Source: Trypanosoma brucei
Taxonomy: Eukaryota
Assembly: GCA_000002445.1 (NCBI GenBank)
Contig: CP000071.1
Coordinates: 2,304,001 to 2,368,000 of the forward strand
DNA length: 64,000 nucleotides
Direction of reading: 5' to 3'
How positions within the stretch are numbered: position 1 is the first letter of the stretch; every line of letters begins with the position of its first letter. Under the pieces are notes generated by a model that had not been told where the DNA came from, made no database searches, and saw only the letters and a program-made list of their open reading frames with translations. Positions 1-64,000 of this stretch are shown here, in pieces. The position numbers were made by a program, and so were the translations under genes.

Positions 1-3000
1 GACTGGGTTTTATGTACCTGAAGGGCGTTTCTTTCGGCGATAAGGAGTATAAGCTGACACTTAAGGTAATGTCGATTATGGGCCGTAAATTGTGCGGTGT
101 TTTCGAATTAGACAGCTCTACTGATGGAAGGGCTTCTGATGATGATTTTGAGGCTGCATGGAAAAGGTTTGCTCCCACGATGCCACAAGGTGTAATTGTG
201 TTTGGTTCGCCAATTGAGGATACGAAGAGGTTCCTGTTGAAGTTTTTGGGGAGCAATGAATTGAGAGGTGCTTATATATTAATTCCTTCTATGCTTCAAT
301 ATGTTATTATAAACAGTTGGATGAAGGAGTTGGCCGTAAAGAATTTTGTGCCTGAGAGAGTGATACTGACGGGTCCGAGTCCACTTGCAAATGATAATGA
401 ATACATAGCAGTACGGAAGTTTCAGACTGATATGGAGAAGTACCTGGAAACAAATGGGAAACTTAATGGTCACAATTATGAAAAGGGTCACTTTTATGAT
501 CACAGTACTGACGGAGAATTGATGGTGCACGGATGGATTGTGGGCGAGGTCTTGTGGCGTACACTGGGAAGTCGTGAATCGCTGAAAAACCGTACAACTT
601 ACATGAACTCTCTGTACAACCAGCGTCGGTATGTTATCGATGATCTTGTGATTGGTGATTTTGGTGGTGAATGTGAGGGGAAGGCTGGTCAGCGTGGAGC
701 TGCATGCAAATGTAATCAAGGTGGAAATGTTGTTTACATGAAGAGGATGGGAACTGATCGGAATCTACATCCTGTGAAGGAGGGTGTAGTGACTCTCGCT
801 TCATCACGCTGCTATACGAATCTCTTACAACTGTATGCCCCATTGAATGGTATAATGTTTCGACTAGAAGACAATCCATTGGCGCAGCGGATTACAGAGG
901 AATATCGCGATGGCGCCTCCCTCGTTGTTGGAAAGGGCCAATTGGGTCAAGGTGATCGCTTCTTTTTGCATGAACTGAATTCGACATCGAGTGCGACAAA
1001 GCACAACATGTTAGAGGAGGTTAAAGAGCGTGTTGTGACGGCTGTGTTCGGTGTTGTGGATGATGCGCTACTGTCGATGACAGATATGACATTTATTGAT
1101 CCCATTCCTCTCAGTCCCAGGTTGAAACACCCCGGAAGGAATGCGTTGCATTTGTCTCCAACAATTGAGCAGCAGATTTTTGTAATGGTGGAGCGTGTTG
1201 TGGTTCCGAATTCCTGGGGGAGTGTGCATGCCATTGTTCGCAGTAGTGATGCACGTGGAATAAAATCTGTTCTTCGAAAGACTTTTTGGGCACTTGGTGG
1301 GTCGCTGGGTGCTTTCGACGAAGTTACCGACGGTGAAAGTGTGAAGAGTTTGTTGCCGCATAGCGGCTTCGTTCTCGTTATTGGTCTGACTGAAGCTGAT
1401 ATTACTGCAATTGCTGAGCATCTTGACAATCACAGGGAAGTGCGTGTATTTGCGTTATTCTTCGATGTGGCACTGCTGTACAGTGAGTTTGTGAAGGTAT
1501 TCAAAAAGCATCCGCAAGCTGCCGAGCGGTTACTATTCGCAACAAGCCTACCACACTGGGCAGACAACAATACGACATCCGAGACGGTTCAGGAATTTCA
1601 CAGGGACGTGGGGAATGAGAGTAAATGGACTCCACTGGCGCTACTTGGGTATGCGACTGCACGTGCAATGGAAAGTGTTGTGTTGCAAACGGGGCGTGTG
1701 AACTCAGAAGAGCTTATCAACACTATATTCAGTCAGTCTGTAATTGTAGCGGATGACATGTGGTATGGACCCTTTGAGGACAGTTGTTCCAATAGCCGCT
1801 GGTCATCAGCGAAAGACTGCATTGTGAATTACGGTGCGACACATATTTCCGTGTGGTCCATGGCTCGTGTGTTGAATCCTTCCGTACCTCCTGTTAGTGG
1901 AGTAGCAACACCATCAATACGTTACTACAAAGATGGATTGAATATGACTGAGGAAGAATTTATTGGCACAATTGTGGGTACCATTTTGTGTTTGATAGCA
2001 CTTGTGCTGATAGTAATGCTTATGCGGAAATGTATGCGTGGGGATACTCGCGATAACGAGAACGCACCAAGAGAATTGACAGACCCCGTAACGCTAATAT
2101 TCACTGACATCGAGAGCAGCACTGCGCAGTGGGCAGCACACCCTGAGCTTATGCCTGATGCCGTTGCAACACATCACCGCCTAATTCGCTCATTGATTTC
2201 CAAGTATGGATGCTATGAAGTGAAGACTGTTGGAGATTCTTTTATGATTGCATGCAAGAGCCCTTTCGCTGCTACGCAATTAGCGTGTGACATGCAACGA
2301 TGCTTTTTAGAACATGATTGGAAGACTGATGTGTTTGATACGTCTTATCGTGAGTTTGAGCGGCAGCGTGCGGAAGATGATGGGGATTATGTTCCACCCA
2401 CTGGCCATCTTGACCCTGATGTTTACAGTCGGTTGTGGAATGGACTGCGAGTGCGTGTTGGAATTCACACCGGGTTGTGTGATATTCGGCATGATGAAGT
2501 GACGAAAGGATATGACTTTTACGGTCGTACATCGAATATGGCAGCACGGACTGAGAGCATTGCTAATGGGGGGCAGGTGCTGTTGACACGTCCGACATAC
2601 CTTTCATTGAGTACTTCGGAGCGTGAGCAATTAAATGTGACTGCATTGGGTGATGTGCCATTGCGTGGTGTACCCAAACCTGTGGAGATGTACCAATTGA
2701 ATGCGGTACCCGGAAGGACATTTACTACACTGCGACTTGACCATGAGGTTGCTGATGACGAAGATACGAGTGTTTCTTGCAGTGATGGGAGTTCCATTGG
2801 TGCAGTTCTCAGTGATGCCGCTCAACAGGTTGTTGCTTGCGTTGAAGCACTACTTGGTGCATTCCCTACTGCGCAGCATAAGAAATTACTTATGCCATTT
2901 TGTAACCGATGGGGAGTTTCGTTACCTTATAATGTTTCTGATACGTGGGATGCAACCACGTGCCGTAATGTTACTCGCCTGCTTGCCGCGAGGGTTGGTC

Positions 3001-3206
3001 GTGTTGTGGATTTTGGGACGAAGAATACTCATGACAGTGTACAATTCTCTGAAAGACGCTCGGGAACTTTTCCGTCCAGGTTAGCTGCCGCTGTTGATCT
3101 CGTAAGCATCCCTTCAACTTCTACCTGTATTCAATCCAGCTGCAGTATTATATATATGAATGTGCCAGATGATGATGATACCAGCAAATATTCCCCTAAG
3201 CATTGA
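1..3206 (+). CDS. GRESAG4: Receptor-type adenylate cyclase (ESAG4/GRESAG4 family), copy 1. The 5' end lies outside the window and the stop is at 3204-3206. It has the ectodomain, a TM helix (FIGTIVGTILCLIALVLIVMLM) and a class III cyclase domain (LIFTDIESST...YEVKTVGDSFMIACKS...RVGIHTGL...GRTSNMAARTES).
   Basis: The ORF 12..3206 aligns colinearly with aa ~235-1267 of the full copies downstream. The frame is open from position 1. The cyclase catalytic motifs are intact. The tail variant ...SGTFPSRLAAAVDLVSIPSTSTCIQSSCSIIYMNVPDDDDTSKYSPKH is specific to this copy. Confidence 0.9.
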   Translation, partial: LGFMYLKGVSFGDKEYKLTLKVMSIMGRKLCGVFELDSSTDGRASDDDFEAAWKRFAPTMPQGVIVFGSPIEDTKRFLLKFLGSNELRGAYILIPSMLQYVIINSWMKELAVKNFVPERVILTGPSPLANDNEYIAVRKFQTDMEKYLETNGKLNGHNYEKGHFYDHSTDGELMVHGWIVGEVLWRTLGSRESLKNRTTYMNSLYNQRRYVIDDLVIGDFGGECEGKAGQRGAACKCNQGGNVVYMKRMGTDRNLHPVKEGVVTLASSRCYTNLLQLYAPLNGIMFRLEDNPLAQRITEEYRDGASLVVGKGQLGQGDRFFLHELNSTSSATKHNMLEEVKERVVTAVFGVVDDALLSMTDMTFIDPIPLSPRLKHPGRNALHLSPTIEQQIFVMVERVVVPNSWGSVHAIVRSSDARGIKSVLRKTFWALGGSLGAFDEVTDGESVKSLLPHSGFVLVIGLTEADITAIAEHLDNHREVRVFALFFDVALLYSEFVKVFKKHPQAAERLLFATSLPHWADNNTTSETVQEFHRDVGNESKWTPLALLGYATARAMESVVLQTGRVNSEELINTIFSQSVIVADDMWYGPFEDSCSNSRWSSAKDCIVNYGATHISVWSMARVLNPSVPPVSGVATPSIRYYKDGLNMTEEEFIGTIVGTILCLIALVLIVMLMRKCMRGDTRDNENAPRELTDPVTLIFTDIESSTAQWAAHPELMPDAVATHHRLIRSLISKYGCYEVKTVGDSFMIACKSPFAATQLACDMQRCFLEHDWKTDVFDTSYREFERQRAEDDGDYVPPTGHLDPDVYSRLWNGLRVRVGIHTGLCDIRHDEVTKGYDFYGRTSNMAARTESIANGGQVLLTRPTYLSLSTSEREQLNVTALGDVPLRGVPKPVEMYQLNAVPGRTFTTLRLDHEVADDEDTSVSCSDGSSIGAVLSDAAQQVVACVEALLGAFPTAQHKKLLMPFCNRWGVSLPYNVSDTWDATTCRNVTRLLAARVGRVVDFGTKNTHDSVQFSERRSGTFPSRLAAAVDLVSIPSTSTCIQSSCSIIYMNVPDDDDTSKYSPKH

Positions 3207-3967
3207 AATATGTGTCCATTATTGCCAGAATAATTGGATAAGGTTCAATGAAAGATCTGTGCATGTTTCTTGTTCGATATTGGATGTTTTCGATAATATT
3301 CTTTTTAGGTTATATTTTCCACTTCTATGTATACACGGTATCCTCCTCACATGTTGGGTGCTTTCCATATTCGTGTGTTCCGCTTAGCTAGTGATTAAAG
3401 CACTTATTGAAGCAAACCCACTTTTCGTTTGTTGTTATAAAGTGGGGGATGTACTTATTTTCTCCATACTCTCACTGTGTGAAGCGTTATTTTTCTTGTT
3501 TCCCACTTCCGGTGAGCGGGTGTCAGGCAAAATGCACTGACCTCCTATATTAATGAAAATCGATGCATTCCCGTGCTGGACAGATAAGCCATCGTATTAT
3601 TAACTTCTAATGTTGCTGTTGGTACAACATATCAGTGTTGTTCACTTTGCTTTCCTTTACTATTATGTTGAAATGGTTTATTGTTTTTTTCTTTTTGTGT
3701 GCATATATCTGTATATGTGTTTCGATATACCGTCACCACTCTACCACGTTGATGGATTGGGGAATGGCTACTGATTGATTAATGCATGGTTTTTTGTCAC
3801 TTTAATAACAACATTGTATTCCATGATGGCTTTCAGCAACTGACCCTTGTGTACAATTTCCTGTTTATTTCCCTCTACTGACACAAATCTTTTTTACTAA
3901 TATCTTTTCCTTCTTTTATCACTTTCCAGGACTTGACAAGCCAAATATGTGAGGCTGGCTATTGCAT
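3207..3967. repeat. Intergenic 3'-flank element A, variant A1. It is repeated again at 4465..5225.
   Basis: It is near-identical to 4465..5225 (same strings, e.g. gtgggggatgtacttattttctccatactctcactgtgtgaagcg...ccggtgagcgggtgtcagg). Its 3' ~450 bp is shared with all other inter-cyclase spacers. It ends in a polypyrimidine tract followed by ...ctttccag. Confidence 0.75.
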
Positions 3968-4464
3968 TTGGAAGGACATTTGCTACACTGCGACTTAACC
4001 ATGAGGTTGCTGATGACGAAGATACGAGTGTTTCTTGCAGTGATGGGAGTTCCATTGGTGCAGTTCTCAGTGATGCCGCTCATCAGGCCGTTGCTTTTAT
4101 TGAAGCACTACTTGGTGCATTCCCTACTGCGCAGCATAAGAAATTACTTATGCCATTTTGTAACCGATGGGGAGTTTCGGCGCCTTATAATGTTTCTGAT
4201 ACGTGGGATGCAACCACGTGCCGTAATGTTACTCGCCTGCTTGCCGCGAGGGTTGGTCGTGTTGTGGATTTTGGGACGAAGAATACTCATGACAGTGTAC
4301 AATCCTTTGATAGACGCTCGGGAACTTTTCCGTCCAGGTTAGCTGCCGCTGTTGATCTCGTAAGCATCCCTTCAACTTCTACCTGTATTCAATCCAGCTG
4401 CAGTATTATATATATGAATGTGCCAGATGATGATGATACCAGCAAATATTCCCCTAAGCATTGA
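3968..4464 (+). pseudogene. Orphan cyclase 3'-tail remnant (F/T hybrid). The 5' part is F-type (LNHEVADDED...AAHQAVAFIEALL) and the 3' part is identical in type to the copy-1 tail, ending ...IIYMNVPDDDDTSKYSPKH*.
   Basis: ORF 3949..4464 (GTG-initiated in the track) encodes only the last ~170 aa of the cyclase. It is preceded by spacer rather than by the cyclase body. Its downstream flank duplicates the copy-1 flank. Confidence 0.75.
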
Positions 4465-5225
4465 AATATGTGTCCATTATTGCCAGAATAATTGGATAAG
4501 GTTCAATACATGATCTGTGCATGTTTCTTTTTCGATATTGGATGTTTTCGATAATATTCTTTTTAGGTTATATTTTTCACTTCTATGTATACACGGTATC
4601 CTCCTCACATGTTGGGTGCTTTCCATATTCGTGTGTTCCGCCTAGCTAGTGATTAAAGCACTTATTGAAGCAAACCCACTTTTCGTTTGTTGTTATAAAG
4701 TGGGGGATGTACTTATTTTCTCCATACTCTCACTGTGTGAAGCGTTATTTTTCTTGTTTCCCACTTCCGGTGAGCGGGTGTCAGGAAAAATGCACTGACC
4801 TCCTATATTAATGAAAATCGATGCATTCCCGTGCTGGACAGATAAGCCATCGTATTATTAACTTCTAATGTTGCTGTTGGTACAACATATCAGTGTTGTT
4901 CACTTTGCTTTCCTTTACTATTATGTTGAAATGGTTTATTGTTTTTTTCTTTTTGTGTGCATATATCTGTATATGTGTTTCGATATACCGTCACCACTCT
5001 ACCACGTTGATGGATTGGGGAATGGCTACTGATTGATTAATGCATGGTTTTTTGTCACTTTAATAACAACATTGTATTCCATGATGGCTTTCAGCAACTG
5101 ACCCTTGTGTACAATTTCCTGTTTATTTCCCTCTACTGACACAAATCTTTTTTACTAATATCTTTTCCTTCTTTTATCACTTTCCAGGACTTGACAAGCC
5201 AAATATGTGAGACTGGCTATTGCAT
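4465..5225. repeat. Second copy of the intergenic element A1.
   Basis: The sequence is colinear and near-identical with 3207..3967. Confidence 0.75.
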
Positions 5226-5491
5226 TTGGAAGGACATTTGCTACACTGCGACTTAACCATGAGGTTGCTGATGACGAAGATACGAGTGTTTCTTGCAGTG
5301 ATGGGAGTTCCATTGGTGCAGTTCTCAGTGATGCCGCTTATCAGGCCGTTGCTTTTATTGAAGCACTACTTGGTGCATTCCCTACTGCGCAGCGTAAGAA
5401 ATTACTTATGCCATTTTGTAACCGATGGGGAGTTTCGGCGCCTCGTAATGTTTCTGATACGTGGGATGCAACCACGTGCCGTAATGTTACA
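5226..5491 (+). pseudogene. F fragment. This is an orphan ~266-bp copy of the cyclase 3'-tail coding region (homologous to ~8922..9188 of the next gene). It diverges after ...TTCRNVT into VTCV* and abuts the trans-splice region of copy 2.
   Basis: ORF 5207..5506 translates to RTFATLRLNHEVADDEDTSVSCSDGSS...NVSDTWDATTCRNVTVTCV*. The same fragment recurs before every array copy. Confidence 0.75.
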
Positions 5492-5506
5492 GTCACTTGT
5501 GTGTAA

Positions 5507-5640
5507 TTGAATTTCAACTGCACTCTCTTCTGCTCCCTTTCGTGCCCTTACTTTATTGTTGTCTATTATCATTATTATTATTATTCTCTCATTTCTCTCC
5601 TTTAAGACTTACGAATTCCTCAAGTCAAGTCACCAGTGTT
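5507..5640 (+). promoter_or_regulatory. Polypyrimidine tract (ctctcttctgctccctttcgtgccc...tctctcatttctctcctttaag) with AG dinucleotides. This is a putative spliced-leader trans-splice acceptor region and 5' UTR of cyclase copy 2.
   Basis: A pyrimidine run is followed by AG ~35-40 nt upstream of the first in-frame ATG. This is the kinetoplastid trans-splicing architecture (established knowledge). The exact acceptor is not determinable from sequence. Confidence 0.5.
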
Positions 5641-8600
5641 ATGGCTTCCTTCATGCGTCTTGTTACTCCACTTGGCGCTGCAGTGGCTTGCAGTCATCTC
5701 CTCATGGTTGTGTTACCGCTGCTGTTACTTATTCCTGGTTTATGTGCTGATAAAGACTGTAACAGTAGCAGTGTAACGGTGAGGGTGTATAATTTGTTGT
5801 ACAGCTCTAAGATATCAAGTAAAATCTATGAACCCGTCATTGCTGGTTTCAATGCCTCGCTACATGCGCATAATGATGATTTGCCGGCAAATGTGTGCAT
5901 AGAGGTCGAACATGTTCATGCCAGAAGCGATGAGGATTACGTCTCATATTTAAAGGATAAAATTGATGGAGATGCTGCTGTACATAATAAGAGTGAACTG
6001 CCCATTGTGCTGGGACCTGTTGGTGATGTGACTACTCTCCATCTCACCAGGGAACTTGAGAAGTTTGAAATAGTGGCCTTTTCTCCCTTTACTGGATCTT
6101 CGGATGTGCGTGTGTGGAAAAAGAATCTGTACTTCCTTACGGCATCGCCTGTTGCAGAGGTGCTTGCACTAATTCGTTACGCTGTGAGTCAATTGAGGTT
6201 TCAGCGACTGGGTTTTATGTACCTGAAGGGTGTGTTTTATGGCGATAAGGAGTATAAGCTGACACTTAAGGTAATGTCGATTATGGGCCGTAAATTGTGC
6301 GGTGTTTTCGAATTAGACAGCTCTACTGATGGAAGGGCTTCTGATGATGATTTTGAGGCTGCATGGAAAAGGTTTGCTCCCACGATGCCACAAGGTGTAA
6401 TTGTGTTTGGTTCGCCAATTGAGGATACGAAGAGGTTCCTGATGAAGTTTTTAGGGAGCAATGAATTGAGAGGTGCTTATATATTAATTCCTTCCATGCT
6501 TCAATATGTTATCAAAAACAGTTGGGTGAAGGAGTTGGCCGTAAAGAATTTTGTGCCTGAGAGAGTGATACTGACGGGTCCGAGTCCACTTGCAAATGAT
6601 AATGAATACATAGCGGTACGGAAGTTTCAGCCTGTTATGGAGAAGTACCTGGAAAAAAATGGGAAACTTAATGGTCACAATTATGAAAAGGGTCACTTTT
6701 ACCAGCACAGTACTGACGGAGAATTGATGCTGCACGGATGGATCACAGGCGAGGTCTTGTGGCGTACACTGGGAAGTCGTGAATTACTGAAAAACCGTAC
6801 AACTTACATGAACTCTCTGTACAACCAGCGTCGGTATGTTATCGATGATCTTGTGATTGGTGATTTTGGTGGTGAATGTGAGGGGAAGGCTGGTCAGCGT
6901 GGAGCTGCATGCAAATGTAATCAAGGTGGAAATGTTGTTTACATGAAGAGGATGGGAACTGATCGGAATCTACATCCTGTGAAGGAGGGTGTAGTGACTC
7001 TCGCTTCATCACGCTGCTATACGAATCTCTTACAACTGTATGCCCCATTGAATGGTATAATGTTTCGACTAGAAGACAATCCATTGGCGCAGCGGATTAC
7101 AGAGGAATATCGCGATGGCGCCTCCCCCGTTGTTGGAAAGGGCCAATTGGGTCAAGGTGATCGCTTATTTTTGCATGAACTGAATTCGACATCGAGTGCG
7201 ACAAAGCACAACATGTTAGAGGAGGTTAAAGAGCGTGTTGTGACGGCCGTGTTCGGTGTTGTGGATGACGCGCTACTGTCGATGACAGATATGACATTTA
7301 TTGATCCCATTCCTCTCAGTCCCAGGTTGAAACACCCCGGAAGGAATGTGTTGCATTTGTCTCCAACAATTGAACAGCAGATTTTTGTAATGGTGGAGCG
7401 TGTTGTGGTTCCGAATTCCTGGGGGAGTGTGCATGCCATTGTTCGCAGTAGTGATGCACGTGGAATAAAATCTGTTCTTCGAAAGACTTTTTGGGCACTT
7501 GGTGGGTCGCTGGGTGCTTTCGACGAAGTTACCGACAGTGAAAGTGTGAAGAGTTTGTTACCGAATAGCGGCTTCGTTCTCGTTATTGGTCTAACTGAAG
7601 CTGATATTACTGCAATTGCTGAGCATCTTGACAATCACAGGGAAGTGCGTGTATTTGTGTTATTCTTCGATGTGGCACTGCTGTACAGTGAGTTTGTGAA
7701 GGTATTCAAAAAGCATCCGCAAGCTGCCGAGCGGTTACTATTCGCAACAAGCCTACCACACTGGGCAGACAACAATACGACATCCGAGACGGTTCAGGAG
7801 TTTCACAGGGACGTGGGGAATGAGAGTAAATGGACTCCACTGGCGCTGCTTGGGTATGCGACTGCACGTGCAATGGAAAGTGTTGTGTTGCAAATGGGGC
7901 GTGTGAACTCAGAAGAGCTTATCAACACTATATTCAGTCAGTCTGTAATTGTAGCGGATGACATGTGGTATGGACCCTTTGAGGACAGTTGTTCCAATAG
8001 CCGCTGGTCATCAGCGAAAGACTGCATTGTGAATTACGGTGCGACACATATTTCCGTGTGGTCCATGGCTCGTGTGTTGAATCCTTCCGTACCTCCTGTT
8101 AGTGGAGTAGCAGCACCATCAATACGTTACTACAAAGATGGATTGAATATGACTGAGGAAGAATTTATTGGCACAATTGTGGGTACCATTTTGTGTTTGA
8201 TAGCACTTGTGCTGATAGTAATGCTTATGCGGAAATGTATGCGTGGGGATACTCGCGATAACGAGAACGCACCAAAAGAATTGACAGACCCCGTAACGCT
8301 AATATTCACTGACATCGAGAGCAGCACTGCGCAGTGGGCAGCACACCCTGAGCTTATGCCTGATGCCGTTGCAACACATCACCGCCTAATTCGCACATTG
8401 ATTTCCAAGTATGGATGCTATGAAGTGAAGACTGTTGGAGATTCTTTTATGATTGCATGCAAGAGCCCTTTCGCTGCTACGCAATTAGCGTGTGACCTGC
8501 AGCGGTGCTTTTTAGAACATGATTGGAAGACTGATGTGTTTGATACGTCTTATCGTGAGTTTGAGCGGCAGCGTGCGGAAGATGATGGGGATTATGTTCC

Positions 8601-9444
8601 ACCCACTGGCCATCTTGACCCTGATGTTTACAGTCGGTTGTGGAATGGACTGCGAGTGCGTGTTGGAATTCACACCGGGTTGTGTGATATTCGGCATGAT
8701 GAAGTGACGAAAGGATATGACTTTTACGGTCGTACATCGAATATGGCAGCACGGACTGAGAGCATTGCTAATGGCGGGCAGGTGCTGTTGACACGTTCGA
8801 CATACCTTTCATTGAGTACTTCGGAGCGTGAGCAATTAAATGTGACTGCATTGGGTGATGTGCCATTGCGTGGTGTACCCAAACCTGTGGAGATGTACCA
8901 ATTGAATGCGGTACCCGGAAGGACATTTACTACACTGCGACTTGACCATGAGGTTGCTGATGACGAAGATACGAGTGTTTCTTGCAGTGATGGGAGTTCC
9001 ATTGGTGCAGTTCTCAGTGATGCCGCTCATCAGGCCGTTGCTTTTATTGAAGCACTACTTGGTGCATTCCCTACTGCGCAGCATAAGAAATTACTTATGC
9101 CATTTTGTAACCGATGGGGAGTTTCGTTACCTTATAATGTTTCTGATACGTGGGATGCAACCACGTGCCGTAATGTTACTCGCCTGCTTGCCGCGAGGGT
9201 TGGTCGTGTTGTGGATTTTGGGACGAAGAATACTCATGACAGTGTACAATCCTTTGATAGACGCTCGGGAACTTTCCCACCTGGATTGGTTGCCTCTGTT
9301 CCTGAGGAGGGTAGTTTAGCTTCAACTTCTACCTGTATTCAATCCAGCTGCAGTGTTGTGTACATGATGAATGGGCCAGATGATGATGATACCAGCAAAT
9401 GTTCCCCTAAGCATTGCAATATGCGTCCGTTATTGCCAGAATAA
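5641..9444 (+). CDS. GRESAG4: Receptor-type adenylate cyclase, copy 2 (1267 aa). It has a signal peptide (MASFMRLVTPLGAAVACSHLLMVVLPLLLLIPGLCA), an ectodomain, a TM helix and a class III cyclase domain.
   Basis: The long ORF 5497..9444 (track start is TTG). The first in-frame ATG is at 5641, directly followed by a hydrophobic signal sequence. The catalytic motifs are complete. Confidence 0.9.
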   Translation: MASFMRLVTPLGAAVACSHLLMVVLPLLLLIPGLCADKDCNSSSVTVRVYNLLYSSKISSKIYEPVIAGFNASLHAHNDDLPANVCIEVEHVHARSDEDYVSYLKDKIDGDAAVHNKSELPIVLGPVGDVTTLHLTRELEKFEIVAFSPFTGSSDVRVWKKNLYFLTASPVAEVLALIRYAVSQLRFQRLGFMYLKGVFYGDKEYKLTLKVMSIMGRKLCGVFELDSSTDGRASDDDFEAAWKRFAPTMPQGVIVFGSPIEDTKRFLMKFLGSNELRGAYILIPSMLQYVIKNSWVKELAVKNFVPERVILTGPSPLANDNEYIAVRKFQPVMEKYLEKNGKLNGHNYEKGHFYQHSTDGELMLHGWITGEVLWRTLGSRELLKNRTTYMNSLYNQRRYVIDDLVIGDFGGECEGKAGQRGAACKCNQGGNVVYMKRMGTDRNLHPVKEGVVTLASSRCYTNLLQLYAPLNGIMFRLEDNPLAQRITEEYRDGASPVVGKGQLGQGDRLFLHELNSTSSATKHNMLEEVKERVVTAVFGVVDDALLSMTDMTFIDPIPLSPRLKHPGRNVLHLSPTIEQQIFVMVERVVVPNSWGSVHAIVRSSDARGIKSVLRKTFWALGGSLGAFDEVTDSESVKSLLPNSGFVLVIGLTEADITAIAEHLDNHREVRVFVLFFDVALLYSEFVKVFKKHPQAAERLLFATSLPHWADNNTTSETVQEFHRDVGNESKWTPLALLGYATARAMESVVLQMGRVNSEELINTIFSQSVIVADDMWYGPFEDSCSNSRWSSAKDCIVNYGATHISVWSMARVLNPSVPPVSGVAAPSIRYYKDGLNMTEEEFIGTIVGTILCLIALVLIVMLMRKCMRGDTRDNENAPKELTDPVTLIFTDIESSTAQWAAHPELMPDAVATHHRLIRTLISKYGCYEVKTVGDSFMIACKSPFAATQLACDLQRCFLEHDWKTDVFDTSYREFERQRAEDDGDYVPPTGHLDPDVYSRLWNGLRVRVGIHTGLCDIRHDEVTKGYDFYGRTSNMAARTESIANGGQVLLTRSTYLSLSTSEREQLNVTALGDVPLRGVPKPVEMYQLNAVPGRTFTTLRLDHEVADDEDTSVSCSDGSSIGAVLSDAAHQAVAFIEALLGAFPTAQHKKLLMPFCNRWGVSLPYNVSDTWDATTCRNVTRLLAARVGRVVDFGTKNTHDSVQSFDRRSGTFPPGLVASVPEEGSLASTSTCIQSSCSVVYMMNGPDDDDTSKCSPKHCNMRPLLPE

Positions 9445-10200
9445 TTGGATAAGGTTCAATACATGATCTGTGCATGTTTCTTTTTCGATATTAGATTTTT
9501 TCGATAATATTCTTTTTAGGTTGTCTCTATTACTATGTGTGCTCAGCATCCTCCTCACATGTTGGGTGGTTTTATTATCCCTCTGATGAAAGAAATTTCT
9601 TGAAATGCTGTTGGCAATCTTTTATTTTAATACGTTTAGCGGTAAGCGCTTTTCGTTTTTCCTTTATTATGCGATACCGGAGCATGCATATCACTGCTGA
9701 TGCTCCGGCCCATAGTTTATGATATGTGTTCTTTTCCACCCCCGGTGAGTGGGTGTCAGGCAAAATGCACTGATATCCTCTTTTGGTGGGAATTTATAAG
9801 TTACCATGCTGGACAGTTGAGCCACCGTATTATTAACTTCTAATGTTGCTGTTGGTACAACATATCAGTGTCGTTCACTTTGATTTCCTTTACTATTATG
9901 TTGAAATGGTTTATTGTTTTTTTCTTTTTGTGTGCATATATCTGTATATGTGTTTCGATATACCGTCACCACTCTACCACGTTGATGGATTGGGGAATGG
10001 CTACTGATTGATTAATGCATGGTTTTTTGTCACTTTAATAACAACATTGTATTCCATGATGGCTTTCAGCAACTGACCCTTGTGTACAATTTCCTGTTTA
10101 TTTCCCTCTACTGACACAAATCTTTTTTACTAATATCTTTTCCTTCTTTTATCACTTTCCAGGACTTGACAAGCCAAATATGTGAGACTGGCTATTGCAT
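9445..10200. repeat. Intergenic 3'-flank element A, variant A2.
   Basis: It shares the conserved 3' ~450 bp (ccggtgagtgggtgtcaggcaaaatgcactgatatcc...gttgctgttggtacaacatatcag...ctttccaggacttgacaagccaaatatgtgag) with the other spacers. Its 5' ~300 bp differs from A1 and from the 14414 spacer. Confidence 0.7.
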
Positions 10201-10466
10201 TCGGAAGGACATTTACTACACTGCGACTTAACCATGAGGTTGCTGATGACGAAGATACGAGTGTTTCTTGCAGTGATGGGAGTTCCATTGGTGCAGTTCT
10301 CAGTGATGCCGCTTATCAGGCCGTTGCTTTTATTGAAGCACTACTTGGTGCATTCCCTACTGCGCAGCGTAAGAAATTACTTATGCCATTTTGTAACCGA
10401 TGGGGAGTTTCGGCGCCTCGTAATGTTTCTGATACGTGGGATGCAACCACGTGCCGTAATGTTACA
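10201..10466 (+). pseudogene. F fragment (orphan cyclase-tail remnant) upstream of copy 3.
   Basis: ORF 10182..10481 has the same translation as 5207..5506 with 2 substitutions. Confidence 0.75.
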
Positions 10467-10481
10467 GTCACTTGTGTGTAA

Positions 10482-10615
10482 TTGAATTTCAACTGCACTC
10501 TCTTCTGCTCCCTTTCGTGCCCTTACTTTATTGTTGTCTATTATCATTATTATTATTATTCTCTCATTTCTCTCCTTTAAGACTTACGAATTCCTCAAGT
10601 CAAGTCACCAGTGTT
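10482..10615 (+). promoter_or_regulatory. Polypyrimidine/AG putative trans-splice acceptor region and 5' UTR of copy 3.
   Basis: It is homologous to 5507..5640. Confidence 0.5.
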
Positions 10616-13600
10616 ATGGCTTCCTTCATGCGTCTTGTTACTCCACTTGGCGCTGCAGTGGCTTGCAGTCATCTCCTCATGGTTGTGTTACCGCTGCTGT
10701 TACTTATTCCTGGTTTATGTGCTGATAAAGACTGTAACAGTAGCAGTGTAACGGTGAGGGTGTATAATTTGTTGTACGGTTCCGACGTATCAAAAGCAAT
10801 CTATGAACCCGTCATTGCTGGTTTCAATGCCTCTATCGAAGCGCACAAAGGGGATTTACCGGCAAATGTGTGCATAGAGGTGAAATATGTGCATCACGAT
10901 GGCAATGTTATTGAGGTTGGGAATATAAATAGGATTGTTGAAGAAGACAAAGGAAATATGAATGAACTGCCCATTGTGCTGGGACCTTTTGGTGATTGGG
11001 AAACTCGTAATATTTCCTCGGAACTTGAAGAGTTGAAGGTAGTTGCCTTTTCTCCCTTTACTGGATCTTCGGATGTGCGTGTGTGGAAAAAGAATCTGTA
11101 CTTCCTTACGGCATCGCCTGTTGCACAGGTGCTTGCACTAATTCGTTATGCAGTGAGTCAATTGAGGCTTCAGCGACTGGGTTTTATGTACCTGAAGGGT
11201 GTGTTTTATGGCGATAAGGAGTATAAGCTGACACTTAAGGTAATGTCGATTATGGGCCGTAAATTGTGCGGTGTTTTCGAATTAGACAGCTCTACTGATG
11301 GAAGGGCTTCTGATGATGATTTTGAGGCTGCATGGAAAAGGTTTGCTCCCACGATGCCACAAGGTGTAATTGTGTTTGGTTCGCCAATTGAGGATACGAA
11401 GAGGTTCCTGTTGAAGTTTTTAGGGAGCAATGAATTGAGAGGTGCTTATATATTAATTCCTTCTATGCTTCAATATGTTATCAAAAACAGTTGGATGAAG
11501 AAGTTGGCCGTAAAGAATTTTGTGCCTGAGAGAGTGATACTGACGGGTCTGACTCCACTTGCAAATGATAATGAATACATAGCAGTACGGAAGTTTCAGA
11601 CTGATATGGAGAAGTACCTGGAAAAAAATGGGAAACTTAATGGTCACAATTATGAAAAGGGTCACTTTTATGATCACAGTACTGACGGAGAATTGATGGT
11701 GCACGGATGGATCACAGGCGAGGTCTTGTGGCGTACACTGGGAAGTCGTGAATTACTGTGCAACCGTACAGCTTACATGAACTCTCTGTACAACCAGCGT
11801 CGGTATGTTATCGATGATCTTGTGATTGGTGATTTTGGTGGTGAATGTGAGGGGAAGGCTGGTCAGCGTGGAGCTGCATGCAAATGTAATCAAGGTGGAA
11901 ATGTTGTTTACATGAAGAGGATGGGAACTGATCGGAATCTACATCCTGTGAAGGAGGGTGTAGTGACTCTCGCTTCATCACGCTGCTATACGAATCTCTT
12001 ACAACTGTATGCCCCATTGAATGGTATAATGTTTCGACTGGAAGACAATCCATTGGCGCAGCGGATTACAGAGGAATATCGCGATGGCGCCTCCCCCGTT
12101 GTTGGAAAGGGCCAATTGGGTCAAGGTGATCGCTTCTTTTTGCATGAACTGAATTCGACATCGAGTGCGACAAAGCACAACATGTTAGAGGAGGTTAAAG
12201 AGCGTGTTGTGACGGCCGTGTTCGGTGTTGTGGATGACGCGCTACTGTCGATGACAGATATGACATTTATTGATCCCATTCCTCTCAGTCCCAGGTTGAA
12301 ACACCCCGGAAGGAATGTGTTGCATTTGTCTCCAACAATTGAGCAGCAGATTTTTGTAATGGTGGAGCGTGTTGTGGTTCCGAATTCCTGGGGGAGTGTG
12401 CATGCCATTGTTCGCAGTAGTGATGCACGTGGAATAAAATCTGTTCTTCGAAAGACTTTTTGGGCACTTGGTGGGTCGCTGGGTGCTTTCGACGAAGTTA
12501 CCGACGGTGAAAGTGTGAAGAGTTTGTTACCGCATAGCGGTTTCGTTCTCGTTATTGGTCTAACTGAAGCTTATATTACTGCAATTGCTGAGCATCTTGA
12601 CAATCACAGGGAAGTGCGTGTATTTGTGTTATTCTTCGATGTGGCACTGCTGTACAGTGAGTTTGTGAAGGTATTCAAAAAGCATCCGCAAGCTGCCGAG
12701 CGGTTACTATTCGCAACAAGCCTACCACACTGGGCAGACAACAATACGACATCCGAGACGGTTCAGGAATTTCACAGGGACGTGGGGAATGAGAGTAAAT
12801 GGACTCCACTGGCGCTGCTTGGGTATGCGACTGCACGTGCAATGGAAAGTGTTGTGTTGCAAATGGGGCGTGTGAACTCAGAAGAGCTTATCAACACTAT
12901 ATTCAGTCAGTCTGTAATTGTAGCGGATGACATGTGGTATGGACCTTTTGAGGACAGTTGTTCCAATAGCCGCTGGTCATCAGCGAAAGACTGCATTGTG
13001 AATTACGGTGCGACACATATTTCCGTGTGGTCCATGGCTCGTGTGTTGAATCCTTCCGTACCTCCTGTTAGTGGAGTAGCAACACCATCAATACGTTACT
13101 ACAAAGATGGATTGAATATGACTGAGGAAGAATTTATTGGCACAATTGTGGGTACCATTTTGTGTTTGATAGCACTTGTGCTGATAGTAATGCTTATGCG
13201 GAAATGTATGCGTGGGGATACTCGCGATAACGAGAACGCACCAAGAGAATTGACAGACCCCGTAACGCTAATATTCACTGACATCGAGAGCAGCACTGCG
13301 CAGTGGGCAGCACACCCTGAGATTATGCCTGATGCCGTTGCAACACATCACCGCCTAATTCGCACATTGATTTCCAAGTATGGATGCTATGAAGTGAAGA
13401 CTGTTGGAGATTCTTTTATGATTGCATGCAAGAGCCCTTTCGCTGCTACGCAATTAGCGTGTGACCTGCAACGATGCTTTTTAGAACATGATTGGAAGAC
13501 TGATGTGTTTGATACGTCTTATCGTGAGTTTGAGCGGCAGCGTGCGGAAGATGATGGGGATTATGTTCCACCCACTGGCCATCTTGACCCTGATGTTTAC

Positions 13601-14413
13601 AGTCGGTTGTGGAATGGACTGCGAGTGCGTGTTGGAATTCACACCGGGTTGTGTGATATTCGGCATGATGAAGTGACGAAAGGATATGACTTTTACGGTC
13701 GTACATCGAATATGGCAGCACGGACTGAGAGCATTGCTAATGGCGGGCAGGTGCTGTTGACACGTTCGACATACCTTTCATTGAGTACTTCGGAGCGTGA
13801 GCAATTAAATGTGACTGCATTGGGTGATGTGCCATTGCGTGGTGTACCCAAACCTGTGGAGATGTACCAATTGAATGCGGTACCCGGAAGGACATTTACT
13901 ACACTGCGACTTGACCATGAGGTTGCTGATGACGAAGATACGAGTGTTTCTTGCAGTGATGGGAGTTCCATTGGTGCAGTTCTCAGTGATGCCGCTCATC
14001 AGGTTGTTGCTTTTATTGAAGCACTACTTGGTGCATTCCCTACTGCGCAGCGTAAGAAATTACTTATGCCATTTTGTAACCGATGGGGAGTTTCGTTACC
14101 TTATAATGTTTCTGATACGTGGGATGCAACCACGTGCCATAATGTTACTCGCCTGCTTGCCGCGAAGGTTGGTCGTGTTGTGGATTTTGGGACGAAGAAT
14201 ACTCATGACAGTGTACAATTCTCTGAAAGACGCTCGGGAACTTTCCCACCTGGATTGGTTGCCTCTGTTTCTGAGGAGGGTAGTTTAGCTTCAACTTCTA
14301 CCTGTATTCAATCCAGCTGCAGTGTTGTGTACATGATGAATGGGCCAGATGATGATGATACCAGCAAATATTCCCCTAGGCATTGCAATATGTGTCCATT
14401 ATTGCCAGAATAA
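10616..14413 (+). CDS. GRESAG4: Receptor-type adenylate cyclase, copy 3 (1265 aa). The N-terminal hypervariable patch is of the beta type (GSDVSKAIY...KYVHHDGNVIEVGNINRIVEEDKGNMNE...WETRNISSELEELKVVAF).
   Basis: ORF 10472..14413, with the first ATG at 10616. The cyclase motifs are intact. Confidence 0.9.
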   Translation: MASFMRLVTPLGAAVACSHLLMVVLPLLLLIPGLCADKDCNSSSVTVRVYNLLYGSDVSKAIYEPVIAGFNASIEAHKGDLPANVCIEVKYVHHDGNVIEVGNINRIVEEDKGNMNELPIVLGPFGDWETRNISSELEELKVVAFSPFTGSSDVRVWKKNLYFLTASPVAQVLALIRYAVSQLRLQRLGFMYLKGVFYGDKEYKLTLKVMSIMGRKLCGVFELDSSTDGRASDDDFEAAWKRFAPTMPQGVIVFGSPIEDTKRFLLKFLGSNELRGAYILIPSMLQYVIKNSWMKKLAVKNFVPERVILTGLTPLANDNEYIAVRKFQTDMEKYLEKNGKLNGHNYEKGHFYDHSTDGELMVHGWITGEVLWRTLGSRELLCNRTAYMNSLYNQRRYVIDDLVIGDFGGECEGKAGQRGAACKCNQGGNVVYMKRMGTDRNLHPVKEGVVTLASSRCYTNLLQLYAPLNGIMFRLEDNPLAQRITEEYRDGASPVVGKGQLGQGDRFFLHELNSTSSATKHNMLEEVKERVVTAVFGVVDDALLSMTDMTFIDPIPLSPRLKHPGRNVLHLSPTIEQQIFVMVERVVVPNSWGSVHAIVRSSDARGIKSVLRKTFWALGGSLGAFDEVTDGESVKSLLPHSGFVLVIGLTEAYITAIAEHLDNHREVRVFVLFFDVALLYSEFVKVFKKHPQAAERLLFATSLPHWADNNTTSETVQEFHRDVGNESKWTPLALLGYATARAMESVVLQMGRVNSEELINTIFSQSVIVADDMWYGPFEDSCSNSRWSSAKDCIVNYGATHISVWSMARVLNPSVPPVSGVATPSIRYYKDGLNMTEEEFIGTIVGTILCLIALVLIVMLMRKCMRGDTRDNENAPRELTDPVTLIFTDIESSTAQWAAHPEIMPDAVATHHRLIRTLISKYGCYEVKTVGDSFMIACKSPFAATQLACDLQRCFLEHDWKTDVFDTSYREFERQRAEDDGDYVPPTGHLDPDVYSRLWNGLRVRVGIHTGLCDIRHDEVTKGYDFYGRTSNMAARTESIANGGQVLLTRSTYLSLSTSEREQLNVTALGDVPLRGVPKPVEMYQLNAVPGRTFTTLRLDHEVADDEDTSVSCSDGSSIGAVLSDAAHQVVAFIEALLGAFPTAQRKKLLMPFCNRWGVSLPYNVSDTWDATTCHNVTRLLAAKVGRVVDFGTKNTHDSVQFSERRSGTFPPGLVASVSEEGSLASTSTCIQSSCSVVYMMNGPDDDDTSKYSPRHCNMCPLLPE

Positions 14414-15170
14414 TTGGATAAGGTTCAATACATGATCTGTGCATGTTTCTTTTTAGATATTGGATGTTTTCGATAATATTCTTTTTAGGTTATATTTTCC
14501 ACTTCTATGTATGCTCAGCATCCTCCTCACATGTTGGGTGGTTTTAAAATTTTTCCTTAATTGATTAATTTTTTTTAGGGACGTTATTGACCTCTAATAA
14601 TAATAAACTTAGTGTGTTTACTTGTTTTTAATCCTTTAAGATGTGGCACGGTAGCACTCATGTTACTACTGATGCTCCGGCCCATAGTTTATGATATGTG
14701 TTCTTTTCCACCCCCGGTGAGTGGGTGTCAGGCAAAATGCACTGATATCCTCTTTTGGTGGGAATTTATAAGTTACCATGCTGGACAGTTGAGCCACCGT
14801 ATTATTAACTTCTAACGTTGCTGTTGGTACAACATATCAGTGTTGTTCACTTTGCTTTCCTTTACTATTATATTGAAATGGTTTATTGTTTTTTTCTTTT
14901 TGTGCATATATATGTATATGTGTTTCGATATACCGTCACCACTCTACCACGTTGATGGATTGGGGAATGGCTACTGATTGATTAATGCATGGTTTTTTGT
15001 CACTTTAATAACAACATTGTATTCCATGATGGCTTTCAGCAACTGACCCTTGTGTGTAATTTCCTGTTTATTTCCCTCTACTGACACAAATCTTTTTTAC
15101 TAATATCTTTTCCTTCTTTTATCACTTTCCAGGACTTGACAAGCCAAATATGTGAGGCTGGCTATTGCAT
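14414..15170. repeat. Intergenic 3'-flank element A. The 5' part is a third variant and the 3' part is conserved.
   Basis: It aligns to 23069..23825 over its whole length, and to 9445..10200 only in the 3' two-thirds. Confidence 0.7.
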
Positions 15171-15436
15171 TCGGAAGGACATTTACTACACTGCGACTTA
15201 ACCATGAGGTTGCTGATGACGAAGATACGAGTGTTTCTTGCAGTGATGGGAGTTCCATTGGTGCAGTTCTCAGTGATGCCGCTTATCAGGCCGTTGCTTT
15301 TATTGAAGCACTACTTGGTGCATTCCCCACTGCGCAGCGTAAGAAATTATTTATGCCATTTTGTAACCGATGGGGAGTTTCGGCGCCTCGTAATGTTTCT
15401 GATACGTGGGATGCAACCACGTGCCATAATGTTACA
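15171..15436 (+). pseudogene. F fragment upstream of copy 4.
   Basis: ORF 15152..15451. Confidence 0.75.
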
Positions 15437-15451
15437 GTTACTTGTGTGTAA

Positions 15452-15585
15452 TTGAATTTCAACTGCACTCTCTTCTGCTCCCTTTCGTGCCCTTACAGTA
15501 TTGTTGTCTATTATCATTATTATCATTATTCTCTCATTTCTCTTCTTTAAGACTTACGAATTCCTCAAGTCAAGTCACCAGTGTT
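15452..15585 (+). promoter_or_regulatory. Polypyrimidine/AG putative trans-splice acceptor region of copy 4.
   Basis: It is homologous to 5507..5640. Confidence 0.5.
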
Positions 15586-18500
15586 ATGGCTTCCTTCATG
15601 CGTCTTGTTACTCCACTTGGCGCTGCAGTGGCTTGCAGTCATCTCCTCATGGTTGTGTTACCGCTGCTGTTACTTATTCCTGGTTTATGTGCTGAGGAGT
15701 GTAACAGCAGTGGTAAAGTGTCAGTGAAAGTGCACAGTTTGTTGTACAGCTCTAAGATATCAAGTAAAATCTATGAACCCGTCATTGCTGGTTTCAATGC
15801 CTCGCTACATGCGCATAATGATGATTTACCGGCAAATGTGTGCATAGAGGTCGAACATGTTCATGCCAGAAGTGATGAGGATTACGTCTCATATTTAAAG
15901 AATAAAATTGATGGAGACGCTGCTGTACAAAATAAGAGTGAACTGCCCATTGTGCTGGGACCTTTTGGTGATGAGACTACTCTCCATCTCACCAGGGAAC
16001 TTGAGAAGTTTGAAATAGTGGCCTTTTCTCCCTTTACTGGATCTTCGGATGTGCGTGTGTGGAAAAAGAATCTGTACTTCCTTACGGCATCGCCTGTTGC
16101 AGAGGTGCTTGCACTAATTCGTTATGCTGTGAGTCAATTGAGGCTTCAGCGACTGGGTTTTATGTACCTGAAGGGCGTTTCTTTCGGCGATAAGGAGTAT
16201 AAGCTGACACTTAAGGTAATGTCGATTATGGGCCGTAAATTGTGCGGTGTTTTCGAATTAGACAGCTCTACTGATGGAAGGGCTTCTGATGATGATTTTG
16301 AGGCTGCATGGAAAAGGTTTGCTCCCACGATGCCACAAGGTGTAATTGTGTTTGGTTCGCCAATTGAGGATACGAAGAGGTTCCTGATGAAGTTTTTAGG
16401 GAGCAATGAATTGAGAGGTGCTTATATATTAATTCTTTCTATGCTTCAATATGTTATCAAAAACAGTTGGATGAAGGAGTTGGCCGTAAAGAATTTTGTG
16501 CCTGAGAGAGTGATACTGACGGGTCCGAGTCCACTTGCAAATGATAATGAATACATAGCGGTACAGAAGTTTCAGCCTGATATGGAGAAGTACCTGGAAA
16601 AAAGTGGAAACTTAATGGTCACAATTATGAAAAGGGTCACTTTTACCAGCACAGTACTGACGGAGAATTGATGCTGCACGGATGGATCACAGGCGAGGTC
16701 TTGTGGCGTACACTGGGAAGTCGTGAATTACTGTGCAACCGTACAACTTACATGAACTCTCTGTACAACCAGCGTCGGTATGTTATCGATGGTCTTGTGA
16801 TTGGTGATTTTGGTGGTGAATGTGAGGGGAAGGCTGGTCAGCGTGGAGCTGCATGCAAATGTAATCAAGGTGGAAATGTTGTTTACATGAAGAGGATGGG
16901 AACTGATCGGAATCTACATCCTGTGAAGGAGGGTGTAGTGACTCTCGCTTCATCACGCTGCTATACGAATCTCTTACAACTGTATGCCCCATTGAATGGT
17001 ATAATGTTTCGACTGGAAGACAATCCATTGGCGCAGCGGATTACAGAGGAATATCGCGATGGCGCCTCCCTCGTTGTTGGAAAGGGCCAATTGGGTCAAG
17101 GTGATCGCTTCTTTTTGCATGAACTGAATTCGACATCGAGTGCGACAAAGCACAACATGTTAGAGGAGGTTAAAGAGCGTGTTGTGACGGCTGTGTTCGG
17201 TGTTGTGGATGACGCGCTACTGTCGATGACAGATATGACATTTATTGATCCCATTCCTCTCAGTCCCAGGTTGAAACACCCCGGAAGGAATGTGTTGCAT
17301 TTGTCTCCAACAATTGAACAGCAGATTTTTGTAATGGTGGAGCGTGTTGTGGTTCCGAATTCCTGGGGGAGTGTGCATGCCATTGTTCGCAGTAGTGATG
17401 CACGTGGAATAAAATCTGTTCTTCGAAAGACTTTTTGGTCACTTGGTGGGTCGCTGGGTGCTTTCGACGAAGTTACCGACGGTGAAAGTGTGAAGAGTTT
17501 GTTACCGCATAGCGGTTTCGTTCTCGTTATTGGTCTAACTGAAGCTGATATTACTGCAATTGCTGAGCATCTTGACAATCACAGGGAAGTGCGTGTATTT
17601 GTGTTATTCTTCGATGTGGCACTGCTGTACAGTGAGTTTGTGAAGGTATTCAAAAAGCATCCGCAAGCTGCCGAGCGGTTACTATTCGCAACAAGCCTAC
17701 CACACTGGGCAGACAACAATACGACATCCGAGACGGTTCAGGAATTTCACAGGGACGTGGGGATTCAGAGTAAATGGACTCCACTGGCGCTGCTTGGGTA
17801 TGCGACTGCACGTGCAATGGAAAGTGTTGTGTTGCAAATGGGGCGTGTGAACTCAGAAGAGCTTATCAACACTATATTCAGTCAGTCTGTAATTGTAGCG
17901 GATGACATGTGGTATGGACCCTTTGAGGACAGTTGTTCCAATAGCCGCTGGTCATCAGCGAAAGACTGCATTGTGAATTACGGTGCGACACATATTTCCG
18001 TGTGGTCCATGGCTCGTGTGTTGAATCCTTCCGTACCTCCTGTTAGTGGAGTAGCAACACCATCAATACGTTACTACAAAGATGGATTGAATATGACTGA
18101 GGAAGAATTTATTGGCACAATTGTGGGTACCATTTTTTGTTTGATAGCACTTGTGCTGATAGTAATGCTTATGCGGAAATGTATGCGTGGGGATACTCGC
18201 GATAACGAGAACGCACCAAAAGAATTGACAGACCCCGTAACGCTAATATTCACTGACATCGAGAGCAGCACTGCGCAGTGGGCAGCACACCCTGAGCTTA
18301 TGCCTGATGCCGTTGCAACACATCACCGCCTAATTCGCACATTGATTTCCAAGTATGGATGCTATGAAGTGAAGACTGTTGGAGATTCTTTTATGATTGC
18401 ATGCAAGAGCCCTTTCGCTGCTACGCAATTAGCGTGTGACCTGCAACGATGCTTTTTAGAACATGATTGGAAGACTGATGTGTTTGATACGTCTTATCGT

Positions 18501-19139
18501 GAGTTTGAGCGGCAGCGTGCGGAAGATGATGGGGATTATGTTCCACCCACTGGCCATCTTGACCCTGATGTTTACAGTCGGTTGTGGAATGGACTGCGAG
18601 TGCGTGTTGGAATCCACGCCGGGTTGTGTGATATTCGGCATGATGAAGTGACGAAAGGATATGACTTTTACGGTCGTACATCGAATATGGCAGCACGGAC
18701 TGAGAGCATTGCTAATGGCGGGCAGGTGCTGTTGACACGTTCGACATACCTTTCATTGAGTACTTCGGAGCGTGAGCAATTAAATGTGACTGCATTGGGT
18801 GATGTGCCATTGCGTGGTGTACCCAAACCTGTGGAGATGTACCAATTGAATGCGGTACCCGGAAGGACATTTACTACACTGCGACTTGACCATGAGGTTG
18901 CTGATGACGAAGATACGAGTGTTTCTTGCAGTGATGGGAGTTCCATTGGTGCAGTTCTCAGTGATGCCGCTCATCAGGTTGTTGCTTTTATTGAAGCACT
19001 ACTTGGTGCATTCCCCACTGCGCAGCGTAAGAAATTACTTATGCCATTTTGTAACCGATGGGGAGTTTCGGCACCTTATAATGTTTCTGATACGTGGGAT
19101 GCAACCACGTGCCATAATGTTACAGTCACTTGTGTGTAA
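15586..19139 (+). pseudogene. GRESAG4: Receptor-type adenylate cyclase copy 4, disrupted. A -1 frameshift lies in a homopolymer at ~16610-16616 (ggaaaaaagtggaaac, where the other copies read ggaaaaaaatgggaaac). The C-terminus is replaced by the F-type ending ...TTCHNVTVTCV*. The gene then runs directly into the next copy's splice region with no 3' flank.
   Basis: The ORF track splits the copy into 15442..16671 and 16668..19139 in different frames. The unit length here is 3688 bp, against ~4970 elsewhere. Confidence 0.8.
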
Positions 19140-19273
19140 TTGAATTTCAACTGCACTCTCTTCTGCTCCCTTTCGTGCCCTTACAGTATTGTTGTCTATT
19201 ATCATTATTATCATTATTCTCTCATTTCTCTTCTTTAAGACTTACGAATTCATCAAGTCAAGTCACCAGTGTT
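19140..19273 (+). promoter_or_regulatory. Polypyrimidine/AG putative trans-splice acceptor region of copy 5.
   Basis: It is homologous to 5507..5640 and immediately follows the F-type end of the pseudogene. Confidence 0.5.
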
Positions 19274-22200
19274 ATGGCTTCCTTCATGCGTCTTGTTACT
19301 CCACTTGGCGCTGCAGTGGCTTGCAGTCATCTCCTCATGGTTGTGTTACCGCTGCTGTTACTTATTCCTGGTTTATGTGCTGATAAAGACTGTAACAGTA
19401 GCAGTGTAACGGTGAGGGTGTATAATTTGTTGTACGGCTCCGACGTATCAAAAGCAATCTATGAACCCGTCATTGCTGGTTTCAATGCCTCGCTACATGC
19501 GCATAATGATGATTTACCGGCAAATGTGTGCATAGAGGTCGAACATGTTCATGCCAGAAGTGATGAGGATTACGTCTCATATTTAAAGAATAAAATTGAT
19601 GGAGATGCTGCTGTACAAAATAAGAGTGAACTGCCCATTGTGCTGGGACCTTTTGGTGATTGGGAAACTCGTAATATTTCCTCGGAACTTGAAGAGTTGA
19701 AGGTAGTTGCCTTTTCTCCCTTTACTGGATCTTCGGATGTGCGTGTGTGGAAAAAGAATCTGTACTTCCTTACGGCATCACCTATTGCACAGGTGCTTGC
19801 ACTAATTCGTTATGCTGTGAGTCAATTGAGGCTTCAGCGACTGGGTTTTATGTACCTGAAGGGTGTGTTTTATGGCGATAAGGAGTATAAGCTGACACTT
19901 AAGGTAATGTCGATTATGGGCCGTAAATTGTGCGGTGTTTTCGAATTAGACAGCTCTACTGATGGAAGGGCTTCTGATGATGATTTTGAGGCTGCATGGA
20001 AGAGGTTTGCTCCCACGATGCCACAAGGTGTAATTGTGTTTGGTTCGCCAATTGAGGATACGAAGAGGTTCCTGTTGAAGTTTTTAGGGAGCAATGAATT
20101 GAGAGGTGCTTATATATTAATTCCTTCCATGCTTCAATATGTTATCAAAAACAGTTGGATGAAGAAGTTGGCCGTAAAGAATTTTGTGCCTGAGAGAGTG
20201 ATACTGACGGGTCTGACTCCACTTGCAAATGATAATGAATACATAGCAGTACGGAAGTTTCAGACTGATATGGAGAAGTACCTGGAAACAAATGGGAAAC
20301 TTAATGGTCACAATTATGAAAAGGGTCACTTTTACCAGCACAGTACTGACGGAGAATTGATGGTGCACGGATGGATCACAGGCGAGGTCTTGTGGCGTAC
20401 ACTGGGAAGTCGTGAATTACTGTGCAACCGTACAGCTTACATGAACTCTCTGTACAACCAGCGTCGGTATGTTATCGATGATCTTGTGATTGGTGATTTT
20501 GGTGGTGAATGTGAGGGGAAGGCTGGTCAGCGTGGAGCTGCATGCAAATGTAATCAAGGTGGAAATGTTGTTTACATGAAGAGGATGGGAACTGATCGGA
20601 ATCTACATCCTGTGAAGGAGGGTGTAGTGACTCTCGCTTCATCACGCTGCTATACGAATCTCTTACAACTGTATGCCCCATTGAATGGTATAATGTTTCG
20701 ACTAGAAGACAATCCATTGGCTCAGCGGATTACAGAGGAATATCGCGATGGCGCCTCCCTCGTTGTTGGAAAGGGCCAATTGGGTCAAGGTGATCGCTTC
20801 TTTTTGCATGAACTGAATTCGACATCGAGTGCGACAAAGCACAACATGTTAGAGGAGGTTAAAGAGCGTGTTGTGACGGCTGTGTTCGGTGTTGTGGATG
20901 ACGCGCTACTGTCGATGACAGATATGACATTTATTGATCCCATTCCTCTCAGTCCCAGGTTGAAACACCCCGGAAGGAATGTGTTGCATTTGTCTCCAAC
21001 AATTGAACAGCAGATTTTTGTAATGGTGGAGCGTGTTGTGGTTCCGAATTCCTGGGGGAGTGTGCATGCCATTGTTCGCAGTAGTGATGCACGTGGAATA
21101 AAATCTGTTCTTCGAAAGACTTTTTGGGCACTTGGTGGGTCGCTGGGTGCTTTCGACGAAGTTACCGACGGTGAAAGTGTGAAGAGTTTGTTACCGCATA
21201 GCGGTTTCGTTCTCGTTATTGGTCTAACTGAAGCTGATATTACTGCAATTGCTGAGCATCTTGACAATCACAGGGAAGTGCGTGTATTTGTGTTATTCTT
21301 CGATGTGGCACTGCTGTACAGTGAGTTTGTGAAGGTATTCAAAAAGCATCCGCAAGCTGCCGAGCGGTTACTATTCGCAACAAGCCTACCACACTGGGCA
21401 GACAACAATACGACATCCGAGACGGTTCAGGAATTTCACAGGGACGTGGGGAATGAGAGTAAATGGACTCCACTGGCGCTACTTGGGTACGCGACTGCAC
21501 GTGCAATGGAAAGTGTTGTGTTGCAAATGGGGCGTGTGAACTCAGAAGAGCTTATCAACACTATATTCAGTCAGTCTGTAATTGTAGCGGATGACATGTG
21601 GTATGGACCCTTTGAGGACAGTTGTTCCAATAGCCGCTGGTCATCAGCGAAAGACTGCATTGTGAATTACGGTGCGACACATATTTCCGTGTGGTCCATG
21701 GCTCGTGTGTTGAATCCTTCCGTACCTCCTGTTAGTGGAGTAGCAACACCATCAATACGTTACTACAAAGATGGATTGAATATGACTGAGGAAGAATTTA
21801 TTGGCACAATTGTGGGTACCATTTTGTGTTTGATAGCACTTGTGCTGATAGTAATGCTTATGCGGAAATGTATGCGTGGGGATACTCGCGATAACGAGAA
21901 CGCACCAAAAGAATTGACAGACCCCGTAACGCTAATATTCACTGACATCGAGAGCAGCACTGCGCAGTGGGCAGCACACCCTGAGCTTATGCCTGATGCC
22001 GTTGCAACACATCACCGCCTAATTCGCACATTGATTTCCAAGTATGGATGCTATGAAGTGAAGACTGTTGGAGATTCTTTTATGATTGCATGCAAGAGCC
22101 CTTTCGCTGCTACGCAATTAGCATGTGACCTGCAACGATGCTTTTTAGAACATGATTGGAAGACTGATGTGTTTGATACGTCTTATCGTGAGTTTGAGCG

Positions 22201-23068
22201 GCAGCGTGCGGAAGATGATGGGGATTATGTTCCACCCACTGGCCATCTTGACCCTGATGTTTACAGTCGGTTGTGGAATGGACTGCGAGTGCGTGTTGGA
22301 ATCCACACCGGGTTGTGTGATATTCGGCATGATGAAGTGACGAAAGGATATGACTTTTACGGTCGTACATCGAATATGGCAGCACGGGCTGAGAGCATTG
22401 CTAATGGCGGGCAGGTGCTGTTGACACGTTCGACATACCTTTCATTGAGTACTTCGGAGCGTGAGCAATTAAATGTGACTGCATTGGGTGATGTGCCATT
22501 GCGTGGTGTACCCAAACCTGTGGAGATGTACCAATTGAATGCGGTACCCGGAAGGACATTTACTACACTGCGACTTGACCGTCGAATTATTGATGAAGAT
22601 ACGAGTGTTTCTTGCAGTGATGGGAGTTCCATTGGTGCAGTTCTCAGTGATGCCGCTTATCAGGTTGTTGCTTGTGTTGAAGCACTACTTGGTGCATTCC
22701 CTACTGCGCAGCGTAAGAAATTACTTATGCCATTTTGTAACCGATGGGGAGTTTCGGCGCCTCGTAATGTTTCTGATACGTGGGATGCAACCACGTGCCG
22801 TAATGTCACTCGCCTGCTTGCCGCGAAGGTTGGTCGTGTTGTGGATTTTGGGACGAAGAATACTCATGACAGTGTACAATCCTTTGATAGACGCTCCAGC
22901 ACGTCCCGTCCCCTCTTAAATGCTGTTTCTGAGGAGTGTAGTTTAGCTTCAACTTCCTCCTGTATTCAATCCAGCTGCAGTGTTGTGTACATGATGAATG
23001 GGTCAGATGATGATACCAGCAAATGTTCCCCTAAGCATTGTAATATGTGTCCATTATTGCCAGAATAA
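19274..23068 (+). CDS. GRESAG4: Receptor-type adenylate cyclase, copy 5 (1264 aa). The N-terminal patch is a beta/alpha/beta mosaic. The tail carries F-type patches (LDRRIIDEDTS, AAYQ, SAPRNV).
   Basis: ORF 19130..23068, with the first ATG at 19274. Confidence 0.9.
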   Translation: MASFMRLVTPLGAAVACSHLLMVVLPLLLLIPGLCADKDCNSSSVTVRVYNLLYGSDVSKAIYEPVIAGFNASLHAHNDDLPANVCIEVEHVHARSDEDYVSYLKNKIDGDAAVQNKSELPIVLGPFGDWETRNISSELEELKVVAFSPFTGSSDVRVWKKNLYFLTASPIAQVLALIRYAVSQLRLQRLGFMYLKGVFYGDKEYKLTLKVMSIMGRKLCGVFELDSSTDGRASDDDFEAAWKRFAPTMPQGVIVFGSPIEDTKRFLLKFLGSNELRGAYILIPSMLQYVIKNSWMKKLAVKNFVPERVILTGLTPLANDNEYIAVRKFQTDMEKYLETNGKLNGHNYEKGHFYQHSTDGELMVHGWITGEVLWRTLGSRELLCNRTAYMNSLYNQRRYVIDDLVIGDFGGECEGKAGQRGAACKCNQGGNVVYMKRMGTDRNLHPVKEGVVTLASSRCYTNLLQLYAPLNGIMFRLEDNPLAQRITEEYRDGASLVVGKGQLGQGDRFFLHELNSTSSATKHNMLEEVKERVVTAVFGVVDDALLSMTDMTFIDPIPLSPRLKHPGRNVLHLSPTIEQQIFVMVERVVVPNSWGSVHAIVRSSDARGIKSVLRKTFWALGGSLGAFDEVTDGESVKSLLPHSGFVLVIGLTEADITAIAEHLDNHREVRVFVLFFDVALLYSEFVKVFKKHPQAAERLLFATSLPHWADNNTTSETVQEFHRDVGNESKWTPLALLGYATARAMESVVLQMGRVNSEELINTIFSQSVIVADDMWYGPFEDSCSNSRWSSAKDCIVNYGATHISVWSMARVLNPSVPPVSGVATPSIRYYKDGLNMTEEEFIGTIVGTILCLIALVLIVMLMRKCMRGDTRDNENAPKELTDPVTLIFTDIESSTAQWAAHPELMPDAVATHHRLIRTLISKYGCYEVKTVGDSFMIACKSPFAATQLACDLQRCFLEHDWKTDVFDTSYREFERQRAEDDGDYVPPTGHLDPDVYSRLWNGLRVRVGIHTGLCDIRHDEVTKGYDFYGRTSNMAARAESIANGGQVLLTRSTYLSLSTSEREQLNVTALGDVPLRGVPKPVEMYQLNAVPGRTFTTLRLDRRIIDEDTSVSCSDGSSIGAVLSDAAYQVVACVEALLGAFPTAQRKKLLMPFCNRWGVSAPRNVSDTWDATTCRNVTRLLAAKVGRVVDFGTKNTHDSVQSFDRRSSTSRPLLNAVSEECSLASTSSCIQSSCSVVYMMNGSDDDTSKCSPKHCNMCPLLPE

Positions 23069-23825
23069 TTGGGTAAGGTTCAATACATGATCTGTGCATG
23101 TTTCTTTTTAGATTTATTGTTTTCGATAATATTCTTTTTAGGTTATATTTTCCACTTCTATGTATGCTCAGCATCCTCCTCACATGTTGGGTGGTTTTAA
23201 AAATTTTCCTTAGTTGATTAATTTTTTTTAGGGACGTTATTGACTTCTAATAATAATAAACTTAGTGTGTTTACTTGTTTTTAATCCTTTAAGATGTGGC
23301 ACGGTAGCACTCATGTTACTACTGATGCTCCGGCCCATAGTTTATGATATGTGTTCTTTTCCACCCCCGGTGAGTGGGTGTCAGGCAAAATGCACTGATA
23401 TCCTCTTTTGGTGGGAATTTATAAGTTACCATGCTGGACAGTTGAGCCACCGTATTATTAACTTCTAATGTTGCTGTTGGTACAACATATCAGTGTTGTT
23501 CACTTTGCTTTCCTTTACTATTATGTTGAAATGGTTTATTGTTTTTTTCTTTTTGTGTGCATATATATGTATATGTGTTTCGATATACCGTCACCACTCT
23601 ACCACGTTGATGGATTGGGGAATGGCTACTGATTGATTAATGCATGGTTTTTTGTCACTTTAATAACAGCATTGTATTCCATGATGGCTTTCAGCAACTG
23701 ACCCTTGTGTGTAATTTCCTGTTTATTTCCCTCTACTGACACAAATCTTTTTTACTAATATCTTTTCCTTCTTTTATCACTTTCCAGGACTTGACAAGCC
23801 AAATATGTGAGGCTGGCTATTGCAT
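23069..23825. repeat. Intergenic 3'-flank element A, of the same variant as 14414..15170.
   Basis: Colinear identity, including taataataataaacttagtgtgtttacttgtttttaatcctttaagatgtggcacgg. Confidence 0.7.
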
Positions 23826-24091
23826 TCGGAAGGACATTTACTACACTGCGACTTGACCATGAGGTTGCTGATGACGAAGATACGAGTGTTTCTTGCAGTG
23901 ATGGGAGTTCCATTGGTGCAGTTCTCAGTGATGCCGCTCATCAGGCCGTTGCTTTTATTGAAGCACTACTTGGTGCATTCCCTACTGCGCAGCGTAAGAA
24001 ATTACTTATGCCATTTTGTAACCGATGGGGAGTTTCGGCACCTTATAATGTTTCTGATACGTGGGATGCAACCACGTGCCATAATGTTACA
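23826..24091 (+). pseudogene. F fragment upstream of copy 6.
   Basis: ORF 23807..24106. Confidence 0.75.
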
Positions 24092-24106
24092 GTCACTTGT
24101 GTGTAA

Positions 24107-24240
24107 TTGAATTTCAACTGCACTCTCTTCTGCTCCCTTTCGTGCCCTTACAGTATTGTTGTCTATTATCATTATTATCATTATTCTCTCATTTCTCTTC
24201 TTTAAGACTTACGAATTCCTCAAGTCAAGTCACCAGTGTT
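24107..24240 (+). promoter_or_regulatory. Polypyrimidine/AG putative trans-splice acceptor region of copy 6.
   Basis: It is homologous to 5507..5640. Confidence 0.5.
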
Positions 24241-27200
24241 ATGGCTTCCTTCATGCGTCTTGTTACTCCACTTGGCGCTGCAGTGGCTTGCAGTCATCTC
24301 CTCATGGTTGTGTTACCGCTGCTGTTACTTATTCCTGGTTTATGTGCTGATAAAGACTGTAACAGTAGCAGTGTAACGGTGAGGGTGTATAATTTGTTGT
24401 ACAGCTTTAAGATATCAAGTAAAATCTATGAACCCGTCATTGCTGGTTTCAATGCCTCGCTACATGCGCATAATGATGATTTGCCGGCAAATGTGTGCAT
24501 AGAGGTCGAACATGTTCATGCCAGAAGCGATGAGGATTACGTCTCATATTTAAAGAATAAAATTGATGGAGATGCTGCTGTACAAAATAAGAGTGAACTG
24601 CCCATTGTGCTGGGACCTTTTGGTGATGTGACTACTCTCCATCTCACCAGGGAACTTGAGAAGTTTGAAATAGTGGCCTTTTCTCCCTTTACTGGATCTT
24701 CGGATGTGCGTGTGTGGAAAAAGAACCTGTACTATCTTACGGCATCGCCTGTTGCACAGGTGCTTGCACTAATTCGTTATGCAGTGAGTCAATTGAGGTT
24801 TCAGCGACTGGGTTTTATGTACCTGAAGGGTGTGTTTTATGGCGATAAGGAGTATAAGCTGACACTTAAGGTAATGTCGATTATGGGCCGTAAATTGTGC
24901 GGTGTTTTCGAATTAGACAGCTCTACTGATGGAAGGGCTTCTGATGATGATTTTGAGGCTGCATGGAAAAGGTTTGCTCCCACGATGCCACAAGGTGTAA
25001 TTGTGTTTGGTTCGCCAATTGAGGATACGAAGAGGTTCCTGATGAAGTTTTTAGGGAGCAATGAATTGAGAGGTGCTTATATATTAATTCCTTCCATGCT
25101 TCAATATGTTATCAAAAACAGTTGGGTGAAGGAGTTGGCCGTAAAGAATTTTGTGCCTGAGAGAGTGATACTGACGGGTCCGAGTCCACTTGCAAATGAT
25201 AATGAATACATAGCAGTACGGAAGTTTCAGACTGATATGGAGAAGTACCTGGAAACAAATGGGAAACTTAATGGTCACAATTATGAAAAGGGTCACTTTT
25301 ACCAGCACAGTACTGACGGAGAGTTGATGGTGCACGGATGGATCACAGGCGAGGTCTTGTGGCGTACACTGGGAAGTCGTGAATTACTGTGCAACCGTAC
25401 AGCTTACATGAACTCTCTGTACAACCAGCGTCGGTATGTTATCGATGATCTTGTGATTGGTGATTTTGGTGGTGAATGTGAGGGGAAGGCTGGTCAGCGT
25501 GGAGCTGCATGCAAATGTAATCAAGGTGGAAATGTTGTTTACATGAAGAGGATGGGAACTGATCGGAATCTACATCCTGTGAAGGAGGGTGTAGTGACTC
25601 TCGCTTCATCACGCTGCTATACGAATCTCTTACAACTGTATGCCCCATTGAATGGTATAATGTTTCGACTGGAAGACAATCCATTGGCGCAGCGGATTAC
25701 AGAGGAATATCGCGATGGCGCCTCCCCCGTTGTTGGAAAGGGCCAATTGGGTCAAGGTGATCGCTTCTTTTTGCATGAACTGAATTCGACATCGAGTGCG
25801 ACAAAGCACAACATGTTAGAGGAGGTTAAAGAGCGTGTTGTGACGGCCGTGTTCGGTGTTGTGGATGACGCGCTACTGTCGATGACAGATATGACATTTA
25901 TTGATCCCATTCCTCTCAGTCCCAGGTTGAAACACCCCGGAAGGAATGTGTTGCATTTGTCTCCAACAATTGAGCAGCAGATTTTTGTAATGGTGGAGCG
26001 TGTTGTGGTTCCGAATTCCTGGGGGAGTGTGCATGCCATTGTTCGCAGTAGTGATGCACGTGGAATAAAATCTGTTCTTCGAAAGACTTTTTGGGCACTT
26101 GGTGGGTCGCTGGGTGCTTTCGACGAAGTTACCGACGGTGAAAGTGTGAAGAGTTTGTTACCGCATAGCGGTTTCGTTCTCGTTATTGGTCTAACTGAAG
26201 CTGATATTACTGCAATTGCTGAGCATCTTGACAATCACAGGGAAGTGCGTGTATTTGTGTTATTCTTCGATGTGGCACTGCTGTACAGTGAGTTTGTGAA
26301 GGTATTCAAAAAGCATCCGCAAGCTGCCGAGCGGTTACTATTCGCAACAAGCCTACCACACTGGGCAGACAACAATACGACATCCGAGACGGTTCAGGAA
26401 TTTCACAGGGACGTGGGGAATGAGAGTAAATGGACTCCACTGGCGCTACTTGGGTACGCGACTGCACGTGCAATGGAAAGTGTTGTGTTGCAAATGGGGC
26501 GTGTGAACTCAGAAGAGCTTATCAACACTATATTCAGTCAGTCTGTAATTGTAGCGGATGACATGTGGTATGGACCCTTTGAGGACAGTTGTTCCAATAG
26601 CCGCTGGTCATCAGCGAAAGACTGCATTGTGAATTACGGTGCGACACATATTTCCGTGTGGTCCATGGCTCGTGTGTTGAATCCTTCCGTACCTCCTGTT
26701 AGTGGAGTAGCAACACCATCAATACGTTACTACAAAGATGGATTGAATATGACTGAGGAAGAATTTATTGGCACAATTGTGGGTACCATTTTGTGTTTGA
26801 TAGCACTTGTGCTGATAGTAATGCTTATGCGGAAATGTATGCGTGGGGATACTCGCGATAACGAGAACGCACCAAAAGAATTGACAGACCCCGTAACGCT
26901 AATATTCACTGACATCGAGAGCAGCACTGCGCAGTGGGCAGCACACCCTGAGCTTATGCCTGATGCCGTTGCAACACATCACCGCCTAATTCGCACATTG
27001 ATTTCCAAGTATGGATGCTATGAAGTGAAGACTGTTGGAGATTCTTTTATGATTGCATGCAAGAGCCCTTTCGCTGCTGCGCAATTAGCGTGTGACCTGC
27101 AGCGGTGCTTTTTAGAACATGATTGGAAGACTGATGTGTTTGATACGTCTTATCGTGAGTTTGAGCGGCAGCGTGCGGAAGATGATGGGGATTATGTTCC

Positions 27201-28044
27201 ACCCACTGGCCATCTTGACCCTGATGTTTACAGTCGGTTGTGGAATGGACTGCGAGTGCGTGTTGGAATCCACACCGGGTTGTGTGATATTCGGCATGAT
27301 GAAGTGACGAAAGGATATGACTTTTACGGTCGTACATCGAATATGGCAGCACGGACTGAGAGCATTGCTAATGGCGGGCAGGTGCTGTTGACACGTTCGA
27401 CATACCTTTCATTGAGTACTTCGGAGCGTGAGCAATTAAATGTGACTGCATTGGGTGATGTGCCATTGCGTGGTGTACCCAAACCTGTGGAGATGTACCA
27501 ATTGAATGCGGTACCCGGAAGGACATTTACTACACTGCGACTTGACCATGAGGTTGCTGATGACGAAGATACGAGTGTTTCTTGCAGTGATGGGAGTTCC
27601 ATTGGTGCAGTTCTCAGTGATGCCGCTCATCAGGTTGTTGCTTTTATTGAAGCACTACTTGGTGCATTCCCTACTGCGCAGCGTAAGAAATTACTTATGC
27701 CATTTTGTACCCGATGGGGAGTTTCGTTACCTTATAATGTTTCTGATACGTGGGATGCAACCACGTGCCGTAATGTCACTCGCCTGCTTGCCGCGAGGGT
27801 TGGTCGTGTTGTGGATTTTGGGACGAAGAATACTCATGACAGTGTACAATCCTTTGATAGACGCTCGGGAACTTTCCCACCTGGATTGGTTGCCTCTGTT
27901 CCTGAGGAGTGTAGTTTAGCTTCAACTTCCTCCTGTATTCAATCCAGCTGCAGTGTTGTGTACATGATGAATGGGTCAGATGATGATGATACCAGCAAAT
28001 ATTCCCCTAAGCATTGTAATATGTGTCCGTTATTGCCAGAATAA
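24241..28044 (+). CDS. GRESAG4: Receptor-type adenylate cyclase, copy 6 (1267 aa). The N-terminal patch is of the alpha type.
   Basis: ORF 24097..28044, with the first ATG at 24241. Confidence 0.9.
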   Translation: MASFMRLVTPLGAAVACSHLLMVVLPLLLLIPGLCADKDCNSSSVTVRVYNLLYSFKISSKIYEPVIAGFNASLHAHNDDLPANVCIEVEHVHARSDEDYVSYLKNKIDGDAAVQNKSELPIVLGPFGDVTTLHLTRELEKFEIVAFSPFTGSSDVRVWKKNLYYLTASPVAQVLALIRYAVSQLRFQRLGFMYLKGVFYGDKEYKLTLKVMSIMGRKLCGVFELDSSTDGRASDDDFEAAWKRFAPTMPQGVIVFGSPIEDTKRFLMKFLGSNELRGAYILIPSMLQYVIKNSWVKELAVKNFVPERVILTGPSPLANDNEYIAVRKFQTDMEKYLETNGKLNGHNYEKGHFYQHSTDGELMVHGWITGEVLWRTLGSRELLCNRTAYMNSLYNQRRYVIDDLVIGDFGGECEGKAGQRGAACKCNQGGNVVYMKRMGTDRNLHPVKEGVVTLASSRCYTNLLQLYAPLNGIMFRLEDNPLAQRITEEYRDGASPVVGKGQLGQGDRFFLHELNSTSSATKHNMLEEVKERVVTAVFGVVDDALLSMTDMTFIDPIPLSPRLKHPGRNVLHLSPTIEQQIFVMVERVVVPNSWGSVHAIVRSSDARGIKSVLRKTFWALGGSLGAFDEVTDGESVKSLLPHSGFVLVIGLTEADITAIAEHLDNHREVRVFVLFFDVALLYSEFVKVFKKHPQAAERLLFATSLPHWADNNTTSETVQEFHRDVGNESKWTPLALLGYATARAMESVVLQMGRVNSEELINTIFSQSVIVADDMWYGPFEDSCSNSRWSSAKDCIVNYGATHISVWSMARVLNPSVPPVSGVATPSIRYYKDGLNMTEEEFIGTIVGTILCLIALVLIVMLMRKCMRGDTRDNENAPKELTDPVTLIFTDIESSTAQWAAHPELMPDAVATHHRLIRTLISKYGCYEVKTVGDSFMIACKSPFAAAQLACDLQRCFLEHDWKTDVFDTSYREFERQRAEDDGDYVPPTGHLDPDVYSRLWNGLRVRVGIHTGLCDIRHDEVTKGYDFYGRTSNMAARTESIANGGQVLLTRSTYLSLSTSEREQLNVTALGDVPLRGVPKPVEMYQLNAVPGRTFTTLRLDHEVADDEDTSVSCSDGSSIGAVLSDAAHQVVAFIEALLGAFPTAQRKKLLMPFCTRWGVSLPYNVSDTWDATTCRNVTRLLAARVGRVVDFGTKNTHDSVQSFDRRSGTFPPGLVASVPEECSLASTSSCIQSSCSVVYMMNGSDDDDTSKYSPKHCNMCPLLPE

Positions 28045-28786
28045 TTGGATAAGGTTCAATACATGATCTGTGCATGTTTCTTTTTAGATTCATTGTTTTC
28101 GATAATATTCTTTTTAGGTTGTCTCTATTACTATGTATGCGCAGCATCCTCCTCACATGTTGGGTGCTTTGTGTTTTTTTGGTAATTGATAAATTTGTTT
28201 CAGGACGTTGCCAACCTATGGTAATAATAAGTATATGGGTAATAGTTTTTTTCCTTTATTATGCGATACCGGAGCATGCATATCACTGCTGATGCTCCGG
28301 CCCATAGTTTATGATATGTGTTCTTTTCCACCCCCGGTGAGCGGGTGTCAGGCAAAATGCACTGATATCCTCTTTTGGTGGGAATTTATAAGTTACCATG
28401 CTGGACAGTTGAGCCACCGTATTATTAACTTCTAATGTTGCTGTTGGTACAACATATCAGTGGTGTTCACTTTGCTTTCCTTTACTATTATATTGAAATG
28501 GATTATTGTTTTTTTCTTTTTGTGTGCATATATCTGTGTTTCGATATACCGTCACCACTCTACCACGTTGATGGATTGGGGAATGGCTACTGATTGATTA
28601 ATGCATGGTTTTTTGTCACTTTAATAACAACATTGTATTCCATGATGGCTTTCAGCAACTGACCCTTGTGTGTAATTTCCTGTTTATTTCCCTCTACTGA
28701 CACAAATCTTTTTTACTAATATCTTTTCCTTCTTTTATCACTTTCCAGGACTTGACAAGCCAAATATGTGAGACTGGCTATTGCAT
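28045..28786. repeat. Intergenic 3'-flank element A. The 5' part is a fourth variant and the 3' part is conserved.
   Basis: It shares the 9677-9708-type segment (gcgataccggagcatgcatatcactgctgatgctccggcc) with 9445..10200, and shares the conserved 3' half with all the spacers. Confidence 0.7.
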
Positions 28787-29052
28787 TCGGAAGGACATTT
28801 ACTACATTGCGACTGGACCGTCGAATTATTGATGACGAAGATACGAGTGTTTCTTGCAGTGATGGGAGTTCCATTGGTGCAGTTCTCAGTGATGCCGCTT
28901 ATCAGGCCGTTGCTTTTATTGAAGCACTACTTGGTGCATTCCCTACTGCGCAGCGTAAGAAATTACTTATGCCATTTTGTAACCGATGGGGAGTTTCGGC
29001 GCCTTATAATGTTTCTGATACGTGGGATGCAACCACGTGCCATAATGTTACA
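28787..29052 (+). pseudogene. F fragment upstream of copy 7. It carries the LDRRIIDDED variant.
   Basis: ORF 28768..29067. Confidence 0.75.
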
Positions 29053-29067
29053 GTCACTTGTGTGTAA

Positions 29068-29201
29068 TTGAATTTCAACTGCACTCTCTTCTGCTCCCTT
29101 TCGTGCCCTTACTTTATTGTTGTCTATTATCATTATTATCATTATTCTCTCATTTCTCTCCTTTAAGACTTACGAATTCCTCAAGTCAAGTCACCAGTGT
29201 T
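29068..29201 (+). promoter_or_regulatory. Polypyrimidine/AG putative trans-splice acceptor region of copy 7.
   Basis: It is homologous to 5507..5640. Confidence 0.5.
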
Positions 29202-32200
29202 ATGGCTTCCTTCATGCGTCTTGTTACTCCACTTGGCGCTGCAGTGGCTTGCAGTCATCTCCTCATGGTTGTGTTACCGCTGCTGTTACTTATTCCTGGT
29301 TTATGTGCTGATAAAGACTGTAACAGCAGTGGTAAAGTGTCAGTGAAAGTGCACAGTTTGTTGTACAGCTCTAAGATATCAAGTAAAATCTATGAACCCG
29401 TCATTGCTGGTTTCAATGCCTCGCTACATGCGCATAATGATGATTTACCGGCAAATGTGTGCACAAAGGTTGAGCTCGTGCACGTTGTGAGTGGTGGGAA
29501 TCATATGAATACTATTGAGACGATGATTGGGGAGGGTGAAGAAAATAGTAATGAACTGCCCATTGTGCTGGGACCTTTTGGTGATGAGACTACTCTCCAT
29601 CTCACCTCGAAACTTGAGAAGTTAAAGGTAGTGGCCTTTTCTCCCTTTACTGGATCTTCGGATGTGCGTGTGTGGAAAAAGAATCTGTACTTCCTTACGG
29701 CATCGCCTGTTGCAGAGGTGCTTGCACTAATTCGTTATGCTGTGAGTCAATTGAGGCTTCAGCGACTGGGTTTTATGTACCTGAAGGGTGTGTTTTATGG
29801 CGATAAGGAGTACGAGCTGACACTTAAGGTAATGTCGATTATGGGCCGTAAATTGTGCGGTGTTTTCGAATTAGACAGCTCTACTGATAGAAGGGCTTCT
29901 GATGATGATTTTGAGGCTGCATGGAAAAGGTTTGCTCCCACGATGCCACAAGGTGTAATTGTGTTTGGTTCGCCAATTGAGGATACGAAGAGGTTCCTGA
30001 ATAGGTTATTGGGGAGCAATGAATTGAGAGGTGCTTATATATTAATTCCTTCCATGCTTCAATATGTTATCAAAAACAGTTGGCTGGATGATCTGCAATT
30101 ATTTAATTTGAATTTCTCGAAAGTGATAGTTGCGGGTCTGACTCCACTTGCAAATGATAATGAATACATAGCGGTACAGAAGTTTCAGACTGATATGGGG
30201 AAGTACCTGGGAAATAATGGAAAACTTAATGGTCACAATTATGAAAAGGGTCACTTCTACCAGCACAGTACTGACGGAGAATTGATGCTGCACGGATGGA
30301 TTGTGGGCGAGGTCTTGTGGCGTACACTGGGAAGTCGTGAATTACTGTGCAACCGTACAACTTACATGAACTCTCTGTACAACCAGCGTCGGTATGTTAT
30401 CGATGATCTTGTGATTGGTGATTTTGGTGGTGAATGTGAGGGGAAGGCTGGTCAGCGTGGAGCTGCATGCAAATGTAATCAAGGTGGAAATGTTGTTTAC
30501 ATGAAGAGGATGGGAACTGATCGGAATCTACATCCTGTGAAGGAGGGTGTAGTGACTCTCGCTTCATCACGCTGCTATACGAATCTCTTACAACTGTATG
30601 CCCCATTGAATGGTATAATGTTTCGACTAGAAGACAATCCATTGGCGCAGCGGATTACAGAGGAATATCGCGATGGCGCCTCCCTCGTTGTTGGAAAGGG
30701 CCAATTGGGTCAAGGTGATCGCTTCTTTTTGCATGAACTGAATTCGACATCGAGTGCGACAAAGCACAACATGTTAGAGGAGGTTAAAGAGCGTGTTGTG
30801 ACGGCTGTGTTCGGTGTTGTGGATGATGCGCTACTGTCGATGACAGATATGACATTTATTGATCCCATTCCTCTCAGTCCCAGGTTGAAACACCCCGGAA
30901 GGAATGCGTTGCATTTGTCTCCAACAATTGAGCAGCAGATTTTTGTTATAGTTAAAAACTTTGTTGTTAAAAATTCTTCAAGAAGAGTGCGTGCCATTGT
31001 TCGCGGTGGTGATGCACGTGGAATAAAATCTGTGCTACGAAGGACACTTTGGGTTTTTGGAAAGTTTTTGAGGGCAGTTGACACTATTAATGATGGTGAA
31101 AGTGTGAGGGGGATGTTGCATCGCAGTCGTGATTGTTTCGTTTTCGGTCTAACTGAAGCTGATATTACTGCAATTGCTGAGCATCTTGACAATCACAGGA
31201 AAGTGCGTGTATTTGTGTCGTTCTTCGATGTGGCACTGCTGTACAGTGAGTTTGTGAAGGTATTCAAAAAGCATCCGCAAGCTGCCGAGCGGTTACTATT
31301 CGCAACAAGCCTACCACACTGGGCAGACAACAATACGACATCCGAGACGGTTCAGGAATTTCACAGGGACGTGGGGATTCAGAGTAAATGGACTCCACTG
31401 GCGCTGCTTGGGTATGCGACTGCACGTGCAATGGAAAGTGTTGTGTCGCGAATGGGGCGTGTGAACTCAGAAGAGCTTATCAACGCCATATTCAGTCAGT
31501 CTGTAATTGTAGCGGATGACATGTGGTATGGACCCTTTGAGGACAGTTGCGCTAGCGGGTCCTCAGTGAAGGATTGCGCTGTGAATTACGGTGCGACACA
31601 TATTTCCGTGTGGTCCATGGCTCGTGTGTTGAATCCTTCCGTACCTCCTGTTAGCCAACCCGAAAGTCCATCGATACATTATTATAGTAATGGATTGAAT
31701 ATGACTGAGGAAGAATTTATTGGCACAATTGTGGGTACCATTTTGTGTTTGATAGCACTTGTGCTGATAGTAACAGTTATACGGAGGTTAATGCGTCTTA
31801 ACGCGCGGGATAACGAGAACGCACCAAAAGAATTGACAGACCCCGTAACGCTAATATTCACTGACATCGAGAGCAGCACTGCGCAGTGGGCAGCACACCC
31901 TGAGCTTATGCCTGATGCCGTTGCAACACATCACCGCCTAATTCGCACATTGATTTCCAAGTATGGATGCTATGAAGTGAAGACTGTTGGAGATTCTTTT
32001 ATGATTGCATGCAAGAGCCCTTTCGCTGCTACGCAATTAGCATGTGACCTGCAACGATGCTTTTTAGAACATGATTGGAAGACTGATGTGTTTGATACGT
32101 CTTATCGTGAGTTTGAGCGGCAGCGTGCGGAAGATGATGGGGATTATGTTCCACCCACTGGCCATCTTGACCCTGATGTTTACAGTCGGTTGTGGAATGG

Positions 32201-32954
32201 ACTGCGAGTGCGTGTTGGAATCCACACCGGGTTGTGTGATATTCGGCATGATGAAGTGACGAAAGGATATGACTACTACGGTCGTACATCGAATATGGCA
32301 GCACGGACTGAGAGCATTGCTAATGGGGGGCAGGTGCTGTTCACACGTTCGACATACCTTTCATTGAGTACTTCGGAGCGTGAGCAATTAAATGTGACTG
32401 CATTGGGTGATGTGCCACTGCGTGGTGTGCCGGAACCTGTGGAGATGTACCAATTGAATGCGGTACCCGGAAGGACATTCGCGGCACTGCGACTTGACTG
32501 TCAAATTATTGATGAAGATGATACGAGTGGTGCTTGCAGTGAAGCAAGTTCTGTTGGGATTGGTCTTGGTGATGCCGCTCAACAGGTTGCTGCTTGCATT
32601 GAAGCACTACTTGGTGCATTCCCCACTGCGCAGCGTAAGAAATTACTTATGCCATTTTGTAACCGATGGGGAGTTTCGGCGCCTCGCAATGTTTCTGATA
32701 CGTGGGATGATACCACGTGCCATGCTGTTACTCGCCTGCTTGCCGCGAAGGTTGGTCGTGTTGTGGATTTTGGGACGCGGACTGGTATTGGTAGTTTAGG
32801 CGCTAGCATAAGACGTGGTTCCTTTATATCACCAATGGCGTCTCGTATTGATATTCGTGGTAGTTCTTTTGCTCCTAGTGATATTGATGTTGGTGTGAGA
32901 ACGGTTCATTTTATTGGTCTACCAGATGATGATGCTGGAAGGTGTTCTCATTAG
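29202..32954 (+). CDS. GRESAG4: Receptor-type adenylate cyclase, copy 7 (1250 aa). This is a divergent edge paralog with a distinct N-terminal patch, a replaced ectodomain segment, a replaced juxtamembrane segment and a unique C-terminal tail (...GTRTGIGSLGASIRRGSFISPMASRIDIRGSSFAPSDIDVGVRTVHFIGLPDDDAGRCSH*).
   Basis: ORF 29058..32954, with the first ATG at 29202. The cyclase catalytic core is conserved. The flank after 32954 starts like an A element for ~170 bp and then becomes unique sequence. Confidence 0.88.
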   Translation: MASFMRLVTPLGAAVACSHLLMVVLPLLLLIPGLCADKDCNSSGKVSVKVHSLLYSSKISSKIYEPVIAGFNASLHAHNDDLPANVCTKVELVHVVSGGNHMNTIETMIGEGEENSNELPIVLGPFGDETTLHLTSKLEKLKVVAFSPFTGSSDVRVWKKNLYFLTASPVAEVLALIRYAVSQLRLQRLGFMYLKGVFYGDKEYELTLKVMSIMGRKLCGVFELDSSTDRRASDDDFEAAWKRFAPTMPQGVIVFGSPIEDTKRFLNRLLGSNELRGAYILIPSMLQYVIKNSWLDDLQLFNLNFSKVIVAGLTPLANDNEYIAVQKFQTDMGKYLGNNGKLNGHNYEKGHFYQHSTDGELMLHGWIVGEVLWRTLGSRELLCNRTTYMNSLYNQRRYVIDDLVIGDFGGECEGKAGQRGAACKCNQGGNVVYMKRMGTDRNLHPVKEGVVTLASSRCYTNLLQLYAPLNGIMFRLEDNPLAQRITEEYRDGASLVVGKGQLGQGDRFFLHELNSTSSATKHNMLEEVKERVVTAVFGVVDDALLSMTDMTFIDPIPLSPRLKHPGRNALHLSPTIEQQIFVIVKNFVVKNSSRRVRAIVRGGDARGIKSVLRRTLWVFGKFLRAVDTINDGESVRGMLHRSRDCFVFGLTEADITAIAEHLDNHRKVRVFVSFFDVALLYSEFVKVFKKHPQAAERLLFATSLPHWADNNTTSETVQEFHRDVGIQSKWTPLALLGYATARAMESVVSRMGRVNSEELINAIFSQSVIVADDMWYGPFEDSCASGSSVKDCAVNYGATHISVWSMARVLNPSVPPVSQPESPSIHYYSNGLNMTEEEFIGTIVGTILCLIALVLIVTVIRRLMRLNARDNENAPKELTDPVTLIFTDIESSTAQWAAHPELMPDAVATHHRLIRTLISKYGCYEVKTVGDSFMIACKSPFAATQLACDLQRCFLEHDWKTDVFDTSYREFERQRAEDDGDYVPPTGHLDPDVYSRLWNGLRVRVGIHTGLCDIRHDEVTKGYDYYGRTSNMAARTESIANGGQVLFTRSTYLSLSTSEREQLNVTALGDVPLRGVPEPVEMYQLNAVPGRTFAALRLDCQIIDEDDTSGACSEASSVGIGLGDAAQQVAACIEALLGAFPTAQRKKLLMPFCNRWGVSAPRNVSDTWDDTTCHAVTRLLAAKVGRVVDFGTRTGIGSLGASIRRGSFISPMASRIDIRGSSFAPSDIDVGVRTVHFIGLPDDDAGRCSH

Positions 32955-34137
32955 CATTGAAATATGTGTCCATTATTGCCAGAATAATTGGATAAGGTTC
33001 AATACATGATCTGTGCATGTTTCTTTTTAGATTCATTGTTTTCGATAATATTCGTTTTAGGTTGCCTTTACTACTTCTATGTATACACAGCGTCCTTCTC
33101 ACATGTTGGATGCTCCATATATCTTTGGTTTGGAATAATGTTGCCTTGAGGGCTGTTTGGTGTTTGACGTATGTGGTTGTGTGTTGTCTTATTGTTGTTT
33201 CGTTTTTTGCGTTATTTGAGCTTTTTGAATACGTCTTGTGATCTTTTGTTTTCCCTCTTTTTTGTGTTATATTTTTCTTTATGTTCCTTTTTCATGATAT
33301 AGGCGATGTACCCAATATTTTAACTTGTTGTTTAATGCTTTACTGAAGACATGTAGTGCAGGTTTCTTACCGTTTGCTGCGGGTTTCCGTCACTGCAGGG
33401 TGGAGGTGTTTGCCTTGTTTAATGTGTTTATTTTTACTTAACTTTCTCCTTAAATTCGGTATTTTAAAAAACCTATGTATGAGTTGCCCTGGTACTGATA
33501 ACTTCTTTTCGCGTTGTACTTTCTTGTGTGATTAACGGTTTTTATTATTGTTTTCTGTGACATCTTGCCTGTTCTCTTTCTCTTTTATTTTACCGTTAGG
33601 TTCCTTAAGGCATATGATGGAGAGAGTTGTACGCTGTGCTCTTTCGGTTGGAACTGGTTGATTGAATGTTGATCGTATTTTTTTGAGTGGGCTTCGTTTT
33701 GCCACTGGAATGCGAACGATAGCCTTCTGGGTTTGTTACACCGGCTTCATTCGTATGCGTGCTGATGTCTAATTGTTTTTTTTTAAATTTGTTCTTACAA
33801 GTAGATGAGGTTGGTTCGTGTGGCTATTAATGATGGAATGTGTGTGTGTGTTACGGCGATTTGTCGTAATTGTGGTCGGTGGCGTATATGAACCTGTGGG
33901 GTTGCGTCAGCGGAGCGTCTGCCTCAGCGCGTGGCCCCATTGTGGCAGCAACAGCAAAAATTAATATAGTCACTGTTGTTACATCCATATATGTATTTAT
34001 GTATTGTGCTGTTGTAAGTGTGGAGACTAGCCATTTTTTTAGTTGATGTACCTTCTGGAGTAGTTGTTTAACCTATTTTTTAATTCTCATTTATTGTCTA
34101 GTTCTTGTTTTGTTTTGTTGCGTCATTAGAGTTTCCG

Positions 34138-37100
34138 ATGAACCCAATATATACGCTGGTCGAATTGAGGGGCTGGAGTGATATACACGAAGTGAGACAA
34201 CGATGCTCGGGACGCGATGTTGCGCAGCCACTTCTGGGGTTGCAGCTCTCGGATGCTGAGATGCTAAAATGGGTTGAGAGTAAAGAGCGCCAAATCTACT
34301 CGGCACTCGCACGGCGTTTTCTCCACCTAATTCGTGAAAATCCTTCGAGCACTGAGTTTGTGGAGATCTCAGGTGAGTTTACTCAAGTGGTGATGGACTC
34401 GGTTATTGACCCGTTGGCGAAGATTTGTAAACTACTGCCCGCTCGTGGTGAACCATTGCAAGGGAACGACAGCAAGTTTTGCGTGAGTAGCATGAATAAG
34501 ATGTCTTCACCATCACTATCGGAAGGGGGCAGTCCGCTCGTTGTGAAGCGTGTAGGAATAAAAGGGGGGATAAAGTTTTATAGTGGTGTTACACGGTGGG
34601 AATGGATGGATCTCTTTTCTAACAAGGAGGCTGCTGTGGGGAAAGGGTGTGTATTGAAAACATTGCTGGGGGAGACGCCATCATTTGAACAATGGAATGC
34701 CTCCACGCTTGCGGCGCTGCGGCGTGTTGGTGACGTTGTGAGTGAGGTGCAAAAGGATTTGATGTCGGCACTAAATCGTCTTGCTGCTGGACGCTTTGGA
34801 CGTGTGATCGATGAAGTTAGCGGTAAAGGGTGCAATTCGCTGTGGACAGAATTAGTTTTCATGGTAGAGGATGCCTTCGATGATGTTGTGACGGATGCTG
34901 TAGAGCTCATTTTGTGGAGTATACATCAGTGTTTCTTAGAAGGTGGTGTGTTTGCAGGTCATCCGATGTTTTCACTCAAGGCGTTCTGGCAGTATAGTAG
35001 CTGTAGCGCTGCACTGAGCCCAGCGCCCTCCGAGGTTCACGAACGCCTAATGAACCGTGTGAAGAAGGAGCTCATTTGGAATATTGTGCCGGAGTTTGAC
35101 CTCAACCAAATGATCAAGCGCCAGGTGTCAGGTGGTCCGCGACTGCGAAGGGCTGCGCTGCGCAACAGGCTGTTGGAAGAAGGGAAAATGAAGCGAAGGT
35201 GGGATGCGATTCACTTCGCGGCAAGCCAGAGGTGCGACGAGCTTCAGGAGTCGCTGCAGGCTTTAACTGAATCGTATAGCTTTTACTTTTCCAGTGAGAA
35301 CGAGTTCCCTCAGATGAACTACCAGCGGCTGTGGGAGGTGCGCGAAGGATTGCGAAGTTCTTTAACACACCCCGTGTTGCCTGTTGGCTCAGGTGTATTT
35401 GTGGTACACAGGGATTCTCTCCACCAGGTAGCCGCGGACAAATTGGAGGTCGCCTTCAAGAAGGTTGTAGATGAGAGTAAGTGTGCTGATGCACTTAGTC
35501 GGGAAACGATAACTGCAGCCCGTATGAAGGCGCTAGCAGCGGAATCCGATTTGGAGTTCTATTCAAACTCCTTGCGCGCGCGGATGGATGCGTTCAGCCG
35601 ACGGCGGAAGGTTCAAGGAAAGTATGATAGGGGGCTAGATCCGTTTGCACACGTCACACGATTAATCAACGAGCAGAGAAATGACGAGGATCGTCTACGT
35701 GGCCAGTTTACAATACTGGTAAAGAAGAACCCCATACAGGTTGACTCGGCTGTGGTTGCCCCCACCGATACCGCTACTGATAATGGCTTAGCTTCTTTTT
35801 CAGTGACTGATGCAGCGTCTACGGCATCTTCTGCCAACACTGAGAGGAAGCGATCCTTACCCAAACATGTATCTTATAGGGATGCGCGTACTTTGAAACC
35901 TCCTGTTTCCTTAAACGACGCCAATAATGTAGATTCTGGGGGAAGTGGGGCACTGCCACCTGCGAAACCCTCAGCAGTTTACGCAGCCGGTATACAGCGA
36001 CCGCAATCCAACGAACACGTGGCGAAAGTAGGTGGTAAGAACTGCAGATTCAAACCGGGGCAGGGAATCTTGGAATCGTCCAAGGAGAGCGCGAGTTTTC
36101 AGCGGGCTGACCAACGCACAGTGAAAGCGCCTAATGAAAATGACACTATCGTTACCCCATTGGAGTTGATCAAAGAAGAGCATCACACGGCTATAGGGGA
36201 CGCCGGGCATGACGTAGAATTGCTGGAGCCAACAGACTCTGCAGCTGCTCCCGTGTGCCCATTTCCGTCGCATGAAGAGAAGGAGGCACCACGTCCCATA
36301 TCAGAGTTTTTCCCCCTTTTCCCCAAGCAGTGCCCTCCAGTTTCCCAACAAGATGCCGATGTTGATGCTGCTGAAGCACCACTGCAGTCGCAGCGGAGGG
36401 AGGACCACATGATATCCTCTCCGGAAGTTGCACAACCGATCATTCAGCACACGTGCCCGGATGGCGCCGAAGAATGTTCTGCTGCGTCTGAGAAATCACC
36501 ATTAGCTGTGAAGGGGGCCGTAGCTTCCGCACCACAGGAGGGGTGTGATGCACCGGAGGTTGCAGCTTCTGCCTTAAAGGACGAGGAGCGCAAAGAATAC
36601 CTTCGAAAGCTGGAGCTGCTTCACTTCAACGTGGGTGCCGTTGAGGCATCAGAAGGTCGCGTTCGCGCCATCAAGAAGTTGTTACCGTTTTTGCCTGACA
36701 TGCCTTGTGAGGGCGTTTTCATTGAGGACATAAACTTATCGGACTCCCGAATAGAAACGTCGATGAACCGCTTGCGAGCAGTGCGGGGAAGTGCAACAGT
36801 GCTGCGCAACTACAGGGACATCGCACTTGTTGAGGACTCAGTCAGCGCGATCATAGAGTCGGTTGCTGAAGAGTTGGCTACATTGACCCTTCGCATGCTT
36901 TTGCGCTTTCCCTTTCTAGAGGGTCGCATTTGTGGCGTGCTCCTGGGGAATCTTCAGGTTTTGGAGGTGGATGACGAGTTCCAGTCGCTCATAACTCTTT
37001 ATCGCTCCTCCCAGAAGGGGCAGGGCCCCACTGAAAGTATTGAGCACTGCCTGCGCGTTCGTGCCCGCGCGCTGGCTAATGAGTGTCCATACGTTGTCAC

Positions 37101-39381
37101 CCCCGACCGTTACGAGGGTCACATGATTACACTACAGAAAGATGCTGCTGATGCTGTGACAGGTGAAAGGCCACACAATGATAGCCTTCAGGAGACGACG
37201 CGACAAGGGTCCGCCGAAGGGGCACTTAAACGGCAACAGGGAAGCAGGGCGTCAGTTTCCACTGCGGAAGTGCCAAAGCTCACGCAGCGAACGATATCAC
37301 CAGAGGTTCCTGTACCGTCACCACCTTCTTTACCAGTTGAGAAAACTGCTGAGACTGCGCCGTCGCTTCGCTTTGTTCGTAATATTCATGTGCACGAACA
37401 GCCCCCACTGAGGTGCGAGGATGAGGTTCCCCTGGCTACCGATAGTAACTCCAGGAGCCACAAGGCAGTTCCCAGCTTTACTTCCGTTGTCCAAACGAGA
37501 AGAGTGCTTTCCCCTGGCAATCCACAATCTTCCGTTGGAGAACAAAGTTGCAAAACTGATCAATCAGTTATGAAATCCAATGTTTCAGTGGAGGGGGATG
37601 CCAACACTCGAAAGAACTCCGCGCAGACCCGCGCTGCTGTGTCTTCAACGAGTAGTATGCGGGAAAATAGGGTGCTAACAAATGCGCAGTCACATGGGTG
37701 GTCCGTGCATTCGATGGGCTCGGCGAAGAGCGATAATCTGAATTCAACTGCGCTCAGCAAAGAAAGGCATACTCCGGATGCACAGTTGTTGGCAGTAAGG
37801 AAGGAGTGTACCGTTCCTACTCGCGACTCGCGTGGCAGTGGACCACCACGTGAGAAAGGAGAGTGTAAAGATAGCGGTGAGTCTGAATCCACAAAAACGA
37901 GCTTTTTTGACACGATTGAGAAGGGTCTGATGGATGAGCGAATGCATTTGCAGGAGTTGGAGACCATTCTTCGACAAGTTGTTAAGGGCTGTGAAGCCGT
38001 GCCGAACATCGCTAAACCAAAATCTCCAGGGCTTAGAGCAGCGAAGTCTACGAGCGTACTGCCGTGTGTGTCAGCTGCGCCGGGCGTGGTGGAATGTGGC
38101 CCTGAGTCTTCGAATACATCACCCTTAACAGAGAAGACTTCAGCATCATCACAGTCAAAATGGGCGTCACCGTCACCGGCACTACTTGGAAAGGTAAAAA
38201 CGGTGCCAAGACCGCCGTCGACGGGCCGCTTCGTTAGTAGGGCCCCCGTGTCATCCCCTCGCCCAGGTTTAGAGCCTGATGGAAGCATGACGTCGAACCC
38301 ACCACAGGGAACTACGGCTACACGAGGGGAAAGAGAACAAGATGCACGCATGACGGGACGGCGGGCTGGCAGTGATCCCACGTGGTGCAATGTAAGGGAT
38401 ACAAGCAACGCATGTGGGGATGAGTTTGAAAAGCACAAGCAGCGAGGTGATGCCTTTGAGGCTGCGGGTGACACCAACCATACGCTCTCTGGTGATTCCA
38501 ATCAAACTCAACCGTGGCCTAGGAGGAGGCCGGTACCTGATAGCAATGGGTCATGCTTCAAGAGTATCACTGATGCCGTTGTGAAGTCTTCATGGGGAAC
38601 GCTGGGCAGCGAGATGGAACCGGAGAGTGACAAGGCAAAACTTCCTTCTGTTTCAAACACTGCGCAGCGCGGAAAGCTGAACGGGCTCTTCCACAAATCG
38701 CAAACTTCGCAGATCAACAAAATGCCATGGGGACGCTTCACCATCTCGCATAATCCCCCGTCAAACGTTTCGCTCCCCAATGCATTTTCTTCCTCCTACT
38801 CAGCCGATTCATCCCGTATGGATCACGGCAACTCTCCTCCCTTCCCGCAGCTCAGTCCAACGGCCAAATCCGATTCCCCGCCGTGCCGCACGCATGAAAA
38901 CGAGGTGGATGGCCAACTAATGAACTCTGTGGGTCTTCGGCAGCAGTACGTTATCTTCTGCCGCCGAGCGTGTGTGAAACCTAACAGCATGTTGATGCGC
39001 TTATTTCCTGATAAACCCGGCGCCTTCGTTAGTCGCATTGACACCTCTGTGAATTATGTTGGTCCCAAAGGTTTCCTTCCCATCATGCAGGTGCTGCGAC
39101 TCAATGGTGGATTGGAGTATCTCAACTTAAGTCACAACAATTTGGAGAATGATGAAGTGGTGGAGCTTGTTCAGGTGCTGCTGACGGAGTGCGGGGCCTC
39201 CTTATGTTTCTTGGATTTGTCAAACAATCCCATTTCTCTCGTGGGCGGTGCGGCACTGCTGCGGCTCACTCAAATGAGGCCTCTGTTACTAACTGTACAT
39301 GTGAAGGGCACTTTGATTCCTCAACAGCTGTGTCGTAGCATTCAAGAGGCATGTGAGGCTAATGCGGCGGCTGGAGCGTAA
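34138..39381 (+). CDS. Hypothetical protein, 1747 aa, with extensive low-complexity Ser/Pro/Ala-rich regions and C-terminal leucine-rich repeats (LNGGLEYLNLSHNNLENDEVVELVQVLLTECGASLCFLDLSNNPISLVGGAALLRL).
   Basis: A single uninterrupted 5.2-kb ORF (34105..39381). The first in-frame ATG is at 34138 and is preceded by a pyrimidine-rich tract at 34070-34125. The LRR consensus LxxLxLxxNxL is visible in the last ~120 aa. Confidence 0.75.
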   Translation: MNPIYTLVELRGWSDIHEVRQRCSGRDVAQPLLGLQLSDAEMLKWVESKERQIYSALARRFLHLIRENPSSTEFVEISGEFTQVVMDSVIDPLAKICKLLPARGEPLQGNDSKFCVSSMNKMSSPSLSEGGSPLVVKRVGIKGGIKFYSGVTRWEWMDLFSNKEAAVGKGCVLKTLLGETPSFEQWNASTLAALRRVGDVVSEVQKDLMSALNRLAAGRFGRVIDEVSGKGCNSLWTELVFMVEDAFDDVVTDAVELILWSIHQCFLEGGVFAGHPMFSLKAFWQYSSCSAALSPAPSEVHERLMNRVKKELIWNIVPEFDLNQMIKRQVSGGPRLRRAALRNRLLEEGKMKRRWDAIHFAASQRCDELQESLQALTESYSFYFSSENEFPQMNYQRLWEVREGLRSSLTHPVLPVGSGVFVVHRDSLHQVAADKLEVAFKKVVDESKCADALSRETITAARMKALAAESDLEFYSNSLRARMDAFSRRRKVQGKYDRGLDPFAHVTRLINEQRNDEDRLRGQFTILVKKNPIQVDSAVVAPTDTATDNGLASFSVTDAASTASSANTERKRSLPKHVSYRDARTLKPPVSLNDANNVDSGGSGALPPAKPSAVYAAGIQRPQSNEHVAKVGGKNCRFKPGQGILESSKESASFQRADQRTVKAPNENDTIVTPLELIKEEHHTAIGDAGHDVELLEPTDSAAAPVCPFPSHEEKEAPRPISEFFPLFPKQCPPVSQQDADVDAAEAPLQSQRREDHMISSPEVAQPIIQHTCPDGAEECSAASEKSPLAVKGAVASAPQEGCDAPEVAASALKDEERKEYLRKLELLHFNVGAVEASEGRVRAIKKLLPFLPDMPCEGVFIEDINLSDSRIETSMNRLRAVRGSATVLRNYRDIALVEDSVSAIIESVAEELATLTLRMLLRFPFLEGRICGVLLGNLQVLEVDDEFQSLITLYRSSQKGQGPTESIEHCLRVRARALANECPYVVTPDRYEGHMITLQKDAADAVTGERPHNDSLQETTRQGSAEGALKRQQGSRASVSTAEVPKLTQRTISPEVPVPSPPSLPVEKTAETAPSLRFVRNIHVHEQPPLRCEDEVPLATDSNSRSHKAVPSFTSVVQTRRVLSPGNPQSSVGEQSCKTDQSVMKSNVSVEGDANTRKNSAQTRAAVSSTSSMRENRVLTNAQSHGWSVHSMGSAKSDNLNSTALSKERHTPDAQLLAVRKECTVPTRDSRGSGPPREKGECKDSGESESTKTSFFDTIEKGLMDERMHLQELETILRQVVKGCEAVPNIAKPKSPGLRAAKSTSVLPCVSAAPGVVECGPESSNTSPLTEKTSASSQSKWASPSPALLGKVKTVPRPPSTGRFVSRAPVSSPRPGLEPDGSMTSNPPQGTTATRGEREQDARMTGRRAGSDPTWCNVRDTSNACGDEFEKHKQRGDAFEAAGDTNHTLSGDSNQTQPWPRRRPVPDSNGSCFKSITDAVVKSSWGTLGSEMEPESDKAKLPSVSNTAQRGKLNGLFHKSQTSQINKMPWGRFTISHNPPSNVSLPNAFSSSYSADSSRMDHGNSPPFPQLSPTAKSDSPPCRTHENEVDGQLMNSVGLRQQYVIFCRRACVKPNSMLMRLFPDKPGAFVSRIDTSVNYVGPKGFLPIMQVLRLNGGLEYLNLSHNNLENDEVVELVQVLLTECGASLCFLDLSNNPISLVGGAALLRLTQMRPLLLTVHVKGTLIPQQLCRSIQEACEANAAAGA

Positions 39382-40522
39382 TTGAGCGATGATGATATGA
39401 AAGAGACAACGCAGATGAAGTGGAATACCGAAAGAAAAGGAATGGGGCAGCAAAAAAGAAAAAGAAAGAATGGAAGAACGCCAGCGACAACCCATATCAA
39501 CAACGACAACTAGCGAATGAATGATTTGAAGGAGAAAAAAAAATCACTTCCCCCCCTTAGACTTTGTATATGATGTCACGAAGATGTAGAGGGAACGAAT
39601 ATTATACCGTAACCTACGTGTCAACATACCGACTTACGTTTTGCGGAACTTTATGTTACATTGTGACGTGTCACATATGTTGGTAGAGTTGTGGACATGA
39701 TTAGCATTGGCGGTAGAGACATAATTATATATTTGTGTGAACACTATGCTGTTTTGCGCTTTCTTTCCCCTTTTTGGGTTCGGTTATAAATAAATAAACG
39801 TGTTTTCGTATGAGTGAGCGAAAAAGTACGTATTCTTTCCCGCCTTAGAGGACCCGTCTTGGTGGTATAGTTTTTATCAGTTGCGGACAGGGAAACAGTT
39901 ATGCTGGGCGTGCTTTGCTGTTGTTATTGCTGCTGAAATTAAAAAAAAAAAGGCAATGGTCATAGCGGAAAAAAAAAGATAATACTATTATTATTATTAT
40001 TACCATTGTTAAAAGAAGTGAGAACTCTCTTTTTTAAATTCCCTTTACCCTTTCCCTCTTCTCTTTGTATAGCGACCGTCGGATACACACATTCGATCAC
40101 TCACTTACCAGCAAGCAAACAAAGATACGTTTGTGCCTTTCATATGTTCTATGCAGCAACACATTACGGCCGTTGCAGAAAACAACAACAACAGCATCAG
40201 TGACAACTGCATGATTCCTATGTGATGTTGCATGTTGTTACACTTCCTTCACGGTTTGCGTTCTTGTACGTATGATCATCACAAAAGACCTCACTGTCCT
40301 GTTTAAATTTGCTGCAGTATTAACTTTTCTATCTTCTCTTCTCTTCTCATCTTTATATATATATATATATTCATTTGTAGGCTCCTCTTTTAAAAGTATC
40401 GCTTTATTATAAATGCAGCGGAGGAGACGTCACAGAAGGTATCACCGAATAGTTATTGATGAAGTTGCCGGGGGCTCACGGGTTAGACAATCATTTGCAC
40501 CACATTATATAAACACGGAACG

Positions 40523-40549
<27 letters not shown>
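40523..40549. repeat. (TA)n microsatellite. A second shorter tract lies at 40354..40370.
   Basis: Direct reading: tatatatatatatatatatatatatat. Confidence 0.9.
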
Positions 40550-40553
<4 letters not shown>

Positions 40554-40966
40554 CAGATAAATGGATGAGTATGGAAACTATGTTTTGTTGCTTCTCCTCG
40601 ATTTACGAGTCGCAGAGGATTTTAAAATTTGTGACTACATTTGTTTTCTTTAAAACTGTTGCTGAGGACGAGGATGGAAGCTAAACATGTACTTGTGGAG
40701 GTTGTTTTCCATTTGTTTGTATCGTCGAACACTTTACTACCTTGCTCGTTGCCATTTATTAATTTTTCTTGTGTTCTGCGCTTACTAAACTGTTACTTTA
40801 TCTTCCTCTTCCTCTTTTACTTTATTTTTTCTGTTCTCAATAAATAAATAAATAAATTGACTCGTAGATTAGGCACGGCTTCGGAAGTGGTATAAGTCGT
40901 TTCTTTCTTTCTTTTCTTTTTTCTGTTGTTTTCATCAACTGGACTGAAAGTGGTGGCGCATTCGTG

Positions 40967-42307
40967 ATGACAAATGAACCATCTGAAGCAGCGACAGCGC
41001 CGACACCGGCAGATTTGAGGCACATTTCGCCATCACCCCCGCGCGTTAGGCCTCAATCATCTGCTGACATGACATCTCAACTTTCTTTTCCTTGCGCCTA
41101 CGCTGCGCGTGTTTATCATGTTTGCACAGAAAATTCCTTTTGCCATCCCCAACCGCCTGATGATGTAAAACTTCCCATGAGGCCCCACAGCAGTGGCGCT
41201 ACGTATCTTGGATGGATACGTAACTCTTTATCTGGTCGCTTAACAGCAAATTGTTACGGTCAAACAAATATCTGCTCATCGAAAGGGTGCGGGATAAATT
41301 GTGGGAATCAAACCATTCAGAGGAGTAGCTCGTCCCTTCCGTGCACAACCGCTACACATCCTGCGAACTCACCAGCTGCATTTGAAGAAGGGAATGGGGA
41401 CGATGTGAGGGATGCATCAGCGCCGGTCCGGCGTACAAATTTCTCGTTGGCGCGGAGGTTGCGGTTACGAGGGCCATTGCACTACCAACGTGTCGTTGAT
41501 GTGGTCCGTCGACTGAGAGTGGAAGGCCATTTATCCAATAAGGAATGTGACGAGTCTTTCAATCGGTTACAACACAACGGGACTAATCCTTGTGCTGTTA
41601 CCAACGGTATTCAAGACGGCAGGGGAGTGCATCACAACATACTCAACTGCAGTGAGGCCGCAACTTCCACGATGTTTTCTCCGGGTCAAACTCAAAGGGA
41701 ATCAAACTCACTTAACCATGCAAGGAATTCGAATTCTGAACCCACTGGTGGAGAAAATACGGGGAATAATCAGAAAACCGAATGTACATATAATTTGCCC
41801 AACTGTGTGACCGGTGTAATTGATGGAGACGCCGAAGTTTTGGATGCAACGGCTGATTCCAGTGTTACATCGGGCGCATCTGTTGTTGATATTGTGGTTT
41901 TGTCGAATGCAGATGGTGGTGATACCGCGGTAATGAAAATGACGAGGGATGTTGTTGTTGTTGCCACTGATGTCGGTGTCGGTGTTGGTGCCGGGCTCAG
42001 TAATGATGTGACAACGGCTAATGTTGAAGCGCGCCGTCGCATTTCTCCTTCAACCGCTTCTCTTGAAAAGGAGAGACGCGGTGGTGATGATGTTGTGGAT
42101 GCTGTTGGCACTGCTGTGGACCGTTCGGCGGGTTCCGTAAAGGGTCACAACTTTAATTGCACCGAGTTTCTTCCCTTTAATGTAGTAGAGGGTGAACTTT
42201 TAAGAAACCGACGTGCATTGGAGCAATTGGTGACAATTTTTGAAGGGACGCTTCATGAGATTCGCAGCGCGTGTGTGGCTGAGGATGATGGCGATGATGT
42301 TGGGTAA
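40967..42307 (+). CDS. Hypothetical protein, 446 aa. It is Ser/Asn-rich with a C-terminal Val/Asp/Gly-rich segment.
   Basis: ORF 40964..42307 (GTG in the track). The first ATG is at 40967. It is on the same strand as all neighbouring genes. No recognisable domain could be identified from the sequence alone. Confidence 0.55.
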   Translation: MTNEPSEAATAPTPADLRHISPSPPRVRPQSSADMTSQLSFPCAYAARVYHVCTENSFCHPQPPDDVKLPMRPHSSGATYLGWIRNSLSGRLTANCYGQTNICSSKGCGINCGNQTIQRSSSSLPCTTATHPANSPAAFEEGNGDDVRDASAPVRRTNFSLARRLRLRGPLHYQRVVDVVRRLRVEGHLSNKECDESFNRLQHNGTNPCAVTNGIQDGRGVHHNILNCSEAATSTMFSPGQTQRESNSLNHARNSNSEPTGGENTGNNQKTECTYNLPNCVTGVIDGDAEVLDATADSSVTSGASVVDIVVLSNADGGDTAVMKMTRDVVVVATDVGVGVGAGLSNDVTTANVEARRRISPSTASLEKERRGGDDVVDAVGTAVDRSAGSVKGHNFNCTEFLPFNVVEGELLRNRRALEQLVTIFEGTLHEIRSACVAEDDGDDVG

Positions 42308-43863
42308 AGTCTGCCGGTGGTATTTTCTCTGGCTTGTGTGGAGAGGCAAGTGGCTTTTGTTACGTGTTGCTGTTTTCTGGTGTTTTAAATATTGCGTGTG
42401 AAGGCCTCATGGTTTTCTAAAGGCAGTATGTTTGTTTGTCTCTTCTGGATTGTTGTTATCCGTTGACAGACATCTTTTGGGGGTTTCGTATCGTTGTGTT
42501 TGTTAGCTTCATTTGTGTTGATTCTTTTTTGATTCCTTTTCAGAATAGCTGGAGTTTTGCAGTGATTTCATTGTTTTATTTGTGCGCCCCGTTTCCGTTT
42601 TATTTTTGTTTAATATGATTTAGTTCGGGGTTACACGATATTGAGCTGAATTTTTATGTTGAGTTAGTCTTTGATTATGCCGTTGCTGGAACATCTTTCG
42701 TTGTGGCTTGTGTCCTGACCGCCTTTTCTTTACTTTCCCCCTTTCTTTGCCTCTTTTTAAAAAAAAAAGAAAATTAAAGCGAGTTACTCGTCTTTACCCT
42801 TCTTAAATTGTTTTGTTTTTTCTTTTTTGCTCTTTTTCTCCCCTTTGCCTTACATTCTTGTTGTGTACATGTATATCTCTACATATTTGTGCATTTTTAT
42901 CTATATTTTATGCTTCAGGAGATGTATCTGAACATATTTCTGCTATATGTCATTTGGTGCAAACACAACGAGATGAGAAAAATCAAAAAGTAAGAAAAGG
43001 AGACAAGCGGACAGACATATAAATAAATAAGCAAACAAACTGTTCCCTGCATGTAAGGCAATAATATTTGACACCAAATAACAATAATAATTTTAACATG
43101 AATAAATGCAGCCATATTGGGCGACAGGCACGGGCACATCACATGTTATGCATCCATTTGAATTTATACAAAGCTGGTGGCGGTTGCTATTTTTCAAATT
43201 GTCGAAACCTTCATGAAGATCGGTTGCTCTGCTTGGAGGGGACTTGCGGAGTGCTTTTTTTTTGTTTTATTTCGAAAAAAAATTTTTAATGTCATTTTAG
43301 GTATCGAACTTCACGCTCATATACAAGGAAATAAAATCAATTAAAAAGTTTCTTCATTCTTCCGCACCAAACAAACAATGGAGGTGCGTCTTTTTTTTTT
43401 TTTTCAAAATTATTATTATTATTAAGTAAATGCGTGTACACAGATGTATATTTATTTATTGGTATGCACACTTCTTGTATGTTTTCTCCCCCTTATTTAC
43501 CGATTTGTTTCTATTTTGGAAGTATTTAACTTAATTTATTTGTATGTGTGTGTTTCTTTTTTTTTTTTTGAATGTTAGAGCGTGTGTTTTTAATGTTTAT
43601 TTTTCGATTAATATGTTGTCTTATTTTTACTTTTCTTCTTTGTGTTCCTTTTTTTTTGCCTGTTGTTATTTCCACTACTGGTGATTGATCATATTGATTT
43701 CATCGCCACTTTGGAATATAAAATCGTAATTAGAAAAGGTAAAAGTACGAATTGAAAAAAGACGAAAAAACAACAACAACGAGAGGCAAATATTAAATAG
43801 GTGAAGACGAGTTTTTTTTTTTTAAATATCCCTTAAAGGCAAATAGCAAAGCAGATATCAAGG

Positions 43864-43902
43864 CACACACACGCACACACACACACCCGCAAAAAAAAAA
43901 AA
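43864..43902. repeat. (CA)n dinucleotide tract followed by an A12 homopolymer.
   Basis: cacacacacgcacacacacacaccc...aaaaaaaaaaaa. Confidence 0.85.
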
Positions 43903-43984
43903 GCGGAACTAAAGAAGAAGGCACAAAAAAGACTTGCATCAGCTAATTCTTCTTTGGTTTTAAATCTGACGACATTGTGGTAAA

Positions 43985-45469
43985 ATGGAAGACGCAACGA
44001 AAGAAACATCGGCTCCTGCAACGCCAGAAACACATGACGCTATGGAAGAACATGTGACTGCGCTTGAGGACACAAATACGCCACAAACGGGATCTTTGGC
44101 TAGATTGAAATCTTGCACCCTCGAAACAAACAATCAAACAGTTCCCGCTCCTTTTGAAGCAACATTCAATGATGAACAGCCGCATGGCGCGGCATTGCCG
44201 TTGGAAGGCATTCCTGAAGTAAAGGAAGATGTTCAGTGCGGTGCATACGGGGAGGGGGAGAATAATAATAATAATAATAATAATGACTCTGTTGAGCTTC
44301 GCGGTGAAGCTGAAAAGGAGGAGGTTGATGTGGGCTGCTCCGAGGAGTGTGAGGAGGAGTTTAGCTCAGGTGGGGATGACGCTTCGGCAGCAGAAGAGGA
44401 GGGAGGCGAAACCAAAAGAGCACGCAGGGGGAAGTCGCGCCGGTCGCGCAAATCAGACGGAGGAGATGCGTATAACCCCATCGCTGAGAGTGAATACAAG
44501 GCAATCAGTAAAGATGTTATCAACTGTGTGTGGGGTAACACTTTCCTACAAGCATCAAGTTCCGTGGAGAAGGACTTGCTTCCACCCGAGCTTCTGGAGC
44601 CAATGGAGCGCCGGCGCGTGTTTATAACATCGTCGCAGGCCCGTCGCCTAAAGGCACTCCGTGCGGCCCAAATGATTCAAGAGAAAGACGATACACACGT
44701 TCAGTTTGAAGCGAATGTTGATCTCCCACAGGTCACATTGCCGATACTGCATAATACTTTACGTGTGGAGGGAGATGGATTTGGGAAGGCAAACAAGTCA
44801 GTTGATTCGGCCTCCGACAAAACTGAATACCATGGTTCAAACAGGTGTGATACGGACTCTGATGATGAAGTTGATGGTGCGGGACAACAAGGCGAGAAAT
44901 CTTCTGAGCAGATCGGACATGCCGTGGGGGAGGCGCAGTTGCCACTAATATCAGGATGTGGTAGTCATCCACAGGTTCCCGGTGCAGATGCCAATGGTGC
45001 TCCATCATCCACCCTTCACCCCAAGCCACCATGTTCAAATACATTTCCATGTTCAGTGGCTGAAGACAATGCAGGTGCTGGTGGGAATCCTGTGGATGGT
45101 GGGACACGAGTGTTGCCATTCAGTTTCTTCACTATGGTGCCCATCAAGGATAAACAAAGGGACGTCGTGCCGGGCTCTCGAAATTCGGCTAGTTTGAGTA
45201 AACCACGACTGTCTACTCAGGCGGGCCGTCGCATGTCTAGACGACTGTCAGAGGTGCCGCCACCGAGTGCGCGGTATCCAACACCACCACGACAAGACGG
45301 AGGCGCTCTGCCGCAAAAGTCAGCCACCTCCACCCTTTACGCGTCCGCTGCTGAAAAACTGAGGAGCCAAAATGGAATTTGGGAGGAAATGTATGAAATC
45401 ATTGAGGAGACGCGTGATTCCGTCTTGTATGCCGAAGCAATGGAGGCATCCGGGGAGATGATTGAATGA
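43985..45469 (+). CDS. Hypothetical acidic protein, 494 aa. It is Glu/Asp-rich and has a poly-Asn run (N8) and a basic RRGKSRRSRK patch.
   Basis: An ATG-initiated ORF on the transcription-unit strand. The (AAT)8 at 44261..44284 is in-frame. Confidence 0.55.
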   Translation: MEDATKETSAPATPETHDAMEEHVTALEDTNTPQTGSLARLKSCTLETNNQTVPAPFEATFNDEQPHGAALPLEGIPEVKEDVQCGAYGEGENNNNNNNNDSVELRGEAEKEEVDVGCSEECEEEFSSGGDDASAAEEEGGETKRARRGKSRRSRKSDGGDAYNPIAESEYKAISKDVINCVWGNTFLQASSSVEKDLLPPELLEPMERRRVFITSSQARRLKALRAAQMIQEKDDTHVQFEANVDLPQVTLPILHNTLRVEGDGFGKANKSVDSASDKTEYHGSNRCDTDSDDEVDGAGQQGEKSSEQIGHAVGEAQLPLISGCGSHPQVPGADANGAPSSTLHPKPPCSNTFPCSVAEDNAGAGGNPVDGGTRVLPFSFFTMVPIKDKQRDVVPGSRNSASLSKPRLSTQAGRRMSRRLSEVPPPSARYPTPPRQDGGALPQKSATSTLYASAAEKLRSQNGIWEEMYEIIEETRDSVLYAEAMEASGEMIE

Positions 45470-47408
45470 AGGAATAAATGAATTGGCAACCACACGTGCG
45501 TGTATATGTGTGTGTACGTGTATGTCTGTGCATCTTGTGTCTGTGTTTTCTTTTTTATCCTTTTTTATTTTACACTGATGCACGCTGTTGAGAGGATATA
45601 TGTAAAACAACAACAACAAAAAAAAAAAAAGGAAGATAAGGCTAGCAGCAAACGAACAAACAAACAAGACGGAATCTTTCACTTTCCACACTTACCAGAG
45701 TCTCCGTGTTTATCTCTATTTTGTGTATGTCTTACGTCCGTATGCCACTTTTCGGATTCTTGTTTTACGCTTCACTCACTCACGTCGCTTGCTTCTTTTT
45801 TTTTTTCTTCTTTTCCGTTCCTTTCGCTGCTTTCCCGTTTTTGTTTTTAAAAATCTTACTTGTGTTTCTTTTTCCTGACTTTTTCCCGTTTGCAGATTTT
45901 GCCGTATTGTTTTTATCCCCCAAGAATGAGGAAAAAAAAAATCCTTTCTTTCCCTTCCAATATAAATTTCTCGTTGTGACATTACCGGTCACGCGGGAAA
46001 CAAAAAAAAAATTGTTAGACCAACGCGTACGCACACGTGCAAAGTCGCTTTCTTTTGCACTTTAGTTTTATTTTTCTTTTCTTTTCTTTTTTATTGTTAT
46101 GTTTCATTATGTCTCGTGATATTCCTCTCCTCTCCTTTTTGTGCTTGTTTTTTTTTTTCCTCTTATTGATCTTTGCACTTCTTACATTGAACTGAGGAGG
46201 CAAAAATAATTTTTTTTTTTTTTTGAAAAAAAAAATAGATTTACACTCACCTGTAGTAATATACGTGCAAAAAAGGAAGAAAAAAAAAAGGACGGTTTCG
46301 GATGCGTCCAGAAGGAAATAGGAGGAGGAGGGGAAGGAAGAATCAACATGAAAGAAAAGGAGGAGAAAAAAAAAAAGAAAGGAAGAGATGAAGTGCAAAT
46401 AATAAAAGAAGAAACCAGGCAAAACAGTAGAGGGAAAGTAGAGAAAGAGATGAGGTGATGGAAAAGGTGATGATGACGATCAGACGTGCTCTCTTTTTTT
46501 TTTTTTCCTCCTTTCTTCTTTGTTTACATATTTTCAGATGTATACGTAATGTGTATATATAAAAATTTATATACGCATAATCATGTGTCATTAAAATAAA
46601 CCGCGTGTTACCTCTGTATTTATACAACGACAGGCCTAGCCTCTTTTTTTCTTTGCTTTTTTTTTTTTCCTCTGTCCTCCTTCCTTCCTTTTTTCTTTTT
46701 CTCCCTACTGGGATTAAGAAATCAATCAATCCACATCTCCGCTGAAGCGCAAAGGCATATATATATATATATATGTTTGTTTATGTACCATAGCTCATTC
46801 TTTCCTGTTTTAGTTTCCCTTTCTTTCTTTTTTTGTTTCATTCTTTTTTTTTGTTTGCGTTTTGTGTGCGTGTGTAGTCCTGTTTTGCCATAAAACTAAT
46901 GCTCTGAATTTGTCCCTTCTTAATTTTTTGGGTGACGGAGCTCATGCGAAACTTTTGTGCTTGGGGAAACTTACTTTTGTTTGCCGTATATTTGTATGTA
47001 AATGTGCGCAGGTGTACGCATTTGCGATTCATCATTGCACGAACTGTTCTGTATAGCTGACGTTTCTTCTTTTTATCCCCCGCTTCCGCGAAATTTATGA
47101 TTTTGTTTCTTTTTCTGTTTCTTTGCCTTTTTGTTACTTTTGTATTATTTTCCCCCTTTTTTTCCAAAAAAAAAGGTTTTGTCCGATGTAACTTATTTTT
47201 GTTCTCGATTATTATTAATTTTATTATTGTCGCCATTGCATTTACAAGTGAAAAGTTCACTTATTTATTTAACTATCACGATTCACACCTCGTGTCAGGC
47301 GCTCAAATTCCTGCTTTTCCCTATTCTTTTTTTTTTCATTTCATTTCTTTTCTTGTACCCCCAACATAATGATGCTGCTGAACAGTCTTTGAGCGATTCA
47401 GTGCTGCG

Positions 47409-47412
<4 letters not shown>

Positions 47413-47450
<38 letters not shown>
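47413..47450. repeat. (AT)19 microsatellite in the intergenic region upstream of the V-PPase gene. Another (AT)n lies at 46757..46774.
   Basis: Direct reading. Confidence 0.9.
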
Positions 47451-47453
<3 letters not shown>

Positions 47454-47747
47454 CGAGGTGATTTTTTCCCTTAGTTTTAGCTCATTTATCGACAAGAGGA
47501 GAAGTAAGAGAAAAAGAAACAGAAAAAAACAGAGGGAATTTTAAGCCACTACTGATCAATTTATTCATTCATTTATTATTCATTTATTATTAATATTTAT
47601 TATTATTATTATTTTGATTTCACACTCAGTCTGGTCAGGCTTTCAGATTATCACGTGGGTGGGCGTAGCGGATCTTAAAGGAAAAGAGAAGGGATTAAGA
47701 GGTAATATCAAAGCGACAGAGAAAAGTGAGAAAAGGACGCGTGTGCG

Positions 47748-50228
47748 ATGATTAAATTGTCACCACTGCTTCTAAAAGCAGCCGTAGTGACGGCATGTTT
47801 ATGCAGTCTTGCCGTCGCTTCAAGAGTTGAAAAACAGACAACACTCAAACCAATCGAAAATGCCACAACTTACCAACAGGAGCTGGGGGGAAGAGGCAAG
47901 GTGGATTCACCGATTGCACCCGGTGACGCGGTATCCATCACAAGTGGTATTAAAGTGATGAGTGTCACGACAGCTACTGCTATCATTTTCTTAGCTAGTG
48001 CGTTTGGTTTCAGTTTTGCCATGTACTGGTGGTATGTTGCATCTGACATTAAAATCACCCCTGGCAAGGGTAATATCATGCGTAACGCTCATCTCACTGA
48101 CGAGGTGATGCGGAACGTCTATGTGATTAGTAAGCGAGTATCTGACGGTGCCAACGCATTTCTTTTTGCAGAGTATCGGTACATGGGCATATTTATGCTT
48201 GGGTTCGGTGCTTTGCTCTATTTCCTACTTGGCGTGGCCATGTCCTCACCGCAGGGCGAAGGGAAAGACGGCCGGCCTCCGGTGGCCGTGGAGGCCCCGT
48301 GGGTGAATGCTGCATTTTCCCTTTACGCATTTGTTATTGGAGCCTTCACGTCTGTGCTTGCCGGTTGGATTGGAATGCGCATTGCGGTGTATACCAACTC
48401 CCGCACCGCCGTCATGGCGACTGTAGGAAGCGGTGGGAGCGACGATGACGTGTTGGCAAATGGCAGCCAATCTCGGGGTTACGCTTTGGCGTTCCAAACA
48501 GCGTTCCGAGGTGGCATCACAATGGGTTTCGCACTCACATCCATTGGTCTGTTTGCTCTCTTCTGCACGGTGAAACTGATGCAGACGTACTTTGGTGACT
48601 CGGCCGAGAGGCTGCCGGAATTGTTCGAGTGTGTCGCTGCTTTTGGATTGGGCGGGTCATCCGTGGCGTGCTTCGGCCGTGTGGGAGGTGGTATTTACAC
48701 CAAAGCCGCTGATGTTGGTGCCGACCTTGTAGGGAAAGTGGAAAAGAACATTCCCGAGGATGACGCACGTAACCCCGGTGTGATCGCCGACTGCATCGGT
48801 GACAACGTTGGTGATATTGCCGGCATGGGCTCTGATCTCTTTGGAAGCTTTGGTGAGGCGACATGCGCGGCGCTGGTTATTGCTGCAAGCTCCGCCGAGC
48901 TCAGCGCAGACTTCACCTGCATGATGTACCCGCTTTTGATCACTGCCGGTGGTATTTTCGTTTGTATTGGTACCGCACTTCTTGCGGCAACTAACAGTGG
49001 TGTGAAATGGGCTGAGGACATCGAGCCCACACTCAAGCATCAGCTGCTGGTGTCAACCATTGGCGCAACGGTTGTGCTTGTGTTCATAACGGCTTACTCA
49101 CTTCCAGATGCCTTTACCGTTGGAGCAGTAGAAACTACCAAGTGGAGGGCAATGGTGTGCGTTCTATGCGGTTTGTGGTCTGGTCTTCTTATTGGTTACT
49201 CCACTGAGTACTTCACTTCCAACAGCTATCGTCCTGTGCAGGAGATCGCAGAGTCGTGTGAAACGGGTGCCGCTACGAACATCATCTACGGCCTTTCACT
49301 CGGTTACATTTCGGTGCTCCCTCCTATTCTGGCTATGGCTTTCACGATTTACCTTTCGCACCACTGTGCGGGTTTGTACGGATATGCGCTTGCTGCGCTG
49401 GGCATTCTGTCCACCATGTCTATTGCGCTGACAATTGATGCCTACGGCCCCATTTCTGACAATGCCGGTGGCATTGCTGAAATGGCTCACATGGGACATG
49501 AAATCCGTGAGATCACTGACGCGCTTGACGCTGCAGGTAATACCACCGCTGCAATAGGAAAGGGTTTTGCCATTGGTTCCGCTGCTTTTGTGGCGTTGGC
49601 TCTGTATGGAGCGTACGTGTCACGTGTTGGCATCTCCACTGTTAATTTGTTGGATGCTCGAGTGATGGCTGGCCTGCTCCTTGGTGCCATGCTTCCTTAC
49701 TGGTTTTCCGCCCTTACGATGAAGTCAGTGGGTGTAGCAGCGATGGATATGGTGAATGAGATCCGCCGCCAGTTCCAGGATCCAGCTGTGGCTGCTGGAA
49801 CGAAGGAGCCCGATTATGAGAGTTGCGTGAACATTGCAACGGGTGCGGCACTGCAGCAGATGGTGGCCCCCGCTTGCCTGGTGATGCTCGCTCCAATTGT
49901 GACTGGCATTTTGTTTGGCCGTTACACACTTGCAGGGCTGCTTCCTGGTGCACTTGTCTCTGGTGTGCAAGTGGCCATCAGCGCCTCCAACACTGGTGGG
50001 GCGTGGGATAACGCAAAGAAATATATTGAGAAGGGTGGCCTACGTGACAAGAGTAAAGGAAAAGGTTCGCCTCAGCACGCGGCTGCGGTGATTGGCGATA
50101 CGGTTGGAGACCCACTGAAGGACACGTCGGGTCCAGCGCTGAATATTCTTGTGAAGTTAATGGCCATCATTTCAGTAGTGTTCGCCCCGGTTGTGCAGTC
50201 CAAGTTGGGAGGGCTTCTGGTGAAGTAA
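47748..50228 (+). CDS. VP1: Vacuolar-type H+-translocating inorganic pyrophosphatase (V-H+-PPase), 826 aa, multi-pass membrane protein.
   Basis: The diagnostic H+-PPase motifs are present: GGIYTKAADVGADLVGKVE, DNVGDIAGMGSDLFGS and GDTVGDPLKDTSGPALNILVKLM. GNTTAAIGKGFAIGSAA carries Ala at the K/A position, which makes it the K+-dependent type I class (established family knowledge). Multiple hydrophobic helices are present. Confidence 0.95.
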   Translation: MIKLSPLLLKAAVVTACLCSLAVASRVEKQTTLKPIENATTYQQELGGRGKVDSPIAPGDAVSITSGIKVMSVTTATAIIFLASAFGFSFAMYWWYVASDIKITPGKGNIMRNAHLTDEVMRNVYVISKRVSDGANAFLFAEYRYMGIFMLGFGALLYFLLGVAMSSPQGEGKDGRPPVAVEAPWVNAAFSLYAFVIGAFTSVLAGWIGMRIAVYTNSRTAVMATVGSGGSDDDVLANGSQSRGYALAFQTAFRGGITMGFALTSIGLFALFCTVKLMQTYFGDSAERLPELFECVAAFGLGGSSVACFGRVGGGIYTKAADVGADLVGKVEKNIPEDDARNPGVIADCIGDNVGDIAGMGSDLFGSFGEATCAALVIAASSAELSADFTCMMYPLLITAGGIFVCIGTALLAATNSGVKWAEDIEPTLKHQLLVSTIGATVVLVFITAYSLPDAFTVGAVETTKWRAMVCVLCGLWSGLLIGYSTEYFTSNSYRPVQEIAESCETGAATNIIYGLSLGYISVLPPILAMAFTIYLSHHCAGLYGYALAALGILSTMSIALTIDAYGPISDNAGGIAEMAHMGHEIREITDALDAAGNTTAAIGKGFAIGSAAFVALALYGAYVSRVGISTVNLLDARVMAGLLLGAMLPYWFSALTMKSVGVAAMDMVNEIRRQFQDPAVAAGTKEPDYESCVNIATGAALQQMVAPACLVMLAPIVTGILFGRYTLAGLLPGALVSGVQVAISASNTGGAWDNAKKYIEKGGLRDKSKGKGSPQHAAAVIGDTVGDPLKDTSGPALNILVKLMAIISVVFAPVVQSKLGGLLVK

Positions 50229-51892
50229 AGCTACTGCTAAGTTTGATGCGACCTTCGCTTCGACGGTTGACGAAGCGATGTGAATAGAGGGGATAAAGCA
50301 GTTATGTATCGTCGAATAGGAGGGTGTAAAAAATGAAACAAAGGTTCAGAGAGAAGGTTATCATAACTAGAGCGGCAGAGGAGTGTCCGTGTTGAAGCGA
50401 GGCAAGTTTGTTTTTCTTTTTTTTTCTTTTTGACTTCCTGAGTGAAGAACAGTTTTGACCGTTTCGCACTTGTTAGACGGCCACGCCCGTGACAAAACGC
50501 TTATCGTAGGGGAAGAAAATAAAAAAATGACAAGACGAAAACGCAGGTAGCAACAAGAGATAGCAAGATGAGATCTGGCGGGAGGGACTTAAAGTTGGAG
50601 AGGTGAAAGGGAATAGAAATGAAGGACATATGCAGAGGCAGAGGTGTTTACGGTCACGTGCCGTTAGAGGAATGGGCTGTGTCGACACATATTTTGCTGT
50701 GAAATTGCTTTTTGCCATCTTGAATGTTTCTTTTTTTTTTCAATTTCGCACCTTTGAGGAAGATGGGATTTGACATACAGACAGGGATGAGTGAGGTGAA
50801 GGGGTTGGGGAAAGGGTCAAGAGGAACCGGTGGTACTGTGTGTTGACCATACTGTTTTTCGTTAAAACGCTTTCATTTCCATTTCCTTTATTTGTGATCG
50901 GCTTCCTCTATCTTGGGAGGATATCATGTCTCTCCATCTTTTTTTTTCTATCTTTTCCTTTCCCTCTTCGACTTTTCATTGTTGACATTTCGTGTGTTTC
51001 TACCCTCTCGCCACAGAACTGAAAATGAGAGGGGTGTATAAATAATAATGGCCTCATATTAAGAGTTTCGCTGAGTGTGTCTGGTGACTGTAGCATATGT
51101 TTGAGTGACATTTGGATATACGTCCTCTGCATACATGATGATTTGACGTGAGAAACTCATCCATGTGTCTCCAGCGTCATTGTAACTTAACTTTCCATCT
51201 GTTGAGTGTTGATGTTGTTGCCATCTTGGTATGTACTTTGTTTATGCGCTTCTTTTTTCCTCTTTCCTCTTTCCCTTTCTCCAATTTTTGTTTTGTATCT
51301 GTGACAGTAGTTTTGCACGTATTTTAGTCACTCAACCAGGTGGTTGTATTTCATATTTCTTCGTTGCGCTTTACTTTGTTGCTTCTTTACGCAAGACCAC
51401 ACGGTTGCACATAACACTTTATTTTTTGTTGTTATTTTGCTTTCCCCCTAACAGAATAAACATACGGGAGAATTAGCGTACGGCAGTTTGTGTGTTTTGG
51501 AGTACGGAGAGGCAAACAAAGGTTGTCCCTCAATTATTTATTGTCATTATTTTTTTATTCTCCTTTTTGCGGGTGGCATCCACCGACTGCGGCTTCGGAA
51601 AAGAGAGGAGGCAGGAGGAGAAAGAAAGTGAGTGTGAGGAGAGGAGCAAAGCAAATAACCGACAGATAGGGGTTGAGGTCGAGCTCTAGGTGTGTTTCGT
51701 AACGAAATCGCCGCGGCCGCTTTCAAGCCGTTGCTGGAAACAAGTTGTCGAAAGGAACGGGGAAGAAAATAGTGTGCGCTTGTTTCTGTACGCAGTAGAG
51801 TGTAGGCATTTATTTATTAATTTGTGGCTGTGAACACTGAAGGGCGACAAAAGAGCCAAAAAGGGATATTTCGCACTCGCGATTTTGCCAAG

Positions 51893-54800
51893 ATGCGTAT
51901 CGAGGTGAAGTTCGCCAGACGGACGATAGTTATATGTCTTGATGACGGTCCTCCGCCACCGCTGCTGCGGGATCTCAAACAGGAACTTTACACCCAAACA
52001 GGTGTACAACCAGCAATGCAGAAACTCTTAGGGAAACCTAAGCTGAATAACCCAGCCAACGACAGCGCATCGCTTGATAGCCTTGGTGTGGGAGACATAA
52101 CAAAACTCATGCTTGTTGGTTCTACAGCTAAAGACATTGTCGCTGCTAACTCTGCTTCAACCGCCGAGGATAGGCGTCAAGAGGAGGTGCATGGGCAAAT
52201 GCTGCACAATGTTGTGCGTAACACATGGTTGACTTGCTCCTTTTCGGGTTTCATGGCGGATCCGTATGTGGGTGGTAAGGGACCGGACTTTGAACACGGC
52301 ACGGTAGAGGCCGCGCTGTTACTGCTTGATGTGGCGGTAACTCGCATTAATACACTTGGTGTTAACAGCATGGCGAGTAATGGGGCTGGTGACGGTAGCA
52401 CTGGAGGTCCTGTGGGTCTTCAGCTGCTGCAGACGATAGGCACTGAGGGACAATCTGCGATATCACATCCACTCCTGCGTCACCTAAACGCTCTGGAACG
52501 ACAAGCCATACAGAGAGCTCATGGTGTGTTGCGCCGCTGCTTTCATTTGACTGTGATGGCGAAAAGCGCGGTGAACCCACCAGAGGTGGTTAAGGTAGTG
52601 GCAAAGGTAGTGTCTATAGTTAACGGCCTAAGTGTCGGGGAATGGGTGATGTTGCCAGGTGGGTGGACGGGGATGAAATCCCATACTGTCATTTACCTCT
52701 TAATCCAGCGTGAGTCAGCGGAGGAATTTAATGTCGTTGTAGTGAACCGCGCCGCGGATGGAAGCGAATATCATCCATCGTGGCAGACACGAGAAAAAAT
52801 TGTGGCTTGTCCTTTCTTGCGTTTTGATCATGTGGCGGGGGCACGGCTGCTTGACCGTGCCTTCTGGTTGTTGTTACTTTCTCTTTGGATGAGAAGCAAC
52901 GCACCCGGTCCACGTTCGGAGTTTGTGCGGGCGGAGGTGTTTTATGATGTTCTACTTCCGTGGCTGGTGGAGCGCCCACCGACTAGAAGCAACCGCCAGA
53001 GCAGTACGGTCAGTAGTGGTTCACTGCGTTCCGCTACAGAGATGATTTTAAGATCCTCTTCAAATGAGGGCGTAGACGCAGCAGAGGCTGAGGGAAGCGG
53101 CAGCCAGACAACCCTTCCCAGCGCTGTTCAAAGCTACGGGGCCACTGTGGCACGCAATTGCTCTGGAAGTATTAAGGGAGCAGTCACGTCACTTTTATAT
53201 CTTCTCGAGCAGTATGGCATGAAGGAGAGGGCTGTGCAAAAATCTGTGAAGTATGCACTAAAGTATGAATTTATGATGAGGGCGGCAGAGGATTTGGCTG
53301 CCCTCGCCGACCGCTTTCTTAAGAGTGCTGGAAACTGGGAGGGTAGCGATACCGGCGAAAGGCAAGGTCTAACGACCGATAAGAATTTCGAATGTTCACG
53401 CGTTGAGCGGGCTTTGAATGAGTTGCGTTCGGCTGGCGTAGGTCATACGGTGTCACCTATCAGCACCAAGGAATTATTCCGCACTGCACACGAGAAAAAT
53501 ATAATATTTACGAACGACAAGAACATTATTCTGAGCCAGGAACATTTCTCAAACAAACCACTTCTTGTCTACTGCGGAGGGCTGCAGGACCCCGCCTCGG
53601 CCAGGTTTTCCACACTCCTCGCTGAAGCGGTCGATCAGTTCCGCCTCTCCTCACCTCAGGTCGAGCTGTTGTTTCTCAGCTGTGATGACACAAAAGAGAG
53701 GTACGAGCGGCACATCGCCATGTTTTCGTTCGCTCGTGCCGCTTACCCCTGCGATGTGCTCGTGAGGAAATTGTACGTAACAGAAGTTCCCAAATTGTTG
53801 CTTTTTGGGCCGGATGGTCGGCTGCTGCACCGGCGCGGTGTCGACGCACTCCGTGCCGATCCGTCAGCAACGTTGTTTCCGCATGGTGGCTTGTGGAACG
53901 GCGCGATGCCGTTGACTGCAACAGACGTCGCTATTCTGAAAAGCGGTGCTGCTGTGCTCGCTCACCACACACGGAAGCGGCTTGCCATAACCAACAGCGC
54001 GATTTCTGAGAGGGATGGCTTCATTCCAGTTGGTGAAGCCAGACGCGTGTTACGGATTCTTTCTGCGGTGTGCACCATGGTGGAGCTGATTCCGAAGGAA
54101 CCAAACATAGCGGAGGGCTTTTTAATACAGAACACGACAAAAAATGATGTACATAATAACATGATTGAGGGTGTTGCTACTCCCCAGACTCAGAAGGACG
54201 CTGCTCTGGTTGGCCAACTGTTCACTCTGTCAGATATTGTTGAAGGGAATAATAGTGGCGGTGGAGACAGCAGCGGCTGTGGTGGAAGTTGCGGTCGCCA
54301 TGAGTGCGGGGTGCCGATGGAGGCGGTTGCATTTCTTAACGGGAGCCTCTTGCCTGCAACATCAACAGAGGCGTACAAAGGTCAGCCGCTCCGAACAGCC
54401 GTTCCCGAGGTGCAAAGCCTTACCGACCTGAGGCCCGTTACAAGTTGGGCGCAGCTCCATTTCACGTTGAAGCGTGCGGAGGCCATCATTGACGCTTTAT
54501 GGTTGCGGGCACGCCACAGCGGTACCACCTCGCGCGTAGCGATTCAAATGCACATTATTGAGGTTATTTCTTGGCTCTTTTTGTTTATTATACCACTTCC
54601 GCTACCTCGCGGTATGGACGTGCGCAGCGTGCCCGAAGAAGAGAGGAGTACAGTTGCTGAGTTTTATACAGTGGACGCCTTCCCATCGGCACCAACAGGG
54701 GATGGCTCCGGCGCGAACGGTGGTCGTGCAACAGATGTGCAGGGTGGATTGCAGGAGTCCATCTATTCGCTCATGCTTTCGTTCACTAACGCCTGGCAGG

Positions 54801-57800
54801 CGGTTGAGGTGCCGACACGTGCTTTTGATGCTGAGCGAGGCATAACGGCAATGGAAATGCTTGTCGTATATGATGCGGTTGCTCGGCACACCGCAAATAG
54901 TGCCAGTAGTGTTAATAGTAGATTACTTGCTTCAATGTTAAACTGCGACGGCGGTTACTATCTTTCGACTTCCATGGGGGGGCGGAGTCTTAGTTTTGCT
55001 CAGGTAAGCGCTTCCATGGAGCTGGTTCGGCCGCAGATGTTGATTCGGCGGTCTGCCCTCCTGCGGTACATAACGGAACAACAGCGAAGGTGCGCACATG
55101 AATTGTTTGACCTCCCTATGACAGATAAGTTAGAGGTGCGGAAAAACAGCGTCACAGTGGGGTTCCTTCGTAAGTTGCTTGACAACTGCGGATATCGTCT
55201 GGCGGAAACGAGTGGTCCGTCGATGTTCACAGCTGCTGGTGGTAGCGGGGGAAGTGAGATGGAACAGTTAATGCAGTGGTTTTGTAGTGCACGGAGTCCG
55301 CTCGCGAGAGATCATCCAGAGTTTGGTCAGCTTCGGGACATGGTGCTGCTTACCAAGTTCCTTGTCACTATGGAGATGCGCGACGCACAGTTGCTTAGAC
55401 GCCGCCGTCAGCCCGACGGGGATGGTGGTGGAAGGGGCGCGACGACGTGGCGGCTTACATTTGATGCGGACACGCCAGGATCGCAAATGAGTGCTGGTTG
55501 GCGTACGAAGCCAATGCCACCGCACTGGGAGTGTATGCTCGTGCGTGGTCGTGACAGTGACATAGCAGATATTGTTGTGACTGGGTTCGGAGGTCGTGAA
55601 CTTTTATATGGTGAGGGTTTGGTGCTCCATTCCCCGATTGACGTTGGCGTCATGCTGGGGATTGAAAGCGCAACGGAGGACGATGTGTTACACGCGGTTG
55701 CTTCAAAGTTGCCCACATTTGGAGGTGCGATGAGCGCTGAAGAGTCCGAGGTTCTACTTTCATGCCTCACCGCACCGTATCTCAGACTACCACTCGTACT
55801 GAATTTCTTTGCTTCACAAAGCCACCACACATATCTCTTTAATGCGGCGGTGCAGAGCCTCTTTCGAGCGGCTCTTTTTGAACCTGGGGCATTTACCACT
55901 CAGCAGCAGCAGAGCCAGTTAGAGCCAGAGCTTGTGCCGATGCGACTGAACAGGAGGCAACGTGAGGAAATTGAGCAAAGGCGACTCATCGGAGACCTTT
56001 CGGCTGTGAACTATGAAGCGTGCCTCGGCACGCCATATGGACTTCTATTGAATGAGTTGCAGCACAGCCCAGATGCCGTGTTGGTTCCTTTGCACCGTAT
56101 TCTTGTGGGTATAGAAGATATTGGACCATCCTCTGTTTACAGCGCCAACGCTTCCTACGTGCTCTTCATTGTTGGTGTTGTGTGCGATGTGCTCGCGTTT
56201 TGCAACCTTGCGCGGGAATTGCGGGATCGAGAGCTTTCCGGCGACGGAGCGGCACCAGGGGCGGTGAGAGATGTGCTCACATCCTTCGTTACAACTGTGC
56301 TTCAGTTTCTTGTCGAAATTGTTAGACCTATGTTGTTACTGTGGTGCACGGAGGGTGAAGAGAATGACGACACACCAACACAATGCGTTGTTCACAGCTA
56401 TATGGCCTCCATACATCGTGCTGCATGGAAATATATAGTGCCAACGACCTCATCAAACTCACCGTTATCACCGACGGCCCTTTCGTCATCGAATCACTTA
56501 ACTTCCCTGCTACAGTCGTGTTGTTTCGTTCGAGCGCGGCACAGCTTTGGCCTGGGGATGCAACGCACGCAGGTTGCGATGCAGGAGGGTGACAAGCTGC
56601 TGACACCAAGGGAACAGTTGTTGCGTTTCCTGCAGGCACAGGGACTTGATACGGCGGATATTTCACATGATGCACTTGAAGAGAGCCAGCGGCTTATGTT
56701 GAGTGGGGGGCGTAGGCGAGCTGTTTTTGTGCAAATCCGTAGCGCATACCACAGGGACACCATTCGAGTACCGAATTTATACCGCAGTGACGCACGCAAT
56801 ACGACCGAGTCCAAGCAGCTAAAACTACCACCAGCAGATGTGCCCGAGAATGTTATATTCGGCTACTTGTTGGAGGACCACAAGGACGTGTTGCATTTCT
56901 TTTCTTCTATTGGTGCCGAACAGATGTCAGTTGTGTTTAAACTCATTGTTCACACTGTCCTTCGTGATCATACCCAGGGACGTGGTAGCCGGCGCATGGA
57001 AGAGAAGAAAGTACGCAGTAACAATTGCGAAAATGCGGTTGGCACTGAAGGCAACGCGGAAGTAAGTGGGGGCATTGCGCCAACACCAACGTTCCCTCGC
57101 CATGGTACCAAAAATGAAGTTGTGCCACAGCCGGTAAATGAGGATCATGCGGAACTTTCCGCGGTTTCTGTGGTCCGTGGAGGCGATGGCCACTTGGGTG
57201 AATCATGGAAACAGACTTCACCGGGTGTGTACCGCGGGCCAGTGTCAACAGGTCTTGTTTTTCATGCCCATACGTGCGAACTCTTTTGGCGGAATGACGA
57301 GCTGAAGCCCGTGCCCGACAGTATGTCACATTTCAGTGACTTCAAGACCATAATTGGTAACGATGTGCTGCAGTGCGGTCTCGTGAGCCGTAGTCGTAAC
57401 TACCATTGGGTGCACATCGTAGGCACTCCTTTTGACGTGGTGGAATGGACCCCACACGACCCACTCGATCAGGGTGTAGGCGCGCCTCTGGTGCTTTCAG
57501 GCGAACTGCCTAAAGAACCCGTCACTTCTGCCAGTTTTGACGGTCTGATGTTCAACCGCCCTGTTGATGTTTATGATGAGGTGCCATGGCTGAACCAGTC
57601 TGAGCGCTGGGCGGTGGATCTTCTGCGTGCGGTCCTTCGGTATAAGTATTCTGCGAACGACATGAAATACTTTCCCGTTGCTCAAGCTGAGAGCCCATCC
57701 GCGCCGCTCCATCAAAATAATGACGGAAAGGAGGTCCGTAAGGGCAAGGGTGATGGGGTCAGGGTCATGCGCTTTATTATGAACGATGGTCCCCAGTATA

Positions 57801-60800
57801 CAGATGAAGATAACCGCGCAACATGGAAGGAAATAGTCGCTTACCGCCTGCCGAGCCCACACCTGCATGTATTCAACCTTGTGCCCCATGCGCGACGTGT
57901 ATACCGCTCACTGGTGTTTACATCAAACCAGCGTTGGTGCCTTCACAGTTTGCCCCCAATCACTGGGCCGCGGCCACACGATCAATTACATTTGCTAGCG
58001 TTTCAAGCGGGCGAGTTGGACCGACGTGTGCAATGCGAAGGTTCCATTGAAATTCATCGCTATAACAGCGAACTTGGCATGCGCGAAATGTACGTTCCGG
58101 CCCAGTTGCTACAAGGCGTCTTGCCCAGTGTTTTGCTCGAGGTGTTTCTTTTCTGGCAGGATGAGGAGGATAATATTCGCGGTTACTCCACAGCTGACGC
58201 CCAAGACTACTGGTTCAACTACACGTTGTTTGTACGGCTACGCAGCGGCAAGGGTGTGGGCGCAAAGGGTGGTATCCTGCATAACTTCCGCGGGGGTGAA
58301 TGGGAGTGCGTCGTTACCCGACGCAATAACACCCAGAAGTACTGTGCGAATGCCAGAAAGCGGCCGCGGAGCCGAAGCACAGCCGCAAGTGAAGTCGACG
58401 GAAAGCACCAGAAACAACTGTCGCCACAATGGGAAAATGAGGAAGAGGCAGGGACGGCTGCCGCGGAACAGCATATTACGGACGCACAGGTGTCACTAAT
58501 GCACAGCAGCCTGACGTTTCTCACAGCCACCGCCTGTCGAACTCTCCTCCAGCGGACAAAGGGCGACATCCATAGTGCTATTTCATATGCTCTTGACCCT
58601 GCCAATCAGGATGACGTTATGCTGCTTGTGAGCACGGAGCAACGTAAAGAAAGTGAAAGTGAGGGCGATGAGGAAGAGACGGAACAGCCGTGTATATCAA
58701 AAGAACGCCGACATCGGGGACATAGCGGGAACAATGCGGGGGAAGAGCTTACGCTCCTCAACCTCACGCAGAGTGCGAGGCTCTTCCCTCTTCTGCACCT
58801 GCTTACAAGACTAGAAGATTGCTCCCACATTTTGTTATGGGGCCGCGTTAACTCGAAGGACGGCTCCTCTCGGCGTTGCCAACGGGGACGAGAGGACCGG
58901 CGGAGATGCGAGGAGAATGAGGAGGAGGGCATTGACAAGTGTTCTGTGGCTGATGTCGTGTTGATTGAGCTCCCACGGCTGTGTATAACATTCTACCCTC
59001 ACGTTGACACCGCCACTGGGAGCCTCCGTTTGCACCTTGCCGACCACCCTGGCTGGTACATTGCAGAGGCGACAGATTATATTAGTGGCGTGCAAAACTT
59101 CCTTCCACAGCTTCAGGAGCCATTTCAGCAATACGTGACTCTTTGTAACAGCACAGCTGGCTTTGCTCTAATGGTACCAAACCACGACTTCACTCCAATG
59201 GTAGTGAGTGACGACCCTTTCAACAAGCTACTTCTATTCGATCGCTCATCGTTGCGGTGGAAGGAGCGTGTTGCGTCAACTTTCTACCTTTACACGGTTC
59301 ACCCCTGCAGGAGTTTCCTTGTACCACCCAGTCTCGCCGCGTCGCTTTATTATGTCGTACTGCAGTGCGCTACAGGCCATTACGCGGCTGCCATGCGCAC
59401 TTTGGAGTCGTGCTATACTGACAGTACATTCACAACTGAAGAGTGTTTTATGTTTACACTTATGGGCAGAACGCTGGACGATCAGCATCCCGATGCCCAT
59501 GCGGTACGACTCAAGCTGGCTCATGCTGTATTGTACGGTCCACAGAAACCCCAATGGCCGTTACACACCGAAGTTGCTGCATATCTTCAGAAGAAGCGGC
59601 ATGTCTCTCGTGCGTGTCAGCTCACACGGGAAGAGTTAATCGATTTGATGCGCCGCTGCAACAGATCCTTGCCAATTGTGCACGCGCAGTTGCAACTGTG
59701 GGCAGCCCTAGAGAAAGAGGAAGAGAAACTGCGGTTATCGAATGACACCGACGCTGACACTAACGTTGTTCCCTCCCCAGAGACGGTTGTGCGCTTGGAC
59801 ACGCCTCTTATGCATCGCTGCGGGCAGCCATGGGAGCGTTTGTTATTATATCAGTGGACACACATTTCTTCTCAGAGGCCTCGGCGTATAACTTATAAGG
59901 TCCTGGACGAGAAGGCACTAGAAGATGAAGAGCTGGTAAAGTTCATATGGAAGGATACCCTTCTTTCAGACGAGGAGAGTGGGGGCAACAGCAGACTGGG
60001 GTTTTATTTCTTGTACTCCCTTAAACAAGGCGGAACCGCGCAGCCTAAACTTGCTGGTGAGGATGTGCGTGTAACTTTATGCCAACTACTGACTCGTTGG
60101 TTTCACCTACGGCACTCCCGTTGGGGACGGGAGGAGCAACAAGATGGCGAAGCAGAGTCGCGTCCGTCGTGGTGTGGGGCTGTGCTACAGTTGATGGACA
60201 TTCACCCTGAGGCGGGATGGCCGGCGCCACCAAACTCCAGGCATTTACTTCACCGCATGAATAATGGTGTGAGCGTGGTCGAAACCAGAGAAGTGGATGA
60301 ATCAGAGTCGGTTGTGGCGCTGATGGACAGACCGTCACCGGAGCTCGTGGAGTTTTACCGCAAGGTAGAACAGGTAGCGTGTAATTTGCATGGGAACAGC
60401 CAGGTCGTACAGCAGCGGCGTGGGGACCTACTACTTAGCATAGCAGTAACCTCGGCGAGAAGAGTTGCTCACGTTCACATGAGAGACCACCTGCAACCTC
60501 GTATCGTCCCCTCTAACACTGCTATGGAATGCCTTCAGGTTTCATTTGGCTCTTTACTATCAGCAGTGCCGAATGTATCACGTGACGATGGGGTGGGTAA
60601 GGATGCGGAGGAGGAGCATGATAAGTTGATGAGTGCCGGCAACCCGTGGTATCGACGGCTGACGGCTCTCTTTGGCGCCCCACTTAGTGATATGCCCTGC
60701 AGTGCCCATTTAATTTGTACCGAACAGCTGACGCACGAAGATGACCCCGGCGACGGACGTTGTGGCGATTGCTTACCCCAGCTTCCTTTCGATCTTCGTA

Positions 60801-63800
60801 AGCTCCCACGGTGCAACACCCCTTTGGCAAAGAACATGCTCGATCGTCTTGAGGCCGATGTTGGTAATTTTGCAATGAAGCAGCGCCAGTGCTTGTCAAG
60901 AACCCTAACTGCGTTCTCGCAGGAGAGACTATACGCCATTTTGCGCAGTCGCTCCACAATCTTTGCTACCCGTCAAGTTTACGCGGAGGTGACTTGTGAG
61001 CTTCAACGGTGCATTGATGAGCTGTCCGCGTTGGCTGCTAGTGACGAAGCGCTCGTGCATGAACTCACTGCTTCTATACTACACTCCGCCAACGACGTGT
61101 GTAGATCTGACTGTGCAGACGAGGATGCACCTGGTGACGAAGAGGATTTGCTCCGTGCGTGCGATTACCAGCTACAGCGTATAAAGGGTGACCAGTGCCC
61201 AGTCCCCTTAGAGTGGTTGCTCTGTTCGCTATTAAGTACTGAAATGGATGCTGATCTGCAAGCGGTCAACCCATTTCATGGCGGCACGAAACTGTTGCAG
61301 GCGCAGTTACTTCTCCTCACGGTGCTGACCAATCGTTGTCATATTGCGCAACAAGCGAAGCAAGCGGTCAGACAAGTGGTGCTGTTCCTCGAACTCTGCG
61401 CGCTGCTCAGAGGCATGGACGACGGGTGCAAGTATGAGGCTTCAGCAACAAGGTCTTTCCCAGTATCGCATTGCGGTGATGACATGGGAGTGATGGAGTG
61501 TCACGACGCTTCAATATCGTGGTTGCAGGAGTTGCTGCAACTTTTTTCTATCGGGGTGGATGTTGACATGTTGTTTAAGGGTGAAGGTCAGTCCACAGAT
61601 GGCAACCTCCAGCTCAACAAAGGCAGCAACACCAGCAGTCACAATGGTTTGTGTTGCCGCTGCCTGCCTGAAGATTTGCTGCAGGTGCTAGAGAGCCGTC
61701 TGCAGCATCTATCGAATGAAGTTATCGAAGCGCTGACAGTGAGGCGCTACTGCACTGATCTTTCGTGCGATGGTTGTGGTGACTCCTCCACTGTTGTGAC
61801 ACTCGACCCGCGATACCTAATGTTTGAGTTCATTCACAACATTTTGCTTCGAGCACGACAGGTGGAGATGGTGCGTTGGTTTGTACAGAACATTAATGCT
61901 GGGGTGTCACGGGTTCAGCAGATGATTATGGGCCAAGGGAAAACCACAGTCGTTGGTCCCCTGCTTGCTCTGATTCTTGCTGATGGACAGCAGCTTGTCA
62001 CGCAGGTTATGCCAACGGCGCTGCTAGAGCAAACCAGCGTTATTCTTCGACGGTGTTTTAGCGTAGTAATACCTAAACAGATTTACACTCTGAAGTTTGA
62101 CCGCTCCTTCGATGACAGTGATAGCAGCCAAGTGAACTTGCTGAAGCAGAAGCTCACGGCAGCTACCCGAAAGCGAGGCATTCTCATTTCTGCTCCAGAG
62201 TGTGTCAAATCGGTATTTTTAAAGATGATTGAGCAACTCCACTTGGTTGAATCTGTAATGACAGAGTATATCGATGCAGAAGATGGGAAAGTGGCCGCGT
62301 GCGATACGGCCGATGAGCGTGTCGCCGTCCGAAAACAGGAGCTTATGCACCGTACAAGACAACGTTCCTCCATGGCTGATGCTATCGTTCCCATCCTGCA
62401 GCTGTGGCAACGTGGGGTTCTTATAATGGATGAGGTGGACGTTCTTCTTCACCCACTCCGGTCGGAACTTAACTTTCCCATTGGTTTAAAGCACCCCATT
62501 GAACTTAGTGGCCCACGCTGGGTTCTTCCCATGCATTTACTTGACGCCATATTTTTTTACCAGAGAAGACGTACAACGACTGCGGACGGAGACGCGCATG
62601 GGGCCTTCGGGGACGGACACGTCAAGGCAACCGCCATCAGGTTAGAGGGTCATCCTGCAGGTGTAGGGGAGGACGTGCAAAATGAAATTCTTGGCCGCAT
62701 TTGTGATGTTATTGCTATGGGTTATGAGACTCGAGCACTGCAGAGGGAACCGCATCTTGTGCTTCTTGATAGTCTATATTACAATGATCAACTCCTTCCC
62801 GCGTTGCTCCCTTGGGCGCAACTGTGGTTATACAGACATTTTCAACTCGAGAAGCATGCTTGTTTGCTGGGTCACGCTACGGGGCTCGCTGCGTCGTTAG
62901 GATGGCGCCAGTTCTTGGAGATTACAACATTGTTTTTAAAGTTGAGGGAGCGACCTTCAAGGGACAGTTCAATTGCATGCGTCATTAACTCCACATTCAG
63001 CCCATTGGGCATACAACTACTTTGCCTCTCACACGACTGGCTTCATCGTATCATGCCGCATGTGCTCTCGAAGATCGACCGTGTGGGCTTCGGTCTGCTC
63101 CAGGAGCGGGAATTGGCGTTACTGTCATCAGAAGCACGTGACCGAATGCCGCTTAGCCGACGGACGATGGCCGTGCCATTCGTCGCCAAAGATGTCCCAA
63201 GCCTTAGCTCCGAGTTTGCCCACCCCGACGTAGTGATTGGATTGACAGTATTGGCATATCGTTACGAGGGCATGCGCTTTGCTGACATGAGGGATTTGCT
63301 GTTGCAACTAAAACAGGACTTCGTCCGGCAGTCCGGGCCCGAGGATCACCGGCCGGCGGCAAAACTGTATACGCAATGGTTGCGGCTCAGTCTGAGTTGC
63401 TCTGCTGAAACCGAGCCGACCTCACACGGGGGAGGAATACTGCCTCGAGTAGTGCCGTCTGAAATCACAACCATGGGAACTACATGTGTTGAAGCCACGA
63501 ATGATCGATCTGGTATTCCCCTATCTCAGCTTCAGGTAACAGATGAGGTAGCACTTCATGCATTGTACCTGCGTTTACGACGTCTGCCGGATGTGATTCA
63601 CTACTACCTTTCTTCACACATATTCCCGAGAACTATGAGCTTTCAAGCGTTGAAGATAAGTGCCTGTGGGCATGAGCTTGGTTCCTCCATGCTATTCACC
63701 CGCCGCATTGGTTTCAGCGGAACACCTAGCAACTTACTGCCGCTTGATCTCGGTGATTGTTTCTATGAACCTGGGAGCGATGGACGCGTGTTGTCTGTTT

Positions 63801-64000
63801 TAACAAATCCCCAAGTGGTAACGGTATTACCGTTGCAATCAGATTGGACACCACTTCGACTGCTCGACCAAATTGCGTCTTCGCGGAGTCAGCCTTTCCA
63901 TGCACTTATCGATGCTGGAGCACTAATAACGAACATGGACAATGAGACTGTTGCCCGTTACTTGCTTAGCCGACTGTCAGCTGATCTTTTTGACGGTGTT
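51893..64000 (+). CDS. Giant hypothetical protein, N-terminal >4035 aa, with the 3' end outside the window. A P-loop NTPase signature is present: Walker A GQGKTTV at 61931..61951 and a Walker B-like LIMDEVD at 62420..62440.
   Basis: Frame 2 is open from the stop at 51818-51820 to the window end (~12.1 kb) with the first ATG at 51893. It is absent from the ORF track only because no stop is reached. The opposite-strand and off-frame ORFs in this span are all short. Confidence 0.8.
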   Translation, partial: MRIEVKFARRTIVICLDDGPPPPLLRDLKQELYTQTGVQPAMQKLLGKPKLNNPANDSASLDSLGVGDITKLMLVGSTAKDIVAANSASTAEDRRQEEVHGQMLHNVVRNTWLTCSFSGFMADPYVGGKGPDFEHGTVEAALLLLDVAVTRINTLGVNSMASNGAGDGSTGGPVGLQLLQTIGTEGQSAISHPLLRHLNALERQAIQRAHGVLRRCFHLTVMAKSAVNPPEVVKVVAKVVSIVNGLSVGEWVMLPGGWTGMKSHTVIYLLIQRESAEEFNVVVVNRAADGSEYHPSWQTREKIVACPFLRFDHVAGARLLDRAFWLLLLSLWMRSNAPGPRSEFVRAEVFYDVLLPWLVERPPTRSNRQSSTVSSGSLRSATEMILRSSSNEGVDAAEAEGSGSQTTLPSAVQSYGATVARNCSGSIKGAVTSLLYLLEQYGMKERAVQKSVKYALKYEFMMRAAEDLAALADRFLKSAGNWEGSDTGERQGLTTDKNFECSRVERALNELRSAGVGHTVSPISTKELFRTAHEKNIIFTNDKNIILSQEHFSNKPLLVYCGGLQDPASARFSTLLAEAVDQFRLSSPQVELLFLSCDDTKERYERHIAMFSFARAAYPCDVLVRKLYVTEVPKLLLFGPDGRLLHRRGVDALRADPSATLFPHGGLWNGAMPLTATDVAILKSGAAVLAHHTRKRLAITNSAISERDGFIPVGEARRVLRILSAVCTMVELIPKEPNIAEGFLIQNTTKNDVHNNMIEGVATPQTQKDAALVGQLFTLSDIVEGNNSGGGDSSGCGGSCGRHECGVPMEAVAFLNGSLLPATSTEAYKGQPLRTAVPEVQSLTDLRPVTSWAQLHFTLKRAEAIIDALWLRARHSGTTSRVAIQMHIIEVISWLFLFIIPLPLPRGMDVRSVPEEERSTVAEFYTVDAFPSAPTGDGSGANGGRATDVQGGLQESIYSLMLSFTNAWQAVEVPTRAFDAERGITAMEMLVVYDAVARHTANSASSVNSRLLASMLNCDGGYYLSTSMGGRSLSFAQVSASMELVRPQMLIRRSALLRYITEQQRRCAHELFDLPMTDKLEVRKNSVTVGFLRKLLDNCGYRLAETSGPSMFTAAGGSGGSEMEQLMQWFCSARSPLARDHPEFGQLRDMVLLTKFLVTMEMRDAQLLRRRRQPDGDGGGRGATTWRLTFDADTPGSQMSAGWRTKPMPPHWECMLVRGRDSDIADIVVTGFGGRELLYGEGLVLHSPIDVGVMLGIESATEDDVLHAVASKLPTFGGAMSAEESEVLLSCLTAPYLRLPLVLNFFASQSHHTYLFNAAVQSLFRAALFEPGAFTTQQQQSQLEPELVPMRLNRRQREEIEQRRLIGDLSAVNYEACLGTPYGLLLNELQHSPDAVLVPLHRILVGIEDIGPSSVYSANASYVLFIVGVVCDVLAFCNLARELRDRELSGDGAAPGAVRDVLTSFVTTVLQFLVEIVRPMLLLWCTEGEENDDTPTQCVVHSYMASIHRAAWKYIVPTTSSNSPLSPTALSSSNHLTSLLQSCCFVRARHSFGLGMQRTQVAMQEGDKLLTPREQLLRFLQAQGLDTADISHDALEESQRLMLSGGRRRAVFVQIRSAYHRDTIRVPNLYRSDARNTTESKQLKLPPADVPENVIFGYLLEDHKDVLHFFSSIGAEQMSVVFKLIVHTVLRDHTQGRGSRRMEEKKVRSNNCENAVGTEGNAEVSGGIAPTPTFPRHGTKNEVVPQPVNEDHAELSAVSVVRGGDGHLGESWKQTSPGVYRGPVSTGLVFHAHTCELFWRNDELKPVPDSMSHFSDFKTIIGNDVLQCGLVSRSRNYHWVHIVGTPFDVVEWTPHDPLDQGVGAPLVLSGELPKEPVTSASFDGLMFNRPVDVYDEVPWLNQSERWAVDLLRAVLRYKYSANDMKYFPVAQAESPSAPLHQNNDGKEVRKGKGDGVRVMRFIMNDGPQYTDEDNRATWKEIVAYRLPSPHLHVFNLVPHARRVYRSLVFTSNQRWCLHSLPPITGPRPHDQLHLLAFQAGELDRRVQCEGSIEIHRYNSELGMREMYVPAQLLQGVLPSVLLEVFLFWQDEEDNIRGYSTADAQDYWFNYTLFVRLRSGKGVGAKGGILHNFRGGEWECVVTRRNNTQKYCANARKRPRSRSTAASEVDGKHQKQLSPQWENEEEAGTAAAEQHITDAQVSLMHSSLTFLTATACRTLLQRTKGDIHSAISYALDPANQDDVMLLVSTEQRKESESEGDEEETEQPCISKERRHRGHSGNNAGEELTLLNLTQSARLFPLLHLLTRLEDCSHILLWGRVNSKDGSSRRCQRGREDRRRCEENEEEGIDKCSVADVVLIELPRLCITFYPHVDTATGSLRLHLADHPGWYIAEATDYISGVQNFLPQLQEPFQQYVTLCNSTAGFALMVPNHDFTPMVVSDDPFNKLLLFDRSSLRWKERVASTFYLYTVHPCRSFLVPPSLAASLYYVVLQCATGHYAAAMRTLESCYTDSTFTTEECFMFTLMGRTLDDQHPDAHAVRLKLAHAVLYGPQKPQWPLHTEVAAYLQKKRHVSRACQLTREELIDLMRRCNRSLPIVHAQLQLWAALEKEEEKLRLSNDTDADTNVVPSPETVVRLDTPLMHRCGQPWERLLLYQWTHISSQRPRRITYKVLDEKALEDEELVKFIWKDTLLSDEESGGNSRLGFYFLYSLKQGGTAQPKLAGEDVRVTLCQLLTRWFHLRHSRWGREEQQDGEAESRPSWCGAVLQLMDIHPEAGWPAPPNSRHLLHRMNNGVSVVETREVDESESVVALMDRPSPELVEFYRKVEQVACNLHGNSQVVQQRRGDLLLSIAVTSARRVAHVHMRDHLQPRIVPSNTAMECLQVSFGSLLSAVPNVSRDDGVGKDAEEEHDKLMSAGNPWYRRLTALFGAPLSDMPCSAHLICTEQLTHEDDPGDGRCGDCLPQLPFDLRKLPRCNTPLAKNMLDRLEADVGNFAMKQRQCLSRTLTAFSQERLYAILRSRSTIFATRQVYAEVTCELQRCIDELSALAASDEALVHELTASILHSANDVCRSDCADEDAPGDEEDLLRACDYQLQRIKGDQCPVPLEWLLCSLLSTEMDADLQAVNPFHGGTKLLQAQLLLLTVLTNRCHIAQQAKQAVRQVVLFLELCALLRGMDDGCKYEASATRSFPVSHCGDDMGVMECHDASISWLQELLQLFSIGVDVDMLFKGEGQSTDGNLQLNKGSNTSSHNGLCCRCLPEDLLQVLESRLQHLSNEVIEALTVRRYCTDLSCDGCGDSSTVVTLDPRYLMFEFIHNILLRARQVEMVRWFVQNINAGVSRVQQMIMGQGKTTVVGPLLALILADGQQLVTQVMPTALLEQTSVILRRCFSVVIPKQIYTLKFDRSFDDSDSSQVNLLKQKLTAATRKRGILISAPECVKSVFLKMIEQLHLVESVMTEYIDAEDGKVAACDTADERVAVRKQELMHRTRQRSSMADAIVPILQLWQRGVLIMDEVDVLLHPLRSELNFPIGLKHPIELSGPRWVLPMHLLDAIFFYQRRRTTTADGDAHGAFGDGHVKATAIRLEGHPAGVGEDVQNEILGRICDVIAMGYETRALQREPHLVLLDSLYYNDQLLPALLPWAQLWLYRHFQLEKHACLLGHATGLAASLGWRQFLEITTLFLKLRERPSRDSSIACVINSTFSPLGIQLLCLSHDWLHRIMPHVLSKIDRVGFGLLQERELALLSSEARDRMPLSRRTMAVPFVAKDVPSLSSEFAHPDVVIGLTVLAYRYEGMRFADMRDLLLQLKQDFVRQSGPEDHRPAAKLYTQWLRLSLSCSAETEPTSHGGGILPRVVPSEITTMGTTCVEATNDRSGIPLSQLQVTDEVALHALYLRLRRLPDVIHYYLSSHIFPRTMSFQALKISACGHELGSSMLFTRRIGFSGTPSNLLPLDLGDCFYEPGSDGRVLSVLTNPQVVTVLPLQSDWTPLRLLDQIASSRSQPFHALIDAGALITNMDNETVARYLLSRLSADLFDGV

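Follow-up and report, generated by a model that had tools for sequence, protein, structure and literature searches.

Copy 7 of a GRESAG4 receptor cyclase array on Trypanosoma brucei chromosome 8 is probably a gene-conversion mosaic with retained divergent islands

Receptor cyclases with unknown ligands are numerous in Trypanosoma brucei, and the diversification of this family is a live question. The array studied here, 'Tb80a', starts at Tb927.8.7860 and was classed as plainly concerted; for the arrays Tb24, Tb32, Tb82 and Tb113, 'mixed dynamics' were described, in which one end of the array is occupied by an atypical, divergent copy (Jackson 2007, PMC1855330). The chromosome 8 array resembles the latter, as a divergent end copy is combined with internal copies that evolve in concert. 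However, the divergent copy of a mixed-dynamics array is divergent throughout and has radically remodelled spacers (PMC1855330), whereas the end copy analysed here (copy 7) deviates in short islands only. Non-aligning spacers were not found: the 5' spacer of copy 7 is 95-100% identical to other spacers, and the first ~160 nt past its stop codon align at 80-100%, the sequence being unique only beyond the array. Earlier work has described the gene and the array as well as the general phenomenon (PMC1855330), and current understanding is unchanged. A second relevant system is the flagellar-subdomain targeting of ACP1 and other insect-stage cyclases, for which a C-terminal signal of ~45 aa is reported (Saada 2014, in PMC6027212) that has no defined sequence motif (PMC6027212).

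The DNA analysed (the window) comprises 64,000 nucleotides from the 2.48-Mb chromosome 8 of T. b. brucei TREU927. Copy 7 is the last member of the array and occupies positions 29202-32954 of the plus strand, on which all features given below are located. The coding sequence (CDS) begins with an ATG at 29202, encodes 1250 amino acids and ends with a TAG at 32952-32954. It matches XP_847619.1 (AAZ13553.1, Q57U51) exactly, which is a GRESAG4 receptor-type adenylate cyclase; according to the gene numbering, it is probably Tb927.8.7940. Copy 7 is a real paralog that was annotated before this analysis. The neighbouring copies match AAZ13548-13552. The sibling copies (AAZ13547-13552) have the same domain architecture, 5' spacer, signal and transmembrane (TM) segments, and catalytic domain; copy 7 differs from them in about ten private islands, a shorter, seemingly unrelated tail that ends with CSH and is predicted to be disordered, and a private 3' flank past ~33115.

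The features of the ESAG4/GRESAG4 family, namely catalytic domain, ectodomain and TM helix, are present in copy 7. Pfam assigns the class III cyclase catalytic domain (PF00211) to aa 876-1086 (E = 1.3e-39), PF25495 to aa 171-311, and PF25493 to aa 465-827, with the same scores as for copy c6. As originally predicted, the catalytic core is kept (aa 881-1085; 97-98% identity to the other copies), and its AF2 model has pLDDT values of 80-94. The ectodomain model (pLDDT 82.5, pTM 0.82) adopts a type I PBP fold, and a Foldseek search yielded LIVBP-type binding proteins as best matches (E = 1e-12). The extracellular region is thus predicted to consist of two PBP/Venus-flytrap-like domains. A putative single TM helix corresponds to the hydrophobic segment FIGTIVGTILCLIALVLIV (aa 839-857; modelled helix 836-859). 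With this intact domain set, copy 7 appears to be a functional receptor-type adenylate cyclase. Adenylate cyclase activity and dimerisation would be expected, given that copy 7 is 97-98% identical to its siblings and ~80% identical to GRESAG4.1 in this domain. Over its full length, the catalytic domain can be aligned with those of GRESAG4.1 and GRESAG4.3 (PDB 1FX2, E = 1.9e-122; 1FX4, E = 8.5e-121), which originate from different loci; the solved constructs end with the catalytic domain and are uninformative on the tail. Both structures and copy 7 contain the family-consensus motifs DYYGRT and FAALRLD, which read DFYGRT and FTTLRLD in copies c1-c6. Derived states occur on both lineages, in line with a high age of the islands: the array agrees with the outgroups at 51 sites and copy 7 at 33.

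Similarity within the array, including synonymous sites and spacers, is far above that to paralogs elsewhere, which suggests that the array evolves in concert. The dS among the internal copies c2-c6 is 0.02-0.035 and array spacers are 95-100% identical, compared to 56-59% protein identity for the paralogs on chromosomes 4 and 7. The spacer preceding copy 7, together with its 5' UTR (28045-29201), is of array type, mostly with 95-100% identity to other spacers. It contains a non-coding 264-nt F fragment (28788-29051), a duplicate of a 3' segment of the CDS, which is present upstream of every array copy. The fragment before copy 7 is 92-95% identical to the CDS of c1-c6 and 85% identical to the corresponding segment of copy 7 (32468-32731). 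In the phylogeny of the 3' region suggested in the original prediction, the CDS of copy 7 is the outlier: it is 14-17% distant from each of the remaining CDS copies and F fragments, compared to 1-8% among these.

The differences specific to copy 7 are clustered far above chance. Of the 342 copy-7-specific nucleotide differences, 286 fall within the islands, which cover 641 of the 3738 aligned nucleotides. The longest stretch without such a difference spans 521 nt (maximum in 2000 permutations, 134), and the variance-to-mean ratio of the counts per 60 nt is 10.9 (at most 1.5 in the permutations). Along the gene, 60-nt windows with 98-100% identity alternate with others of 43-65%, and the breakpoints are abrupt. 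The dS value amounts to 1.36-1.43 within islands, compared to 0.054-0.060 for the rest of the CDS; this ~25-fold contrast cannot result from selection at the protein level. The islands are located at positions that are variable in the whole family (entropy 2.30 versus 1.58 bits, p = 2e-18). Residues 1-30, 331-360 and 451-540 are equally variable, yet fully homogenised, and variability alone is therefore no predictor of island survival.

The original prediction named four differences, all of which are present at the positions given there, and a protein alignment of the copies shows every sequence string that was quoted; however, at least ten islands of 27-174 nt each were found, and five of these had not been listed. 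The N-terminal patch SGKVSVKVHSLLY (aa 42-52, SGKVSVKVH; 29327-29356) does not distinguish copy 7 from all others, as pseudogene copy 4 has the same patch nucleotide for nucleotide. The first two additional islands are TKVELVHVVSGGNHMNTIETMIGEGEEN (aa 88-116; 29464-29549) with ~38% and LDDLQLFNLNFSKVIVA (aa 295-311; 30084-30132) with 51% copy-7-specific differences. In the ectodomain, the block IVKNFVV...LTEADI (aa 583-655; 30948-31166) is divergent, but 'replaced' is too strong a word for a segment that is 56% identical to the array copies and free of indels. The island proper extends over aa 582-648 (30947-31145) with the sub-blocks 30947-30991 and 31034-31145. In the model, the membrane-proximal PBP/VFT-like domain contains this island as a folded beta-alpha unit (pLDDT 81-96), and the dN/dS of the island is ~0.33. 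Two further unlisted islands precede the TM helix, namely aa 783-793 (31550-31579) and QPESPSIHYYSNG (aa 818-830; 31655-31689), the latter being shared with T. b. equiperdum P0066. Directly after the helix, the juxtamembrane island (aa 858-869, TVIRRLMRLNA; 31774-31808) differs in the manner predicted, with VTVIRRLMRLNA in copy 7 and VMLMRKCMRGDT in the other copies. The fifth addition is the post-catalytic linker island DCQIIDEDDTSGACSEASSVGIGLG (aa 1100-1127; 32499-32582). It is predicted to be disordered and is 56-61% identical to the paralogs on chromosomes 4, 6 and 7, to which c6 is less similar (47%).

The last island is the C-terminal tail (aa 1193-1250, RTGIGSLG...DDDAGRCSH; 32778-32951), with ~53% copy-7-specific nucleotide differences. 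Copy 7 ends with DDDAGRCSH and the other copies with DDDDTSKYSPKHCNMCPLLPE. This tail had been regarded as unrelated to the others; it is indeed divergent, but the homology is in frame and collinear, with 23-26% amino acid and about 45-57% nucleotide identity. The tails differ in length by 3-nt indels only, and the DDD run and both flanks are kept in copy 7. Within the window, tblastn returned in-frame collinear matches to the other tails (E 3e-4 to 0.6), and blastn-short found nothing beyond a flanking 15-mer and 12-mer. The tails of copy 7 and c6 (23% identity) are as distant from each other as each is from those of the chromosome 4 and 7 paralogs (31-39%); detectable similarity between the copy 7 tail and other paralog tails does not exceed 20-35%. 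In the GRESAG4/ESAG4 family, C-terminal tails are typically variable. AlphaFold predicts the copy 7 tail to be disordered (pLDDT 32-34, no secondary structure). Its dN/dS is ~0.8-0.9; the underlying dS and dN values are rough because the alignment is uncertain at ~25% identity.

At the codon of the TAG (32952-32954), every other copy has AAG, the Lys of SPKH. An alignment revealed that a relic of the longer frame of c2-c6 (H-C-N-M-C-P-L-L-P-E-stop) follows at 32955-32987. It contains at 32958-32960 the same TGC-to-TGA change that ends c1, and its TAA (32985-32987) corresponds in the alignment to the stop of c2, c3, c5 and c6. An array-type 3' flank (32988-33115) comes next, with 98-100% identity to c5 and c6 at 32994-33051 and ~80% over 33052-33111; the repeat unit ends at ~33115. 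The subsequent T-rich flank (33116-34104) is unique and not homologous to any internal spacer. It presumably supplies most of the 3' UTR of copy 7 and processing signals for the next gene. The tail or this flank may possibly have a functional role.

It had been assumed that edge copies escape homogenisation. This does not apply to copy 7 as a whole: homogenisation has affected ~83% of its CDS, the entire 5' spacer and a portion of the 3' flank. Upstream of the tail island, the sequence up to 32762 is ~90% identical to the array copies, and array-type sequence adjoins the tail on its other side as well. Given near-identical sequence on both sides, the edge position is no reason for the survival of the tail. 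Moreover, a distant singleton (AAZ13522, see below) is of array type where copy 7 is not.

We consider it most plausible, with a probability of roughly 0.65, that copy 7 is a gene-conversion mosaic in which old divergent islands were left in place. The 3' end of the array would have harboured an older paralog lineage, already diverged, that was overwritten piece by piece through conversion with neighbouring copies. The sequence would thereby have become array-type in ~83% of the CDS, in the 5' spacer and over ~160 nt past the stop, and about ten short islands in the segments most variable across the family would have retained the old sequence. Their persistence may be due to dense local mismatches, which could end or reject heteroduplex tracts, and to low constraint. 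The tail would be one such island, intrinsically disordered and shortened by an AAG-to-TAG change; as the array repeat stops at ~33115, copy 7 has a private 3' flank as well. Such an outcome is ordinary for the evolution of tandem arrays. Exchange with the array seems to be ongoing: copy c5 and the F fragment before copy 7 hold copy-7-like patches (GACCGTCGAATTATTGAT; TCGGCGCCTCGT), and one island edge is of array type in the T. b. equiperdum orthologue (A1130V, I1133V). Variants are shared patch-wise between copies 7 and 4, and between copies 7, c5 and the F fragments.

It is considerably less probable that the islands are kept by selection despite ongoing conversion. Copy 7 would then be a functionally specialised receptor in which the ligand-binding lobe (aa 582-648), the juxtamembrane segment, the disordered tail and the 3' UTR are all private and protected from conversion, and its ligand specificity, expression stage or flagellar subdomain would be unlike that of its six neighbours. 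The well-folded ectodomain island, the dN/dS of which indicates purifying selection, and the unique 3' flank are in agreement with this idea. The comparison with AAZ13522/CBH13844, a singleton GRESAG4 gene on chromosome 8 located ~25 genes upstream of copy 7, is also relevant. It is a mosaic as well: identity or near-identity to the array is seen across the central ectodomain (aa ~463-720) and the catalytic domain, and the remainder is divergent; in the N-terminus, the pre-TM region and the tail it is far more divergent than copy 7. The two genes are complementary, as AAZ13522 is of array type exactly at the ectodomain island: this block is 100% identical to the array in the singleton and 47-63% in the adjacent copy 7. 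The array-type block has spread to a distant gene but not to copy 7, which hints at selection or chance over a purely mechanical barrier. In addition, the T. b. equiperdum fragment RHW71105.1 shares 30 of 33 copy-7-specific residues; however, the subspecies is too closely related for common residues to reveal much about constraint, and the fragment is frameshifted before the tail, its shifted-frame end matching the first tail codons of copy 7. With regard to localisation, the tail (58 aa) and the ACP1-type signal (~45 aa), which acts in the sub-flagellar targeting of some isoforms, are both variable segments after the catalytic domain, and the array member Tb927.8.7920 is located at the flagellar tip (PMC7719234). 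On the other hand, flagellar targeting of ESAG4 does not require its last 112 residues (PMC6027212), the tail is predicted to be disordered with a dN/dS of ~0.8-0.9, and a literature search found no expression or localisation data on copy 7.

It is improbable that short conversion tracts from GRESAG4/ESAG4 genes elsewhere were recently pasted into an ordinary array copy. Ectopic conversion does occur in the family, as the array-identical block of AAZ13522 illustrates, and the motif LDCQIID is limited to copy 7 and AAZ13522/CBH13844. However, ten or more separate imports would be required, all from unseen donors, and no close match to any island was detected among 56 family cluster representatives and their listed members. 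Island age was judged from protein comparisons with these representatives, clustered at 90% identity. When copy 7 and its T. b. equiperdum orthologue are left out, the best island matches are the array copies (23-83% identity). In mixed-dynamics arrays, the divergent copy remains orthologous to a divergent copy of other species (PMC1855330). Among the 56 representatives, no copy-7-type protein was seen from T. b. gambiense or T. congolense; outside T. b. brucei, the islands occur in the one T. b. equiperdum fragment, that is, at subspecies-level distance.

Tandem arrays are prone to mis-assembly, and copy 7 might be a chimera of reads from several family members. This is very unlikely: the ORF is unbroken at all island junctions, and RHW71105.1, which was assembled independently, contains the pre-TM, juxtamembrane and post-catalytic islands of copy 7 in combination, so that the 30 of 33 common residues argue strongly against an assembly artefact. 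Finally, a frameshifted version of an array-type tail can be dismissed in agreement with the original prediction of a distinct paralog, since gaps of 3 nt suffice in the 171-nt alignment with its ~50% mismatches, tblastn in the window gave in-frame collinear matches only, both other frames of the tail carry stop codons, and neither search yielded anything in favour of a frameshift.

As a gene-conversion mosaic, copy 7 would display conversion and divergence acting over tens of bases inside one gene. Its islands and private 3' flank make it possible to address this copy specifically (probes, peptides, tagging sites), although the array is otherwise unmappable.

The array lies on the forward strand of chromosome 8, where c1 (12-3206) is cut by the window start and is followed by c2 (5641-9444), c3 (10616-14413), the pseudogene c4 (15586-19139), c5 (19274-23068), c6 (24241-28044) and the last gene, c7 (29202-32954). 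The coordinates of c7 in the original prediction were exact, and every string quoted there was found. By exact sequence match, c2 is AAZ13549.1 and c6 is AAZ13552.1. The vacuolar pyrophosphatase downstream of the array (47748-50228) is AAZ13557.1; in the literature its gene is Tb927.8.7980 and the array is placed between Tb927.8.7860 and Tb927.8.7950. From this gene numbering, c7 is probably Tb927.8.7940. The array has been described as Tb80a, of which T. b. brucei has 8 copies and T. b. gambiense 4 (Jackson 2007, PMC1855330). The downstream ORFs 34105-39381 and 40964-42307 have no Pfam match. The one of 1758 aa is probably Tb927.8.7950, which the same paper lists as belonging to a retained pair of chromosome 4/8 paralogs that shows signs of non-neutral evolution. 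A further downstream ORF (43985-45469) is annotated as 'T. brucei spp.-specific protein'.

A comparison of c7 with c1-c6 in 60-nt windows yielded stretches of 98-100% identity, for example 30371-30910 and 31865-32464, alternating with windows of 43-65%. The nucleotide differences specific to c7 are strongly clustered: 286 of 342 fall within 641 of the 3738 aligned nucleotides, runs without any such difference reach 521 nt (permutation maximum, 134), and the variance-to-mean ratio of the counts per window is 10.9, compared to at most 1.5 in permutations. dS is 1.36-1.43 in these divergent islands and 0.054-0.060 elsewhere in c7; among the internal copies it is 0.02-0.035. The 25-fold contrast at synonymous sites, which selection at the protein level is unable to cause, points to different coalescence times and thus to gene conversion. 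The 5' spacer of c7 is of the array type (95-100%), positions 32994-33051 just past the C-terminal tail are 98-100% identical to c5 and c6, and the repeat-unit homology 3' of c7 stops near 33115. The tail island is therefore flanked on both sides by recently homogenised DNA. The idea that edge copies escape homogenisation consequently applies locally, to the islands of c7, but not to the DNA on either side of the tail, which has been converted.

The catalytic core of c7 (aa 881-1085) is kept, as originally noted, with 97-98% identity to the other copies. The four places in which c7 had been said to differ are all present; the islands, however, number at least ten, and those at aa 88-116, 295-311, 783-793, 818-830 and 1100-1127 had been missed. 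The juxtamembrane segment does differ, reading VTVIRRLMRLNA in c7 and VMLMRKCMRGDT in the other copies. The ectodomain block at aa 583-655 is divergent (56% identity), but without indels, so that "replaced" is too strong a term. The gamma/delta N-terminal patch is present in c7 but is not specific to it: it is nucleotide-identical in c4 and so represents a variant circulating in the array rather than a character of c7. The internal copies also vary patch by patch in the ~130 aa at the N-terminus of the ectodomain (29290-29650 and the equivalents in c2-c6), and variants such as SSKISSKIY versus GSDVSKAIY or ARSDEDYVSYLK versus HDGNVIEVGNIN are shared in differing combinations. In this region the whole array, and not c7 alone, is mosaic.

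The best-supported account of c7 comprises four steps. An older paralog lineage would have occupied the array's 3' end and would have been overwritten piecemeal by conversion with its neighbours. Islands would have been left in the segments where constraint is lowest and divergence highest; the disordered C-terminal tail would be one such island, which a nonsense change would later have shortened. From what is generally known of homologous recombination, islands might persist because dense mismatches end or reject heteroduplexes.

The main rival to this account is selection maintaining the ectodomain island. In AAZ13522, a singleton GRESAG4 on chromosome 8 located some 25 genes upstream of the array, the ectodomain block has 100% identity to the array copies, where the adjacent c7 shows only 47-63%; this leaves room for such selection. 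That the islands are simply all of the family-variable segments is true only in part. Among 41 non-array family members, variability at island positions significantly exceeds that at all other positions (2.30 versus 1.58 bits, p = 2e-18), but certain segments of equal variability have been homogenised in c7.

The age of the islands was also considered, and with it mere retention of ancestral sequence by c7. The family-consensus motifs FAALRLD and DYYGRT are kept in c7, as in the solved GRESAG4.1 and 4.3 domains, and the derived forms FTTLRLD and DFYGRT are common to c1-c6. The post-catalytic linker of c7 is 56-61% identical to that of the chromosome 4 and 7 paralogs, compared to 47% for that of c6. 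In the tail, c7 and c6 share 23% identity, and either has 31-39% to the same paralogs, so that c7 stands no nearer to c6 than the two do to these paralogs. When the fixed differences were polarised with nine outgroups, the array agreed with the outgroups at 51 sites and c7 at 33, with 76 ambiguous. Both lineages have therefore changed, which rules out retention as the sole explanation. For a recent ectopic import of the islands, no close match that could serve as a donor was found among 56 family cluster representatives and their listed members (proteins clustered at 90% identity).

An assembly chimera is excluded by RHW71105.1, a 393-aa fragment from T. b. equiperdum that represents the 90% cluster of c7: the fragment carries 30 of 33 c7-specific residues over aa 806-1163, it has array-type residues at four of the eight positions at which it differs from c7, and its C-terminus corresponds to the +1 frame of the c7 DNA, reaching the first codons of the tail island. 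The +1 shift reflects a genuine frameshift or else a long-read indel. Two of the four array-type residues are found at the post-catalytic island's edge, as would be expected if conversion were still nibbling at the islands.

The tail (aa 1193-1250, nt 32778-32951) had been called unrelated to those of the other copies. Its end does differ (...DDDAGRCSH*), but the term is too strong, since the tail aligns in frame and collinearly with the others. When the last 560 nt and 260 nt of flank from all copies were aligned at the nucleotide level, 3-nt gaps alone were sufficient to align the 3' end of c7. Identity is high up to 32777, drops to ~45-57% over 32778-32933, and returns at the GATGATGAT run encoding DDD, from where it continues into the 3' flank. 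A sensitive blastn search of the 171-nt c7 block against the rest of the window yielded nothing beyond a flanking 15-mer and 12-mer. In tblastn against the window, the tail peptide matched other tails exclusively in frame and collinearly (29-34% identity, E 3e-4 to 0.6), and three-frame translation revealed stop codons in both other frames. A frameshift origin of the tail is thus ruled out by nucleotide alignment, blastn-short, tblastn and three-frame translation, and the view that the tail is not a simple indel holds.

The TAG stop of c7 stands at the AAG codon (K of SPKH) of every other copy. It is followed by a relic of the longer reading frame (...CAT TGA AAT ATG TGT CCA TTA TTG CCA GAA TAA), which contains the same TGC-to-TGA change that truncates c1. 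Three tail types occur in the array: type A in c2, c3, c5 and c6; type B, with ~85% identity to type A, in c1, the upstream copy AAZ13547 and a gene-less fragment (4233-4640); and type C in c7 only. The TGC-to-TGA change gives early ends (...SPKH*) in c1 (3195-3206), AAZ13547 and the gene-less fragment (4440-4460); in c7 the TGA lies at 32958-32960, just past its own TAG. Two different stop mutations have therefore removed the last nine residues (CNMCPLLPE) from at least three array proteins.

With respect to Pfam, c7 has the full family architecture (PF25495, PF25493, PF00211), with scores equal to those of c6, and its catalytic domain matches PDB 1FX2 with E = 1.9e-122. In the AlphaFold model of the cytosolic part, the catalytic domain is confident, the predicted disordered linker coincides with the island at aa 1100-1127, and aa 1124-1195 form a confident three-helix unit that is conserved across copies. 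The residues of low confidence without secondary structure (aa 1193-1250, pLDDT 32-34) correspond exactly to the tail island. The ectodomain model (pLDDT 82.5, pTM 0.82) has a type I periplasmic-binding-protein fold; within its membrane-proximal lobe, the ectodomain island forms a well-folded beta-alpha unit. The ectodomain island has a dN/dS of ~0.33, the tail one of ~0.8-0.9.

In principle, the c7 tail could plausibly have a functional effect. In some isoforms a C-terminal signal of ~45 aa affects sub-flagellar targeting (Saada et al. 2014, as cited in the review PMC6027212), the cyclases' C-terminal region contains putative phosphosites (PMC6027212), and the array member Tb927.8.7920 is located at the flagellar tip (PMC7719234). 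The case is weakened because ESAG4 without its last 112 residues still localises to the flagellum (PMC6027212) and because a literature search found no mention of Tb927.8.7940 in the main text of any paper. Judging from trypanosome biology, the private 3' flank (33116-34104) is a more likely route to differential expression.

The gene is already annotated in the reference genome and the phenomenon is already known: Tb80a has been categorised as an array that evolves in concert, a 2007 paper described divergent copies at the ends of T. brucei arrays (PMC1855330), and variable C-terminal regions are a stated feature of the family (PMC6027212). The island pattern of c7 is an ordinary outcome of known processes, although its map may be unpublished at this detail. 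Unlike the arrays with 'mixed dynamics' (PMC1855330), c7 has a homogenised 5' spacer and a largely homogenised CDS.

Every inter-copy spacer contains an F fragment, a non-coding 264-nt copy of the CDS 3' segment that ends ~150 nt before the next ATG (3970-4232, 5228-5490, 10202-10465, 15172-15435, 18860-19123, 23827-24090, 28788-29051). These fragments are 92-99% identical to the CDS of c1-c6 and constitute an internal substrate for recombination between CDS and spacer. The 3'-segment phylogeny proposed earlier was calculated by neighbour joining from the F-homologous segment of all CDS copies and the F fragments; the c7 CDS stands alone, 14-17% away from all others, which lie within 1-8% of each other. 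Short c7-like patches (GACCGTCGAATTATTGAT; TCGGCGCCTCGT) in c5 and in F fragments show patch-wise exchange.

The AAZ13522.1 protein is 100% identical to array copies over aa ~463-720 and near-identical in the catalytic domain, with 14-60% identity in the N-terminus, the pre-TM region and the tail; its T. b. gambiense orthologue is CBH13844.1. This pattern suggests that the array and a dispersed paralog have exchanged sequence by long-range ectopic gene conversion.

The pseudogene c4 has a 1-nt deletion (GGG to GG), with a frameshift region that ends at an in-frame stop at 16671. Its 3' end is joined to the upstream sequence of the next unit at 19123, exactly where the F-fragment homology ends, and the fusion removes tail, stop codon and spacer. 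It looks like a deletion via recombination between a CDS 3' segment and an F fragment. The c1-c2 spacer (3207-5640) measures 2434 nt instead of the usual ~1172 nt and holds an extra gene-less unit, consisting of 3' UTR, upstream sequence and an F fragment continuing into a c1-type tail/stop region (4233-4640) with 98% identity to c1. This unit looks as if it had lost a whole CDS by the same type of recombination.

Follow-up and report, generated by a model that had tools for sequence, protein, structure and literature searches.

The window analysed here, 64,000 nucleotides of Trypanosoma brucei TREU927 chromosome 8, ends inside a giant reading frame, which raises the question of what protein is encoded at this locus and what that protein does. 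Frame 2 of the forward strand is open from 51821 to 64000 (4,060 sense codons by six-frame stop count) and is directly preceded by an in-frame TAA at 51818-51820. Counted from its first ATG, at 51893, the frame has 4,036 codons and does not close before the window ends. The remaining five frames contain 118-245 stops each over the same 12.2 kb, with a longest open run of 166 codons, and the probability of 4,060 stop-free codons, calculated from base composition, is about 10^-80.6. GC contents of 0.61, 0.43 and 0.53 at codon positions 1, 2 and 3 are coding-like. The preliminary description of this DNA had called the uninterrupted 12.1-kb frame far beyond chance, which these figures bear out, and a search for a stop codon or frameshift inside 51893-64000 found none. 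The start at 51893 is supported as the true one by five full-length orthologues from Euglenozoa, all of which start with the aligned methionine, invariant in the alignment. We detected no tandem repeats inside the gene, no internal repeats in the protein and no Rfam family anywhere in the 64-kb window.

The frame is the first ~83% of a gene for a protein of about 4,900 residues. Judged from its orthologues, the gene should extend some 820-860 codons past the window, which places the C-terminus outside it; the syntenic and colinear Angomonas locus runs ~856 codons past the aligned window end. The assembly of Angomonas deanei breaks the orthologue into 10 frames or more, which could suggest a decaying pseudogene or an assembly artefact in T. 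brucei as well. Against this stand the absence of stops across all 4,060 codons, 54% end-to-end identity to the Trypanosoma conorhini protein, hundreds of columns invariant across Euglenozoa (all ATPase motifs included) and intact full-length orthologues of 4,233-4,889 aa, and we regard such decay as extremely improbable.

The neighbouring genes are Tb927.8.7960, Tb927.8.7970 and Tb927.8.7980, the last of which encodes a pyrophosphatase and precedes the giant gene. By position, the giant frame is probably Tb927.8.7990. An assignment to Tb927.8.8000 was set aside, as that gene encodes the axonemal docking protein dDC4 (PMC11971395), whose Leishmania mexicana orthologue was described as having no detectable domain. 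The identity of Tb927.8.8000, the pairing of chromosomes 4 and 8 and the Angomonas synteny together point to the preceding gene. The locus is already annotated in the T. brucei reference genome and its Pfam family is known, so it is not new as a sequence object; we found no literature on this gene or its accessions. Its features are collected in Table 1.

Table 1. Features of the giant reading frame, with residues counted from the ATG at 51893 and nucleotide positions given in the window
Feature	Residues	Position	Strand	Basis or remark
Giant ORF	1-4036	51893..64000	+	Statistics and colinear orthologues; open at window end
Ubiquitin-like (UBL) domain, lacking a C-terminal Gly-Gly	1-78	51893..52126	+	phmmer and profile against PDB
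AnkH/AnkD-type cysteine-protease-like domain with helical cap, catalytically degenerate	125-480	52265..53332	+	
Tryparedoxin/nucleoredoxin-like thioredoxin fold lacking CxxC	554-643	53552..53821	+	Pfam and profile
Conserved family-specific region	~790-2800	54260..60292	+	Colinearity; no Pfam or solved-structure match
Degenerate UBA-like stretch	2196-2236	58478..58600	+	Alignment to UBA domains of homologues
DUF3638, core of SF2 ATPase N-lobe	3305-3553	61805..62551	+	
Walker A / motif I, GQGKTT	3347-3352	61931..61948	+	At least 90% conservation of G, G, K and T across 97 homologues
Walker B / motif II, DEVD	3513-3516	62429..62440	+	D, E and D invariant in 97 homologues
Mostly helical N-lobe insertion of ~400 aa between motifs II and III	~3532-3936	62486..63700	+	Secondary structure and pLDDT of model
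DUF3645	3754-3785	63152..63247	+	Pfam, 55.1 bits; most conserved element of the insertion
Motif III-like GFSGTP	3940-3945	63710..63727	+	Invariant; N-lobe strand E648-655 of model
Start of ATPase C-lobe	~3990-4036	63860..64000	+	Cut by window end

The tentative suggestion that the protein is of the DUF3638/DUF3645 type was correct. Both Pfam domains exceed their cut-offs, DUF3638 (PF12340) with E 2.8e-29 and 102.5 bits against a cut-off of 31, and DUF3645 (PF12359), C-terminal to it, with E 4.6e-15 against a cut-off of 25 bits. The closest relative described here, T. conorhini Tco025E_02741 (XP_029230213.1, 4,699 aa), aligns over its residues 1-3876; the other three kinetoplastid-type giants are 38-45% identical to the T. 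brucei protein, and a 4,233-aa transcript of Entosiphon sulcatum is 31-50% identical in three colinear blocks. Dinoflagellate and metagenomic giants are likewise colinear with the frame in blocks. The T. conorhini and Entosiphon proteins have both Pfam domains in the same order and are colinear at full length, with UBL, N-domain, thioredoxin-like domain and UBA position matching those of T. brucei. The T. brucei protein differs in nothing essential from other DUF3638/DUF3645 giants and is a member whose copy is cut by the window end. The family comprises ancient giants of ~4,200-5,800 aa found throughout eukaryotes, with one case in Chlamydiales. Stand-alone prokaryotic versions of the ATPase module, ~1,120 aa long, were rejected as gene-caller fragments of giant eukaryotic genes, and a contig labelled Anaerolineaceae (L005), with 40% identity to the module, is probably eukaryotic contamination, its ORFs being fragmented and on both strands. 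NCBIfam and PADLOC gave no match. A 2025 paper describes the function of DUF3638 as undefined, and the literature searched yielded neither genetic nor biochemical data for any member of the family.

For the ATPase module we found 142 homologues with all motifs conserved. The Walker A segment GQGKTTVVGPLLALILADGQ lies exactly where it had been reported (61931-61990, residues 3347-3366). The reported Walker B-like segment VLIMDEVDVLLHP is also present, 3 nt downstream of the reported coordinates, at 62417-62455. The spacing, given earlier as ~165 aa, is 163 residues from Lys3350 to Asp3513. An AF2 model of the module (pLDDT 80.9) has a RecA-like N-lobe fold carrying Walker A (GxGKT) and motif II (DExx). 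GFSGTP matches motif III of SF2 enzymes at the level of pattern. The consensus of the N-lobe insertion is strongly conserved, and within DUF3645 the stretch AVPFVAKDVPS..SEFAHPDV.IGL is invariant across Euglenozoa. Past the window, a motif V-like FDQVHTTGTDVKQ and a motif VI-like YAQGAYRMRGVGKGQ come next in the orthologues, HTTGTD and QGAYRMRGxGKGQ following directly after the aligned end. With all ATPase motifs kept in trypanosomes, the SF2 helicase-type ATP motor looks intact.

A midasin-like protein or another AAA+ giant, the second possibility raised in the preliminary description, shares with this protein only its size and a P-loop. The P-loop is indeed solitary in the ORF, but no AAA or AAA+ family was matched in Pfam, neither MIDAS nor vWA domain occurs in the window or in the full-length orthologues, and the fold model and structural match give an SF2 RecA-like fold with a DExD motif II. 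This alternative is refuted for practical purposes.

The top structural match of the module is SecA, leading other SF2 enzymes by only ~1 Z unit. DEVD is followed by LLHPLRSELNFPIG, of the same length as the DEVD...IISG segment of SecA, and the E. coli SecA segment after motif II was confirmed in PDB 2fsf. The ~400-aa insertion starts after motif II, at the point equivalent to the insertion of the substrate-binding domain into SecA NBD1. The protein could be imagined as a SecA-like polypeptide motor in which the insertion takes the preprotein-binding role and which pushes or unfolds ubiquitin-marked polypeptides. However, the structural margin is small, SecA chains were matched by neither phmmer nor profile, no SecA family (SecA DEAD, PPXD, SecA_SW) was found in Pfam or NCBIfam, and no SecA helical scaffold, wing domains or two-helix finger were identified. 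The T. brucei ATPase has no relation to E. coli SecA at the sequence level and differs in being eukaryotic, in having DUF3645 within its ~400-aa insertion and in being embedded in ~4,900 aa with ubiquitin-related modules. We consider a SecA-type polypeptide motor unlikely.

A nucleic-acid helicase or translocase, for example a remodeller of RNA, RNPs or ribosomes whose ubiquitin modules serve only recruitment or regulation, would also fit an SF2 motor. It is a possibility worth keeping in mind, though we do not favour it: Pfam shows no nucleic-acid-binding domain in T. brucei or in the full-length orthologues, the ATPase profile matched no solved helicase in PDB even at E<=10, and both the top structural match and the segment after motif II are SecA-like. 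Such a helicase would be one particular form of the motor hypothesis, with RNA or DNA as substrate.

Most of the ORF had been described as free of recognisable motifs, and this does not hold for its N-terminal part, which has a UBL, a tryparedoxin-like fold and a degenerate UBA-like stretch. The UBL matched the UBL of UBLCP1 at E 1.2e-4 as a single sequence (phmmer against PDB) and ubiquitin at E 7e-15 as an orthologue profile; the Pfam ubiquitin family scores above cut-off in the Angomonas and Entosiphon orthologues and below it in T. brucei. The thioredoxin-like domain belongs to the sequence and fold family of tryparedoxin and nucleoredoxin (Pfam Thioredoxin_8, E 1.1e-14, 54.9 bits, cut-off 27; tryparedoxin structures at E 2.8e-15 with the orthologue profile against PDB). 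Whereas tryparedoxin and nucleoredoxin have a WCPPC/WCGPC active site, the T. brucei domain reads ...QDPASARF..., so that no dithiol redox chemistry is expected. In alignment with plasmoredoxin (WCKYC) and WCGPC homologues, DPAS replaces CGPC and both cysteines are lost. Unlike Entosiphon and several algal or metagenomic members, the trypanosomatids have lost CxxC.

The region at residues ~790-2800 aligns colinearly, at 31-36% identity, with giants from dinoflagellates, euglenids and metagenomes; it has many invariant columns and yielded no Pfam match, no PDB match by profile and no internal repeat. The UBA-like stretch within it is assigned by alignment, since Pfam detects nothing there in the T. 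brucei sequence; at the aligned position three homologues have UBA domains that pass Pfam (P0139, E 1.9e-8; P0189; P0232). About 2,600 aa of family-specific sequence, the UBA-like stretch included, could hold the real effector domain.

Between the UBL and the thioredoxin-like domain, the predicted structure has the papain-like fold of the CE-clan or AnkH/AnkD type. The Legionella effectors AnkH (LegA3, PDB 6mca) and AnkD (LegA15, PDB 7ew8/7kj6) share a CE-clan-type cysteine-protease-like domain with it at ~10% identity and with no profile-level sequence match; the T. brucei protein differs from them in having no ankyrin repeats and in the replacement of the catalytic His, Gln and Cys. The N-domain profile against PDB gave no AnkH or AnkD match, and no Pfam family covers the domain in family members, intact-triad ones included. 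As the profile search for homologues of the N-domain gave a single match, an exhaustive search of representatives was used in its place.

By predicted structure and alignment, T. brucei has Thr265, Asn285, Ala420 and Gly425 at the His, Asn, Gln and Cys positions and thus lacks the catalytic His-Asp/Asn-Cys set with its oxyanion Gln. The His, Asn and Cys columns fall at a strand start, the end of an antiparallel strand and a helix start, the sites of the triad in the AnkH paper. T. conorhini, Angomonas, a Leishmaniinae-like orthologue and Entosiphon lack His, Gln and Cys as well. The GHA...CNTG...Q....C pattern with the H-N-Q-C set is carried by 13 of 85 family members, and His and Cys are kept or lost jointly across the family (p 1.3e-9). 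The trypanosome protease-like and thioredoxin-like domains have thus lost their catalytic residues, those of the former being assigned from a predicted structure and an alignment. Protease activity of AnkH itself has never been shown in vitro (PMC6712400), and a report on LegA15 describes a GTPase employing the Cys (PMC9757750), so the chemistry of the AnkH/AnkD fold is unsettled.

The automatic UniRef name "ubiquitinyl hydrolase 1", given to the T. conorhini, Strigomonas, Angomonas, Phytophthora and Symbiodinium relatives, implies an active deubiquitinase in which the ATPase aids substrate engagement. The CE-clan-like fold is in keeping with such an activity, as is the full His-Asn-Gln-Cys set retained in a subset of the family and in the Chlamydiales protein. 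In T. brucei, however, three of these positions are replaced, no Cys is invariant in residues 1-3300 among at least 7 homologues, and no USP, UCH, OTU, MJD/Josephin, MINDY, ZUFSP, JAMM or VTD domain was found (Pfam on T. brucei and the full-length orthologues; profile against PDB). We also found no paper supporting the name, and an active deubiquitinase in T. brucei seems decidedly improbable. A link of DUF3638 to the herpesvirus-tegument-like (VTD) deubiquitinases was discarded, as Erven et al. 2022 tie VTD to Helitrons and not to this family.

What follows the N-lobe can be read from the orthologues: a second ATPase lobe, a conserved region of ~550 aa, two NZF-type zinc fingers and one RanBP2-type finger. 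W.C..CTF(L/I)N fingers are C-terminal in four of the five full-length euglenozoan orthologues and in Angomonas, and the first T. conorhini finger reads CTLLN. The fingers weakly match the NZFs of HOIP, TAB3 and Npl4.

Taken as a whole, the family identity, domain order and catalytic state make it probable that the protein is an ATP-driven SF2 motor or remodeller directed to ubiquitin-marked targets, with ubiquitin binding inferred from the types of domain. Recruitment to substrates marked by ubiquitin or ubiquitin-like proteins would fall to non-catalytic readers: the UBA-like stretch, the NZF fingers and, perhaps, the inactive protease domain. Docking to ubiquitin receptors may be the task of the giant's own ubiquitin-like domain. 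Once a substrate is bound, whether nucleic acid or polypeptide, the motor would use ATP hydrolysis to remodel or translocate it. Ubiquitin-directed ATP motors include the RQT complex, in which the SF2 helicase Slh1/ASCC3 has ubiquitin-binding partners, and p97-Ufd1-Npl4, which contains an NZF. The analogy to these is functional and no homology is claimed; unlike them, the giant has all modules in one polypeptide, and its sequence is unrelated to those of ASCC3 and p97.

In the ancestor, whose form persists in other lineages, the motor may have been joined to a redox-active thioredoxin and to a cysteine protease of isopeptidase type that was still active. More speculatively, the DUF3638/DUF3645 giants might form an undescribed class of ubiquitin-directed SF2 motors of SecA-like topology, in whose ancestors ATP-driven remodelling of substrates was coupled to a redox-active tryparedoxin domain and an isopeptidase of AnkH/AnkD type. 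Trypanosomes would keep only the motor, with the dead protease serving as a reader of ubiquitin or ubiquitin-like proteins, and both the Legionella effectors AnkH and AnkD and a Chlamydiales protein of 3,079 aa would trace back to this eukaryotic lineage, acquired from amoebal hosts by gene transfer. We consider this full scenario doubtful.

These proteins are among the largest conserved ones of protists, fungi and algae. T. brucei is genetically tractable and its protein seemingly has only one live catalytic centre, so that point mutations in the ATPase should show what the motor contributes by itself. Through the fold link, Legionella AnkH and AnkD, effectors of disputed chemistry, gain a eukaryotic counterpart. 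For the family, a domain of unknown function is turned into testable statements: an intact SF2 motor whose insertion point resembles that of SecA, ubiquitin-related readers and an AnkH/AnkD-type protease domain that some lineages keep intact and that is dead in trypanosomes.

The forward-strand frame that runs to the window end is free of stops from position 51821 (4,060 sense codons) and is bounded upstream by an in-frame TAA at 51818-51820. The other five frames over the same 12.2 kb hold 118 to 245 stops each, with open runs of at most 166 codons, and the probability of the stop-free frame computed from base composition is about 10^-80.6, in line with the preliminary description of an uninterrupted frame of about 12.1 kb far beyond chance. 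The first ATG, at 51893, leaves 4,036 codons to the window end and is the likely start, since the aligned methionine begins five full-length orthologues. Three Pfam models match the giant ORF above their gathering scores (Table), while NCBIfam and PADLOC gave no match to it. Because these include both DUF3638 and DUF3645, the family that had been tentatively proposed is the right one. The giant ORF is an annotated gene of the reference genome and belongs to a catalogued, functionally uncharacterised family.

Domains and Pfam matches of the giant ORF (coordinates in amino acids)
Feature	Position	E value	Score	Basis
Ubiquitin-like domain	1-78	1.2e-4		UBLCP1 UBL match
Protease-like domain	~125-480			Conserved block, consensus PGGW.G…ER…CNTG.G.EYHP…YDVLLPWL…RTPQRS
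Thioredoxin-like domain	554-643	2.8e-15		Tryparedoxin-like, with profile
Thioredoxin_8	554-643	1.1e-14	54.9 bits, cut-off 27	Pfam
UBA-like stretch	2196-2236			Aligns to Pfam-passing UBA domains of homologues
DUF3638	3305-3553	2.8e-29	102.5 bits, cut-off 31	Pfam
DUF3645	3754-3785	4.6e-15	55.1 bits, cut-off 25	Pfam

All long ORFs of the window lie on the forward strand; three match the Trypanosoma brucei brucei TREU927 proteins Tb927.8.7960, Tb927.8.7970 and Tb927.8.7980 exactly. The giant ORF directly follows the last of these, a vacuolar pyrophosphatase, and is therefore by position probably Tb927.8.7990. Identity with Tb927.8.8000 is argued against by three observations: that gene encodes the axonemal protein dDC4, whose L. 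mexicana orthologue was described without a detectable domain (PMC11971395); its chromosome 4 paralogue adjoins the chromosome 4 pyrophosphatase (PMC2212663); and in Angomonas three small genes separate the giant gene from the lipase gene. We found no paper on the giant gene.

Seven GRESAG4-type receptor adenylate cyclase genes (window 3-32951; Pfam Peripla_BP_A-cyclase and Guanylate_cyc) stand in tandem upstream of Tb927.8.7960-7980; the copies are 92-99% identical at the DNA level, and the first is truncated where the window begins. In most of the spacers, which are about 1 kb long, part of the gene's 3' region recurs as a 264-nt copy (e.g. 5228-5490 and 10202-10465). Two overlapping frames, 15430-16668 and 16581-19136, make up one cyclase copy (15430-19136), which abuts the next at 19118 with the usual spacer missing and is likely a frameshifted or recombined pseudogene. 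Tb927.8.7950, so named by position, is a 1,747-aa ORF (34138-39378, forward strand) with no Pfam match at E<=1e-3; the antisense open frame of 313 codons inside it (37563-38501, reverse strand) is probably a chance product of GC-rich coding DNA. Tb927.8.7960 (40967-42304) and Tb927.8.7970 (43985-45466), labelled 'T. brucei spp.-specific', have no Pfam domain, and all relatives found for them belong to the T. brucei, T. equiperdum and T. gambiense group.

Used as a query, aa ~3250-4036 of the giant ORF detected 142 relatives of the ATPase module in dinoflagellates, oomycetes, green algae, haptophytes, trypanosomatids and many metagenomes. Relatives of about 1,120 aa might pass for stand-alone proteins, a reading that we rejected; they are gene-caller fragments of giant eukaryotic genes. 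Exhaustive profile search recovered intact giants from Trypanosoma conorhini (Tco025E_02741, 4,699 aa), three further kinetoplastid-type sequences (4,616-4,889 aa) and an Entosiphon transcript coding 4,233 aa. T. conorhini aa 1-3876 align end to end with T. brucei aa 1-4036 at 54% identity. The syntenic locus of Angomonas deanei, likewise downstream of a pyrophosphatase gene, is colinear with the entire giant ORF. As the T. conorhini protein continues for 823 residues past the window-end equivalent and the Angomonas locus for about 856 codons past the end of colinearity, the full T. brucei protein would be about 4,860-4,900 aa long. The Angomonas orthologue (LR877146.1, locus positions 1829-15389) lies in at least 10 frames, and the annotation of assembly GCA_903995115.1 divides it among many small genes; the breaks reflect either assembly indel errors or a decaying gene.

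Within the window, the N-lobe of the SF2-type ATPase is intact. The Walker A string lies exactly at 61931-61990 as first described, and the Walker B string is present at 62417-62455, 3 nt off the coordinates proposed for it. Across 97 sequences, the Walker A G, G, K and T are each at least 90% conserved, and D3513, E3514 and D3516 of motif II are invariant. The segment after DEVD has 15 residues ending in glycine (LLHPLRSELNFPIG); its counterpart in E. coli SecA, confirmed in PDB 2fsf, can be set beside it. Beyond this segment the chain departs from the core in an excursion of about 400 residues, mostly helical, which include the best-conserved stretch of all, DUF3645, and it re-enters on a core strand carrying GFSGTP (aa 3940-3945), a motif III pattern. 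Orthologues past the window end carry FDQVHTTGTDVKQ and YAQGAYRMRGVGKGQ, which resemble motifs V and VI as found in a second RecA lobe, so the P-loop is not the solitary module it had been taken for. The module resembles SecA in being closest to it in fold, by a small lead over other SF2 enzymes, and in the insertion point. This kinship to SecA and helicases is at the fold level only: at the sequence level, thresholds as loose as E<=10 gave no match of the module to SecA or to a helicase of known structure.

Most of the frame had been described as lacking recognisable motifs, yet the N-terminal 3,300 residues contain ubiquitin-like, protease-like, thioredoxin-like and UBA-like parts (Table). 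With an orthologue profile, aa 1-78 match ubiquitin (E 7e-15), and Pfam 'ubiquitin' is above its cut-off in the Angomonas and Entosiphon orthologues. Active relatives of the thioredoxin-like domain carry CGPC or CKYC, whereas T. brucei has DPAS instead; judged by its sequence, this domain is dead. In T. brucei the UBA-like stretch has degenerated beyond detection by Pfam. The region aa ~790-3300 is conserved from kinetoplastids to dinoflagellates, with no match in Pfam or solved structures and no internal repeats.

The profile of the protease-like domain (N-domain) detected 1,089 cluster representatives at E<=1e-3, and no Pfam family covers the domain in any member. Its AlphaFold2 model (pLDDT 83.3, pTM 0.83) has the Legionella effector LegA15 (AnkD) as top Foldseek match (probability 0.99, independent ranking). 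LegA15 has the residues H268, N290 and C361 (PMC9757750), and AnkH (LegA3) was described with a CE-clan-like cysteine-protease fold with H243 at a strand start, D258 at the end of an antiparallel strand and C324 at a helix start (PMC6712400). At the aligned positions the giant ORF has Thr265 at the start of strand 140-149 of the modelled segment, Asn285 just past strand 154-160 and Gly425 as the first residue of helix 301-316. The pattern 'GHA … CNTG … Q….C' occurs in 13 of 85 family members, with about 20 residues from His to Asn and about 95 from Asn to Cys, and the His and Cys are retained or lost jointly (13/7/1/64, Fisher p 1.3e-9, 85 members). At these four positions the T. brucei residues are Thr, Asn, Ala and Gly, and the His and Cys are also missing in T. 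conorhini, Angomonas, a Leishmaniinae-like orthologue and Entosiphon. His294 ('EYHP', window 52772-52774) is retained in 83 of 85 members, including all those without the putative catalytic His and Cys. From model and alignments we read the domain as protease-like, intact in some family members and putatively catalytically dead in Euglenozoa. Several ATPase-module relatives bear the UniRef name 'ubiquitinyl hydrolase 1'; our literature search turned up no experiment behind this name, and none of our tests supports it for the T. brucei protein.

Past the second ATPase lobe, the orthologues continue with an acidic linker, a conserved region of about 550 aa and three zinc fingers. In Angomonas and in four of five full-length euglenozoan orthologues, two of these follow the pattern 'W.C..CTF(L/I)N'; the first finger of T. 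conorhini has CTLLN. The Thr-Phe pair is a hallmark of ubiquitin-binding NZF fingers. The C-terminal fingers weakly match the NZFs of HOIP, TAB3 and Npl4, and score 25 bits against Pfam Zn_ribbon_RanBP, just under the cut-off of 27.

Scanning one genome per prokaryotic species, we found two loci. The first, on a contig labelled as an Anaerolineaceae MAG (PABI01000099.1, locus positions 4206-6236), is 40% identical to the ATPase module of T. brucei; ORFs on this contig are fragmented on both strands, and eukaryotic DNA misassigned to a bacterial MAG is its probable source. The second, in a Chlamydiales MAG (JBDQID010000018.1, locus positions 142-9381, 40% GC), is a single 3,079-aa ORF with the architecture of the eukaryotic giants, DUF3638 above cut-off (72 bits), a second ATPase lobe and the complete GHA / FNAG / QRAGTC set in its N-domain. 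It is a candidate for inter-kingdom transfer or an effector. Together with the match of the N-domain to AnkH and AnkD, which is at the fold level with no sequence-level link, this one MAG hints that the module may have been exchanged between eukaryotes and bacteria that live inside amoebae.

Most SF2 enzymes work on nucleic acids, and SecA transports polypeptides. We infer that the ATPase is the sole live catalytic centre of the giant protein in trypanosomes, and that the ancestral protein probably had, besides the motor, a protease of isopeptidase type and a redox-active thioredoxin. The giant protein probably acts as an ATP-driven remodeller, which its reading modules would recruit to targets marked by ubiquitin or ubiquitin-like proteins. 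The worth of the finding lies in this testable domain-level hypothesis rather than in the existence of the ORF.
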